A stretch of 64,000 nt of DNA, taken from NCBI GenBank assembly GCA_964187785.1, contig OZ076409.1, positions 29,018,001 to 29,082,000 of the forward strand. Direction: 5' to 3'. A model generated the notes under the pieces. The model ran no database searches and was not told where the DNA came from. It saw nothing but the letters and a program-made list of their open reading frames with translations. How positions within the stretch are numbered: the first letter of the stretch is position 1; the number at the start of each line of letters is the position of its first letter. Position numbers and translations under genes: made by a program. This DNA comes from Amphiscolops sp. MND2022. Its lineage: Eukaryota. Below, piece after piece: positions 1-64,000 of the stretch.

Positions 1-440
1 TGCAGTCATTCTACACCCAAAGGTGCTCCTGCGTGTGCAATGACATCAAATTCGTATGACGGGAATCTGAGAAACAGCCAAAATTAGTCCAAGAATGACC
101 AAATGACAAAAAATACGTAATTTGTTTTTCAATATTTTAATCTGTTTTCAGCTCATGGGGCTCTGGTTCATAGAGAAATCAAATCTTATTTGCGAGCCCT
201 AAAAATTTGTTGAATTAATACAGGGCGGAAAACATCTCAGTGCTCAGCTTGTTTGAAAAAGCATCGGTTCCTATTGAAAAGAATAATGTTTGACACTGCA
301 TTTTCAAAAAAGCCAGATTGTCAAACATCACAATGTATTGCTGATTTCATAATATTTTTGCGATTTCAAATTCTCTATAATTTCGCTGGATCCAACAATT
401 AATTTGCTGAGCCACAGAGAAAGATTGTTCCATTTTCCAG

Positions 441-3400
441 GGAGGTGCATTTGGAGAGGTCTAAAACAAGAAACGATTCCTTCCGACAGACAACTATTTC
501 GAAGCTGCTTTTCTTCTTCACTTCTTTCTACGACGGACTGCAAGTCTTCTGTTCTTACCATGTCAAGTACGCCAGTTTGGGTGAGTCACATTTAATGCAT
601 CGCGATGTTTGTTTTTAATGAGATGAATAAGCACAAGGTTATGGAAAATACGTTAAATTTTAGTTTGTTTAATATTTGCTGAATGTTGCCTATATGACAA
701 AAAATGCCTGGGAAAAGTCCAAACGCTTTCAATTCAAAAATTTCATTTGGAGATTGTTTTTCCTTTGTAAAGTAAATTCGCACGATCTTCCATGAAATTC
801 ACTCCATGATGCAATCACGTTAAAAAACTTGATAACAAGGGAAAGCTAGCTTTATGCGAGTTCCGTTGACGGCCGGTGTGATTAGTTTCCAGTAGGAAAA
901 TTAATTTTCGGCATTGCCGAAAACGATTAACTGAATGCCGAAAATCGGACAGATTTTGAGTAAATTGTTTGTTCCTGAAAATTTTAACCGAACAAATTTG
1001 TGTATTTTAAACGTATTTTTACAAACTTCCATATCTGAATTTGTACTGAACTGATCATCCTCGTGTTTTTCAGATTCGATATGGGTAAGAACAAAACCTC
1101 GCTGGTAACTTCGTGATCAAGTTTCCCAGCAAAAATTTCTGTCAGTTTTAAAAGCCTTGGATGCGGAGTCGATTTTAGTTCATTGTTCAATTTGGTTACA
1201 TGACATTTCGTCCTATGCAATTTTAACTGTTGCCTTTTCAACCGTTGACAATTTCAACATATTGCATTTTCAACCTTTAGCAATTTCGACCTATACTAAT
1301 TCTGGCTAATTACTCCTGATTTGTTTTAGTAATTATTTCAGTACAATAGTTGGTATGAAACCAAAGTGCTTCAATTATTGGTAATTATCCATGAAGAAGC
1401 CAAAACGAATCAAAACTGGCGTAAAAATTAGCACATTCGAATTTACAAATGTATAAAAATGGAATCACTAATAAAAATTATATAACTAATTAAGATTCAT
1501 TAGCCAAAATTAGTGTAGGTCGAAATTGCGGAAGAAGTCAACGCTTTCATCAGTTTTGTTTAGACTAGCAGCCTTCTAATGAATTGCACCTGGAATGTGG
1601 TTGGTCTTGCTACAGTTGAACGACTTGGAACAAATTGAACGGTGTCAGAACATTTCGTCCTATGCAATTTCAACCTATACAATTTCAACCGTTGCTGTTT
1701 CAACCGTTGACAATTTCAACCTATTGCATTTTCAACCTAGGTAGTAAGACCAACCACATTCCAGACCATGACCATATTGCTGGTGCAATTCATTAGAAGG
1801 CTGCTAGTCTAAACAAAACTGATGAAAGCGTTGACTTCTTCCGCAATTTCGACCTACACTAATTTTGGCTAATGAATCTTAATTAGTTATATAATTTTTA
1901 TTAGTGATTCCATTTTTATACATTTGTAAATTCGAATGTGCTAATTTTTACGCCAGTTTTGATTCGATGTCTTTATTGGATGATTTCTCGAAGTTTCGTT
2001 AACTTTTAACTGATGGCGCTTCTTATTGCGTGAATGCGGGGAAAAATCTTGCGCCAGTGTTTCTAGAATTGTTACATGCTTTGCCCATATGCTTTCAAGA
2101 GTTTTGATCAGCATCAGTCAGGGGCATGTTAAAAACGCATGTTTTAAACATTTTTAACGTTGATTAGCATTACCTTTTGATCTATTTTTAAAGCAATTCA
2201 AAAATTAGTTAATTTTTCAGGTAGAAATGAGTGGTGGTCGACCCCGAGACCCCATTTGGGAATTTTTTAACGAAAGACAAGACCTAGGGGAAGGGAAAAC
2301 AGAGCAGAATGTATTACGTGCAAGAAAGTGATGGTTGGAAACGCCAAACGAAAAATGCGATTAAATTGTTCAAAACAACTTTTTAAGTTTCAGCAGTTTT
2401 TGTTTTCAGTTTTGCTTAATGTTTGATTTTCTTGATTTCATTTTTGATTGTTAAAAACTTGTTTTTAACGTTTTTAACTGTTAAAAACTTGGGAGAGGTG
2501 TTAAAAACCCCACCAAGGCATCAGTGACTCAGCGGCAAATACAAACAAGCCGAGAACGGCCAAAGTCGGCGCTATATCTAAGGCTCAAAATTTTTAAAAG
2601 GGGGACCCTTCGGGCTTTGTGAAACCCCAGCTGGTTGCAAAATAAGAAAAAAAATTGAAGGGGAGCCCTTTGGGGAAAAATTTTACCAAAAAAATTTTTA
2701 ATGAGATTTTTCTAACAGTGTCACAGTGCCGAAAAAAGTTTCAAAAAAAAGTCGCACAGTGCCGAAAAAAGTGGGGCTATGGGGATCCTTAGTGTGATTT
2801 CGAGGTTCTGGACGTCTGTTTTGTTTCTTCTTTTTGTTTTGGACTTCTTTTCATGTTCGACTTGTTGAGGTTCGAAGTTGTTGAGGTTTGAAGTTGTTGA
2901 GGTTTGACGTTGTTGAACAAATGAACAAAAAAGTGGACCTTACGCGTCTAAAAAAAACTACCCACTGTAAGAGTCGGGCACATTTTCTACTAAAATGCGC
3001 CGACTAAAAACATATCCAAAAGTTCAAATTTTTTGACAAGTCGTCCCCTAACAAGTTTTTTGAAACAACGACCTAACATACCAAACTACTAGTGAGGTAT
3101 GAAGTACATGTTGAGGCAAGGGGAGGAACATGGATGGAGGCTGCTTATTTCATCTGTGATAACCGGAAAGACTCCCTCGGGTATTTTGATAGTTTAGGTG
3201 ACCAAAAAGACAAAGAACTGGTCTAAAAAATCATCAATGAAATGAAGTATAGTCTAGTTTTCACCGAAATGGCTTTTATCACCGCTTCAAGTTTTATTCG
3301 CCAGGTTGTTACCGCGAGTGAAGCCGCTGATGATACAAATTGTTGTTTATAAGTTCAATAAAAGTTCCTTCTAGCAAATTGATAATGCCCAAAATGGTGA

Positions 3401-6400
3401 GGATCCGCCAAAAACCGACAGAAAATGCCGAAATTTATTTTTCAGTCTGTTTGGCTCATTTAGAAGACGCGACCAATCTCGCTGGTGACCATTGACCACT
3501 ATTTGGGGTTCTTCTTAAAGTAGGGGAGTAATATCGTCCCTGATTGTCTATATATAAAAACCATCTTTTCTCTAAACCATTCTTTCGCTAACTAGAAAGT
3601 TTTTTGGTTTTCCGGCCATATTCAATGTTTAAAACTTTTCAGTACAGGTTTGGTAAAATATTTTTATGACTAAGCACTCTTAATTTGAGTTGAAAGTGTA
3701 TTTGTTGTTCAAGCCCTGGCCATGCTGTACCTGACAGTGCTCAACTTCAACAGCACAACCAATGGATACATGAAGCTGCAGGGACTGGACGAGTTCTACT
3801 TATCACTCATAATGGCAGCCAGTTAGTGCTGGTCTAAATCTTGCTTTCTATCAATTTTGACACCGCCAATTAGCGGTCGCGCAGTTATTTTTCAGCGATT
3901 CTATTAGCGATTCAAATTAGCGGCAACTAATGGATTGTCCAATTTCCTCGGAAAATACACGAGTTTCAAAATGAATTTCAAAAAAAATCCAACTCTTCAT
4001 CACACATACAATATCAAAACATTTCTTGCAAAAATTGAATTAAGTTATTGTTTATAGTTTGAAAAAAGTTTTTCAGTGAAATAGCGATTTTTAATTAGCG
4101 GTTTAGCGATTGGCGAAAAAGATAGCGATGTCAAAACTCTGCGTTCTATCCAATTTTGCTGAGAAATCTTAAATTCGCTTTTTAGACTTGTTTTGAGTGT
4201 TTGTAATGTTTTGACACTGACCAAAAATTATTACAGAATGAGTGTGAATGCTACCACGTTTCAAGTTCAGACGTGTCATTTCATCGCCCTGAAAAAGTCA
4301 TGTGGAATCTAACAAAAGTAAAAAAGACTTTTGTATCTGGGAACAATAGCATCAATTTTTGTACGAGAGATCGCAATTATCATGAAGTGATTACAGATTA
4401 ATTCATGCAGAACTACTAATTTGCAATGCATTCTGACTGCACAATATGACATGCAATGGATACCATTGCCAACGTGACTATATTAGTTACCCTATAGAAT
4501 TGCATAGTTCTTACTTGTGATGAACGAAAAGTCTCTTACTCCAGCTCTGCGCACGGCTTTTTTGCTTGATCTCAATCATGTTTCCAGGAGCTTAAAAGCT
4601 TTCTCAATGTTGTATCTACTGTTTTGCTCAGGTTTTAAAAAATATATTTCCAGGCTCGGTGAGTGGCGTGTTGGGCACAATCCTGTTTCCATTCCTCAAA
4701 AACGGGGTGGGTCTTCGTCGAGCCACGTTGTGTGGAAGTATCATGCAGATCATATGTATCACCTTTTCGGTCATTTCCTTCTTCTTCCCCGGAAGTCTCT
4801 GGCACGTGATGACAGACTCTTCCAGTACCGACAATACACAGTCCTCTCAGTTGACAGATTCTTCTGCCGCTGCTCAGAACCAGAGTTCTATCGAAGCATC
4901 TGTCTCTACTGTTGGCCCATTAGCAGTCAGTTCAATTAAACCTACCCAATCAGACTCTCTCTGTTCTGTGATCGTTTTCGCTTGTGGAATTGCTTTTTCT
5001 AGAGCAGGTTAGAAGGCGTCGGATGCTTGGGGTCGGGTTTGAGAATTTGCTACTTGCCGACTGGTCCTGCGTCTGGTCCTGCGGTGAAAATCACCCACGT
5101 CCCCTGTAATTGATATTCTCCTGCAATCAAACTGGACCTCGTTTGGCGAGTCTCAATGTTAAATCGTAATGATTACAGTGAAAAAGAAATGGGACATGAA
5201 GCAAAATGATTTAAAATGCACGAACACTCAAAAAGCAATAAAAAATGAGCTTGACAAATTTTTCTTGAAATTTCATGTAGTTTAAAATGGTGTTTATTTG
5301 GAATTTTTATCACCAATATAATATGAATTTTCAAATTTTTTTGGACTGGGTTAAGGTCTCGACTTTTGACATTTTGAGTGCTTAAACTTGATGCAATATC
5401 TGCTTTTAATATACCTAAAATACGCTTATCATCCGTTTATCACCCTTAGTGTTTTAGTTTTTTCGAAATAAACTTTCGTAGAAAATCAAATATCCCGAAG
5501 AAGTATTTCTATAATCTTAATACATGTAGAATGAATCGAAAACGTAAATTTTTTTTGCTTCCATTGTCAGCATTGAAAAGCTGAAGCTTCTATAGACGCC
5601 TATTTTGAGGTGATTTGAATTTTAATATGTGCTTGTTTTTTTTTATTTTTATGGCAAACTGAAGGCAACTTTCTGCATATTGTTGGACATGAAGCTCGCG
5701 TAAATGATGATTTCTAATATCAACGCATTCTTCACCATTGCTCTTCAAACTTACCTCAACATTTCTGTAGGTTTGTGGATCTTTGACCTCGGGGTCAGTC
5801 AGATGACCCAGGAAACTGTGCAGGAGAATGAGCGGGGCAAGTTCTCTGCCTTCCAGCAGTGCTTGAACTCCATCTTCGACCTCATCTACCTCGTGTTGGT
5901 CATTATCCTTCCCTTCGCAGACACTTACGCATGGCTTGGATTCGTCTCTTATTCATCCATCATAGGAGGTAACACGTGTCCTCAAGTTTCAGCTTTATCA
6001 TACGCTATTTGAATTAACGTAAAAAATGGTACTTTTTTGAATGGACGAAAAAGTTTTCGAAGTCATCCAAAAATCTGGTGCTTAAACTTTAAATCGCAAA
6101 ATATGAACTGTTCGAGTCCGACAAACGATTTATAGCGCGTTCGAAAGAAGTCAATTAGGGCTTTCAAATTGAACCTGAACTGTTGGACTGGGGGCCCCTG
6201 GCGCACAAGATTTTTTGAGCGAAATTCTCTTCGGGGCGGCTTTGCCGCACAGACTCGGGACTTTGCGCGAAAACCTTGCACGCCTGGTTTCTCTGAAAGC
6301 AATTCAGTATCTTCCAAACATGCCAGGGCCGCTGCGACCCAACCTTCATACAAGTGGGATAAAATGGCCACAAACGGAAACAGGAAAATCCGAAAATGTG

Positions 6401-7092
6401 CACTCAGTTTTTTTTCCTTTTTTTTCGTCCTGGTTTCTTGATTTCAGAGACATCAACTTAATAATTCGGGAATTGCGTGTAATGCTGTAATATTGTCTAA
6501 AAATCTTATTCAAGAGTTTTTGTTTTCATATGTCCAGCTAGTGCCTTCAGAAGTTTGCCGAAAATAATTGGTACGAATTTGTCCCAATCGTCCATTCAGG
6601 GTTATTCAGATGAAAATTCAGTTTGAAATTGAGATTTTGTTCTTGGCAAAAAGCTCTAGTTTTGACCGAACGTTTGAGAGAGATGCAAAAGTTTGGGATT
6701 TATTCAATATCCTAGTCGCCCCCTTGTATACAAATCTTGTTCAGCAAAAGATTCCTCGTTCATTTTCATCTTTACTCGTATTCCTGAGATACTTTTCCCA
6801 AAAAGTTGCAAGAACTTTGCAAACATGCATTTTTGTTTTAGCTTTCTTCGTTTTGTTCTACTATGTCCGGTCGGAGGGTGTCACTTTGTGCCCGTGCAAT
6901 CCCCTTTCCAGCTCCAAGAGCAACATCCACGTGCACGTGCCGGACGACCAGCTGCCGCCCATGGATATCCAGAATGAGAACGGGGCACTGGACTCTGGGG
7001 CCCACGTGAACATAAACACAGTCACTGGAAATGTGTCTCTCATGGTCAACCAGAACTACACTCCCGTGAAACAGGCCGAGGAAAATTGCTAA
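441..7092 (+). CDS. SLC40A1: Ferroportin / SLC40A1-like iron exporter, 3' part; exons 441-580, 3714-3821, 4654-5007, 5771-5968, 6842-7092 (5' exons lie upstream of the window)
   Basis: All junctions are GT-AG and phase-compatible (ttccag|441, 580|gtgagt, aag|3714, 3821|gttagt, ccag|4654, 5007|gttaga, gtag|5771, 5968|gtaaca, ttag|6842). The spliced protein ...FYDGLQVFCSYHVKYASLALAMLYLTVLNFNSTTNGYMKLQGL...SGVLGTILFPFL...FFFPGS...SRAGLWIFDLGVSQMTQETVQENERGKFSAFQQCLNSIFDLIY... parallels the ferroportin motifs LAFLYMTVLGFDCITTGY and [25 protein letters not shown]. Confidence 0.93.
1194..1966. mobile_element. Mutator-type MITE (same family as 26382-26828) rearranged by an inverted duplication
   Basis: Ends GGTTACATGACATTTCG (1194) and GGTGTCAGAACATTTCG (1641), with 15-bp CAATTTCAACC subterminal repeats. 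GTTCAATTT at 1185-1193 recurs as its reverse complement at 1632-1640 (9-bp TSD). Arms 1406-1590 and 1782-1966 are reverse complements. Confidence 0.8.
2119..2517 (+). mobile_element. Internally deleted hAT-type element with a BED zinc-finger remnant
   Basis: Perfect 8-bp TSD GCATCAGT (2111-2118, 2518-2525); starts CAGGGG. Region ~2227-2360 translates with one frameshift to MSGGRPRDPIWEFF...RAECITCKKVMVGNAKR, a BED-finger-like N-terminus. Confidence 0.7.
2545..3010 (-). mobile_element. Helentron/DINE-1-like non-autonomous element
   Basis: ACAAG..AAGTCGGCGC at one end and GAGTCGGGC..GCGCCGACTAAAAA at the other form subterminal inverted repeats plus a stem-loop. The same ends recur near 10670, 18517, 22904, 24567, 25610 and 29433. 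Confidence 0.6.
3852..4141. mobile_element. hAT-type MITE in ferroportin intron
   Basis: Terminal inverted repeats CAATTTTGACACCGC / GCGATGTCAAAACTCTG, internal TTAGCG repeats, and an 8-bp TSD CTTTCTAT / CGTTCTAT (1 mismatch). Confidence 0.6.
6064..6457. repeat. Dispersed repeat, copy 1 (copy 2 at 16869-17285)
   Basis: Shared blocks CATCCAAAAATCTGGTG, GTCCGACAAACGATTTAT, GGACTGGGGGCCC, GCGGCTTTGCCGCAC and GAGACATCAA in the same order. Confidence 0.75.
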
Positions 7093-8663
7093 TTTAAATC
7101 AGTCGGTGCAAACTCATTTCATCAATCCAGATATATACGCGACAGTGACAAACCATTTCCAATTGTATTTTGTAATTCTTATCCACAGTAGCATGTTTTA
7201 GAATGACTTCATAATACTTTTCTGGTTCGTTCTGTAAATAATTTGATCATAAATTAAGAATCGCAGCAAAAGATGAATTTTTGTTCGAGAATGATTGAGC
7301 CATATTGTTAGAGAAAATCGTGAAGTTGACGCCATTTCAGAATGTTACAAAAGATGCCACATAATCGACAAGGTTTTATGCACCAGTCTGGTTAAAGATA
7401 TTGCCAGCTTATTTCGAATCTTTCTGTGCTCATTCTGTTGACAAACTTAACAAAATCGTAATTTCTAGTGGAAAAATTTCTGTTGCGATTAGTAATGCAT
7501 GGAGCAATTTGAAGGCAGTTATGAATACTAATCCTGGAAAAAAACCATTTTTAATCTGAATTGAATACAAAAATGTTTTTAGGTATTCCTAACATCCTCT
7601 CCCAACGACACGCCGTATTGAGTATTTTAGTCGAGTGACTGTGGGCGGTTGTCCCAGATTCAACCAAATGGTAAGCGTCCTATTTGTAATACATATTCAG
7701 GTGTCACTAACTTACACACTTTGCCAAAGTGAATTCCAGTCAAAATGTGTAACAGGTTTGAAAGAAAATGATGAATGCTTCAGAGTGGAAAACAGTCAAA
7801 GTTATTACTAACTTACACACTTTGATTGTTTTTCTTTTTGATAGTGAATTCCAGTGAAAATGTGTATCAGTCTAATGTGTAAAATAATCAACTTCCGTCT
7901 TCGTGTGTGAAGTGGAAACCAGTCAAAGTACGTAATAGTAGAGAGTATAAAGTAGTCATTTAATGTAGTTTGATCACTACGCGTAATGCCAAATAGTGCA
8001 ACGAGCAAAACTCGTAACGCGTATCAGAAATAAGAACGCGTTCCTATTGGCTGGTAATCGAACTAGCAAGGTCTTGCTAGTTCGTTGCGGCATATGTATC
8101 GTAATGCGCATTGAAAATAGTTGCACTTTTAGATAGATCATATATGTCGGTTCAGTATCAAAGACGCGTAGAACTTCTTTTTATTCTCTGCAAACCCAAA
8201 TGAAAACCTAATGATTGAACAAGTTATGAAAAACATCATACCAAGATGGACAAGTTGGGAGGCACCCTTAGGACTCAAAAAGGCATTTTGAATATGTTCC
8301 AGTGATGTTTAAAAAAGTTAGTGATAAACGAGAAATGGACGTATGATTCCAACAGTTCTCTCGCTCGCTGCCAAAATTTCTCAAGTCTGGGAAAGCTCTT
8401 CGAAAACATCATAGTTGTTTCCTGTTTCTGAAGTTTCAATTATTTTTATTTTCACTAAAAAATTTCAAAGATCGGAGCAAGAAATCTTTTCTTCGGAGAC
8501 AGTTTTTTCGTACAAACTTTTCGAGAATATATTATCGAAAATTGGACTCGAAAGTCAAAAGGAAAATCGATACAGACGCGAAAATAGGAAGTCAAATATT
8601 CATTTGAACAATCTGAATGTTTCCGCACAAACAAGTTTGCTTAGCACCAGGCCTTTTCCGCCC

Positions 8664-9114
8664 GATTACCAGAAAACTCAACACAAGAAAACTCAACACA
8701 AAACTCAACACATTTTAAGCATTTAATAATCGTGATATATATTATACATCTATATTCCTTGTTCGTCCGGCTCATAATTTATGCATTTTTCTAAAGTATT
8801 CGTGTTTGCGTTTAAACTTCTATCGTTTTGTTTCATGGTTTGGGCCAATGTTAACGTTTCAACGTGAAAAACAGTTTAATATAGGAAAGAATCGCAATCA
8901 TGACTAGGTGTAAAGGAAATTATACGTCTTTATATGTTTTTAAAGTGAGTCGCAATTGTGACTAAGTGTAAATGGAAATAATACGGATTTAACAATTAGT
9001 TAGATTTCGGAAAATAAACTTAATTGAGGTGTTAACTGAAGTTAATTAAATGTGTTGAGTTTTTGTGTTGATTTTTTTGTGTTGAATTTTCATGTGTTGA
9101 GTTTTCCGTACCCC
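8664..9114. mobile_element. Mutator-type MITE with AAAACTCAACAC subterminal repeats
   Basis: Inverted arrays AAAACTCAACAC (left) and GTGTTGAGTTTT (right); 8-bp TSD TTCCGCCC at 8656-8663 and 9115-9122. Confidence 0.8.
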
Positions 9115-10557
9115 TTCCGCCCCGCATATTTTCGTCGACATGTTTTCAGCCAATTAATTTTCAGCGAACTTGCAAAAAAATGTTTTGATACTTTTTGGTT
9201 AATTTTGTCGCCCTTCTGTTGAAAAGAAACTATAATTCTTTGTACAAGATGATTTGGTCTTGAATTGCTCCCTGTTGTTTCTAAAATTTTTGTTTCCTCC
9301 AAAGATGTTATAGTCACGTAGAACTTCCTCTTTCTATTCTCTGCAAACACAAATGAAAACCTTATGAATGAACAAACTATGAAAAACATCACCGTACCAA
9401 GATGCACAAGCCGGGAACAGCCCTTAAGAGTCAAAAAGCGGCCTTTCAAATGTTCCAGTGATGTTTTAGACAGAAAATGTGCTTGACTATTACGACGACA
9501 ATTTTCTCTCCAAGACCGCTGAGCTCAAACGTTTTACAGACTTTCGCGGTAAAGTCCCGACACTTGGCCTGATGGTTGATGACATGCATGCTTCCAAAGC
9601 AGAAGCACAGGACTCGATTTTGTTTTCATAAATGGGATCGAATGGTCCCATTTTGTTTTTTTCTCACAAATTGCTCATAGCAATTTTAAAACACTTAGCG
9701 TTTTTAAAACAATAAGCATGACGCAGATTTTAAACGTTCTTCTCTTGTCATGACAATTAGACATATCCTAAAATTAGAGATCGAAAACTTGCTAAATTTT
9801 TTCACTTCATGGTTCAAAGAATTCCATGTTCGTATATGAGAAATATGTTTATCTCTGGATATTTGTACCCACAGAAAGATCCAGAAGATTTATCAAAAAG
9901 TGCAAAAAAAGCTTATTTCAGGCAATTTCTCCAAAAATAACATTTTATGTCCTACAAAAATAGGCTGAGGGCAATAATGTTTTGCTGTTGAACTAACTGG
10001 AAATTAAAAGCTACTGAAATCAACTTGAAAAAATTTGCAACAACTGGTCTAATGATGAAAAATTTGAAACGTTTCTGTTCGTTGTAAGCTTTTTTTCCAT
10101 TAAGTTTTCATATTTTCCACATATCCCAAGTTTTGAATTGTTGTTGACAATTTTAGTTCACCATCGTTTCAAGAGTATGCTAATTGTACTTAATTGTCTT
10201 GCAGTTGAATGTTGGATATTAATCATCACAAAGATTTTGAAATGTTCAAAAATTGTTTCGAAAGTGGGAAAAATGGTCAGAATATGTAAGAAAAAAGATT
10301 CGTTTTGCAGTACTGAACAAAAATTTCAGATTGTTTTTCAAAAAGCATGTTTTCGAATTTGTGGAATTTCATACAGTGGAGCATCCTAAAAGTTCTCTTT
10401 TGAACTGATAGTTGTTTTGTCAAATTCTGTGATTTTGATACCCATTGAAACTCTAGAAAATTGTGCAATAGTTCTTTAACCCGGTTTTGTTATTTTCCGC
10501 CCTCACAAATTAAAGTAAATAAATAGCTATCAGTTAGCACTTAATTTAGTTACTTTT

Positions 10558-10617
10558 GCTCAGTTGGTAGTGCGTCTGCCTGGCAGGCACGAGGTCGTGG
10601 GTTCGAACCCGTGCTGA
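10558..10617 (+). pseudogene. tRNA-derived sequence (Ala-GGC-like anticodon loop); pseudo-tRNA or SINE head
   Basis: A-box/D-arm GCTCAGTTGGTAGTGC, anticodon loop CTGGCAG, T-arm/B-box GTGGGTTCGAACCCG. No pairing acceptor stem is visible. Confidence 0.6.
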
Positions 10618-11245
10618 TGGGTTACATTTTTAGCGGAAAATATCCCGGTGCTTAGCGGACATCTTGTTGTTTTTAGTCGGCGCTTTTCTTTAGGCTTTTT
10701 GTCTGTTTTTGCGATACACCTGATCTGTCCAAAATGCTTCACCAAAAGTTCTTCAATTTTGGCAATGTCCCTTTTGGCAATCTACATAATATATTTGAGC
10801 TGTAAAAAGTGCTAAGGAGTTCTTTTCGACAATAACGCAACCCATAACGGATATATTGCAATCCGGATGTAACGAATTCCGGATATAGCGTATACCGGAT
10901 ATCATGCTTCTTGAAGATTTTTTAAAAGCTAGAAAAGGGCCCCCTTCAATTTTTAGAATATTTAGAGTTGATACGAAATCATTTAAAGCCAATCAACGTG
11001 TCCCTCCTTTGGATTTGTTTTCGGTATTGTGACTTCTTAATGTATCCTCCCGCGTTCATAGCTGATTTTGGCTTCAGAAAAGGTAGTTCTGCGAGCTGAA
11101 AGGTCCTTTTTTGCCATTATGAGACTTATCGAAAAAAATTGTGCGTATCCTTTGGGGTATTTTTCGGCACTGCGAAGTTGATAAAAGTTTTAAAACTGTC
11201 CTTTGCATATTCAAAAAACTTAGTTTACTTAACTTAGTAAGTTAG

Positions 11246-11460
11246 TTACTTAGTTACTAGTTCACTGAGAACTTGCTGGATACTTTCAAAGCAATGATTG
11301 CAAAACGACATTGTCACAAATTATTGATTCAATGGGTGAAATATTGACAGATTACTTAGTTACTAGTTCACTGAGAACTTGCTGGATACTTTCAAAGCAA
11401 TGATTGCAAAACGACATTGTCACAAATTATTGATTCAATGGGTGAAATATTGACAGATTA
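11246..11460. repeat. 106-bp direct tandem duplication, with an older imperfect duplication at ~11435-11740
   Basis: TTACTTAGTTACTAGTTCACTGAG... starts at both 11246 and 11352. Confidence 0.85.
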
Positions 11461-11742
11461 TTCAGTATTTAGCGAAGAGATCATTAACAAATGAGAAGGG
11501 AAAGAAAGGTAGTTCTTTTGACATCTTTCAGAGGGCTAGGGTTTCTAGTATTTCGAATCTATTCTTTTGAGATATTCATATTCAAGTGATATAGTTTTGA
11601 TCTTCAATGGGCGAAATATTGATAGATATGGCAGTATTCAGCAGAGAGATCATTAACAAATAAGGGAAAGAAAAGGTATTTGTTTTGACTTCTTTCAGAA
11701 GACTAGGATTTCTAGTTTATCGAACCTATTCTTTGGAGAAGT

Positions 11743-12547
11743 TCAGAACAACCAATAAAGGAGTCGTGATTCAAGTAATAAATCAAGGAAACAAACGGAG
11801 CTAAAGCTGTTCACTGGAGGGGAATCACATTGTTCTGGAATTGTATCCTGGTAGTCCTCAGAGCATTGTGTCCGCTCAGAAAATGATGTCACATTATTTG
11901 AAATCCTCAGCCGTCTTTTTATCCACTCTAGAGGTTCGGGGACAGGTAGAAGGAACTGCACTTTTCCGTCCACGCTGTTCAAGATAGCATGACTAGCATT
12001 CAAAAATGTTTTCACGTAGCCTGCGTGCAGAAATATTGTGCCATTTTGCTTCGGTCCCTGTGTTAATGAAGTGTGAAAATTCCATACGTAATCAAGCTCT
12101 TGTTCGGTGCGGGGATAAAAGAGAGTTGCTTGTTTTTCATTACACGCTGACACTTGTTCACTGAAGTTAAGTCCATCCCCTGAATGTTGGATCAAAAAGA
12201 AACAGCGCCGAAGAGATAATTCTCAAGACCCTGGTTCATGCTACATGAAACCTTGGGATTTATAGTCGGCGGGAAAAGATCTAGATGGCTAGAGATTGTC
12301 AGCCTGGCATGCTGAAGTGGTACTTTTGTTGCTTGCAGTTTCGTAAATACTACATTGGCTCGACTCTTTGCAAAAAACACGACAAGAATACTGATGAAGA
12401 TGAGTTTCCCGAAAAACAAAACCCCGACACAAACGCGAAAGAGAACTTTTTTCACTCTGCTTTCATCAACTTTTGAGTTGAGGTTCTGTGCCACGGTTGA
12501 CAGCTTCAAAATATTTCCAAAAGAAAGTTCTGTGCCACCGTTGACAG
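11743..12547 (-). CDS. Putative terminal exon: hydrophobic segment plus C-type-lectin-like domain, with a 1-nt frameshift near 12210
   Basis: ORFs 12192-12596 and 11743-12195 join with one added base into ...VLFRVCVGVLFFGKLIFISILVVFF...SCSMNQGLENYLF/RRCFFLIQHSGDGLNFSEQVSACNEKQATLFYPRTEQELDYVW...SVC. This matches the C-x-CY/F-x-F..A...C...A.L...E...V pattern of lectin-like folds. A pyrimidine-rich AG acceptor lies at 12549-12548. Confidence 0.5.
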
Positions 12548-12728
12548 CTTCAATAAATTTCCAGAGAAAAATATAAAGAAAAACAGTTTTCTTCAATTAC
12601 AACAACTGAAAAACTCTTTTCGCCCAGTTTTTCTCCAGATTGTATATTTTTTATTATTTCTGCGATCACAATTGGAACCTCAAGATATCAACTTTTCAGT
12701 AAAATTCTCGTCGTGGTACCGAAAAATC

Positions 12729-15090
12729 CAGATACTTTGTTCAGCAGTGACTATAAGCGTGAGAATTAAATTTCTCAAGCCGCCGTCTCGTGCGATGGAA
12801 CGAGCGAGTAGTAATTATGCATTCGTACGCTGACGTCATTGAGATGAAGCGAGCGAATGTTCTTAATTATGCTTTCGTAGGCCGAGTTATTGAGGTAAAG
12901 CGAACGAGTGAAAATTATTCACTCGCCGAGAGCTTCGCCTGCATTCAAATGCGAATGCGAAACTTCGTCTACGCTTAGTATTTTTTTAGTCCGAGAAGAA
13001 TTAAAGGCGGTGTAAACTGGTAGAGTGATTAATTGTGCGCTAAATGATGATTAAACAGAAGTGTATTGGTATTCGAGATATCATTCGATTATTAATGAAT
13101 GATTAAAGCAGAAATAATAGTGTGCCCCGGAGCCTATTTTTGGATGGCGGAAATTTCGTCGCCAGAAGATTCGTCATAAGAAATTTCGTCGTGGGAAATT
13201 TCGTCGTATCAACAAATCCAGAAAACTCGTCGTTAGAAATTTCGGTTTAGTATCATCTCACCCCATATCATTTCACCCCACATTCATTTCACACCACATT
13301 CATTTCACCCCACATTTAATTTATCAAATGCGTCTCAGATTATTGAATTTGCCACCCAAAGTCAATCTTAGCGCCAATAGAAAAGCGTCTCCAACCTAAT
13401 TACCAATTAGATAAGCAAACGATGCTTGCTATTTGAACCACAAAAAAGGGGAATTGAAACGCTTCACTTATCGGAATTGTGATTGCAAAATAATTTCCTA
13501 CAGGCCAGTAACTGACCATCAAATCAAATCTAACTCAAAGACAGTAGGCATCAAAGTTTAATTGTTATTTGGTTAACTAAGGTGAGACGCTTTTGTATAA
13601 TTACTATTTGGTGTGAAATGAAAGTGGCGTGGAATGAATGTAGGGTGAAATGAACATGGGGTGAAATGAATATGGAGTGAAATGATATGGGGTGAAATGA
13701 ACGTACACCGAATTTTCGTCGTATTGATAAGAAAAATTCCAATTTGATTATTCGATTATTTATTAATATTTCTGCTTTAGCAGGAATGTTATTGTAACCT
13801 CAAAGTTGGTCCTTTTTTTTTTCAGTCGTCAAATTTCGTCCTACTGAATAATTCAGATATTTTGTTCGGCAGTGAGTGTAAGCGTGGGAAAGCTGCCGAC
13901 AACAATTCAATTCTAGTGCGATAGAACGAGCGAGTGGTAATTATCCATTCGTATGCTGACGTCATTGAGATGAAGCGAATGAGTGTTAATTATTCGTTCG
14001 TTGAGAGCTTCGCCTGCATTCAAATGCGAATGCGAAACTTCGTCTACGCTTAGTTATATTTTCTTTAGTCCGAGAAGAATTAAAGGCGGTGTAAACTTGT
14101 ACAGTGATTAATTGTGCTCTAAGTAATGATTAAACAGGAGTGTATTGGTATTCCAGATATGATTCTTTTATTAATGATTTTTTGTTTTAAAAAAATAAAG
14201 ATTAAAGCAGAAATAGTACTGAGCCCCGGAGGGGCCTATTTTTTAATAAACTGAGATCTTAAGGACAAGTTTCTATTTGAAACCAACATTTTGGCAAAAA
14301 GTTAATTGCTTTCAATTAACTCATCAAGGCGCTTATTGAGCAACAGAAAAATTTCTTCCCAGAATACTTTACTTTCTAATATGGAACTTTTTTTGAAAAT
14401 TTGCACAAAATATTTGAAAATGCGTAGAAATGTGTAAAAATGTGATAATGGAATATTTTTTTTGATACTCTAAAATTTTGTTTTTCAAACTTTTTGTCTC
14501 AAAATTATAAAAGTAGTCACTGATAGCAATTATTGTACAGTTAGCGATATATATCAAGATAATTATAATTATGGATAATAAGATAATAGACACTTTCTAA
14601 TAGATAAGGTAAAATGCGGCAACAATTTCATCATTTCTTCGACAGCGGGAATAATATAGAAATCTGAATTATGCAATTTTTTTCAGCAGAATTTTTATAG
14701 TGATTCCGAGTACCTACTTACTGTGAAATTCAGATATTTTGTTCGGCAGCGAGTATAAGCGTGAAATATAATTTCCTCAAGCTGCCGACAACAATTCGTT
14801 TCTCGTGCGATGAAACGACCGAGTGGTAATTATACATTCGTACGCCGAATTCACTGAGATGAAGCGAGCGAATGTTTTTGTTCGTTCGCCGAGAGCTTTG
14901 TCTGTATTCAAATGCGAAACTTCGTCTACGCTCAGTAGTTATATTTTCTTTAGTCAGAGAAGAGATAAAGGCGGTGTAATCTGGAAGGGTGATTAATTGT
15001 GCGCTTTATAAATGATTAAGATATGCTTCTATTATTGAACATGAAAGCCTAAAAGCAGAAAAAATACTGTGCGCCGCAAGGGCCTATTTT
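12729..15090. repeat. Three diverged copies of a ~350-400 bp repeat (about 12729-13140, 13853-14245, 14730-15090)
   Basis: Each copy has CAGATA(T/C)TTTGTTC, GAGATGAAGCGA, ATGCGAAACTTCGTCTACGCT, AAAGGCGGTGTAA and AAAGCAGAAA..GCCTATTTT in order. Confidence 0.85.
13244..13709. mobile_element. Mutator-type MITE with TCATTTCACCCCA subterminal repeats
   Basis: GG...CC termini, inverted 15-bp arrays (CATTTCACCCCA / TGGGGTGAAATGA), and an 8-bp TSD GAAATTTC / GAATTTTC (1 mismatch). It is inserted in a GAAATTTCGTCG array. Confidence 0.75.
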
Positions 15091-16506
15091 GCAGAATGTA
15101 AGTACTGACGAAGAAATTTCTGATGACGAAGTTTCTGGTAATTTTTTTCCATAGGCACTTATTTTTGGATCTGACCACTCAGTTATAGTTTCACTAAAAC
15201 AACTTGGAGACTGACACAAACTTATTCGGAGACTGACACAAAATCCAAAAGCAAGAAACCGTTGAAAATCTTCTCTTTTCATACGTATTCGCTTTTGACT
15301 AGCGTTAAATGATACACGTTTAGAGCTGCCAACCCTGTTTTGTTGGTTTTGCGCATTCTTTTGTTCATTCCCATCTGTCTCAAGTTTTTTCATCAAAGGC
15401 TTCGCGAGATAATCAATGAGCTTAGTTCGAAATGGTTTTAAAACCACAAGGATTAAGAAAGGATTGATTTGCGAATACAACATTTGAATTGTTGTTCGAA
15501 ACATACTCATGTATTTGTAGATTACGTAACCCGCTGAATACTGAGAGAATTTGCCATCCCTTGTCAAATCTGTGAACATCATGGCGTAATTCGGGGTCCA
15601 GCAAAACATCCAACAAACCCAGCTAATGCAAAGAGCTATTGATAAGTTGCGGTTTCGTTCTTCGTCTAACTCACGCTTCAGAATCAGCTTGCAGATGGAG
15701 ATGTAGAAGAAGGCTGAGGCTATGGCTGGAAAAACCATAAACAATGACGCTTCGAATATTATCCTCAGACGGTCTCGAAACAAGAAAGCCACACAGTTGC
15801 CAACAAAAGAGGGTTGTTTGGAGTGTTGCAAACCATATTCTCCAAACTCCGATGGGCTGAACTCCATCAAAAGTATGTTTGAAATTGCGCCGCAAGATGC
15901 AACCACAATTATCAAGCTTGCCATAAAAACCAATTTTTTGTGAGTCAGAAAATCTGACGTTGGATGACAAACAAGGATGTATCGAATAAACGATGTCGTT
16001 AGAATGCAGATACCGGTCGAATATTCGTTAAGAAGTGAACGAAAGAACATCAAGATGCAGTCGAAAACTGTTTGCATCTCCAGACTTCGTAAAATTCTCG
16101 GCATCGACACTGGTTGTGAAGCAGGGTCAGCGTGACCCCAATGCGTAGAAAATGCGGTGAAGTAAATCCTGATTTCGTACAATAAACTTGCAAGACCCGG
16201 ACCCAAGAGGTCTATCAAAGCCTGGAACCCAATTGGAAAAAACTTCAAATCCCGGAATTCTTTTTCAGACAAGCAGAAAACAATCAACAGGAAATTCAAA
16301 AGCGCACAGGAAAGGCTGAGGACGGTTGTCATTGCCATTTTGATCAACATTGCGTTCACTACAGCAGTCAAATTGTCAAACTCGTAGTAAAGGTATTCAC
16401 TATTATACCACGTGGATGTGTTCTCATTATATTCAAAAGGCGTGGTATTTGTTCTCATCGAAACGTTACCAGTTGCAATGTAATTGTTTGTGAAGTAAGA
16501 AGCCAT
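15049..16506 (-). CDS. Class A (rhodopsin-like) 7TM GPCR, orphan/peptide-receptor-like; the coding exon probably ends at 15285
   Basis: N-terminal N-glycosylation sequons and seven hydrophobic segments, with TM2 ALIDLL, TM3 SFIRYILVCHP, TM6 CWTP and TM7 INPFLI. The ORF tail runs into a repeat, and a GTATGA donor lies at 15284. Confidence 0.88.
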   Translation of the reverse strand: MASYFTNNYIATGNVSMRTNTTPFEYNENTSTWYNSEYLYYEFDNLTAVVNAMLIKMAMTTVLSLSCALLNFLLIVFCLSEKEFRDLKFFPIGFQALIDLLGPGLASLLYEIRIYFTAFSTHWGHADPASQPVSMPRILRSLEMQTVFDCILMFFRSLLNEYSTGICILTTSFIRYILVCHPTSDFLTHKKLVFMASLIIVVASCGAISNILLMEFSPSEFGEYGLQHSKQPSFVGNCVAFLFRDRLRIIFEASLFMVFPAIASAFFYISICKLILKRELDEERNRNLSIALCISWVCWMFCWTPNYAMMFTDLTRDGKFSQYSAGYVIYKYMSMFRTTIQMLYSQINPFLILVVLKPFRTKLIDYLAKPLMKKLETDGNEQKNAQNQQNRVGSSKRVSFNASQKRIRMKREDFQRFLAFGFCVSLRISLCQSPSCFSETITEWSDPKISAYGKKLPETSSSEISSSVLTFCKIGPCGAQYFFCF

Positions 16507-16868
16507 GGTTTTCCAGATGTGCTAGTATTCTGCGAATTAGAGGAGGGAAAACTTTGATGAATACTTCGAGAAGTATTGAGAAGCTTCTAAAAGAGTTTAC
16601 GATCAGGATTTTTCTATGGAGTATATGAAGTATATACTCTATGGTAGCAAAAAAAAACTAAAGGCAGCTAATATATCGCAGGCGCTAACATTAAAAGCTC
16701 ATTTTTTCTTGTTCAAGTCATGCGTTTGACAAAAAAGTCCCAGGAGCGAAAGTTCTTCAGATTCTTATCGGAATTACAACGAAAGTTTAATTTTTGTAAC
16801 CGAATAAAAGTTTTTAAAAAATCTCACTTGGTAATTTAACCTTAAATGGGCCAGGACATTTCCGGATC

Positions 16869-17285
16869 CATCCAAAAATCTGGTGTTTAAACTTTACACC
16901 GCAATAGCTCCTAAATTATGCAAGTCCGACAAACGATTTATTCATGGCGCGTTCAAAAGAAGACAATCAGCGTTTCAATTTGATTTTTGAAATGCTGGAC
17001 TGGGGGCCCGCTAGCGCGAGCCCCTTGCGCGCAAAGTTTTTTGCGAGAAGTCCTCTGCTGGCATGCGGCTTTGCCGCACTGGCTCCGGACTTTGCGCCAA
17101 AACTTTGCACGCGTCGTGTCCCTGATTGCATTTCAGCATGTTTCAAAACATGCTAGGGTCAGTTTGACCCAATCTTGATACCAGTGGGAAAAAAGGGCCA
17201 GAAACGAAAACCGGAAAAACGGAAAATCTGCGCTCAATTTTTTTCTGATTTTTTGGTCCCATTTTCATGATTTCGGAGACATCAA
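16869..17285. repeat. Dispersed repeat, copy 2 (copy 1 at 6064-6457)
   Basis: Same ordered sequence blocks as 6064-6457. Confidence 0.75.
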
Positions 17286-17920
17286 TCATGCCAATATTCC
17301 GTGAACTGGCGTACAGTGTTATGTCACATCCCTTGTTGAACTTGCTTGAACTTTTTATATGTTCTTTAAAGTTGCCAGCAACTTTTTCAATGATTTTCTA
17401 AATCTCTTACGGAAACTTCAATGCGTTATTATTTCCCTGTTGTCATCAACTTTTATCAAGCTGCTTCAAAGAATCATCAAAGTTTTGGCGGCAATTTCAA
17501 GCCGTGAAGTTCTGCGAGTTTTATCATGCATCAGTTCTAAGTTTAAATGCATCTGAGACGTTCACAATTTTGCCGCCATTTCAATGCAATTTAATTTCAT
17601 TCACAATGTAAACAGCAAACTAGCGTCATCTTCAGCGTCTTATTTGAGAAGCGGTGGTTAAATCAGATGAGTAGTTGAGAAATTAATGTGTGAATAAAAC
17701 GTGATCATGTCCATAAAGAATAGGGAAATATTTTCAAATTTAATTGCAATAGTGGAGAATGCAGTGTAATTCTACAAGATTTACCACCGGAACCTTACTG
17801 AATTTTCTAGGTTTTATAAAAAATTACCCTGCATGCAGGCCTGCAGCATGTAAAAAGTTCAAGCAGTCTCAACTAGGGATAACACTGTACGCCAGTTCAC
17901 GGAATATTGACATGATTGAT
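17281..17920. mobile_element. Non-autonomous TIR element with 42-bp inverted termini
   Basis: ATCAATCATGCCAATATTCCGTGAACTGGCGTACAGTGTTAT (17281) and its reverse complement with 1 mismatch ending at 17920. Confidence 0.65.
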
Positions 17921-17928
17921 GATTGACA

Positions 17929-18160
17929 TTTTTGCGTAATGAAGTCCGAAAAATTCCAAAATCTTTAATCCTAAATGGACCATGGTACGATATCGTACCA
18001 GTTAAATTCTGCAAAGTTCTAAACGCACCAGCTGACCGTATGGCAAAGAAAACTCTTGAATAGGACTTTCAGACAATTTTACGGTAAAAAATTCAGAAAT
18101 CGTACCATGGTCCATTTAGGGTTAAAGATTTTAGAATTTTTCGGACTTCATTACGCAAAA
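17929..18160. mobile_element. Small MITE with ~60-bp inverted termini
   Basis: TTTTGCGTAATGAAGTCCGAAAAATTC...GGACCATGGTACGAT mirrored by ATCGTACCATGGTCC...TTCGGACTTCATTACGCAAAA. Confidence 0.65.
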
Positions 18161-19559
18161 TCTCGAAAACTACTTAACAGAAGAAAGACATCCTTTAATA
18201 ATTTCTGCAGCCTTGACATCGTTGTTCAAGTTTCCTTCCTAACTCTTTTCTTTTCTTCTCTTCCCAATGCTTGCTTGAAAATGGAAAGCTAAATATCGTT
18301 GTAATTTCGTCGTTACTAAATTTTATAGGGTAAAGAATGAAAAAGTTACATTTTGCGATCATTTTGCTTCGCAAATTTCTAGATAGACCATTTCCTGAAA
18401 AAATTGAATTCAAAAGTTAGAGATCTGAATCAAAAGTAGGACGTTTTGGCATCTTTTTTGTTTGAAGTGCGTTTTTCGAAGTCTGGCAAGATGGTTTTTT
18501 GTTTGAGTTCAAAACAACAAGCCAGAAACGGCCCAAATCGGCGCCCCGCTCAAGGTTCTAAAAAGTAAAGTTTCTTATATTTTCAAAAGCACACCTTTAT
18601 TATTTCATCAATTTTACAGTGACAAAAATTACCCCAAAAAGATAGGTATAAGCGGGCGCAATAAGGTTAGCCCAAAAATTTGCGGTAGCATACATCCTCA
18701 AAAATGTCACGTTTTTCCAAGATCTCGTGAAAGAGCCGTCAGAATGTACTGGAACTTTACATGCGGTCCAAAATTAGCAACACAAGAAAAAGTTCCTGTT
18801 GACGTTGAGGAGTGCGGGTATTTACACTTGCGATAAGCAAGTGTTATGGGAAAGTGCGGGTGCTTTTTTTCCGCGCGACAACTCTCTCGTTTCAGACCGC
18901 CAGTCGCATAGTCTGAATTTGTGGCCGTGCAAGTCGCAACTTCTGGCACTTGGCATAGAGGTTAATTAGGATTTTTTGAGGTCTGCCAAGCAGAAGGACG
19001 TGGGTTCGAGTCTCGCCCTTGACCAAAATTTTTTGTGCATGTTATTTCGGCTTTGTTTTTTTTCGCAATTTTTTTTATGTCACCAAAGATTCCTCCCTTC
19101 ATTTTTTTGGTATTTTGCAACAGAATGGATGTTAAAAAAATCTCAAAGTGCCCCCCTTCTACAGTTTTTAGCATTGTGAGATTTTTCAAATCGAATAATT
19201 TTTGTCTTAAAATTAGGTTTTTTCAGGCCCAGCACGCTATATCCGATTTTTTTTAAAGACCGCTGTTTTTTCTATGCGACTTTTTTATCTAATATGTTTT
19301 CATCGAAGCCCCCTCAATTTTTACTAGACACGAAACGTTTTGCGAGCATAAGGCACTGCTCAAGGTTTCCGGCATTATGCGATTTGTCGGAGACCTTCAT
19401 CAAAAAATTTTTTCCCTCAATTTTTTGTTTTTTTAAAGGTTTACGGTTGAGAAAGATGGGTTTTCTGTTGTTTCGAGTTGGAGAAGAATTGTTTTCAAGA
19501 TTTATGGGTATCCCTTCGGGATTTTTTGACGTAAAATTGATGAAATTTTAACAATGTCC

Positions 19560-21833
19560 TGTTACGACTATTTACCGGTGTTGTTTTAGGGTTAGTCGTA
19601 GTGTGTGTCTTAACGTGAGTGGACGTCCTTGTTACGGAAACATTTTCGGGCTCAGAATCAGAGTCTTGGACGTTCATGTGGACAGTTTGTTTCTTGTTCA
19701 AAGGTGCTATCAGTTTAGGCATTTCCTTTTGGTTCTCTGCAAGTATTTTTGTTAAATCAGACATGATTTCTTTCCTTAGAGACGTTTTTATCTCAATCAG
19801 ACTCCCAGGTTCTATTCTACGAACTTTACTAGAGCTAGCTACAAGGTTTTCAGACGTAGAGTTTTCGGCTACAGAGGTTTCAAAATCCCCAGAAACTAAC
19901 TCAGCTACAGCTTTCCTTTTCTGGCTTCTAGTTGTCATTTTCGCAGTTAGAAAAGTAGATTCTCCGGCAAAAGGTGAATTCTTCGAAGAAGATTTTTTCA
20001 ACGTTAAAACAACGGAACAGTTTAGGTTTATTACAACTCACAAAGTTAACTAACTGAATTTACATGTCCTGTCTAAGTATATATACCTTCTTAGCATCAT
20101 TTGTTCTTCACCTAAAAATTCCTAGGTATCATAAAAATCGGGTTTGTTCATCAAAAAGCGCTTATGATTCAAGTTATTTCAGTCCCGCGTCATGAAATCA
20201 GGTATCGAAATTCCTAGTTGCGTCAGAATTCCGTAAAACTTCGTTGAAATCATTTTTGTTCAGGCGATCCATTTCCTGTCTAAGCCTTAAAATTGCGGCA
20301 AAATGAAAGTCTAACTTAAATTTTCATCGGCGTAGGCACGCCGGCGTGATTGATTAGTCAATTCCTAACTCAAGAAAGTTGAGATTCGAAGCAAAAGAAT
20401 GACTCGCAAAAATTGTAGCGGAATTGAAACGGAGCGAAGGGAATTCTAGAACGCGGATATTTGAATATTATTGAGGAACATGCAATGCTAAGAAAAATAT
20501 AATGATGATCAACAACTGATTCGTGTAAACCGAACAACTGCATCTACAGTAAACTCAAACTTGACCTATACGTGGCCATAACGTAACAAGTACAAATTAC
20601 AAAGTACAAATAGGTAGGAAAAAATACACCTGCAGACAACAATTACTTTGCACCCGAATGAACATCGTGTATGAATAAATAAAACAGTTATCCTGCAAGA
20701 ATACCACTTGGTTTGGGTTTGACGTTAACTTTACGTTACGTTCTGTGAAATATTTTAGCGATAAGCCACTAATTACTGAATACAAAAAAACTCTTAATGT
20801 GACGTAAGGTAAACGTGATTTGGGAAATTATTGTAATAGCATCGTTACCCTTCAATCATTGTTTTAACTTCTCTTTACAGTACAACCTTTTACATGAGGA
20901 CTTATTTCCAGAACCCTTTAAGTGCGTCGATTCAGAAAAAACCTCATTTGATTTCCGTTTAAACTAATGCTTCATCGGTACTATTCTACAAATTGCTCCG
21001 TAGGTGCTCCGTACGTATTGAGATCAACTATAGCTGAGTGGCGAAATACAATTTTACAATTCGCTCCGTAGCTGCTCCGTACGTATTACGATTAGTTATA
21101 GCCAAGCAGCGGTGGCTGACGGAGTTAAAGCGGAGAGCGTAGGCGAATTCATTCTTTTTTTAGCTAATTGGCGTTGCTAGGGGCAACCAAGCATGGTTTC
21201 TATTAGCTCGAGCTCAAATAATCCAACTAAAGGAGCGACGCTATTGGTCCGTAAAAATAGAAGCACCTATTACCAGCTTAGTTGAGCGACGCAGTCAAGG
21301 CGCTGTAAACATTCTCTTAAGTTGCTTGATTACACGCTTAAGTGAATATTGACAACCAAATAATCGCCGGAAAGCACTTCCACTATTCTGTCTGTATGTT
21401 CTTTCATTTTAGATCGTATGTACTCCGTTGGGATCTCGGAGTTGAATATTATTTTCAATGTTTTCATTTTAGTGTGGAACAGAAGAAAATTGATCCCGAT
21501 TGGAGAATGTTTTTGTCTTAATGTTTAGATTAGTATGACTAAATTCAGAAGACAATACCGGAAATGAGAGTAGCGTTACGCGTGAAAATATTTGACCGGA
21601 AGTTTTAGCTAGTTTAGAATCATTTCTGAAAAATATTCCGTAACGTTTACGTTGGATTTTCGCATTCGGAGAATTACTTGCAATTGATTTAGCTGTACTG
21701 TAAAGAGAGTTTAGGTTAGTTTATCAAAGTTTCTAAGTTTAATGATAATTACCTCGACCTTGTCCCCGGCCTCTACCAAATCCTGGGGTGCTGCTGCAAC
21801 AGGTGAAATTGCGACCGGGAGCGGGTCGTGACA
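19560..21833 (-). mobile_element. Solo LTR (2274 bp) carrying the 5' end of a gag-like ORF
   Basis: Termini TGTTACGAC...GTCGTGACA (TG..CA, 8/9 inverted match) with a perfect 5-bp TSD TGTCC at 19555-19559 and 21834-21838. The ORF from ATG 19938 (MTTRSQKRKAVAELV...) runs to the LTR edge. Confidence 0.85.
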
Positions 21834-22903
21834 TGTCCTTTTACCCTTGGCTCTCCGTATGATATTGTTTATTTGGGTTTCTTCAAAAATTCTCAACTTT
21901 CTTCGCAAGTGTTTGCGAAGCACGGCTTCGCCACTGTGTTCAAAAAATGTTATGGCTCTTTTAGTCCAAAAGTAAGACAATTTTGAAACTTTTGAGCTTT
22001 TATCCCAAAAAACATAACCTTTTGGACCTTGACCGTTTCTAGCGAAAAACACTTAATTTTTTCACCTGGTCTCCGGTTATTTTTCACACAATTAGTTCTT
22101 CGGTAGATAGTCATCTATTCAGAAACTCACTCTTTTCCGGTTACTTTTTCAGGTTACTACCCACACGCAATCAGCAGTCAGAATTTGAGGTCTCTACTAA
22201 AGGTTTTGGAAAAATCGGGTTGCCCAAGATGTCTGAAACATTTTTCAATGACTACAGTTTTTTTCCAATACTTTTTGGGCTTTATCTCGACGATTTAACT
22301 TGTTCAGTTTGTTCAGTGTGATTTGATTGAAAATTGGAATTCTTGTGAGAAGCTCAATTATACCGCTGCGCTGGAAAAATACTCCCGCAGGTTATATTTG
22401 TGAATGAAAAAAGGTAAAACATCAAAATTAGGCAATTTTTCACAGACAAAATTCGCAACGAGGGATTTTTAAAATTGTTTTTAATTTTCTGACTGCACCT
22501 TGTGATCGCAAAAGATTTGCCAGAACTAGTCACCTCAATGCCATTTGATAATTCTACGGTAGAGGCCGAACAAGTTTTTTGCTACTAAGAATGAAAACAA
22601 CAGTACCTTTTGATAGCCTCTCAAGTTGAAACACCCCAAAATACTAGCTTGCACCTCTGAAATTATGTTGTTAACTGTTTAGGATTCTACTCTATCCTTA
22701 GGTGTTTGAATCAGGTCATGCATTGTTTTGTTCAGTTTTTGATCAGCAACATTGAACTCGAAGACAACTTGTTTCATTTTCGTCATTTCTGTGTCATTTT
22801 TGTCACTACAGCGCTACATACCGTTTCGACGCCCACAGTCTGTCCTTCGATGACGTATGCCATATCATTTCTCTCGACGCCCGCGCTTTCTAGATTAACT
22901 ACT

Positions 22904-24292
22904 AACAAGACGGGAACGTCTCAAGTCGGCGCTATATCTAAGGCTCAAAAAGCGCAAAACATTTTTTTTGGAAAAAAACTTGAAATTTTCGAAAAAAAAA
23001 TCTTTCGGAAAATGTCGCACAGTGCCGAAAAATGTAAAAGGGGGACCCTTTTTGATTTATAAACACGCATTCTGTAGCAAAATAACAAAAAACTCAAAAG
23101 GGGGACCCTTTGGGGACATTAAAAACTTTCGAAAAAAGTCGCACAGTGCCGAAAAAAAAATCGAAAGGGGGGGGGGGGAACTTTAGTCCCGTCCGGGCTT
23201 GTATGTAACGTTTAAAAAGTAAACGAATGCGCTCCCCGTTTGCCTTTAGCGGTCCAGTAGTTTAGTACTTATTTAGTAGTTGAACGTTAATTTTAACGTT
23301 CGTCGCTTCGAGTCTGTCTTAAATAAAACAAGACGAGAACGCCTCAAGTCGGCGCTATATCTAAGGTTCAAAAAGCGCAAAACATTTTTTTTGGAAAAAA
23401 ACTTGAAATTTTCGAAAAAAATTTTCTTTCGGAAAATGTCGCACAGTGCCGAAAAATGTAAAAGGGGGGACCCTTTTTGATTTATAAACACGCATTCTGT
23501 AGCAAAATAACAAAAAACTCAAAGGGGGGACCCTTTGGGGACATTAAAAAAAATTCGAAAAAAAATCTCACAGCGCCGAAAAAAAATCGAAAGGGGGGGG
23601 TACGAAACTTTAGTCCCGTCCGGGCTTGTATGTAACGTTGAAAAAGTAAATGAATGCGCTCCCCGTTTGCCTTTAGCGGTCCAGTAGTTTAGTACTTATT
23701 TAGTAGTTGAACGTTAATTTTAACGTTCGTCGCTTCGAGTCTGTCTTGAATAAAACAAGACGAGAACGCCTCAAGTCGGCGCTATATCTAAGGTTCAAAA
23801 AGCGCAAAACATTTTTTTTGGAAAAAAACTTGAAATTTTCGAAAAAAATTTTCTTTCGGAAAATGTCGCACAGTGCCGAAAAATGTAAAAGGGGGGACCC
23901 TTTTTGATTTATAAACACGCATTCTGTAGCAAAATAACAAAAAACTCAAAGGGGGGACCCTTTGGGGACATTAAAAAAAATTCGAAAAAAAATCTCACAG
24001 CGCCGAAAAAAAATCGAAAGGGGGGGGGGTACGAAACTTTAGTCCCGTCCGGGCTTGTATGTAACGTTGAAAAAGTAAATGAATGCGCTCCCCGTTTGCC
24101 TTTAGCGGTCCAGTAGTTTAGTACTTATTTAGTAGTTGAACGTTAATTTTAACGTTCGTCGCTTCGAGTCTGTCTTGAATAAAAAAAACGAGTGACTGTA
24201 ATAGTCGGGCTCTTTTCTTAAGAAAAGCGCCGACTAAAGAACGAGTGACTGTAATAGTCGGGCTCTTTTCTTAAGAAAAACGCCGACTAAAA
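22904..24292 (-). mobile_element. Head-to-tail array of three ~427-bp Helentron/DINE-1-like units with a duplicated terminal stem-loop
   Basis: Units start AACAAGACG at 22904, 23327 and 23754. The terminal block CGAGTGACTGTAATAGTCGGGCTCTTTTCTTAAGAAAA..CGCCGACTAAA occurs twice (~24189-24292). Confidence 0.75.
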
Positions 24293-25608
24293 ACAGCTGC
24301 ACGGACAAAGTATAATATCAACGCTGAAATGACACTGCTGTAGACGAAAATCAGGAACGAATTTGGAATCAGGAACGAGAATCATTTGGAAAGAACTGAA
24401 TCGAACTTTTCGAATGAATCCAGACCATGATTATGCACAGAGCGGGTATAATAATGATCAACATGATAAAATGCCGTACTTGGTCAAGCGAGGGTTCAGT
24501 GCCTCGATTGACCAGGAGAAAAAACATGTAAATAAGTGAACGAGGTCGATGTGACTTGAAAAATAACAACCTGGGAACAGGCCAAGTCGGCGTCCCGCTC
24601 AAGATTCAAAAATAGCTGTTTGTGAACTAGAAAAATCAGGAAAACCCGAAAAAAAGAAAACAAAATCAATTTTTTGTGCTGTCAAACAAAGTATTCGAAA
24701 GACCCGAAAAGACAAAAACCCGAAAGACCTTCTAAAATTGCAAAACGTTTTTTCCAAGCCAAATTTGTTTATTAAGCGAGGGTGTATATATATTTACAGT
24801 GCCGAAAAATACCGGAAGGAATGCACACAATAGTCGAAAACCAATTGGGAACAACAAAATACCAATTTTCATTTAAAAATATGCACATTTTTTTTCGTAA
24901 AAAGGTCTCATAGTGCCAAAAATGGAATAGTATTGTGGCAAAACGCTTTTTACGCCCATGAAAGTGAACGGAGTATACTTTGACCTAACAAAATAGTTTT
25001 TGAAGAAAATTCGCACAGTGTTGAAAAATACCGCAGGTTTTTCCCGCAGGTATTGAGAAAACTCTCATCAGTCCCACATACCTGAAAAAAACAAAGATGT
25101 CATCCTTAAGGCTTTGTAAAGAGTTGTCTTAACAGAAAACCTCAAAAACTTTTTCAACAATTTTTTTCAACAAAAGTCATACAGTGACGAAAAATTCGAA
25201 GGGGGTCCAGGATGCTCGCAAAGCGCTTTGTTTCTGATAAATATTGAACGAGGGCTTCAGAAAAAAAATGGGAAAAGAGCCGCATAGTGCCGAAAAACTC
25301 TAAGGGCGACCTGTTTGGGCCCAAAGGGCTTTTTTGCATTTATTGTCAACAGAAATATCACCTATTTCACAATTCACATATTTTGTGCTTTTTCCAATTT
25401 TAGAAGAAAACACAGCATCAAAACAGATAAGATTCGAACATCGGCCTCCTACCTAGTAAAACGCAGTTAGTTGAAGTTCTTGAGTGTTTTTGTATCACTT
25501 AGCCATGTTGTATCAGATCAGAATGTACAATAACATTGTATTGACATTCGCTTTTGTCTCACTAACATTTACACGGAGTGTTCATATCATGTATAAATAG
25601 GGCTAAAC

Positions 25609-26246
25609 AAAACAGGAACTTCTCAAGTCGGCGCTACACTTAAGGCTCAAAGAGCGTGAAGTTTTAAAAAATGCTCAAAAATTGTTTCTAGCAAAACCCA
25701 CAAAAATGTCGAAACACCCGAAGGGCGTCTTTCAAGCTCGGAACTCGCTTCAAAAATTTGTATAGTGTGTGCTGGGTTACATGGTATCACTTATTTTCGA
25801 AGCTCGGCCTCATCCTTAGAAAAACGCAACTTATTACGGATATAACGTCGAAAGTTCAGATTTAGCGTGCTGGAATGGGGCGTTTTTTTTCGAACCTGCA
25901 TCTCCTCCCTAATAAAACGCAATTTACTCCGGGTATAACGTCGTCAAAAGTTCGGATATAGCGTGCTCATACAAATGGGAGCGTTTTTTTTGACGCTCCG
26001 CCTTTTCCTTAGTGAAATGCAATATAGCTCGGATATGATGTCAAAAATTCGGTTAAAGCGCAATATTTTTGGACCTCCGCCTCCTCCTTAGTGAAACGCA
26101 ATTCACTTTGGTAATAAAATCGAAAATTCGGATATGGGGTGCTTACATTTAGGCCGAGTGTCAGTTAGAAATTCTCAATATCCGCCGTAATTAGTTACAA
26201 ATTAAATCTGTCACTTCGCACCTCTTAAAAAAGTGCCGACTAAAAA
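25609..26246 (-). mobile_element. Related Helentron-like element with four degenerate ~90-bp internal units (second copy at ~29432-29830)
   Basis: Start AACAGGAACTTCTCAAGTCGGCGC, end AAGTGCCGACTAAAA; internal units TTCGAA..CTCC..CCTTAG..AAACGCAA..CGGATAT. Confidence 0.55.
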
Positions 26247-26381
26247 CTTGAACTTACCTTAACGCTTTTCTACTTGCATGAGCTTGAAAACTCTCAAAGT
26301 AACTGCAATGGACCCCGACTCATTTGAACATGAATTGATGGAAAATCTGACAGAATCATGGAGGAATACGTTTTTGGAGAC

Positions 26382-26828
26382 GGTGTCAGGACATTTAATC
26401 CTATGCAATTTCAACCTATGCAATTTCAACCGTTGCCATTCCAACCGCTCACAATTTCAACCTATTGCATTTTCAACCGTCCGCCATTTCGACCTAAACT
26501 AATTATGGCTAATGGATCCTAATTAGTTAATAATTATTTCGGTGGTTTTAACTTTCATACACTTCTAAATTCTAAAAGTGCTAATTATTAGGCCAGTTTT
26601 GATACTTTTGGGCTTCTTCATGAATAGTTACCATTAATTGAGACTGTTTGATTCATTAGTAATTATTGTACTAAAATAATAGCTCAACTGAATTAAAAGT
26701 AAATAGCCACAATTAGGTCGAACTTGCGAATTGTTGAAAATGCAATCGTTTGAAATTGTGAGCAGTTGAAATGGCAACGGTTGAAATTGCACAGGTTGAA
26801 ACTGTATTGGACGAAATGTCATGTAGCC
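26382..26828. mobile_element. Intact Mutator-type MITE
   Basis: Termini GGTGTCAGGACATTT / AAATGTCATGTAGCC, inverted 15-bp CAATTTCAACC arrays, and a perfect 8-bp TSD TTGGAGAC (26374-26381, 26829-26836). Confidence 0.85.
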
Positions 26829-27039
26829 TTGGAGACACTCATAATCTGATGGAGAGTTTTAATTAAGATTGTCCTTTATTTGGGAAAACAAACTGTCTTT
26901 AGTATTCCTCATATTGGCTAAATATTTAATTGCCATTACATGTAATGAGCTACATGAACAACTCGCTTATTATATTAAGCTACTTAATTTTCAATGTAAT
27001 ATACTGAGTACAATAATTATATGCCTTTCCATGACTCAA

Positions 27040-27480
27040 AAACGGAACGGAGTCATGGAGGTATTTGAATAGAAACTGCTGAGGCCGAATTAACGATGGC
27101 AACTAGATTAAAAAGGTGAGTGAGCAGTGCCAAGAGCCACAACCCGAAAAAGTAGAAGAGAAACTATTCCGTGCTGAACTCAAAACCCGCCAGTGTTAAC
27201 GGAAGAAAAACCCAAAAGTGTTTTTTTTTGCAGCTCAGCGATTTGTCACCGTCGAGTCAGGACGGACCTACCGTCTTATACTTCTAATCAACGACTAATC
27301 AATCGAGCCCGACAGGAAATTCAGCCAAAAATTGAAGATGATAAAACTTTGAAATTCACTTTGCTCGAGGAGTTGCAAATAACATATTCCGGTGAAACAT
27401 TTCTCCTTTATGACACTGGCGAGGAAAATAATTGACCAGAATTTCAAAATATCCTGTTTTCTCTGAAACTGTGCTTGCTA
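27040..27480 (+). pseudogene. Decayed FLYWCH-MULE transposase fragment
   Basis: Frameshifted translation SWRYLNRNC*GRI...SEQCQEPQPEKVEEKLFRAELKTR...DLPSYTSNQRLINRAR...LQITYSGETFLLYDTG follows the FLYWCH - linker - GExFLLYDxG layout of MULE transposases. Confidence 0.6.
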
Positions 27481-27849
27481 CAGCTCTGAGAATTTGTCAC
27501 CATAAAGAGGGAGTTTTTCAATAAAAATTCTTCTCTCCCACTTCTACGCGGAACCCCCCTTGACAACGGGGGGGGGTGTTTCCCGGTAATAATATTGAAC
27601 GAAACTTTTTCATGAAAAATTTCCATTTAGTTAGTACCGAACTCGATGACTAATATTCAACAACTAAAGGTTTGACCACTGAGCTATCCAGTCTTATTAG
27701 CAGGAGTTTTGAAGTGACTTATAAAATGAGTCATTTGATTCAAACAATTTCATTACGTAATCGAGATTTCAATACCAAGCATTGAACCAAGACACTTGAT
27801 TAATTCGTGAGACGAAATCAAGGCAGTTAAATATTGAGACGCATTGAAT

Positions 27850-28215
27850 TGGGGCGCTTTTGTCTGGGGCGCTTTTGTCTGGGGCGCTTTTGTCTGGGGC
27901 GCTTTTGCCTGGGACGCTTTTGTCTGGGACGCTTTGTCTGGGGCGCTTTTGTCTGGGGCGCTTTTGTCTGGGGCGCTTTTGTCTGGGGCGCTTTTGCCTG
28001 GGACGTTTTTGTCTGGGACGCTTTGTCTGGGGCGCTTTTGTCTGGGGCGCTTTTGTCTGGGGCGCTTTTGTCTGGGGCGCTTTTGTCTGGGGCGCTTTTG
28101 TCTGGGGCGCTTTTGTCTGGGGCGCTTTTGTCTGGGGCGCTTTTGTCTGGGGCGCTTTTGTCTGGGGCGCTTTTGTCTGGGGGGGCTTTTGTCAGGGCGC
28201 TTTTGTCTGGTAACC
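27850..28215. repeat. 15-bp minisatellite (TGGGGCGCTTTTGTC)n, ~24 copies; probably the expanded subterminal array of a Mutator-type end
   Basis: Direct tandem repeat ending in TGGTAACC, the same GGTTAC terminus seen on the neighbouring MITEs. Confidence 0.9.
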
Positions 28216-28531
28216 CCCGATTCGATAGGCTCTTAAAAACGACTTTAATTTTTAGTCGCCTGTTAAGAAAAGAGTCGACTATAGTCATGGCTTTCCGTTC
28301 GTGTTCTTTTTTCGATACACCTGAAGTGACCAAAATAGTTATACTAAAAGTTATACAAAGTTTTAAGGCGCCAAATTGTACATGTTGGCCCAGGGAACTG
28401 AATCAAATTATCTTTGACAGTTGTGTTTACATAGAAAAATTTCGTGATCTGTTCGTTTATTTCCTTTTCTTCGCTGCGTTTTTTAACAATAATGCTTGTT
28501 ACGGTAGACTCTGTTTATAATTTTTAAACGA

Positions 28532-28653
28532 GAACTCAAAATAAAAGCAAAGAAAACGAACCCAGTGTTGTATTTTGATCAGAAAGAAGCTCGAATTTCT
28601 TTCTGATCAAAATACAACACTGGGATCGTTTTCTTTGCTTTTAATTTGAGTTC
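28532..28653. repeat. Near-perfect palindrome with ~57-bp arms
   Basis: GAACTCAAAATAAAAGCAAAGAAAACG..GATCAGAAAGAA / TTCTTTCTGATC..CGTTTTCTTTGCTTTTAATTTGAGTTC with a short loop. Confidence 0.85.
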
Positions 28654-31600
28654 CATGTATGGAAATTACTTCCATCGCTACAATAATTGATATCGGTTAC
28701 GATACCTTGAAATTGGGAAATTAGATGTCTTTTCCGGGCACGTCTATGTATTTTGTTCCAATTGGTTTGCTTGCTGTTGATTTGTTGAATTTACGTTTTG
28801 GGATTAGTGGTACATGACTAGCGCTGCCCACAGTGAATTTGATTCGTCTGTTTGTTGTTCAACAAAACAGTTGCATGGGAAAAAATAGATTGTTTTGATG
28901 GAAAATAGTTGACACAAAGTGTCAAGTATTCTCTTTTACAGTACCCGCAAAACCCAAAAGTTGGACGGAATTGGCGCGCTAACAGGGGGGACCCTCTGGG
29001 AATTTTCAACATTTCCGTCGCAAAACATCAAAAAATTGAAGGGAAGACCCTTTGAAGTTGTTTAAAAATTTTCGAAGAAAGTCTCACAATGCGAAAAAAA
29101 TGGGAAGGGTGGACCCTTTGGGATTTTTCAACATTTCTGTCGCAAAACATCAAAAAAGTCGAAGGGGGACCCTTGGTGAAAAAAAAATTCGAAAAAGAAT
29201 CCCACAATGCCGAAAAAAACTAGTAGGGGGACTCTTTAGTCTCGCCCGGTATTGTGTTACGCAAAAAACCTTTTTGGTTCAGTTCGCTAAACCAGGCCAA
29301 ATGGTTCAATTTGACACCATAAAATTTCGTAGAACTTTTAAGAACTATTTTGATCAGTTCGTGTGGATTGAAAAAAAACCACTAGTATAGTCGCGTTTCA
29401 CTTTATGAAGCGCTGACTAAAAATAAGGCTAAACAAGACAGGAACGTCTCAAGTTGGCGCTAAATTTAGCGCTTAAAGAGCGGAAAGTTCTAAAAAATGT
29501 CAGATATTTTTTCTAGCAAAACTTACAAAAAATGTCGAAACACCCAGAGGGTGTCTTTCATGCTCGCAAAACTCTTCGGATAGTTTGTGCTGGGCTACAT
29601 GGGATCACTTATTTTCGAAGCTCGGCCTTAGAAAAACGCAAATTATTACGAATATAACGTCAAAACTTCGGGTATAGCGTGCCGGGATAAATGTGAGCCC
29701 TTTTGTCAAACCTTCGCTTCCTACATAGTAAAACGCAATAGATTCAGATCTGTAGATAGCTCAACATTTTCGAACTTTGTCGCCCTTTTTAGTATAAGTA
29801 ACGTCGAATATAACGCCAGGATAGGGTTGAGAAAATATATATTATTATTATTAGTTCTTGAAAGTCCTTTGCAGCTAACTTTGCGATAAACCGTACAAAC
29901 TTTGAAATTTTGCTGAGTCACAAGAACGTACCTGAACTGTCTGCAGTTTGCAAGCTTGGAATTAGTTGGAAAAGATTGGAAAGGAGGATTCTGACTGCTC
30001 ACTCCGAGTTTTCTAGTCTTTTCCTTCTGTGTGAAGTTTCCTCAAAACTTATTCTAGGAATAGTTACGGAAATCAATGTTTTTGGAATGAAAAATGAGAC
30101 TGTGCACAGGAAAATGCAATCAGTTGAGCTCTGCGCTAAACAAATCAAATTGGAGTTACTTGAGAAACAATTTTTTAAATTTTTCAAAGACTGAATGTTC
30201 CCGAATATTTTCCACCTGTAAATATGAATTATAAAATCAAAAACAAATTACCAGATTAAAAAACGAAAAAAGGTGCCGGCAAGTAGAAAGTGTTGATATA
30301 ATTTGCATTAAAACAACATCAAAATTATTATCAACAGTAAATGGGATGAGATATAACACAGTTTTGTTCTGAAGGAAATCGTTCCAGAAGTAAATCAAAT
30401 GAAGGTTTCATATGGCTTTGCTCAGATTGTTCTAGCTTTTGATCATTGGGAATGCTTCAAGCGAACAAACAAAGTTTCATCTTGGCGCCGTTTCTTCCGA
30501 CTCGTTTTCGGCAGATTGTCTTTATATGTCTCAAGTTAATATTTTCTACCCTCAATCAAAGAAAATTAATCGCGGCCGACTTTGCTCAAAATTTTGCAAT
30601 GTAAAAATTGTTTACTTCAAAACTAAAGGTATCCAAAAACTTCAATTTTTCGAAAAAATACCTAAACAGAAATTTGCCCAAAAATGACAAAAAGCACAAA
30701 AATGTTTACAAATTTTGCCGTTTTATGCAATCTTCGTACAAGCTTTGAATGTTTTCCTGGATATGAACATTGTTTCTAGCATACATTTCAAAAACTTATC
30801 CTGAAAATATTTTCCTGAAACAAGTTTAAAGGGAATCAAGAAGACATCAAAAGTTCAAAAAAATTTATTCGCAAATTTCTGGCAATATTCGTTAAAAGCC
30901 TGCTGCAATTTATGATGGTGTAGTAATGGGCAGCATGTAGTAGTGGTTATAGGGAAAAAGGTGTATAATTATGGTGATCATGGTGTAGTCGTTATGGGGC
31001 ATTGAAAGCTAAAATGAGCAGTAGACTTTTGTAACATTGAGCAAGTCACTTTGAAACAACGGCTAGATCACTTGACTACAAAAATGCAGAGATACAGTAG
31101 GCTACAAAAGGCAAGAATTTTTTTTCGTTCGAAGCGGTAAACACGAGATGTCATGTGAGAATATCCTTGTCACAAACATTTTGAACAGGTCAGTCGGATG
31201 CTCTTCGTGGGGCACAACTTTACTCAATGGAAAACCCAAAACGTTGCACTACTTGAAACATCAAATAAACAGAAACTATTCCGTAAATTTGTTTTGATTA
31301 TTCCGAACTTTATCGCCTAGATTCGATGACCTTGGCAGAACTTACATGCCATCCTTTTGTGACAAAACGTTTGAGAGATGATTTTGCTGAAGATAATTTG
31401 CAATATTCAGAAACTTGATGATATAAATTGTCAAAAATTACTCTTAGTATATCGAATGTTTTCAGTTGGAGCTCATTCGTTGAAACGCTATTTTGGCGTT
31501 GATGAAACAGAGGACGCTAGAGATATCCGCATTTCTGTTTTTGAAAAAAAAATACAAAAGCATTTTGATATCAAAATTAAACTAAAGAATGTAAAACTGC

Positions 31601-32004
31601 AATAACTGCACAATGAACTCAATTTTATTTAGTATGGGGTACATATGGTGAAGACTTGAATACAGAATAGCTTGAGAAACAAACATCGAACCTTGGATTT
31701 ATACAGACATTTTATTGCTCAGAATTGGAAACAACTATAAAACACTAGTTTTGTGGAAACGTTTGCGTCAGTATTGCAGTATGCGAAAGGTTGCTACCCA
31801 GTAATGACGAAACAAACTTTCTTCTGCGTCTACTCTCGAGTCCTCGATAAAAGTTAAGGCTCGAAAAATCAGCGCTGGAAAACCCCAGTGCACAGATGCC
31901 GATCTACTCAAGTTCAAACAACTGGAAGTGCGAACTCTTTCATGGATTGAGCCATATACTGCTGGCGCTCAAGGTTGTTTTTTTAAAAAACGCTACTGTT
32001 GGCG

Positions 32005-35000
32005 TGATAGAGTGTTGTAACTAATCCTAATTGTTACTAAATACCCTGAGAAAACTGTTAGTGTGAACGATTGAATTACGTAATAAATAAACAACCTGCC
32101 AAAGTGAAGTGAACAGGCAAAACAGAAGAAACTGCCATAACATAGAATTCAAACAATTCAATCACTTGCTAGCCAATACTATTTGTATTGCAAAGTTCGT
32201 TAGTCGTCGACATTTCGCTGCGAGCAAACGATAATGATGACCCTAACTTTCCAGTGTCCGTATTACACTACTTCTAGCAGAAGCGGAGGAGAATCCTACT
32301 TACGACTGGGAACAATGGATCCAGCTATTTGAAGTCGCTATTCTAGCCCATCATTCCATTTCCATTTCGGAATTGATTCGTGAAAAAGATCAAAACAGAC
32401 CTTGAAATGCAGCACTAATGGGAAATTTAGAATTCTAGCCAGCGCAGACGAAAGTTACGAGCCTCCTGTCTATCTCCATCGGAAAAACTGGCCGTAAGAT
32501 TTTAATGAATAAATTTTCCCAAATCAACATTTTACTGATCCAACTGAACGCGTGCTTCCGGATGCGTAAAAATAGAATTCTGGACAGACATACGTTTTTG
32601 TCAAGAAAGCAGAATCCGTCTGAAACATTACATCAATTTTAGAATGTGCTATATGGCCTGGCAGGTGCGCCCGATTTTGGTAATCAAACCGAAAGTTTGG
32701 TAAACGATATTTTCATTCTAAATATGTCAAATAAGCAGGTTGAAGAAAACTCTGCACAGATTCGAAGGACAATCCAATTGACGCAATACAGTTTGCAATC
32801 GCTTTTGAAGACGGCTTGAAACGCCAAAGAACATATGGATACATGAGACACTAGGGTTAAGAAAGAACCAGTGTGTGCAGTGCGTGGAAGTCGCCAGAAA
32901 ACGAGATAATGTTGGAGATGTGGCGCAGGAACTTTCACGTTAGATCATCTCAATTGATGCAAAGGACCGTAGGCGTTTTGTAATTACTGCGGCAAGAAGG
33001 GCCATTAGAAATGTGTGCGATCAAAAGAGAAACGATGGCTCACACCAATTTGGCAAATTCAGAGCCAATGACAATCGAGAGCATTTCAACAAACGAGTGC
33101 AATTGGCTGAACAGGAAGAATATGACGATGACTGCGAGAATAACACAGTACTGAATGTGGAAGGTGATGAAGAGAATGTAAAGCCACACTACGTGGAAGA
33201 GTTCATTACCGTTAACAGATTTAAAACAATAATAGACTCGGGATTGCCGGTGACAACTTCGCATTTGATCAATTGAAGATCATAATGAAGCGTGATAATC
33301 TGAAAGTGCGTAACATGATTAAGGGCGAGAAGTACGTGGATTTCAACGGAAAACATCTAAAGTTACTAGGATATGTATTCTGTGAGTTGCAAGTGAGGAT
33401 CAATACATCAAAACGGCTAGGATACTAGTAGCAAACCAGGATCCAGGTCAATAAAAGGCAGAAATGATAGGCAGAGAGTGGTTGTCGACATTACGTTACA
33501 AGTTCGAACCAGTAACTAAGGGTGAGTTAGATGTTAATTTTATAGAAAAAGACGAAGAAATTTGAGAAGAAACAAAGAAACTTATAAATGAATCCAAGAA
33601 ACGGTTCGAAAGAAACAAAAAAACCCACCAAGTTAAAATCAATTTGAGAGAAGAAGCGAAAATCTTTCTGCAGATGGGAAAGCGAATCCCAATCCAAATG
33701 CAAAATGCCGTAGATTCAGAAAAAAGAAGCTGGTAAAAGATGGACATTTAGAAAAAGTAAACAAAATAAAAGAAGACGTTTTCTTTCAATCAACAGTCAT
33801 TACCGTAAAGAATGATCGTTTGGTAAAAATTGCGGTAGATACAAGGCCCTCAAACAAGCAATAGATAAAGATAAATACCAAAGGCCAAATCTGGAAAATC
33901 AATTGGATATGGTAGCTGAAAAATGGACATTGAAAATGGGGAGGGATGATATTCATCTTCAGATAGGACGTATACGTACGGACAAATTCGTTTGCACCTA
34001 TTAACTGCTAATCCTTGTGACTTTCAAATATTTGTAGGGGAATCTACAAGAACGTATAGGTTTGTCACAGGTTTTATCGGTCTGACGGTTGTGTCGACAG
34101 AATTTCTAAAATTATTGGATAATTTATTTGCTAGATTCAGAAGAGTGTGTTTTGATTGACGATCTTTTAATTGTAACGAAAGGAACCAAGCAAGAACATT
34201 TAGATGAAAAGCCGAAATATTAAAAGTAATTGACAACGCTGAATTATAGTTAAAGGCGGGAAATGCAAATTGCTAAACCGGAAATCGAGTGTTTAGGCTT
34301 CAAGTTGACGCATTCGGGCGGTCTGTTACTTATTTTAAAAGTGCAAGGAATAGCAGAAGAGCTCAGACAAACAAATTTGAAGGAACTAAGGTCTCCCCTA
34401 GGCGCAGTGAACCAACTCAACAAATTCGTACCGGACTCAGCATCAATTTGTTTCCCTTTTCGAACTAGGGCACGACATGGAATTGGCTACCAGAACACAA
34501 AAAAGCGTTTAAGAAAACAATCGAAGAAGTGAAAGAAGTGGTTGGCAAAGCTAACACATTTTGAAAGAAACAAACCACTGAGAATAATTTTTGACGCAAG
34601 CAAAAACTTATTAGGCGCGATGCTGCAATTGGAAACCAAAAATCAATGAACGAACTTGAATTATAAGCGTTGGTTTGGTTTAACTTTTCAAAAATTACGT
34701 TTACTTTGTACATTTTGAAGTAGTGTCTGATCATAAAGCATTGAAGAGTTTTTTAAAATCCAACAAACGGAACAAACTTTTTCCAGTAGATTAAACAGAT
34801 GGGTTGACAGGCTTCTCCCAATTGATTTAACAGTTGTACCTACCCCCGTCGAACGTTAGGTATGGCAGATTCTTTATCACGTCATCCTCTTGCGTATCTG
34901 GGAAATCTAGTAAAAGCGGAGGAAATTTTCAATAATTGGTGTACAATAAATGTGGTAAAAGAAAATGTCCCAGTATGCAGACATGTAAGGCCAATGAGTG

Positions 35001-37105
35001 AAAAATACATAGCCCAATCAAGTTTCAGGAAAGATGCAAAAGAGAACAAGAAGTAGCTGAGAACGTATCGACAGTTCACGCGTCTGTGAACAAAATTGAT
35101 CAAACAAACAAACTTACAAAAGTATCTGAAACGATAGATTGACATCAGAGCACGATTTGGCAAATTCAAAAATTAGCTTCATGTATGACCAAGCGAATCA
35201 TGAAAACGACAGGACGATTCAAAAAGTCATTAAATTGGTCAAAGAGTTAGTTGTCGCAGTAATTCTTTGTCTTCCCTCTCCCTGGAGGGAGAAGTTAAAT
35301 TCGTTCAGTGTAGATACGCAGGGTCTGTTATTTATGGACCAAAGTCTTGTTATTCCCAAGGATATGCGGTAAAATTTACTTCACGCTATCCACTTCGGAC
35401 ATGCCGAAGGGGATGCAATGCTGAGGGAGGCCTCAGATGTGTGGTGGCCTCGCCTACACCGTGAGATCGTCGAAAAAGCGCAGAAAATTGCAGATTGTCT
35501 AAAAGAATTCAAAATAAATAAAAATGCGAAAAGAATTTGGAAAAATACCTGAGGCAAGCGAACCGAATGAGGAAATTTCACTAGATTTTGTGGCACCATT
35601 TCAAAACGCGCACAACCAAAAAAAAGTACTTATTAGTGTTGGTAAATGATAATTCGGGATGACCAAATGCGCTAATTTTACCAAATCCAACCACGGATAC
35701 TGTGATAGAATTTTTGAAAAAATTTATAGCTGCAAACGGAATCCCTAAAAGAATACGTTGTTTCCAGAAGACACAGGCACGGTTTTCAAAAGTGAAAAAT
35801 TCAAACAGTTTAGCAAAGAAAAATTCATCGAACATGTAATATGACCAGTAAGAGACAATCGGGGAAATGGAAAAGTTGAACGGATGATACGTACAAGAAA
35901 CGATTGATTACGAACTAATAAAAGGATTGTAGTAGAACATGAGAAAAAAGTTATATCGAACATCTTATTTTCCTCCAGATCAGAAAAAGGGATAGAAGGA
36001 AAGTCAGCATTCGAGAAACATATGTGTAGAAACACGAACATATTGAAATCAGCTATGATTGAAATGTGCAGTTTAGAGAAAGACCCGCAAATCTAAATCG
36101 AACTGGATGATTTTAGTGAAGAAGCGGACCCCACTGTCTTGGTGAGAGAACGTGTGAGAGGAACAAAGCTTGAAGGATCTTTCAAGAAAGTCAAGGGCAC
36201 AATTTTGGGACAGTCTGAAAACACTCTAACGATTTTGCCAAAAGCAGAAAAGAAAGTCATTGTGTCCAAGAGGGGTGTGGACAGAGAAGACCCTAACACA
36301 ATGCAGGAAAGTGCAAAAATTTTAAAGAAAACTCGAAATGGGCGAAAAGAGGAGAACGTGTGGAAGTTCCAAGACAGAAAAAAGTGGCAAAACAACTAGA
36401 AAAGGCATCTTTGTGGGAAAATTTGAACGAGATGGGACAAGCGACATCAGCGCAAAGAGGAACCAATAAGGATATCGAGATCCATGAAAAAGAAGAAATG
36501 ACCAGTGAAATTGTTAGAGGCAACGCAGAAGAAAGTAGAGACAGCCAAAATGAAGAAGTGGAAAACAGAGAAGAGACAAAAGTAGAAACAGGCCAAGTTG
36601 TCCCAGTGTGTTCAGTTCATGTTAGGTAAGGTGCTAGCTTTATAGTATGATTTTGATCGGGCAGTGAGTAACCAATGGCAATCTTGGATAATCTGTTAAT
36701 TTATATACATATGTAACATTGGTGTAAAAAGTATTACAAGCATTATTATAATAATAACTGATATTATTATATCATATTTTATATCATATATCATATATTA
36801 TATCATATATTGATATTATTATAAATGATATATCAAATTCGGTGTCATTATGTTGTAAATCGTCGTTCCTTCATTGTCCTCTTATTTATAGAGGGAAGAG
36901 TGCTAGAGTGATGTAACTAATCCTATTTGTTACTGAATACCCTGAGAAACCTGTTAGTGTGAAAGATTAATTTACCTAATAAATAAACAACATGCCAAAA
37001 AGAAGTGAACTGGCCAAACAGAAGTAACTGCTATAACAGAATTCATACAATTCAATCACTTGCTAGCCAATATTGTTTCATTGCAAAGTTCGTTAGTCGT
37101 CGATA
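32005..37105 (+). mobile_element. Decayed Ty3/Gypsy LTR retrotransposon (Mag-like); LTRs 32005-32212 and 36901-37105
   Basis: Two diverged ~205-bp direct repeats, a PBS-like TTTCGCTGCGAGC after the 5' LTR, PPT AGAGGGAAGAG before the 3' LTR, and a 4-bp TSD GGCG/GTCG. Broken ORFs contain DWEQWIQLF (gag), CWRCG..H and CNYCGKKGH knuckles, IIDSG protease, RT, MADSLSR (RNase H end) and integrase fragments. Confidence 0.9.
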
Positions 37106-37446
37106 GTCGGTCTGAAATTTCCCTCTCATTGCCATCACGTGTCTAAACGACAAACCGAAAATTTAGAATTTATTTTCGGAGTACCTAGCACTGTAGGCAC
37201 TGCTATGATTGGACATGGTCGAAACTTTGCTTTCGAAAAGGACGTTTAGCTCTCCGTCTTCGTTTCTTCTTTTCTGGAATCTGACACGTTCTTGGATGTT
37301 TTAATGGAACGAATTAGTGACAATTGTCAAAAGTAGGTACTTTCATTTTGACGGTTGTGTCTGCACACAAAAAGTCTAATGTTGACTCGAAGTTTGCTTG
37401 TTTTGGAAAATTTCTACGTCTCGTTTTTCATCTGTTAATCATGGTA

Positions 37447-40400
37447 TGTAGCGATTACCTATCGAGTACACGATTTCGAAAATTTCGATGAAAATTTCGT
37501 TCAAGGGACTATATCCCCTCTACTGAAAAGTCATATTCCGCTGGACGGCAGCGTGTCTTTATTCAAGTACCTGCCCACAGAATTGAAGAGAATTTGAGCA
37601 AAAGACTCCGGGCAGACCCCAACCGAACGAGAAGACTGCAGAAAAACACGGCCGCTGTCAGAAAAAGACTCAAATTTCTGTCAAAACGGACTGAACTTTG
37701 TTCTAGCCAGTGCTTTCTTCAGCGAAGCGTTACAAGACGCTGTGATTACCGAAAATGAGTCAATTGGCTTGACCAAGCATCCGTGCTTGTGTCCCCGGCT
37801 AATTGCTGCCTCAAAAGTGCTAATTATGTAGTAATTTTCGTATTTTCTTGTTGTAACAGCTCGTGAGCTACTTATTTCGATTTCCTGTGTAACTTCTAAA
37901 AAACTTGATTTTTCCTTTCCACCACTTGCATTTTTTAAAGGCTATCTAAGCGTTGGTTCCGAAGAAAAAGCGTAATGCGCGCTACTGTTAGCAATTACAG
38001 ACTGGATCAGGCCGGCGAGCACTTCTTAAGAAGCGGAATCCTCCTCTGACGGGACATTTCTTACCCGAAGGAGGCAAAATGGACTCATGGCCATGGGCGC
38101 CTGTCCCGAGCAAATACCCATGCCATGTGTTCCTCCTGCTCTTATGGTTACGGCGACAATGGTGAGAGCTTGTCGTTACATGGAGAACACATTTTATGGC
38201 GACCACAGAGGGATCGCTTCGAAGTGCTTCCCTTAATGGTTTTAAAATAGCCGACCCTCTGGTGATTGACGCCAAGTACGACCCGACTCTGATGGAAAGA
38301 AGAGAGAAGCAGAGTTTTTCCACGTTTTTACCCTGTGTGTGTTATTGAAGACTTCAAGCCCGGTGGATAAAGGTAAATCTTGTAAAAAAGCGCTGTATGT
38401 TGTGATTTTCATGCTTTTTCAGTAGTTGACAGGTAACGATCGAAATAGCCTACCCTCTTAACGGGTCACTCATAAAATTGGTCTAGCAAGCCGTTGGAAG
38501 GCTGCTAGAAGTGTTAGCAGGTGTTTTCTAGCCTTTTTCAGCTTTTTATGACCAATGAAGTGAGTGTTGAGAAGAGGACGATCCTTGCTCAGACGAATCT
38601 TACAATCTGCCGAAACGAGTTATACGACTCACCGATCCCATTTCTCATACAGGCAACCTAGAGGAATGAAATTTGGTGGAGACGTACTACAAATGCTGAC
38701 GTGTCTAATGGTGCAACCCGTTTGTCTCTAGCTGTTCTGGGTGATGAGCAAAAAGAACGAGAAGACACGACTCGTCAGTCCGGGTTGTATAATATTTTTG
38801 AGTCAGGTTGAAAAAATTTTTTGGGTTGCTCAAAATTTTGTGTACGACCACTTGCCAATGTTTTTACGAGCCTTCTGTAACTAGGTGTGTGCTTTTGCAC
38901 CTGTTTTGTGCGAAAAAAGCACGTTTTTTCATGTATTTTCGACGAAAAGTGCCAAATTTGGCCATTTTGAGGCGAAACACCTACATGAGCGCGAGCGCTC
39001 TTGGTGCTAGCCACACACCTGCAGAAATTAAATAAAAGTAGCTCAGGACTCTAATGAGTTCGCAAAAAACGCGACGAACTGCTCAAAGTTGCCCGAAAAG
39101 GCACTTAGTATAAATTTTGTGAGGAAAAAACCCCGTTTTTGGAAGACTGAACATTTTTAGCACTTTGAATTTGTGGGGGAACTTGTATAGAAGCTTTTAA
39201 ACACCCCCGTATGGTTGCAATTAGGTTGGGGTACACCTGCCGGTACCCAACAATACCCATTTTGGTAATTATAACCACTACTTCTTGAAAAAAGTTACGA
39301 GAACTGTGATTTTGAGGTTTTTCTATAGTACTCTTAGAAGAAACCCAATTTGACTATTGACGAACACTTTTACGCTTAGAATAGCCCCCGGGCTATTATT
39401 TTCAGTTTATTCAGTAAATTTAACGATCTACAGTGAAGACCACATCCCAAAATTCCTTTTCAGTGCTGAGAAAAGTAGAAAAATGCACTGAAAAACCTCC
39501 ATTCTCCTAAAATCCGGACTGTCTCTGAGCTAAGGTCGGGTCATTGATTCTTGGACCTTAGCCAAAAGGTGGTTGCATTTTCATAACCACCACTAAAAAT
39601 AACGCTAGTGCCGAAAATTTGGTGGACGTAACTTTCACCAAAGTCGAAAAAAGTTCTCTAACGTTTCAACTTCAGGGGACTGTAAAACTGCCGAAATAAT
39701 CCAAAACTGACGGACTGTCGGTGCCTCGTGTTTAACGGGCACACCTAATCGAGGGTTTATCCTAGTACTACGAGTAGTGGGGCAACACGTAGGTCCCATT
39801 TTTTTCAGCCCTACCACTTTTTGAGGTGACCCTCTTAGCCAATTTGTGAAAAAAGTAGTCCAAAATTGTGTTTTTTTTATGAGTGTTGTCCAAGTAAGGT
39901 CGGAACCTCAAATAAGCGTCCGCGCTTTCATTTGATGGTTTCACCGGCATTGTACACGCTCATCGACTGTAGCTACAAAGTCTCGTGTCAATCCAGCCGG
40001 TACTTGGTGAGAAAATAGAAAAAACGTACCACTCAAAAAGTTGGGCATAGAGGGTAATTTTTCAAATTTTTCCTGAGTGATCCGAGTACCTTAATTGAAA
40101 AACGAGGTTGAATTGCCGTTCATTTCTATCATTTGTACCAGATACTACGTTGTTTTGCAAATTTTGAGCCCGCTAGCTTTTTTTCAGTAAAGCACAATCT
40201 TGAAATAAGCATGAAAATTGATGTATCTTGGTGACTAAGGGTACCGAACGTCCGAATCAGCCTGAATCTTGAAATAAGAACCTTAGCTTAGATTTGATTT
40301 TGCTATCGTGTAGTACACCTACCACAAGGTCAGGTGGCCAATTTTTAAGTGTCTCCGACGATTAGACGTTGCGCTCGAGGCATCTTAGTCATTTATAAAG

Positions 40401-41129
40401 AAATCTGAAAAACTCAAAAATTGTCTAAAAACTCGATTGTTTGCGAATTAGCTCTTCCGCAAGCCCCAAACGCACGGTTTCCGGCCCCACAGCACGGTAT
40501 CAACGCGCTGTGTAAGTTTCACGCCGGTACGACCCCTAGATCGATTTTTGACTTTTTCGAGACGTGTGAAATCATGAAAACTAACAGTTTGCGTAACCTT
40601 TGGAATTCTATAACGAGAACATTAAGCCGCACGAACACCCGGCGATGCTCTAATCTTTCAAGAGGGGGGAGGAAGGACACGTCGCGACGCGCTGAAGCAT
40701 CGAAAACACCAGACCCAACGGGGTGCGAGACAAATCTCAGTGCAATATCAGACCTGACCTCAGACCCCAGGGAGGAAGATTGGCCAACTGATGACAGTTT
40801 CGTTATGGAACCCGATTTTTCAGACCCTATGTCAGACGACGCATCGGAGAAGTATCAGGCCAAGCCGGTCGCCAGGACTACCGATGATATCGGAGGTTCA
40901 GCTGACGAGACAGGAAGTCAGACCCATACTTCCAAATGGTTGCTGGACTTACCCAGCGCTGTCACACCCTATGGTGTAGATGACACTGGAGCGTGGCCTA
41001 ACTCCAACAAGACGAATGAAGATGAAGTAGAAATGAGCTGTCTGAATGCGACGGGGCAATTCAAAGCTCCAAGCACTGCGAGTGAGGGCACAGCTCATAC
41101 CACAGAAGTACTCCAACAAATGTCCTACA
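37447..41129 (+). repeat. Inferred 5' LTR of copy A (~3.7 kb), followed by a candidate PBS TGGGGGC at 41131
   Basis: The left end is fixed by three junctions. The right end is inferred from CTACA (inverse of TGTAG) followed after 1 nt by TGGGGGC, the first 7 nt of a tRNA-Pro-type PBS. It is unconfirmed because no complete 3' LTR lies in the window. Confidence 0.55.
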
Positions 41130-44100
41130 TTGGGGGCATGGATTATGCCAGGGCACGTCTTCAAGAAGCTACGGCTCCCCGAGCATCTGGGAAGGGTAAG
41201 CAAGTACGGCCCCCAGCTTTATTAGCACTAACCAGTACTACAGGACCTCATGGCGATTCACGCTCATCCTCACCCTCATCAAAAGCTGCATCTGCCCGAT
41301 CTTCGGCATATCGAGCCGTACATGAAGCAGCGAAAGCGCGCAAAGCTCTATTAGATGCTCAGATAGGCGTGAAGCAAGCTGCTTCACAACTGTCTGAGCG
41401 CAAGGCAAGGTGCGATAGAGAGCACCAGTCAATAATGGAGGAAATAGAAGCCGTGCAGGCTGAATTGCGAACATCAACTGAGCGACAAGCGCAAGGACAT
41501 GAAATTCAGGCCGCCCGAATGGATGCTATGGGCTATCGAATGGCCGAAATGAAAGACATGGTGGCCAAAACAGAGGTGCGCATGGAAGCTCAAATGCAAG
41601 AGGTATGTTCACAGATACAAGCGATGGGCACTATGTTGAAAAATATCCAACCTCGACCCGCACCAGCGAGCAACACTATCAAAGAGTTGCTGCAAGACAC
41701 TGACGTATCACTGCCAAAACCCATGAAAAGCGTCTCCCTCAAGCCAAAAGAGAGTGTGACGACTGCAACAAACCCATCTGGCTCTAAACAGCACTTGGCG
41801 AGGTACGCGCCTTTGCCACAACCTCTGGTATCAAATGGAGAGGCCGCATCAACCTCGACGAAATTTATCCCGTCTGCGGTATCAACAAAATATGTTCCAC
41901 CCACGACCAAAGCTCACAAGAAAGAACCAACGTGCGAGGTGATAACTATCGACACTTCAAGCATGGGTATCACCGGCCTGCGAGAGCCCACACGCACAAA
42001 CGAGCTAACTGAAGTCACCAGCACTTTCCAAACAGCAAATGCAACTTTGGGAGAATCAGCTGCAGAATTCCAAACCGCGGACGATGGGTTGCCCCCGGGC
42101 AACCCATGCGCCAGCAGCACCCGACGCCGAGAAGTGACTATCCCCGAGAACACCGATGACTCTGTCAACTCAACGCGAGGCAGCAGTATCCCGCCACCAG
42201 CTATCACTGAAGAAGCGCCTATATCACCGGAGCAACTCAGGTTTACCGAGGCAATATCCAAGGCCATGTCCAAGGAACTGGCGCCGCTAATTGCTAATCA
42301 AGATCAAACTAGGGTCCGCCCTACGGTGTACAAAGGCACTAAAGATGGTACTGTCGATGGATGGCTTCCAGTGATGAAGCGATTTCTAGAAAGTGTGCAT
42401 GCAAAATCACCAAAGATCGACAAAGCCTGGGCTATCATCGACCACCTGGAAGGGGAGGCGAGAAATTATATAATCAACAAATCTGAACCTGAACGAGACG
42501 AGCCCGACAAGGTATTCTCTCTCTTGGCCAGCAGGTTTGGAACCGGTGGAAACCGCATGCACGTCAGGCAAACCTTCATGTCTCGTGTCCAACAGGAAAA
42601 AGTGGATTGGATGCAATTCTTGGACGCATTGGAAGGTCTGCGCACCCAAGGTTTCCCAGACGAGCCTATCACTACACGTCGTTATGAAATCCTGCAACGT
42701 TTTATAGATGGCGTCAATGACTCGACGCTGCGACAAGAGTTGGCCGTGGTGTACGCTGCGGAGACGTATTTGACTGAGCCACCAACTGTAGAATCCCTGA
42801 GATTCACCACGAGACAATTGCAACGGCATCGCCCAAACACGTCAAAACCTTACGACCCAAGGTATGCAATGAGATCGAGGCCTAATCCTTTCGTGCCAGG
42901 GAAATTGGTTCACCCGGCACGAGGCCTACCACAAAATGTGCTGCCTCCAAACCAAGGACAGCGAGAGGCAAAGCCCCAGATGGCCCCACCAGGCCCTGCA
43001 TCGGTAAAACAGGCTCCTGCACAGCAGCAACCAGCGAGAGTGATTCCCCAAGGAGCATGCTTCAACTGTGGACTACCGGGTCACTTTGCGAGGGAATGCC
43101 CACATCGAGACCTAGCAAGGAAACCCGCGGCTCGCGCTGCACCCGAAGAGCGAGTGAACCTGTGTGAGAACAATGTGGCCTCTGCATGTTCTGGCCCCGT
43201 ATTCTGTGTTAACTGTGGCATGACCGAACACTCTGCATCACAATGCCAAAATATTCCAGTACATGAGGATTTGGCCTACATCCTCTGGGCTGAACAGCCA
43301 TCTGCTTCTCAAACGATGAGTGACAGTGAAATGGTACTCATGCTACGCCCTGCTGAAGCCGCTCACGTGGCGACGCCTCTTACCGTCACATGTGGCAAAA
43401 TCCAAATCCAGACGAACCCAGAGCCAACTACTTTTAATCCCTCGGGACGCACTATCATGTCTGCCCGACTACTGTTGGCGGTCGAGAGAGAAACCCGCCC
43501 AGAACTCACCATAGACGCTCTGATAGAAGAGATGACCGCAAACGAGAATTGCCGGCAACTGACTCTGCCCAAACCGGAAGAGTGGCAAGTGAAAGGTGTC
43601 ACTTCGACGTATCATGCCTATTCTCCGATTCCAGTCAAAGTCTGCATAGATGGTGTTGACATGCGTTTTGGCGCCACTACTATTACTGATGCGTTTCCTC
43701 CTGGAATCTGCTTGGGACCGCAAGAGCTGCGCTGCTATAACATTGATGCTCAAGAACCAACTGGTGAAGCGAGAATCGATGAGCGTGCGTCGCTCGTGGT
43801 TTCATTCGTGGTTCCCGATGCTGCTCCCGTGCCATTACGTGGTCTAATAGACACTGGATCAGGAGTATCCATCCTCACCTTCTCAGCCTACAATCGAGTC
43901 GCCGTGCGCACTGGCACACTCTTACGACCTTATGGTATTGACTTATATGCCGCGAATGGGAAGACGATCAAAACTTTTGGTCTAGCGGAGAAAGTCAAAT
44001 TCCAATTGGGAGGCTATGAATTGGAAACTAACTTCGTGGTAGTTGATGACGCTATGGGAGTGGAAGACTTCCTCCTGGGCAGAAACTTCCTAAGAGCTTA

Positions 44101-47100
44101 TCAGGTCTTGGTAGACCTAACCGCGATGAAGGTCATTGTCCGAGCTCCCTCTGAACCGGTGTGGTACCATGCCCACGCGCAGGTAAGTAACGAATCGCTC
44201 AATTCGTCGGTACCGATTGCACAGGACGTAGTGTTGCAACCTTTTGAACGCGCGATACTACGCGCTAGATTGCTTGTAGACAACTTAGAACCTTTCATGT
44301 TTCGAACCGTGCTAATCAATTTTCAAACACCTAACCGAATGTTAAAAAACGCCATCTTTTTAGAGGACACCGTGGCGACCGTGGGGGAAACTGGTTTCCT
44401 TTACGTCAGTTTAGGAAATCTCACCAGCAACGTACAGCGGATCAAAAAGGGCACCCTTTTGGGAACCGCGGTACCCGTGACGATGGTTCATAAAGCCATC
44501 CCCCAAATTGTCCCCGGACAATCAAATGAAACTCTGCAGTCAAATGCAAATTATGTTTGTAAAATTTACGAACAGATGAACCTTGATTCTTCTTCTGAAT
44601 ATAGTTCTTCATCTGAATTTGAGTTTTTGTCCTCTACCGAACCGTCAGAACTAGGCTTGTCCGAGCGTGAAATAAAAAAACGAACCGATCCGGCGCTAAT
44701 GGCTCCGATACCGGGCCCGGAAGCACAACTCGACGAAGTGCGCGGTTTGTGGGGCTCGACCGCCAGCGACACGCTCGATAAACTTTTAAAAGAGTTTGAC
44801 GATTTGTTCATGAAGTACAAGGCTGACATTGGTAAGTGTAAAATTGCTAAGCACCCGGTGGAAGTAGAGCCAGGGGCTATACCCCACCGCGAAGGTGCAC
44901 GACGAATGTCGCCTGACAAGGCAGAACGTGCTAACCAAGGAGTCCGTGACTTGCTAGCTTTGGGAATGATACAACCTTCCCTATCCCCTTGGGCGAGTGG
45001 AATTGTTATGGTCAAAAAGAAGAGTGGTGAATTGCGATTCTGTTGTGACTTTCGACCACTTAATGAAGTGACCATCAAAGACGCTTATCCCTTGCCACGT
45101 ATCGATGAGAGTCTATCCCGATTGGGCAAAGCCAAAATCTATACCAGTATTGACTTGGCATGGGCATTCTGGCAAATTCCTGTCCGAAAAGCCGATCGTC
45201 AAAAGACTGCCTTCGCTTGTGAACTTGGGTTATTTGAGTGGCGGCGTATGCCTTTTGGTATGTGTAACGCATCAGCAACATTTCAACGGGCAATAGCGCG
45301 AGCGCTACAAAGAATAGTGAACCGCGAAGGAAGTATGGTTATGGCCTATATCGATGACATTGTGATTGCTACCGAGACCATCGAGGATCACATGGATAGA
45401 CTACGCGAAGTATTCCAATGCCTGCGTGAGGCCGGCTTCAAAATGAGAGTCTCCAAGTGTGATTTTATGAAACCGGAGATCAAATATTTGGGCCGAGTTG
45501 TATCCGCAGATGGTATCAAGCCAGATCCCAAAGCTGTCGCCAAGCTGAAAAATTGGGATATCCCGCGAACCAAAACTGAGTTGCAAAGTTTCTTGGGTTT
45601 TGCCAACTACTATCGGGATTTTATCCCATGGCACGCAAAGCTAGTTGCCCCTTTACATGCGATGACGGGCGCAGGCTCTCCAATTTTATGGGGGGAGGAG
45701 CAGCAGCGAGCCTTTAACAGCATCAAAGTGGCACTAATGGAAGCCACTGCTCTGGCGCAACCCGACACTGAAGGCGAGTTTGTTCTTGACACCGATGCTA
45801 GTGGTGTAGCTATATCAGGTATTCTTCACCAATGGCAAGGACCACCTGAGAGTCGCAAATTGCGACCGATTGTATTCGGAAGCAAAAAGTTAACCTCTAC
45901 GCAAGCAAAGTATGGAGCCCCAAAACTGGAAATGTACGCTGCATACTATTTCATCTTGAAAAACCACAGCTATCTCTGTCCACGGAAATTCACACTGAGG
46001 GTCGACAATCAGGCCTTATCCTGGCTAAAGACATATTCGATGGATCAGGCGATTATTGGTCGATGGATTATGGCTCTTGAAAAATATCACTTCGGTATTG
46101 AGCACCGACCCAGAACGCAACATCGAAATGCTGATGGTCTTAGCAAACGAACAAATGACTACAAAAAACACGAAAAGCAATTAAAGGGTTTACCCGCAAT
46201 TGCAGACAAATGGGATTTCCTATCACAAGAGGAATACAACAAACTCCCGCTAGCCCCATGGTTTGATGTCCACGGACGTGTGATACCAAATCACCCAGAA
46301 TTGCCTGCACACTTGCAGAGGTTGGCTAGCAAAAGTTCACCCGAAACCACAGTTGCCGCTCCCACGCGAAGGAGCGGACAAAGCAAACGAAGTGCGATCA
46401 TGCGCGACGAAGCCATGAGAGCACCCCTACCTACATTGCCAAAACCAGAATTGGCACTGCCTGCCGAACTTTATCCAGAGTATCCTGAGGATTGGTTGGA
46501 ACTGACCGAGGAATATCAACGAGACTATTTGCTCCCCACGCATGCTGCTAACGTACCATCAAGAACCACTTATCCACTGACGGAAAAGCAAGCAACTAGC
46601 ACTGCACCAGAGCACGTAAAACAAGCCGCGTTTGTGGTAAGCAGCATATCGATGGAATTGCATGAACATGCTAACACAGTCCATGGGTTGAAAGATCTAC
46701 TACTGGCACAAAACCGTGACGTCCACGTCTTGGCTATCAAGAAATTGGTAATGCAAGAGTCAATAGATCATGACATCTTTCCGGAAAATGTACGTGCCTT
46801 TGCCAAAAACTACCACAAACAGAAGAAGAACCTTCTGCTGGTAAACGCCAACGGGGTTTTGTGTGTAAAGTACTCCAAAAGTCAAAGAGCTTTGCATGAA
46901 CGCCCCTGCATGATAGTGATGCCCCAATTGTATCAGCATGAGATATTGTTCAAGGCCCACGACGCGATGGGACATCAGGGCATCGCGAAAGTCTTGGCCA
47001 GAATTCAAGAGCGCCACACTTGGCCAGGCATCCGCCGCACCATTGGACAATACGTCAGCCAATGTATCACTTGTCAACAAGTACGTGACAAGCCTGGTGA

Positions 47101-50100
47101 TGTACGCTTTCACTTGAAAAATATCCAAAGCGGCTATTTTAATGAGCTAGTCCAATATGACCACATGAAAATTTGTCCCTCTGACGATGGTAACACAGGG
47201 ATCTTGGTTATTATTGATCATTTCTCTAAGCTCGCAGAAGCTGTGCCGTGCAACCACGATGAGTATGATGCAGCGACCACTTCAAAATTGTTGTTGCAGA
47301 AATGGTTTGCCCGCCATGGAACGTCGACGAGAATGCAGTCAGACAATGCTCCCAACTTCACCGCGGCAGTATCTGCTGAGTTTATGAAAGCCGCCCAAGT
47401 GACCAAAGTAACCTCAACTGCTGGCCACCCCAAGACTCAAGGGTTGGTAGAGCGACAAAACCGAACGTTATTACCCTACTGCGCGTATTCTGCTCTAGAC
47501 GAATGCGTGATTGGGACCAGTATTTAGATGAAGTCATGGGTGCATACAACTCCACACGTCATGCCACTACTGGGTTCTCCCCGTATATGCTGACCAGAGG
47601 CATGGAAAAAGCTATACCCCTGACTTTCTTGTATCCCGAATTTGCAACTCAGTCATTCGAATCACACGAAGCCTATGTGGAACATGTGCTGGCTCGACAG
47701 CAAGAGATTCATGACTTAGTCCGTCGTAACACGCATCAAGCCCAGCAGCGACAAAAGTTGAAATACGACCGAGCAATTCGTGCTAAAGCCTATGAAGTGG
47801 GCGAACCTGTTTGGGTATTCTGCCGATACATTCCTCAAAAAGGATCTCCTAAATTGATGAGAGCATGGCGTGGTCCTCACAAAGTAGCACGAGTGCTACA
47901 AGAGGGACGCGTCTACATACTTGACACTGGTCAGAAAGTACATTTCGAACGATTGAAACCGCACCATGGTGGTCCAGCAGAATGGGCAGCTGTTCCTGCG
48001 CATAACGGCGAGGTTGCTATCATCATGGACCCTGACCCAGAACAATCCCACGAGGAAGTGAGAGACGATGCTTCGCAACCTTCTTATCATGCGGAGGAAC
48101 CAATTTCAGAAGCCAGTAATGCCTCTTTGCCTTCTCGACAAAGACATTGGATGGACACACGGTTGCGCACACGCATGCGCGCTGGTGGCAGCCGCCTACA
48201 TTATCAACAATTTGACTATTCTTCGACTGAGTCTGACGACGAACGTTCTGATGTACTCCTGTCGAGTGTTCAGGCTAATCCCGATGAGAGTGCTATCTTG
48301 TCATCACATGTGGATGAACCTGCGCCTATTCCCGAAATACCAATAAAACCACTGCCTGCTATGGAGGCTCTATTCTCAGAGAATGAAGCAGTGCCCGACG
48401 TCTTGGATATCGCCCCAAATCCTACTATCCACGCACCCACCAAAAGTGCCGGCACCTCTCTGACCGGTACATCCGCCCCATTATTGACAAATCCATCTCT
48501 TACGGATATGTTGAGTAACTTTCCCATTTGGCCCCTAATCGATGACAATGTTCTCAACCCCACCTTAGACGACAACGGTGCTGAAGCACCAATGACCAAT
48601 GACGAAAAGGGATTTATTCCCCCTACGACAGTTCCCACCAACAACAACGCAGCTACTACCACGAAACTCTCCAATGCTCCTAGAGGGCATAGACCGCGGG
48701 GACGTCCGCCAGGCAGAGCGAGGCCGCGAGCCTCGCTGCCACGTGGCCACCAACAGAGAGGTGCTATTAGAGGCGCTCGCAAAAGAGGCCGTCCCAGAGG
48801 AAGACCTCCTCGTACAACACACGCCAGACCTAACACCTCTACCCGTGTTCGTCGCACTCCATCTGTGGACACTGACTCTTCTGCCCCTAGCGCGGCGGTT
48901 ACCTCAGATCAAGCAGCACCGCCAGAATCAACCAACGCTCGCTATGGCCTGCGACGCAATCGTTTTCCCAGATATCGTTGCGGAACATGTGGCCTACGAG
49001 ACTGCGAATGTAACTACATGGTCCACGCGGGCTTCCCAATTAAACCCCAGGGAGTCCTGCTAGCACGTGAACAGGAGAAATCGCTTCCAAGCGGCACGGT
49101 TGACTGTTTGGTTATTCGAGCCGAGAAGACTTATACTGGGCTACAACGCAGCGACACTCCATATCCTGTGGACTATATCCTATCCAAAATGAAAGATTCT
49201 ACGATAGCAAAGGCCCCGTGCCCAAGGTTCAAGGAGTGGACCTATGATCTTATTGGTTTGGAATTCACATTACCTATCACTGTTCCCCCCTTGCCTACAA
49301 ATATTGCTTTTGGTCCTTTCAACTATGAACGAGAGCCTATCCAAATGGTACGCTGTATTCCTGCTGACCTTTTGTATGACAAGCACAACGTCACCGCAAA
49401 ACCAGGAGACGTTTATCAGCCTGCAACCAACTGGTGGCTACTAATTACGGCCAAACAAGTGTCCGACCGACCTGGTTCATCCCAATAACTTGAACACCTG
49501 TCTGGAGAGTTTGCGGACAATGGCCTCTCCTGATAGAATCACTTGTTTCCACACCATAGACCTGTATCGTGGTAAAATTAAGTTTGAATGGTGGCTGGAA
49601 CTTATCATAGCAGTCTTATCGAACTTTTCACGAATCCGATTCCTGGACAAATGGACGCACTCATTTCCTAGTCCTGTATCACTCCAATCAGCCCTACACG
49701 CACTGGATACATGGTCCAGGGCTAACATTGATAATCAATCGTTGCCGCGATCTGTGTGGCAAGACTTGGGCGCCATTAAAGGCCTCCTTCCGAACACATG
49801 TGACGATGCTCTCTCCAATGACCCCGGACGAGAGTTAGTATACCATGGAGCCGTGAGACCTCAATTGGTTGACTTTGTGCAGTATGCCAATACGGACTTC
49901 CTGCAAACTCCCCATCATATTGTTTTATGTTGTCCCGCAAACCTTGAGACTAATTCTGCCGCTCTTCGTTACGTCATTCGTGAGCATGGTGCAGATGCAA
50001 TCTTTCAACTTCGACCGGAGGTTGGCATTATTGTGACGCTACCCACATCTTTGATAGACGGCCATCCTCAGACTATCCACCTTTTAATCACACGAGCTAC

Positions 50101-50338
50101 ACCTCGCTGCCCTATGCTCGCTGATATTCTCTTTGGATGTCTTGATCATTTGAAAACGTTACTCGAGCGCTTAGAGGCGATAGAAGTACACTTTGCCATC
50201 ATTGATCCTGAGCGCCCAATACGTAATCTTTTCGACTTTTATACCTGTTTGATGAACGTATTCGCTGACACGCCCCTGACCGTCATTCTTCACGATCGCG
50301 TTTACGTATCTATTGCAAGCGTCGCTAGCTTTCCGTAG
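40574..50338 (+). CDS. Gag-Pol polyprotein (~3250 aa reconstructed; 1-nt deletion at ~47474, 4-nt duplication at 49463-49470)
   Basis: ATG at 40574; capsid-like VYKGTKDGTVDGW..HLEGEARNYI; knuckles CFNCGLPGHFAREC (43058) and CVNCGMTEHSASQC (43205); protease LIDTGS (43850); RT YIDD (45347); RNase H DTDAS..DN..ADGLS; integrase HDAMGH..CITC, YDH..SDN..VERQNR, continuing as ..GAYNSTRHATTGFSPY..WRGPH in ORF 47503-49488 and then in ORF 49490-50338. Confidence 0.93.
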
Positions 50339-50555
50339 AACTTTTTGTTTTTCCTTTCGCTCTTTTTTTTGTCCGCTCGATTAAGTTTAGGTGAATCGAC
50401 ACGGAGTTTACTTGAAACAAATACGTTACCTTTTCTTTTAATGTTAATTTGTGATATCCTATTACTTCCCCTGGTATTACCCTTAAAATGACCTATGGTG
50501 TTACCCTACTATCAAGTGTGCTACAATCGACCTGCACTCTTTCAGAGTTTCCGTC

Positions 50556-53500
50556 ATGAACCAAGGTGACGATGAAAGCAACTACGTCCCTCCAAGGTTT
50601 TCAGATGACTCTCCTGCCTTGGGGCAACGCGTTTACGACACTGCGCGTGTCCAGCGTACCCCACAAATTGCTTTCATTCGAGACAGACTCGACCAAGGTC
50701 TGTCGCCAGCTACAGTAGCCGGGGTGGCGGCGATCATAGCCCAGATGGAGTCACAAGTGCAAGCCCCTATGCTGACGATATCTATCACTTCAGGCTTTCC
50801 TGGGTTCCAGCGATCTATGACGTTTCAAGATGGAGTGTGGTACGGCCATGATCTCACACATCACTTTACGGATGATCGTGCAGCGATCTCATACAGTCCT
50901 GCGAATGGCGGAGTCCATCAGACCAGATCTCTACAGATCCCTTCTTGCCCGCCTCCACCTCCACCGCCACCTCCTGTATCAATGCCACAAACAGTAGTGC
51001 GTGCAAGCACTTCTGCTCCTGCAGTACCTAACTTGTCCAATCAACCAATGGCAGAACAAGCAGTTATCTCAGCACTGCAAGCAGTAGCTATCAACCCTAA
51101 TTACGCTGATTTCATGCGATCCATGGAGCAGTGTTGGCCTGAACTACGCCAAATTGCTCTGCCCACTGTCACTATTCGCAACGAAAACGCCACTTTGAAC
51201 CAAACAAGTCAAGATGCTATCACTATTCCTCACGTCAATCCTCAGTCTGAACAGCCAGGGCACTCCCGCACCGTGACTGTAGAGCGCAGTCGTTCGCCTT
51301 CCCGCTCTTCTCAAAAGGGGGGAGGAGAGAGCCGCCCTGCCTCCAGAAAACGCAATGACCGTTCTCCAACAAGAATGAGTGCTCAACAACCACTAACTGC
51401 TCGTGACAGCCCCTCAAGCAAGCCACCACCCGACAAAAAGATCTCCAACGAGAAGGCCACAACCTCCAAGACGCCAAACCAAACAAAATCAAAAGTGTCG
51501 GAAGCATCCGTGCTTCCCTCACCCCAGCGACAACCAAACGCAACAGGCGAACAACAAGGACTGCCGCAGCCACCATCCACGCAGTCTACAACACGCGAGT
51601 CGCTGGCTCAGCGAACGATTTCTAAGCCTTCTACATCAAGACAGCCACAAACGGAGCAAACTGTGGGTTATCAAGGCACCCCTGAACCTCAGCGAACTGT
51701 CAAGGACATAATGGGTGATTACCCAGGATTGAAGGTAACCAACAGTGGTCCAACTGGAACCCCACTCCGCAAACAGGCAATTCAACGCCCAACTAAGAGG
51801 ACCTTTACAAAGCAACCGACGTACCTGAGTCCAATGCAAAACACAAAGGGCACGCTGATCACCAAGGACTCCCGACGTATCTGGGAATCGGCAGTTATTG
51901 TATCACCCGAATGGCTGTTTGAAAAGAACATGTGTCCTCCGAATGACGAAGAGCATGCGAAATTGAAGAAGGCGAATGTATCTGTATTCATGAATCGTCC
52001 AATTCGCCCCGACCACACCCCTACTAATGAGCCGCCATGGCTAGGGAAGGCAATGAATATTCTGCCAAACGTAGAAGACAACTACTTGGACGCCCTCAAC
52101 ATTGACCTTCGTGGGCAATTCGCTGACCGATACTTCCTCAACGCTGGAGAGACCTTCGAGATCAACCCGCGGTACGCCCGTGACCTCGAAGCCCAGCTAC
52201 CAATGCCAAAAGAAAGGTTGCAGCGTGCGCGCTTCGCCTTACTTGTAGACTCGACCTTCCTCAAAAATATCCCTATTGACAATGTGCTGTCAGACGTGAT
52301 GGTTTTCACTCTACCGCTGTCACGTATCCCCGAGATGGCTGAAGTGTTGGTCACCATGTTTGACCCCGAGATGACGGGGACCTTCAAAGAGCCACCCCCA
52401 CGCAGAGTGATCATCAGTAACATTCTCGATCACATGGCCTGTGAAGGACTAATGGCCCAGATCGCGAACGTTGAAATCATAAATCCAACTCCAGCACAGC
52501 GAGCAACAGTACGCAACGCAGCACTGAATGTGGCCCGAGCCATGGAAAAAGCCCAAAATATCCTAAAGAATAAACTCAACGTGCCAGTCTTGTTTGTAAC
52601 ACCCCCAGGTTTCTGCCAGTGGCATCCCGCCTTGCAGAGATTTATCTATATGGTAACAGAAATTTGCAAATGTAGAGAAATAGACTTTGCGATCTGCGCG
52701 CCCAATATGCGGATCAGCTCCGACGACTTGCGTCCCTCCTGGCTTTCCTACATGGGGTACGTTGCCTCAGTGTCTAAAGTGCTACAGTCAGTGGAAAAGA
52801 CAGGGAACGCGCAGCTGACAATCGATGATGCCATCTATTTTGATCACGGCACTCGTATGGGCTTGTTAGTATTCAACAACAACGGAGAAAGGCGAGTCCC
52901 AGAACCTAGCACGGCTGAATGTGAGGCAATCCGCCTGAATAACTGGATGGAGCGCGCGCGCTCCTCCGGTGGAAAGACTTGCATTAAAACTGATCTTTCG
53001 GAAGTCACCGCCATAATGAGCAAAATCCCCAGCGACCGAGAAGTGGAACGAGCCATCCCGCGAGTTCAATTTGCCCAGGACCTCACTATTGACCAACTAT
53101 CAGTGGGAATGAGGTATATCGCTGCAAAATTGACGAGCGAGACTCAGGCTGAAATCCAAGCCTTCAGCAGCACCTACGACGCTTGGTACCAGCGGCTGCA
53201 AACTACCACCGTAGCAGACATTGCAAAAGAACTTGGGATGTCAACCGACCAATTTGCCATCTGTTTGGGATTGGGTTGGAGTCCCGATGTTATTCGAGTT
53301 GAGTTCGGCTTGGACGAACACTGGTTGATCGAAATCAGCAAGATTATCGGCACCATGCAAGTAAACGAACTCTTTGCACTGATACTCACCTTCGGGCAGA
53401 AACGCTTCGTAGCTGGCCCAATGATGATATTGACCGACCTGGTTACTGAGTGTAATCTGGAATGGCTATTTTCGTATTTAGTGATTGCGCGAGGCAATAT

Positions 53501-54924
53501 CTCAGGCCTCACCGCCTTAGCCAAGCTGCTACAACGAAAAGACGCTCAGGATTATCCCGCTCACCTGGAGCGCATGACAACTTCGTTATATCACTGGATA
53601 TACTGCAGTCTGGTCTTTGCCTCGGGACTTTTCGTGGGCGTAGATAAGCACCAACCATTATATGACGGACGTCAGCTGGTGACCGAGGTAGCTGGATTTC
53701 TGACACCTAACCAGCTGGCAGATTTCACTTTGGCTGAAGTCGAAGACCTTGTACCGGTGTTAGCACCCGTGCTAACTCCGATATTTGGCCCAACCGGGAT
53801 ACTTCGCTATCCCACCAAGCCTCTGCGACTCGCCTGGGAGACACCAACAGTATCCATCCTGACTTTTCTGAAGAATGTAAAACCGTACAACTATCAGCAA
53901 ATGCTTGAACGCGGGCTGTTCCTGCTAATACCCCGCATGTATACCACCATAAAGAACGAAACGCAGCAGGACGAAAACCTGGCCGGCATTCTCAAAGCCC
54001 GGACAAAGAAGGCGTGCCCTTTACCTCGCGAATACGGCCCGGTGAATTGGTACAATTCGCCCCTAGATCACCATGGAATCCCACAGCGATTCAATTGGAG
54101 TTTCGCACACCTCAGGAAGTACGTGACCGAATGCGTACAAGCCATGGGCGGTCACACAAACCAGGGGTATAATTTTCAGATGATCAAGCTTCCAGCCAGA
54201 CTGGCGAGGACCCATCGGCTATGCCCGGGCTAAGCCAATCAGCATGGTTGAGAAAGGCTTTAATGAGCAGTACGCCTATCGCGATCACTACAAACTAGGC
54301 GTGTGGATGTCAAGGACCCTGGAGGAACGCCAAGGGCGCCTAAAAGGCTTGATCATCCCTCCACAGACAATGCCTGTTTGAAATCCAGAGGCGAGGGTCA
54401 CTATGGGAAGCGACATGCCAGCGGAGACCTGCTACCATGTCATGGAACTGCTGAGTGATCCCCTCGGACCCGAATGGGAAGCCTCCAGGCAAATTATAGA
54501 ACATGAAAACAGGGACAACTGGTCCAGAGCCTGCGGGCTCTGGGGCCGACCTGATCTACGCCCGAAACTCAGTGCCAAGCAGAAACGACCCATTGCCACC
54601 CGCAATAGACCGCTAGATCTACCACACCTGTTTAATGCCAGTAGATTGGATGTGCAGATCCCAACCTCCACGTCGACCACAAGTTCTGCCAATGTTAGCG
54701 GCTCAGCCAATGCAGCGCAAGAACATTCGCCAGAAGTCTCAACTCCCGTAGCTGCAGAAAATGGCCCTAGTGGCTCAAACACGACTCCCAGGACCCATGA
54801 AACTGCCAGCGCCGAACCAAGGCCAGTCCTGCGAGAAGGAAATGTGCGAAGAGGATCCCTGTCCGAACCACAACCGAAAGCCGACGTCTCCCCCAGAGCG
54901 CGTCACTTCTCCGCCACCCAGTAA
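50556..54924 (+). CDS. Accessory ORF2 of the retrotransposon (~1450 aa reconstructed): Pro/Ser/Gln-rich N-terminus, SGNH-like domain, helical C-terminal region
   Basis: A 1225-aa open frame continues after a CCAG duplication (54192-54199) as LPDWRGPIGYARAK..., through one TGA (54379, probably TGG), into ORF 54403-54924. It lies between pol and the 3' LTR. Confidence 0.85.
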
Positions 54925-56018
54925 AACAAACCTAACATTATTGCCATTCTGTTTTAAACTTCAATAGTCCTGTGCTAAATGAACCTTTGCGAAACCTCAT
55001 AGTTTCAACCACTGTTGTTGCTAAACTTTGATTTTGGAAGTGCCAATTGGTCATGGGTAAAAACCTCCAAGTGGAGATGAAGCCCCCGGGCTTCATCCTC
55101 CTCATTATTCCGTTTTGGGACCGGCAACCCAACCATAAAACTACGCCTTTGCATTGCCTTAGTTAAATGCAATATTCAATTTGCAATTTGTGTTTGCAGT
55201 TAGTGCTTTTTCAAGCTACCTTATGCTACCTTATGGATGCGCTGTGCGCACTCCGTGCTCTGAATTTTCGGTGCTATTACACCCTTTTAGTTACTAGTTA
55301 TTGTTTACACTGTTGCTATTGTCGAAAAAGACAAAAGGAAAAAAATGAAGGAAAAGGAAACAGAAGGAGAGAGATGAGAAATGGATAGAATAAAAAGATT
55401 GATGGACCTCGACCATTGTTTTTTCTTTGAGTTACCTGATAGGATTGAGAGTAAGTCTCGCAAAAGAAATTTTAAATTGACTGTACTTATTGGTTGATTT
55501 TATGGCAACTGCTTATCAAAAGAACTTTTATCAAACGCCAAGCAGTGCGAAGCTCCCGAGCTTCGGAAAATAAATTTTGAACTGTCATGTGATGGTCGTT
55601 GACCTTAAACCAAGTTTTAACACTAACGGCAATAAAAAATTTTTTTTTGTATGAAAGGCCGAAAAGAAATTTTAACGCCTGAATTGCTCACGACAGGCTA
55701 CAAAAAGTAATAACCTTGCCGTATAAGATTTGTATACGAAGTTGTATTGATTTGATCAAAATGCAGCAACGCTGGGTCAAAAACACTTCCACGAGGCCAA
55801 CTTGACGACGTCCCAATGAACTGCCCAGCGCTACTTGATGTGCACTCTACCTCCTCAGTGGGACATAGATGACCCTGGGTAAAGACTCGATAATGCCAAC
55901 CCACACTTGACGGGGACGTCAAGACTACACCCCGGGGAGTGTATGTAGCGATTACCTATCGAGTACACGATTTCGAAAGTTTCGATGAAAATTTCGTTCA
56001 AGGGACTATATCCCCTCT

Positions 56019-59000
56019 TGTAGCGATTACCTATCGAGTACACGATTTCGAAAATTTCGATGAAAATTTCGTTCAAGGGACTATATCCCCTCTACTGAAA
56101 AGTCATATTCCGCTGGACGGCAGCGTGTCTTTATTCAAGTACCTGCCCACAGAATTGAAGAGAATTTGAGCAAAAGACTCCGGGCAGACCCCAACCGAAC
56201 GAGAAGACTGCAGAAAAACACGGCGCTGTCAGAAAAAGACTCAAATTTCTGTCAAAACGTACTGAACTTTGTTCTAGCCAGTGCTTTCTTCAGCGAAGCG
56301 TTACAAGACGCTGTGATTACCGAAAATGAGTCAATTGGCTTGACCAAGCATCCGTGCTTGTGTCCCCGGCTAATTGCTGCCTCAAAAGTGCTAATTATGT
56401 AGTAATTTTCGTATTTTCTTGTTGTAACAGCTCGTGAGCTACTTATTTCGATTTCCTGTGTAACTTCGAAAAAACTTGATTTTTCCTTTCCACCACTTGC
56501 ATTTTTTAAAGGCTATCTAAGCGTTGGTTCCGAAGAAAAAGCGTAATGCGCGCTACTGTTAGCAATTACAGACTGGATCAGACCGGCGAGCACTTCTTAA
56601 GAAGCGGAATCCTCCTCTGACGGGACATTTCTTCGCCGAAGGAGGCAAAATGGACTCATGGCCATGGGCGCCTGTCCCGGGCAAATACCCATGCCATGTG
56701 TTCCTCCTGCTCTTATGGTTACGGCGACAATGGTGAGAGCTTGTCGTTACATGGAGAACACATTTTATGGCGACCACAGAGGGATTGCTTCGAAGTGCTT
56801 CCCTTAATGGTTTTAAAATAGCCGACCCTCTGGTGATTGACGCCAAGTACGACCCGACTCTGATGGAAAGAAGAGAGAAGCAGAGTTTTTCCACGTTTTT
56901 ACCCTGTGTGTGTTAATGAAGACTTCAAGCCCGGTGGATAAAGGTAAATCTTGTAAAAAAACGCTGTATGTTGTGATTTTCATGCTTTTTCAGTAGTTGA
57001 CAGGTAACGATCGAAATAGCCTACCCTCTTAACGGGTCACTCATAAAATTGGTCTAGCAAGCCGTTGGAAGGCTGCTAGAAGTGTTAGCAGGTGTTTTCT
57101 AGCCTTTTTCAGCTTTTTATGACCAATGAAGTGAGTGTTGAGAAGAGGACGATCCTTGCTCAGACGAATCTTACAATCTGCCGAAACGAGTTATACGACT
57201 CACCAATCCCATTTCTCGTACAGGCAACCTAGAGGAATGAAATTTGGTGGAGACGTACTACAAATGCTGACGTGTCTAATGGTGCAACCCGTTTGTCTCT
57301 AGCTGTTCTGGGTGATGAGCAAAAAGAACGAGAAGACACGACTCGTCAGTCCGGGTTGTATAATATTTTTGAGTCAGGTTGAAAAAATTTTTTGGGTTGC
57401 TCAAAATTTTGTGTACGACCACTTGCCAATGTTTTACGAGCCTTCTGTAACTAGGTGTGTGCTGTTGCACCTGTTTTGTGCGAAAAAAGTGCGTTTTTTC
57501 ATGTATTTTCGACGAAAAGTGCCAAATTTGGCCATTTTGAGGCGAAACACCTACATGAGCGCGAGCGCTCTTGGTGCTAGCCACACACCTGCAGAAATTA
57601 AATAAAAGTAGCTCAGGACTCTAATGAGTTCGCAAAAAACGCGACGAACTGCTCAAAGTTGCCCGAAAAGGCACTTAGTATAAATTTTGTGAGGAAAAAA
57701 CCCCGTTTTTGGAAGACTGAACATTTTTAGCACTTTGAATTTGTGGGGGAACTTGTATAGAAGCTTTTAAACACCCCCGTATGGTTGCAATTAGGTTGGG
57801 ATACGCCTGCCGGTACCCAACAATACCCATTTTGGTAATTATAACCACTACTTCTTGAAAAAAGTTACGAGAACTGTGATTTTGAGGTTTTTCTATAGTA
57901 CTCTTAGAAGAAACCCAATTTGACTATTGACGAACACTTTTACGCTTAGAATAGCCCCCGGGCTATTATTTTCAGTTTATTCAGTAAATTTAACGATCTA
58001 CAGTGAAGACCGCATCCCAAAATTCCTTTTCAGTGCTGAGAAAAGTAGAAAAATGCACTGAAAAACCTCCATTTTCCTAAAATCCGGACTGTCTCTGAGC
58101 TAAGGTCGGGTCATTGATTCTTGGACCTTAGCCAAAAGGTGGTTGCATTTTCATAACCACCACTAAAAATAACGCTAGTGCCGAAAATTTGGTGGACGTA
58201 ACTTTCACCAAAGTCGAAAAAAGTTCTCTAACGTTTCAACTTCAGGGGACTGTAAAACTGCCGAAATAATCCAAAACTGACGGACTGTCGGTGCCTTGTG
58301 TTTAACGGGCACACCTAATCGAGGGTTTATCCTAGTACTACGAGTAGTGGGGCAACACGTAGTTCCCATTTTTTTCAGCCCTACCACTTTTTGAGGTGAC
58401 CCTCTTAGCCAATTTGTGAAAAAAGTAGTCCAAAATTGTGTTTTTTGTATGAGTGTTGTCCAAGTAAGGTCGGAACCTCAAATAAGCGTCCGCGCTTTCA
58501 TTTGATGGTTTCACCGGCATTGTACACGCTCATCGACTGTAGCTACAAAGTTTCGTGTCAATCCAACCGGTACTTGGTGAGAAAATAGAAAAAACGTACC
58601 ACTCAAAAAGTTGGGCATAGAGGGTAATTTTTCAAATTTTTCCTGAGTGATCCGAGTACCTTAATTGAAAAACGAGGTTGAATTGCCGTTCATTTCTATC
58701 ATTTGTACCAGATACTACGTTGTTTTGCAAATTTTGAGCCCGCTAGCTTTTTTTCAGTAAAGCACAATCTTGAAATAAGCATGAAAATTGATGTATCTTG
58801 GTGACTAAGGGTACCGAACGTCCGAATCAGCCTGAATCTTGAAATAAGAACCTTAGCTTAGATTTGATTTTGCTATCGTGTAGTACACCTACCACAAGGT
58901 CAGGTGGCCAATTTTCAAGTGTCTCCGACGATTAGACGTTGCGCTCGAGGCATCTTAGTCATTTTTAAAGAAACCTGAAAAACTCAAAAATTGTCTAAAA

Positions 59001-62000
59001 ACTCGATTGTTTGCGAATTAGCTGTTCCGCAAGCCCCAAACGCACGGTTTCCGGCCCCACACCACGGTATCAACGCGCTATGTAAGTTTCACGCCGGTAC
59101 GACCCCTAGATCGATTTTTGACTTTTTCGAGACGTGTGAAATCATGAAAACTAACAGTTTGCGTAACCTTTGGAATTCTATAACGAGAACATTAAGCCGC
59201 ACGAACACCCGGCGATGCTCTAATTTTTCAAGAGGGGGGAGGAAGGACACGTCGCGACGCGCTGAAGCATCGAAAACACCAGACCCAACGGGGTGCGAGA
59301 CAAATCCCAGTGCAATATCAGACCTGACCTCAGACCCCAGGGAGGAAGATTGGCCAACTGATGACAGTTTCGTTATGGAACCCGATTTTTCAGACCCTAT
59401 GTCAGACGACGCATCGGAGAAGTATCAGGCCAAGCCGGTCGCCAGGACTACCGATGATATCGGAGGTTCAGCTGACGAGACAGGAAGTCAGACCCATACT
59501 TCCAAATGGTTGCTGGACTTACCCAGCGCTGTCACACCCTATGGTGTAGATGACACTGGAGCGTGGCCTAACTCCAACAAGACGAATGAAGATGAAGTAG
59601 AAATGAGCTGCCTGAATGCGACGGGGCAATTCAAAGCTCCAAGCACTGCGAGTGAGGGCACAGCTCATACCACAGAAGTACTCCAACAAATGTCCTACAT
59701 TGGGGGCATGGATTATGCCAGGGCACGTCTTCAAGAAGCTACGGCTCCCCGAGCATCTGGGAAGGGTAAGCAAGTACGGCCCCAGCTTTATTAGCACTAA
59801 CCAGTACTACAGGACCTCATGGCGATTCACGCTCATCCTCATCCTCATCAAAAGCTGCATCTGCCCGATCTTCGGCATATCGAGCCGTACATGAAGCAGC
59901 GAAAGCGCGCAAAGCTCTATTAGATGCTCAGATAGGCGTGAAGCAAGCTGCTTCACAACTGTCTGAGCGCAAGGCAAGGTGCGATAGAGAGCACCAGTCA
60001 ATAATGGAGGAAATAGAAGCCGTGCAGGCTGAATTGCGAACATCAACTGAGCGACAAGCGCAAGGACATGAAATTCAGGCCGCCCGAATGGATGCTATGG
60101 GCTATCGAATGGCCGAAATGAAAGACATGGTGGCCGAAAGAGAGGTGCGCATGGAAGCTCAAATGCAAGAGGTTTGTTCACAGATACAAGCAATGGGCAC
60201 TATGTTGAAAAATATCCAACCTCGACCCGCACCAGCGAGCAACACTATCAAAGAGTTGCTGCAAGACACTGATGTATCACTGCCAAAACCCATGAAAAGC
60301 GTCTCCCTCAAGCCAAAAGAGAGTGTGACGACTGCAACAAACCCATCTGGCTCTGAACAGCACTTGGCGAGGTACGCGCCTTTGCCACAACCTCTGGTCT
60401 CAAATGGAGAGGCCGCATCAACCTCGACGAAATTTATCCCGTCCGCGGTATCAACAAAATATATTCCACCCACGACCAAAGCTCACAAGAAAGAACCAAC
60501 GTGCGAGGTGATAACTATCGACACTTCAAGCATGGGTATCACCGGCCTGCGAGAGCCCACACACACAAACGAGCTAACTGAAGTCACCAGCACCTTCCAA
60601 ATAGCAAATGCAACTTTGGGAGAATCAGCTGCAGAATTCCAAACCGCGGACGATGGGTTGCCCCCGGGCAACCCATGCGCCAGCAGCACCCGACGCCGAG
60701 AAGTGACTATCCCCGAGAACACCGATGACTCTGTCAACTCAACGCGAGGCAGCAGTATCCCGCCACCAGCTATCACTGAAGAAGCGCCTATATCACCGGA
60801 GCAACTCAGGTTTACCGAGGCAATATCCAAGGCCATGTCCAAGGAACTGGCGCCGCTAATTGCTAATCGAGATCAAACTAGGGTCCGCCCTACGGTGTAC
60901 AAAGGCACTAAAGATGGTACTGTCGATGGATGGCTTCCAGTGATGAAGCGATTTCTAGAAAGGGTGCATGCAAAATCACCAAAGATCGACAAAGCCTGGG
61001 CTATCATCGACCACCTGGAAGGGGAGGCGAGAAATTATATAATCAACAAATCTGAACCTGAACGAGACGAGCCCGACAAGGTATTCTCTCTCTTGGCCAG
61101 CAGGTTTGGAACCGGTGGAAACCGCATGCACGTCAGGCAAAACTTCATGTCTCGTGTCCAACAGGAAAAAGAGGATTGGATGCAATTCTTGGACGCATTG
61201 GAAGGTCTGCGCACCCAAGGTTTCCCAGACGAGCCTATCACTACACGTCGTTATGAAATCCTGCAACGTTTTATAGATGGCGTCAATGACCCGACGCTGC
61301 GACAAGAGTTGGCCGTGGTGTACGCTGCGGAGACGTATTTGACTGAGCCACCAACTGTAGAATCCCTGAGATTCACCACGAGACAATTGCAACGGCATCG
61401 CCCAAACACGTCAAAACCTTACGACCCAAGGTATGCAATGAGATCGAGGCCTAATCCTTTCGTGCCAGGGAAATTGGTTCACCCGGCACCAGGCCTACCA
61501 CAAAATGTGCTGCCTCCAAACCAAGGACAGCGAGAGGCAAAGCCCCAGATGGCCCCACCAGGCCCGGCATCGGTAAAACAGGCTCCTGCACAGCAGCAAC
61601 CAGCGAGAGTGATTCCCCAAGGAGCATGCTTCAACTGTGGACTACCGGGTCACTTTGCGAGGGAATGCCCAAATCGAGACCTAGCAAGGAAACCCGCGGC
61701 TCGCGCTGCACCCGAAGAGCGAGTGAACCTGTGTGAGAACAATGTGGCCTCTGCATGTTCTGGCCCCGTATTCTGTGTTAACTGTGGCATGACCGAACAC
61801 TCTGCATCACAATGCCAAAATGTTCCAGTACATGAGGATTTGGCCTACAGCCTCTGGGCTGAACAGCCATCTGCTTCTCAAACGATGAGTGACAGTGAAA
61901 TGGTACTCATGCTACGCCCTGCTGAAGCCGCTCACGTGGCGACGCCTCTTACCGTCACATGTGGCAAAATCCAAATCCAGACGAACCCAGAGCCAACTAC

Positions 62001-64000
62001 TTTTGATCCCTCGGGACGCACTATCATGTCTGCCCGACTACTGTTGGCGGTCGAGAGAGAAACCCGCCCAGAACTCACCATAGACGCTCTGATAGAAGAG
62101 ATGACCGCAAACGAGAATTGCCGGCAACTGACTCTGCCCCAACCGGAAGAGTGGCAAGTGAAAGGTGTCACTTCGACGTATCATGCCTATTCTCCGATTC
62201 CAGTCAAAGTCTGCATAGATGGTGTTGACATGCGTTTTGGCGCCACTATTCTTACTGATGCGTTTCCTCCTGGAATCTGCTTGGGACCGCAAGAGCTGCG
62301 CTGCTATAACATTGATGCTCAAGAACCAACTGGTGAAGCGAGAATCGATGAGCGTGCGTCGCTCGTGGTTTCATTCGTGGTTCCCGATGCTGCTCCCGTG
62401 CCATTACGTGGTCTAATAGACACTGGATCAGGAGTATCCATCCTCACCTTCTCAGCCTACAATCGAGTCGCCGTGCGCACTGGCACACTCTTACGACCTT
62501 ATGGTATTGACTTATATGCCGCGAATGGGAAGACGATCAAAACTCTTGGTCTAGCGGAGAAAGTCAAATTCCAATTGGGAGGCTATGAATTGGAAACTAA
62601 CTTCGTGGTAGTTGATGACGCTATGGGAGTGGAAGACTTCCTCCTGGGCAGAAACTTCCTAAGAGCTTATCAGGTCTTGGTAGACCTAACCGCGATGAAA
62701 GTCATTGTCCGAGCTCCCTCTGAACCGGTGTGGTACCATGCCCACGCGCATGTAAGTAACCAATCGCTCAATTCGTCGGTAGCGATTGCACAGGACGTAG
62801 TGTTGCAACCTTGTGAACGCGCGATACTACGCGCTAGATTGCTTGTAGACAACTTAGAACCTTTCATGTTTCGAACCGTGCTAATCAATTTTCAAACACC
62901 TAACCGAATGTTAAAAAACGCCATCTTTTTAGAGGACACCGTGGCGACTGTGGGGAAAACTGGTTTCCTTTACGTCAGTTTAGGAAATCTCACCAGCAAC
63001 GTACAGCGGATCAAAAAGTGCACCCTTTTGGGAACCGCGGTACCCGTGACGACGGTTCATAAAGCCATCCCCCAAATTGTCCCCGGACAATCAAATGAAA
63101 CTCTGCAGTCAAATGCAAATTATGTTTGTAAAGTTTACGAACAGATGAACCTTGATTCTTCTTCTGAATATAGTTCTTCATCTGAATTTGAGATTTTGTC
63201 CTCTACCGAACCGTCAGAACTAGGCTTGTCCGAGCGTGAAATAAAAAAACGAACCGATCCGGCGCTAATGGCTCCGATACCGGGCCCGGAAGCACAACTC
63301 GACGAAGAGCGCGGTTTGTGGGGCTCGACCGCCAGCGACACGCTTAGTAAACTTTTGAACGAATTTGATAATTTGTTTATGAAATTCAAAGCCGACATTG
63401 GCAAATGTAAAATCGCTAAGCACCCGGTGGAAGTAGAGCCAGGGGCTATACCTCACCGTGAAGGTGCAAGACGAATGTCGCCTGACAAGGCAGAACGTGC
63501 TAACCAAGAAGTCCGTGACTTGCTAGCTTTGGGAATGATACAACCTTCCCTATCCCCTTGGGCGAGTGGAATTGTTATGGTCAAAAAGAAGAGTGGTGAA
63601 TTGCGATTCTGTTGTGACTTTCGACCACTTAATGAAGTGACCATCAAAGACGCTTATCCCTTGCCACGTATCGATGAGAGTCTATCCCGATTGGGCAAAG
63701 CCAAAATCTATACCAGTATTGACTTGGCATGGGCATTCTGGCAAATTCCTGTCCGAAAAGCCGATCGTCAAAAGACTGCCTTCGCTTGTGAACTTGGGTT
63801 ATTTGAGTGGCGGCGTAAGCCTTTTGGTATGTGTAACGCATCAGCAACATTTCAACGGGCAATAGCGCGAGCGCTACAAAGAATAGTGAACCGCGAAGGA
63901 AGTATGGTTATGGCCTATATCGATGACATTGTGATTGCTACCGAGACCATCGAGGATCACATGGATAGACTAGGCGAAGTATTCCAATGCCTGCGTGAGG
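56019..64000 (+). mobile_element. Giant Ty3/Gypsy retrotransposon, copy B (truncated by the window edge within RT); inferred 5' LTR 56019-59699
   Basis: Colinear with copy A at an offset of ~18570 bp, with scattered substitutions and a few 1-nt indels. Confidence 0.95.
59144..64000 (+). pseudogene. Copy B gag-pol, frameshifted at 59780-59783
   Basis: C4 here versus C5 in copy A truncates the frame at 59794. The downstream frame still encodes capsid, knuckles, protease and RT; RRMPFG has become RRKPFG near 63817. Confidence 0.85.

What the first reader, a model, noticed from the sequence alone, without database searches (positions are those of the whole stretch)
37447..56018. Giant (~22 kb) young Ty3/Gypsy retrotransposon with an unusual accessory gene set
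Seen: 18.5 kb separates the two LTR starts, the ORFs are nearly intact, and a near-identical second copy is adjacent. Repairing two small lesions gives a continuous ~3250-aa Gag-Pol with roughly 780 aa beyond the integrase GPY/F motif, and a separate ~1450-aa ORF follows. Known: typical Gypsy elements are 5-10 kb, and giant ones (plant Ogre, planarian Burro) are exceptional. Inference: pseudo-protease + dUTPase-like + AT-hooks + tandem macrodomains + an SGNH-like ORF2 is not an architecture I recognise and may define an undescribed, recently active lineage.
Basis: partly seen in the sequence, partly recalled or inferred. Interest (0 to 1): 0.88.

Follow-up and report, generated by a model that had tools for sequence, protein, structure and literature searches.

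The report
Large retrotransposon with three-base insertion footprint
This is a recently spreading, 19-kb Gypsy-type jumping element that carries several apparently disabled enzyme domains and leaves a three-base footprint where it inserts, a trait so far reported only for the unrelated Troyka group.

Summary
A real, young LTR retrotransposon, but 19.2 kb rather than 22 kb: 734-bp TG..CA LTRs and 17.8 kb inside. The 'adjacent copy' is a second element nested in the first copy's 3' LTR. The accessory domains are supported: pseudo-protease, dUTPase fold, AT-hooks, two degenerate TARG1-type macrodomains fused to integrase, and an SGNH-fold ORF2. All look catalytically disabled, are conserved between families, and most have precedents in other retroelements.

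Target-site duplications are 3 bp in 25 of 26 evaluable insertions, and in 37 of 40 across three related families. Two other Gypsy families in the same genome give 5 bp (4 of 4). The tRNA-Arg primer site lies 15-16 nt from the LTR.

A 2025 paper gives 3-bp duplications as a hallmark of Troyka alone, and this element fails five other Troyka criteria. It is therefore probably a second, independent 3-bp lineage. Relatives with similar architecture occur in other assemblies, where TSDs could not be tested. Repbase and GyDB were not searchable, and the RT was not placed against named clades.

The parts
37447..38180 (+). 5' LTR of copy 1, 734 bp, termini TGTAGCGA...TCGTTACA
   Evidence: Boundaries from 26 genomic insertions
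38181..38196 (+). 16-nt spacer between LTR end and primer-binding site
   Evidence: 15 nt in family B, 16 nt in family C; kept at 0 of 21 3' LTR ends
38197..38214 (+). Primer-binding site complementary to the 3' 18 nt of host tRNA-Arg(TCG) (15 encoded nt plus CCA)
   Evidence: 264 genomic matches to the tRNA pattern; ARAGORN tRNA-Arg(tcg); 15 of 15 nt match in L061
40409..50338 (+). gag-pol polyprotein gene; in three frames in this copy, one frame in some other copies
   Evidence: 25 of 150 matches in frames of 3,200 aa or more
42266..43246 (+). Gag capsid-like region and two CX2CX4HX4C zinc knuckles (43058-43099, 43205-43246)
   Evidence: Pfam zf-CCHC E 5.7e-7; weak PNMA hit in a sister family; motifs
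43331..43783 (+). Pseudo-protease: retropepsin-like unit without the DTG motif, conserved across the clade
   Evidence: ESM Atlas 0.90-0.93; alignment and hhalign E 6.6e-4 to the protease; model hits tethered protease dimers at rmsd about 12 A
43832..44116 (+). Aspartic protease with DTGSG
   Evidence: Pfam gag-asp_proteas E 9.6e-6; Ddi1 fold Z 10.3
44183..44506 (+). dUTPase-fold domain; no Pfam dUTPase hit
   Evidence: Human dUTPase Z 7.8, rmsd 4.1, 100 aligned, with many other dUTPases at Z 6-7.7; weak transitive profile hits
45011..46087 (+). Reverse transcriptase (YIDD) and RNase H
   Evidence: Pfam RVT_1 E 8.5e-36, RT_RNaseH_2 E 1.3e-21
46106..46918 (+). About 270-aa RNase H-integrase linker, unassigned, conserved in relatives
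46922..47964 (+). Integrase (H2C2, D-D-E core, GPY/F-type WRGPH at 47866-47880); frame broken here in this copy
   Evidence: Pfam Integrase_H2C2 and rve; alignment; motifs
48697..49011 (+). Three RGRP AT-hook cores and a conserved CxxCxxxxCxC cluster
   Evidence: Pfam AT_hook weak (best E 0.2) in 15 of 35 rows; cysteines conserved
49177..49774 (+). First, more degenerate macrodomain-like unit; frame broken here in this copy
   Evidence: hhalign to the second unit: probability 88%, E 3e-6
49817..50329 (+). Second macrodomain, TARG1/OARD1-type, degenerate (LITR for LITK; GCG-D loop replaced)
   Evidence: phmmer to P0415 7e-11 and P0412 6.7e-7; profile reaches P0405, P0417, P0423, which pass the Pfam Macro cut-off; P0405 domain to human TARG1 E 1e-27
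50556..54924 (+). ORF2 (1,456 aa in natural intact form; broken near 54.2-54.4 kb here)
52224..52802 (+). SGNH-hydrolase-fold domain of ORF2; block-I Ser kept, block-V His position reads DLRP
   Evidence: Model pLDDT 78; VIA Z 12.6 to PAF-AH and GDSL lipase, OSK domain of Oskar Z 9.6; Foldseek; alignment
55930..55939 (+). Polypurine-tract-like CCCCGGGGAG, 4 nt before the 3' LTR
55944..56018 (+). First 75 nt of copy 1's 3' LTR, interrupted by copy 2; TCT duplicated
56019..64000 (+). Nested second copy: 5' LTR 56019-56751, primer site 56768-56785, gag-pol start; it ends beyond the window at L002:487

Best explanation
This is a high-copy, recently active family of Ty3/Gypsy-type LTR retrotransposons. 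It belongs to a lineage of large elements (15-19 kb in this genome) whose integrase cuts target DNA with a 3-bp stagger.

Shown here: LTRs, domain order, the tRNA-Arg primer site 16 nt inside the LTR end, 3-bp TSDs, recent spread, and conservation of the accessory domains.

Inferred from established LTR biology: a full-length RNA is packaged by Gag and reverse-transcribed. The linear cDNA then carries about 16 extra nt beyond the U5 CA and a few nt beyond U3, which are trimmed precisely before or during strand transfer.

Inferred here: the accessory domains are pseudo-enzymes kept as binding modules. The AT-hook, Cys-cluster and tandem-macrodomain tail most likely tethers integrase to chromatin (about 50%). 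The SGNH-fold ORF2 most likely acts as an RNA- or lipid-binding helper that is dispensable in cis (about 40%). The window holds one decayed copy with a second copy inserted in its 3' LTR.
For: TSD length: exact 3-bp duplication in 25 of 26 family-A insertions, none extending to 4 bp. An uninterrupted LTR is the empty site of the nested insertion and has one TCT, against TCT on both sides of the insert. Family B gives 6 of 7 and family C 6 of 7. Controls in the same genome give 5 bp in 4 of 4, with the primer site flush to the LTR. The TSD centre is A or T in 22 of 25.

Primer site: matches the host tRNA. It is conserved in family B while the spacer is not.

Recent activity: LTR divergence 0.14-1.2%, n=18.

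Selection: family A versus B pS 0.76-0.85, pN 0.30-0.39 in accessory domains and 0.06 in RT.

Wider lineage: 35 rows form one clade (SH-aLRT 100) apart from 8 shorter Gypsy-type proteins. The same pol layout plus a 1,340-1,900-aa downstream ORF occurs in other assemblies.
Against: Three of 40 insertions do not show a 3-bp TSD: the window's own outer copy (GTA/TTT), one family-B copy (TAC/AAC), and one family-C copy with a clean 4-bp TSD. Only one true empty site was seen. The TSD could not be tested outside this genome, because none of the 15 metagenome loci of 6 kb or more held an LTR pair. The tree was the quick one, had no named reference clades, and flagged long-branch risk. The first macrodomain and the pseudo-protease rest on moderate scores; the tail was not folded. 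Loss of catalysis is read from motifs, using recalled TARG1, dUTPase and SGNH catalytic positions. The functions given for the tail and ORF2 are untested.
Confidence: 0.82

Rival explanations
1. The lineage is already catalogued, for example as generic Gypsy entries in Repbase or as a clade in an invertebrate survey, so only the annotation here is new.
For: Repbase and GyDB could not be searched. PMC10045372 gives 3-6 bp as the TSD range for LTR retrotransposons and retroviruses without naming groups. Relatives are present in several public assemblies.
Against: PMC12440569 (2025, drawing on Repbase) states that Troyka makes 3-bp TSDs while other LTR retrotransposons make 4-6 bp. Nine paper searches listed no TG..CA element with 3-bp TSDs and no Gypsy element with this architecture. 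None of the close homologues carries an informative name.
Confidence: 0.27
2. It is an aberrant, enlarged Troyka (Kuafuortervirus-like) element.
For: 3-bp TSD, with a rare 4-bp exception as also reported for Troyka.
Against: TG..CA instead of CG..CG termini; LTR 713-734 versus 100-400 bp; internal region 17.8 versus 1.6-7.7 kb; CX2CX4HX4C versus CX2CX8-10HX4C; GPY/F-type motif present.
Confidence: 0.03
3. The 3-bp TSD is an artefact of misplaced LTR ends, and the true TSD is 4-5 bp.
For: Three of 40 insertions do not fit. Only one direct empty site was available.
Against: Ends are inverted repeats closing TGT..ACA. The flanks differ between loci immediately outside them. Solo LTRs give the same answer (3 of 3). 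The empty site in the LTR is unambiguous. The same method gave 5 bp for control families.
Confidence: 0.02
4. The tail and ORF2 are separate insertions or neutral cargo in an ordinary Gypsy element.
For: ORF2 is missing from 5 of 7 family-C copies and largely deleted in one family-A copy.
Against: The tail is in frame with integrase in natural proteins from three families. ORF2 sits at the same place in families A, B and C at 46% and 28% identity and in another assembly (L170, E 1e-22). pN is far below pS.
Confidence: 0.03

Closest known systems
Troyka LTR retrotransposons (PMC12440569; main text read, supplements not available)
   Same: 3-bp TSD with rare 4-bp exceptions; PR-RT-RH-IN order; no env
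   Different: TG..CA termini, LTR 734 bp, internal 17.8 kb, canonical CCHC knuckles, GPY/F-type motif, many accessory domains
Ty3/Gypsy (Metaviridae) LTR retrotransposons in general
   Same: TG..CA LTRs, tRNA primer site, purine tract, gag-PR-RT-RH-IN, GPY/F-type integrase end
Planarian Burro / GYPSM1 (PMC6431247, passages)
   Same: Very long single Gag-Pol; dUTPase-like domain between PR and RT; accessory domains
   Different: Smaller; no BIR, BCL2, MATH, ankyrin or env Pfam hits; has pseudo-protease, macrodomains and SGNH ORF2, and the words 'macro' and 'SGNH' do not occur in that review
Bdelloid Vesta/Juno elements (PMC5408684, passages)
   Same: dUTPase domain between PR and RT; GDSL/SGNH ORF downstream of pol
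   Different: Their SGNH residues are intact. Here the His position is Arg and the domain is one part of a 1,400-1,456-aa protein
TARG1/OARD1 macrodomain; macro ORFs in fish endogenous retroviruses (PMC4977317, one passage)
   Same: TARG1-type domain at the pol C-terminus of relatives; macro domains are known as retroelement cargo
   Different: Here duplicated, degenerate and fused to integrase behind AT-hooks

Membership tests
Ty3/Gypsy (Metaviridae) | LTRs with TG..CA termini, tRNA primer site and purine tract | tested here: met
   the primer site is offset by 16 nt
Ty3/Gypsy (Metaviridae) | Domain order gag-PR-RT-RH-IN | tested here: met
Ty3/Gypsy (Metaviridae) | GPY/F-type motif in integrase; CX2CX4HX4C knuckle | tested here: met
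   WRGPH here, WRGPF in relatives; two knuckles
Ty3/Gypsy (Metaviridae) | RT clusters with reference Metaviridae clades | tested here: inconclusive
   Quick tree with database hits only, no named references
Ty3/Gypsy (Metaviridae) | 4-6-bp TSD (typical trait stated in PMC12440569) | tested here: not met
   3 bp in 37 of 40 insertions; hence called Gypsy-type, formal placement pending
Troyka | 3-bp TSD | tested here: met
Troyka | 5'-CG..CG-3' termini | tested here: not met
   TGT..ACA in families A, B and C
Troyka | LTR 100-400 bp; internal region 1.6-7.7 kb | tested here: not met
   734 bp and 17.8 kb
Troyka | CX2CX8-10HX4C zinc finger; no GPF/Y motif | tested here: not met
Troyka | RT in the Troyka clade | not testable with these tools
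   No Troyka reference sequences were obtainable
Burro | Internal region up to 25 kb, total over 30 kb; BIR, BCL2, MATH, ankyrin and env-like modules | tested here: not met
   19.2 kb; no such Pfam hits
Active SGNH hydrolase | Ser, Gly, Asn and His in blocks I, II, III and V | tested here: not met
   Fold met; Ser and Asn kept; the His position is Arg wherever that block is aligned in frame; catalytic positions recalled, not assayed
Active TARG1/OARD1 | Catalytic Lys and GCG-D loop (recalled) | tested here: not met
   Kept in P0405; replaced in families A, B and C

The most novel reading that the evidence does not exclude
An undescribed, apparently widespread lineage of large Gypsy-type retroelements evolved 3-bp target staggering independently of Troyka. 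It also primes reverse transcription 7-16 nt away from the LTR end, so its integrase must remove a long overhang, and it carries a toolkit of pseudo-enzymes. If TSD filters of 4-6 bp are in use (recalled default of common LTR finders), such elements are being missed in genome annotation.
Probability: 0.6. Interest if true: 0.75.

Novelty: new variant of a known kind. Interest (0 to 1): 0.63.

Why it matters
TSD length reports the geometry of the integrase-target complex and is used to classify elements. The 2025 Troyka paper treats 3 bp as distinctive of that group. A second lineage with canonical TG..CA ends and a GPY/F-type integrase would show that 3-bp staggering can arise within Gypsy-type integrases. 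It sits in a genome that also holds 5-bp families, which gives a natural comparison for what sets TSD length. The 15-16-nt primer offset implies unusual end processing. With at least three recently active families of 15-19 kb and hundreds of copies, these elements are a sizeable part of this genome.

Tried and rejected
Searches that gave nothing:
- Pfam on the tail and ORF2 gave nothing useful.
- PDB sequence searches with alignments A1, A4 and A5 found nothing significant.
- A first tRNA pattern was one base short and found 0 matches; the corrected one found 264.
- Viral contigs held no confirmed relative.
- No RNA holder was listed, so expression and splicing were not examined.
- The two look-ups of earlier findings returned nothing.
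- The P0388 and P0415 families were not found in G000 with these queries, so the TSD test could not be extended to them.

Ideas rejected or left open:
- Shared-LTR tandem and 75-bp-LTR readings: rejected.
- A pepsin-like single-chain dimer of pseudo-protease and protease: not supported by the model (rmsd about 12 A).
- A splice-type origin of the ORF2 deletion in L136: the junction does not read GT..AG as aligned.
- SGNH homology of the large ORF2s in L138-L146: weak only (E 1e-3 to 1e-4 to P0301; hhalign 0.8%).
- An integrase residue tracking TSD length: no clear candidate by eye.
- An acoel host: a recalled guess used in one paper search and never verified.

Not done: the tail was not folded, and no complex was predicted.

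Rows dropped before the TSD count: of 41 LTR hits, L025 (no LTR end in the stretch), L040 and L056-L060 (mate not found or not fetched), one unfetched hit and one partial hit.
Full report
Anatomy. Window 37447-45431 repeats at 56019-64000 with 98.8% identity, and a 75-nt block is doubled at 55944-56093. Comparing separately fetched genome stretches with the window fixed the LTR at 37447-38180: 734 bp, TGTAGCGA..TCGTTACA. Six other copies have LTR starts 18.46-18.61 kb apart, so the element is about 19.2 kb with 17.8 kb inside, not 22 kb. The second copy is inserted after nt 75 of the first copy's 3' LTR; the rest of that LTR follows it at L002:488-1149. The genome is 1.07 Gb. The host was not identified and is only inferred to be an animal.

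Coding. Pfam finds zf-CCHC, protease, RT, RNase H and integrase in Gypsy order. In the window copy, gag-pol is in three frames and ORF2 is broken near its end. Unbroken natural forms exist. Of the 150 best genomic matches to the last tail domain, 25 lie in frames of 3,200 aa or more. P0312 (97% identical) runs from protease to the end of the tail. P0042 is a 1,456-aa ORF2 heading a 657-member cluster.

Age. 5'-3' LTR divergence has a median of 0.41% (range 0.14-1.2%; 18 of 21 pairs measurable). LTR pairs of sister families B and C are 99.4-100% identical.

Target-site duplication. In family A, 25 of 26 evaluable insertions (21 two-LTR pairs, 3 solo LTRs and the nested copy) have an exact 3-bp duplication, and none extends to 4 bp. 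The exception is the window's outer copy. The nested insertion supplies an empty site: the intact LTR has one TCT, the occupied one has TCT on both sides. Family B (pol 74%, ORF2 46% identical; 18.8-18.9 kb) gives 6 of 7. Family C (pol 58%) gives 6 of 7, plus one 4-bp case. Two other Gypsy families in the same genome give 5 bp in 4 of 4. The centre base is A or T in 22 of 25, which fits a bent target (inference).

Priming. The sequence at 38197-38214 is complementary to the 3' end of host tRNA-Arg(TCG) and lies 16 nt from the LTR end. The gap is 15 nt in family B and 16 nt in family C, whose primer site differs and whose tRNA was not identified. It is 7 nt after a probable LTR end in a relative from another assembly (L140) and 0 nt in the control families. 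None of 21 3' LTR ends keeps the spacer, so it is removed precisely.

Accessory domains. Pseudo-protease: atlas hits to retropepsins at 0.90-0.93, clade-wide conservation without DTG, and a model (pLDDT 78.5) whose best Foldseek hits are tethered protease dimers and pepsins at rmsd about 12 A. That indicates two protease-like units, not a catalytic dimer. dUTPase fold: Z 7.8 with many dUTPases, in the middling range but consistent. Macrodomains: the second unit reaches relatives that pass the Pfam Macro cut-off, one of which matches human TARG1 at E 1e-27; the first unit resembles the second (88%). In families A-C the recalled TARG1 catalytic Lys and GCG-D loop are replaced. ORF2: SGNH fold, Z 12.6, with Arg at the His position. 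All four accessory regions show pN 0.30-0.39 against saturated pS of about 0.8 between families A and B. ORF2 is absent from 5 of 7 sampled family-C copies, which are 14.8-15.1 kb with near-identical LTRs, and mostly deleted in one family-A copy. It is therefore not needed in cis.

Wider lineage. A quick RT-RH tree of 43 rows groups 35 of them (SH-aLRT 100) apart from 8 shorter Gypsy-type proteins; six translated frames without both domains were left out. The top metagenome loci show gag, then pol with pseudo-protease, protease, dUTPase-like, RT and integrase (macro in 5 of the 15 loci of 6 kb or more), then a 1,340-1,900-aa ORF. One of them (L170) has an ORF matching the ORF2 SGNH profile at E 1e-22. 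None had both LTRs, so their TSDs are unknown.

Comparison. PMC12440569 (parts 1-4 of 5 read; supplements unavailable and could bear on TSD exceptions) says Troyka makes 3-bp TSDs and other LTR retrotransposons 4-6 bp. It defines Troyka by CG..CG ends, 100-400-bp LTRs, 1.6-7.7-kb internal parts, a CX2CX8-10HX4C finger and no GPF/Y motif. This element meets only the TSD. PMC10045372 (passages) gives 3-6 bp for LTR elements overall. PMC11673190 (part 1 of 3) describes Kuafuorterviruses and gave no TSD data in the part read. PMC6431247 and PMC5408684 (passages) document dUTPase-like and GDSL cargo, and PMC4977317 (one passage) macro ORFs in fish endogenous retroviruses. PMC2582038 and PMC12859917 (passages) added nothing. 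Nine searches listed no element with this combination; Repbase and subscription journals were not covered.

Verdict. It works like a Ty3/Gypsy retrotransposon (near certain) and is not Troyka by five criteria. It probably represents an undescribed lineage with an independently evolved 3-bp stagger and offset priming (about 60%). The accessory set is real but modular and partly precedented, and its functions remain inferred.

Noticed in passing
L061-L063 (G000 C9, from about 57.54 Mb): Tandem array of tRNA-Arg genes with a period of about 173 bp; most of the 264 pattern matches listed lie here. This is the tRNA that matches the primer site.
   Followed up: partly
L002:1636-3466 and L114-L115: A family-B element and a partial family-A-like LTR lie on the minus strand just downstream of the nested pair, so these elements cluster here. 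This may explain the mismatched outer TSD.
   Followed up: partly
L040 and L050: A 5' LTR and a solo LTR 19.6 kb apart share the same left flank, suggesting a local duplication with one copy reduced to a solo LTR.
   Followed up: no
P0403 residues 1300-1500: A relative carries an SGNH domain with intact-looking GDSL, GxND and DGIH motifs in frame after the integrase core: a separate SGNH capture.
   Followed up: no
P0422, P0423: Relatives with RT, RNase H and a macrodomain but no integrase hit in the same protein.
   Followed up: no
L109-L113, L130-L135, L217-L219: Another large Gypsy family (about 15.3 kb, LTRs about 1.6 kb, 5-bp TSD) with a dUTPase-like domain and an antisense ORF of about 400 aa that has no Pfam hit.
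   Followed up: partly
L103-L105: A 13.7-kb Gypsy element with a Pfam-positive macrodomain at the pol end, an antisense 382-aa ORF and a further ORF of at least 688 aa; LTR ends in AGA, 5-bp TSD.
   Followed up: partly
L138, L142 downstream ORFs: The 1,840-1,900-aa ORF2 of metagenome relatives has a weak IBR (half-RING) hit, E about 1e-3.
   Followed up: no
window 46106-46918: A 270-aa conserved linker between RNase H and integrase with no family assignment; longer or repeated in some relatives.
   Followed up: no
window 22904-24192: Three tandem copies of a 427-bp unit, 96% matched.
   Followed up: no
window 27850-28210: A 15-bp minisatellite (24 copies) inside a 229-aa frame that hits Pfam Pentapeptide (E 7.5e-10), probably because of the repeat.
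   Followed up: partly
window 1406-1966, 17930-18160, 26387-26823, 28532-28653: Long imperfect palindromes with 15-16-bp subrepeats, MITE- or foldback-like.
   Followed up: no
window 15049-16521 (-): A 490-codon open frame with no Pfam hit.
   Followed up: partly

Follow-up and report, generated by a model that had tools for sequence, protein, structure and literature searches.

The 64,000-nucleotide stretch of the Amphiscolops sp. genome analysed here (the window) contains an LTR retroelement of approximately 18.5 kb whose single polyprotein ends in two domains of predicted macro-type fold; the host genome measures 1.07 Gb. The element has LTRs of 720–734 bp and an interior of approximately 17.8 kb, and all its features lie on the forward strand. 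The 5′ LTR, of 734 bp with TG...CA ends, lies at 37447..38180. Gag-Pol follows in two pieces, the first of which (40409..47527) comprises zinc knuckles, protease, reverse transcriptase (RT), RNase H and the HHCC and core domains of integrase, with CX2CX4HX4C knuckles at 43058 and 43205, the protease at 43850 and the YIDD motif of RT at 45347. The second piece (47380..49488) holds the end of the integrase core, the integrase C-terminal domain with a GPY/F-like WRGPH motif at 47866, a low-complexity linker and the start of the first repeat. Between integrase and the repeats lie a basic patch of pI 12 with three AT-hook-like RGRP motifs (48697..48807; one to three such motifs per tail in five tails) and a CxxCxxxxCxC motif that may form a small metal site (48979..49011; retained in all five tails examined); the Pfam AT_hook model matches weakly in 4 of 70 family rows, with a best E of 0.2. 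Repeat 1 (49294..49654) and repeat 2 (49862..50302), found where the initial annotation had placed their motif blocks, are separated by a conserved segment with two predicted helices and low pLDDT (49655..49861), and the Gag-Pol stop codon follows at 50336-50338. Beyond it are a second open reading frame of 1248 aa without a Pfam match (50487..54233) and a 75-bp LTR stub followed by the full LTR that opens a second, internally deleted tandem copy (55944..56752).

The domain order of the long frame (zinc knuckles, protease, RT, RNase H, integrase) is that of Gypsy, and among solved structures the nearest to its RT is that of Ty3 (E 8.5e-69, the best of 55 PDB hits). With the TG...CA termini of the LTRs and the GPY/F-like WRGPH, these features identify a Ty3/Gypsy element, an assignment made from the PDB hits of RT, domain order and motifs. 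The two CCHC knuckles (43058-43246) are approximately 50 residues apart, and some 200 residues separate them from the protease motif. A primer-site-like TGGCG(A/C)C occurs within 38181-38212, approximately 15–16 bases past the LTR end and after a T run, and such an offset site, not adjacent to the LTR, is present in all four families that carry the domain pair (L171, L179 and L181 for the others). The first half of the second ORF is proline-rich and disordered and its second half is folded-looking; a related start was found in family D (L063, L064). An SGNH esterase identity was considered for this ORF and rejected, the blocks being visible by eye only, with neither a Pfam nor a PDB match. The tandem array (55944-64000, together with L061 and L062) consists of the element, the 75-bp stub, an LTR and a copy with two internal deletions, and closes with an LTR plus a further partial LTR. 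Elsewhere the window contains a 15-bp tandem array (27790-28233), an AT-rich dispersed repeat in tandem units of 425 bp (22897-24276) and, across positions 1-37000, many short inverted-repeat elements.

The window copy is broken twice, in integrase at approximately 47471 and in repeat 1 at approximately 49463, and its repeat 1 is spread over two frames. Among 29 other copies, both repeats lie in a single open frame in 26, and the remaining three stop at other positions; the four extra bases at approximately 49463 set the window apart from every one of the 26 copies in which spacing is measurable (in three it is not). Read-through of 49463-49490 in other copies, which the initial annotation had anticipated, is therefore borne out, and since these copies lack the extra bases and stay open, the stop at 49486-49488, whose conservation would have counted against the domain pair, is not conserved among them. 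Because other copies read through in frame, we rejected this stop as a conserved feature or a programmed frameshift; the break at 49463 belongs to the window's dead copy alone. Searching at the protein level with a copy whose frame is naturally open returned 4,364 candidates, and the best 114, a sample biased to intact copies, were scored: the tail of 357 residues is stop-free in 108, and a single frame of at least 3,200 aa is present in 18. Families with tails approximately 43–60% identical likewise have frames of approximately 3,200–3,300 aa, and an integrase-family Pfam domain accompanies every one of the 57 long database hits. P0146 and P0244, two distant relatives, reach 36% or less against the host genome, hence the tandem module, judged from these sequences, probably occurs in further genomes too. 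Its position had been described as the C-terminus of integrase, and it does share the frame of integrase and stand at the end of Gag-Pol, but it starts approximately 440 residues past the integrase C-terminal domain.

LTR ends are TG...CA in all four tandem-domain families examined, namely that of the window and families B, C and D. A 3-bp target duplication flanks 28 of 32 rows of paired and solo LTRs (flank sets L142-L170, L191-L218, L252-L280 and L181/L182), distributed as 8/8 for the window family, 11/13 for B, 1/1 for C and 8/10 for D; the exceptions in family D are one mis-called 3′ LTR and one mismatch, and one extra family B pair is also unmatched. Of the 31 rows that a script scored, none has a duplication of 4–6 bp, and controls with wrong partners gave chance matches in 2/56, 4/90 and 6/156. 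A 3-bp duplication has been described as the mark of Troyka elements, other LTR elements having 4–6 bp (PMC12440569). Troyka resembles the tandem clade in this respect, in its single Gag-Pol and in its domain order, but according to its published description it has CG...CG ends, LTRs of 100–400 bp, an interior below 7.7 kb, a CX2CX8-10HX4C knuckle and no GPF/Y motif (PMC12440569), whereas the tandem clade has TG...CA ends, 720–734 bp LTRs, an interior of approximately 17.8 kb, CX2CX4HX4C and a GPY/F-like motif. Set against that description, membership of Troyka is ruled out by termini, knuckle and size. Copies are evenly spread through the genome (KS p 0.58; per-chromosome p 0.16; 104 of the 114 scored copies, on 12 chromosomes of known length) and the 32 flanks share no target repeat. 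Hence nothing here indicates strong targeting, and both chromosome-scale targeting and a common target repeat were discarded as explanations. Neither a tandem macro pair nor a TG...CA Gypsy element with a 3-bp duplication was found in the literature searched, Repbase Reports and supplements lying outside its scope.

Structure prediction bears out the macro fold that had been proposed for both repeats. Folded alone, repeat 1 reaches a pLDDT of 89.3, its top eight Foldseek matches are all TARG1 entries (E 5e-6 to 1.2e-4), and its structural alignment with TARG1 gives Z 13.3 and an rmsd of 2.6 Å over 115 residues; the model of repeat 2 aligns with TARG1 4j5r at Z 18.5 and 2.0 Å over 136 residues. 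On these models both repeats have a predicted minimal macro alpha/beta fold of the ALC1/TARG1-like class, with TARG1, DarG and Poa1p as nearest relatives. The best structural match of both is human TARG1 (OARD1, C6orf130; 4j5r, 4j5s, 2eee), from which they differ in their low identity (11–19%), in the replacement of its Lys84/Asp125 dyad and glycine loops, in their occurrence as two copies and in being part of a retrotransposon polyprotein. A model of the two domains together has a mean pLDDT of 70.7 and a pTM of 0.51, so the relative placement of the domains is not fixed by it; its Foldseek matches are PARP14 macro 1-2 and TARG1, at E of approximately 1e-8, with the PARP14 tandem reader at the top. 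Sequence searches detect far less. Pfam gave no macro hit on pieces of the window, and none of 70 family members exceeded the curated cut-off of Macro PF01661, P0244 reaching E 0.3 and an intact element-borne domain of the same genome (L075) passing; a phmmer search of PDB with a single tail sequence found no match, and a family profile reached OARD1 at E 0.74 at best (5/6 hits, repeat 2 only). ESM Atlas returned leads at 0.85–0.90, mostly to unnamed clusters, one of which has Macro in 14% of its members, and a viral fold library gave macro-type matches of a general kind, none of them specific. Host-type macrodomain exons were also recorded at three loci (L071, L072, L073), two being MacroD-like and one macroH2A-like with an upstream H2A-like exon.

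TARG1 positions were mapped onto the repeats through L075, an intact element-borne single domain (E 1.2e-26 to TARG1), with rows thinned to 80% identity. TARG1 has the catalytic residues Lys84 and Asp125 (PMC9411070, PMC7050489), and the substitutions G43E, I44E and G123E are each reported to abolish its ADP-ribose binding and activity (PMC5928194). In repeat 1 the first phosphate loop (Gly41–Ala45) is absent together with its helix; the repeat has Ala or Ser at K84 in 39/44 rows, Gly at D125, Asp at G121 in 37/42 rows and mostly Tyr at G123 (24/41), with an aromatic residue or His there in 34/41. Repeat 2 has a remodelled pocket, represented in the window by Ala at 49958 (G43), Arg at 50093 (K84), Asp at 50204 (G121), Glu at 50210 (G123) and Pro at 50216 (D125); across the family, G43 is Ala in 42/46 rows, the catalytic K84 a conserved Arg in 44/48, G121 Asp in 34/40, G123 Glu in 29/41 and D125 Pro or Ser in 33/41. 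Both loop glycines are retained together in no thinned row of either repeat, and Gly123 is kept in 3 of 121 repeat-2 rows, among them the distant P0244. Judged by the alignment, both repeats would lack the Lys84/Asp125 dyad of an active TARG1 hydrolase as well as the glycines (G43; G121, G123) of an ADP-ribose binder. The loss of the GCGLD loop, claimed for the window copy by the initial annotation, extends to family rows of both repeats, and the Lys/Asp dyad is lost as well. This loop is also the phosphate-binding loop, so the residues that had been found missing belong to binding as well as to catalysis. Of the earlier proposal that the repeats are non-catalytic binders of ADP-ribose, the first part stands, the catalytic residues being gone, but the second is weakened by the replacements at G121, G123 and G43 and by the loop lost from repeat 1. 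Both repeats have probably lost ADP-ribose binding, as far as alignment and predicted models can indicate, and a role as decoys would require just this binding.

Single TARG1-type domains in LTR elements are already known, macro ORFs having been reported in fish ERVs (Basta 2009, cited in PMC4977317); what is new here is the duplication of the domain and the loss of its pocket. Recognisable single TARG1 domains are common in the genome (1,380 candidates, of which 150 were scored). In 16 elements sampled (L125-L140) the domain follows integrase in 14, lies between RNase H and integrase in one, and follows protease in an 834-aa frame in the other; motifs are partly decayed in several single-TARG1 elements (L126, L132, L127-L131). 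These elements resemble the tandem clade in fold class and in the position of the domain, mostly behind integrase, but they have one domain, mostly motif-intact, a distant RT and, in the family tested, 5-bp target duplications (in four of the six pairs that could be scored, out of eight) versus 3 bp. The five tandem rows cluster in a 20-row RT tree, with support of 92/88, below the starred level, and are distant from the 14 rows with the domain behind integrase. That tree gives no support to a descent from this genome's single-TARG1 families of the post-integrase kind, and naming a donor from the domain tree was abandoned because its branches are too long.

The repeats are nearer to each other in sequence than either is to TARG1. 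An hhalign comparison of repeat 1 with repeat 2 gives P 98.3 and a score of 84.9, against a block-shuffle maximum of 45.8; repeat 2 against TARG1-like sequences gives P 96.4 and 59.2 (maximum 19.5), and repeat 1 against TARG1-like sequences gives P 7.7 and 21.7, within the range of shuffles (maximum 22.05). The domain tree unites both repeats against 19 TARG1-like rows with an SH-aLRT of 98, subject to a long-branch warning. Duplication within this lineage is the simplest reading of these comparisons. Asp at G121 (37/42 rows of repeat 1, 34/40 of repeat 2) and Arg at L124 (33/41 and 32/40) are common to both repeats, and this shared D-x-x-R in the second loop suggests that the pocket was altered before the duplication. 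An ancestral element would have acquired an ADP-ribose eraser of the TARG1 type, like other lineages of retrotransposons in the genome; the phosphate loop of this eraser would have become D-x-x-R, the domain would then have been duplicated, and repeat 1 may later have shed a further loop and helix.

Comparison with three sister-family copies (82–84% identity) gives the tail a dN of 0.09–0.11 and a dS of at least 1.76, at or near saturation, hence an omega no higher than 0.06; repeat 2 has a dS of approximately 1.8 and an omega of 0.05–0.06 in the same comparison. Purifying selection therefore acts on the tail, and it constrains the linker too, with an omega of 0.11 (a partial alignment gives 0.25). 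In the deepest family the repeats are 41–44% identical, versus 67–69% for the integrase end. The repeat domains have a pI of 6.1 and 5.3, versus 9.8 for the intact element-borne domain, which argues against a nucleic-acid-binding patch, and these acidic domains lie after the basic patch with its RGRP motifs and after CxxCxxxxCxC.

We propose, with a probability of roughly 0.4, that the TARG1-fold pair, probably captured and pocket-less, serves to bind protein and thereby holds the integration complex on a chromatin factor of the host. The Gag-Pol of this Gypsy clade ends in two domains of predicted TARG1 fold that have lost their catalytic residues and likely their ADP-ribose pocket; the acidic pair would bind a protein partner, and the adjacent AT-hooks would grip DNA, at the place where chromoviruses carry a chromodomain. 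This tether reading draws on the predicted fold, the frame shared with integrase, the duplication, the loss of the pocket, selection, acidity and the precedents of SUD and the chromodomain. The SUD-N/M macrodomains are reported to recognise PAIP1 and nucleic acid of the G4 type, but not ADP-ribose (PMC11837046). As described there, coronavirus SUD (SUD-N/M, Mac2/Mac3) is a tandem of macro folds in a viral polyprotein, blind to ADP-ribose and repurposed for binding, as is proposed for the pair; it is an analogy only, as the structural match is much weaker (Z approximately 8), and SUD binds G4 whereas the pair is acidic and TARG1-derived. Chromoviruses, also of the Gypsy group, likewise end Pol with an extra folded domain, which has been proposed or shown to guide integration, the MAGGY chromodomain being reported to target H3K9me (bioRxiv 2021.11.30.470311); the present clade differs from them in having no chromodomain (there is no Pfam chromo hit, and the fold is macro) and no targeting pattern. 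A chromatin tether had been suggested by the initial annotation and is still plausible, but it would probably not act through ADP-ribose, the pocket residues having been replaced. Several observations count against the tether: the linker of approximately 440 residues between integrase and repeat 1 would let protease release the pair; the copy distribution is even and there is no common target repeat; constraint extends to the linker, and in the deepest comparison the domains are far less conserved than the integrase end; repeat 1 does not rise above shuffles against a TARG1-like profile; and Arg is conserved in repeat 2 where TARG1 has its catalytic Lys, the state of the pocket being read from alignment and models.

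The first of these observations leads to a second and more doubtful account, in which protease cuts the pair free as an accessory protein that, by analogy with SUD, might act in particle assembly, in translation or in blocking host silencing. The long, low-complexity linker leaves room for cleavage, a chromosomal targeting pattern is absent, the coronavirus pair offers a precedent (PMC11837046), and TARG1 mutants blind to ADP-ribose are reported still to bind RNA (PMC5928194); against this, the domains are acidic, and the neighbouring AT-hook-like motifs point to DNA. It is unlikely that the repeats, though non-catalytic, have kept the ability to bind ADP-ribose or poly(ADP-ribose) and, as readers or decoys, steer integration to ADP-ribosylated chromatin. 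Such binding is opposed by the deleted first loop of repeat 1 and by the residues at Gly123 (Glu or Tyr), Gly121 (Asp) and Gly43 (Ala), equivalent TARG1 mutants are reported to fail to bind (PMC5928194), and an acidic surface disfavours a polyanion, although the predicted fold of repeat 2 follows TARG1 closely (2.0 Å), Arg at Lys84 and D/N-L past the third strand are both conserved in this repeat, the PARP14 tandem reader heads the matches of the two-domain model, and Gly123 survives in P0244.

We regard as improbable the suggestion that the pair is a part of the integration machinery that shapes the intasome to cut with a 3-base stagger: 3-bp duplications do accompany the pair in all four tandem-domain families examined and 5-bp duplications the single-TARG1 family (4/6), but this sets one clade against one control, and shared ancestry explains the link equally well. 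The stagger of integration is set mainly by the integrase core. Troyka also duplicates 3 bp, and the cited passages of its description mention no macrodomain (PMC12440569). No more credible is that repeat 2 is an enzyme of altered chemistry with repeat 1 as its helper, for although SCO6735 is reported active with neither TARG1 catalytic residue (PMC9411070, PMC7050489) and the conserved polar Arg277, Asp314 and Arg317 line the old pocket of repeat 2, SCO6735 keeps the equivalent of Gly123, where a change to Glu costs it substantial activity (PMC9411070), and repeat 2 has Glu there naturally.

A 3-bp duplication with TG...CA ends falls outside the rule of 4–6 bp as published (PMC12440569), hence LTR finders set to 4–6 bp are expected to miss or mis-trim such elements, and since Pfam misses the pair, similar cases are probably unannotated. 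Tentatively, and with odds against so full an account, the tandem clade may be an undescribed lineage of giant Gypsy elements (approximately 18.5 kb, TG...CA, 3-bp) in which a captured anti-ADP-ribosylation enzyme has become a twin pseudo-enzyme that remains attached to integrase, where it would direct or shape integration. If true, this would be a new kind of integrase accessory domain, arisen in parallel to the SUD pair of coronaviruses. The usual interpretation of macrodomains in viruses and mobile elements is that they are counter-defence enzymes. In this genome, several lineages of retrotransposons have an intact, enzyme-like domain, and a very abundant clade has a duplicated, pocket-less one that selection maintains; partly decayed intermediates are present too, and together they would provide a natural series for the transition from an eraser to a pseudo-enzyme with a new job.
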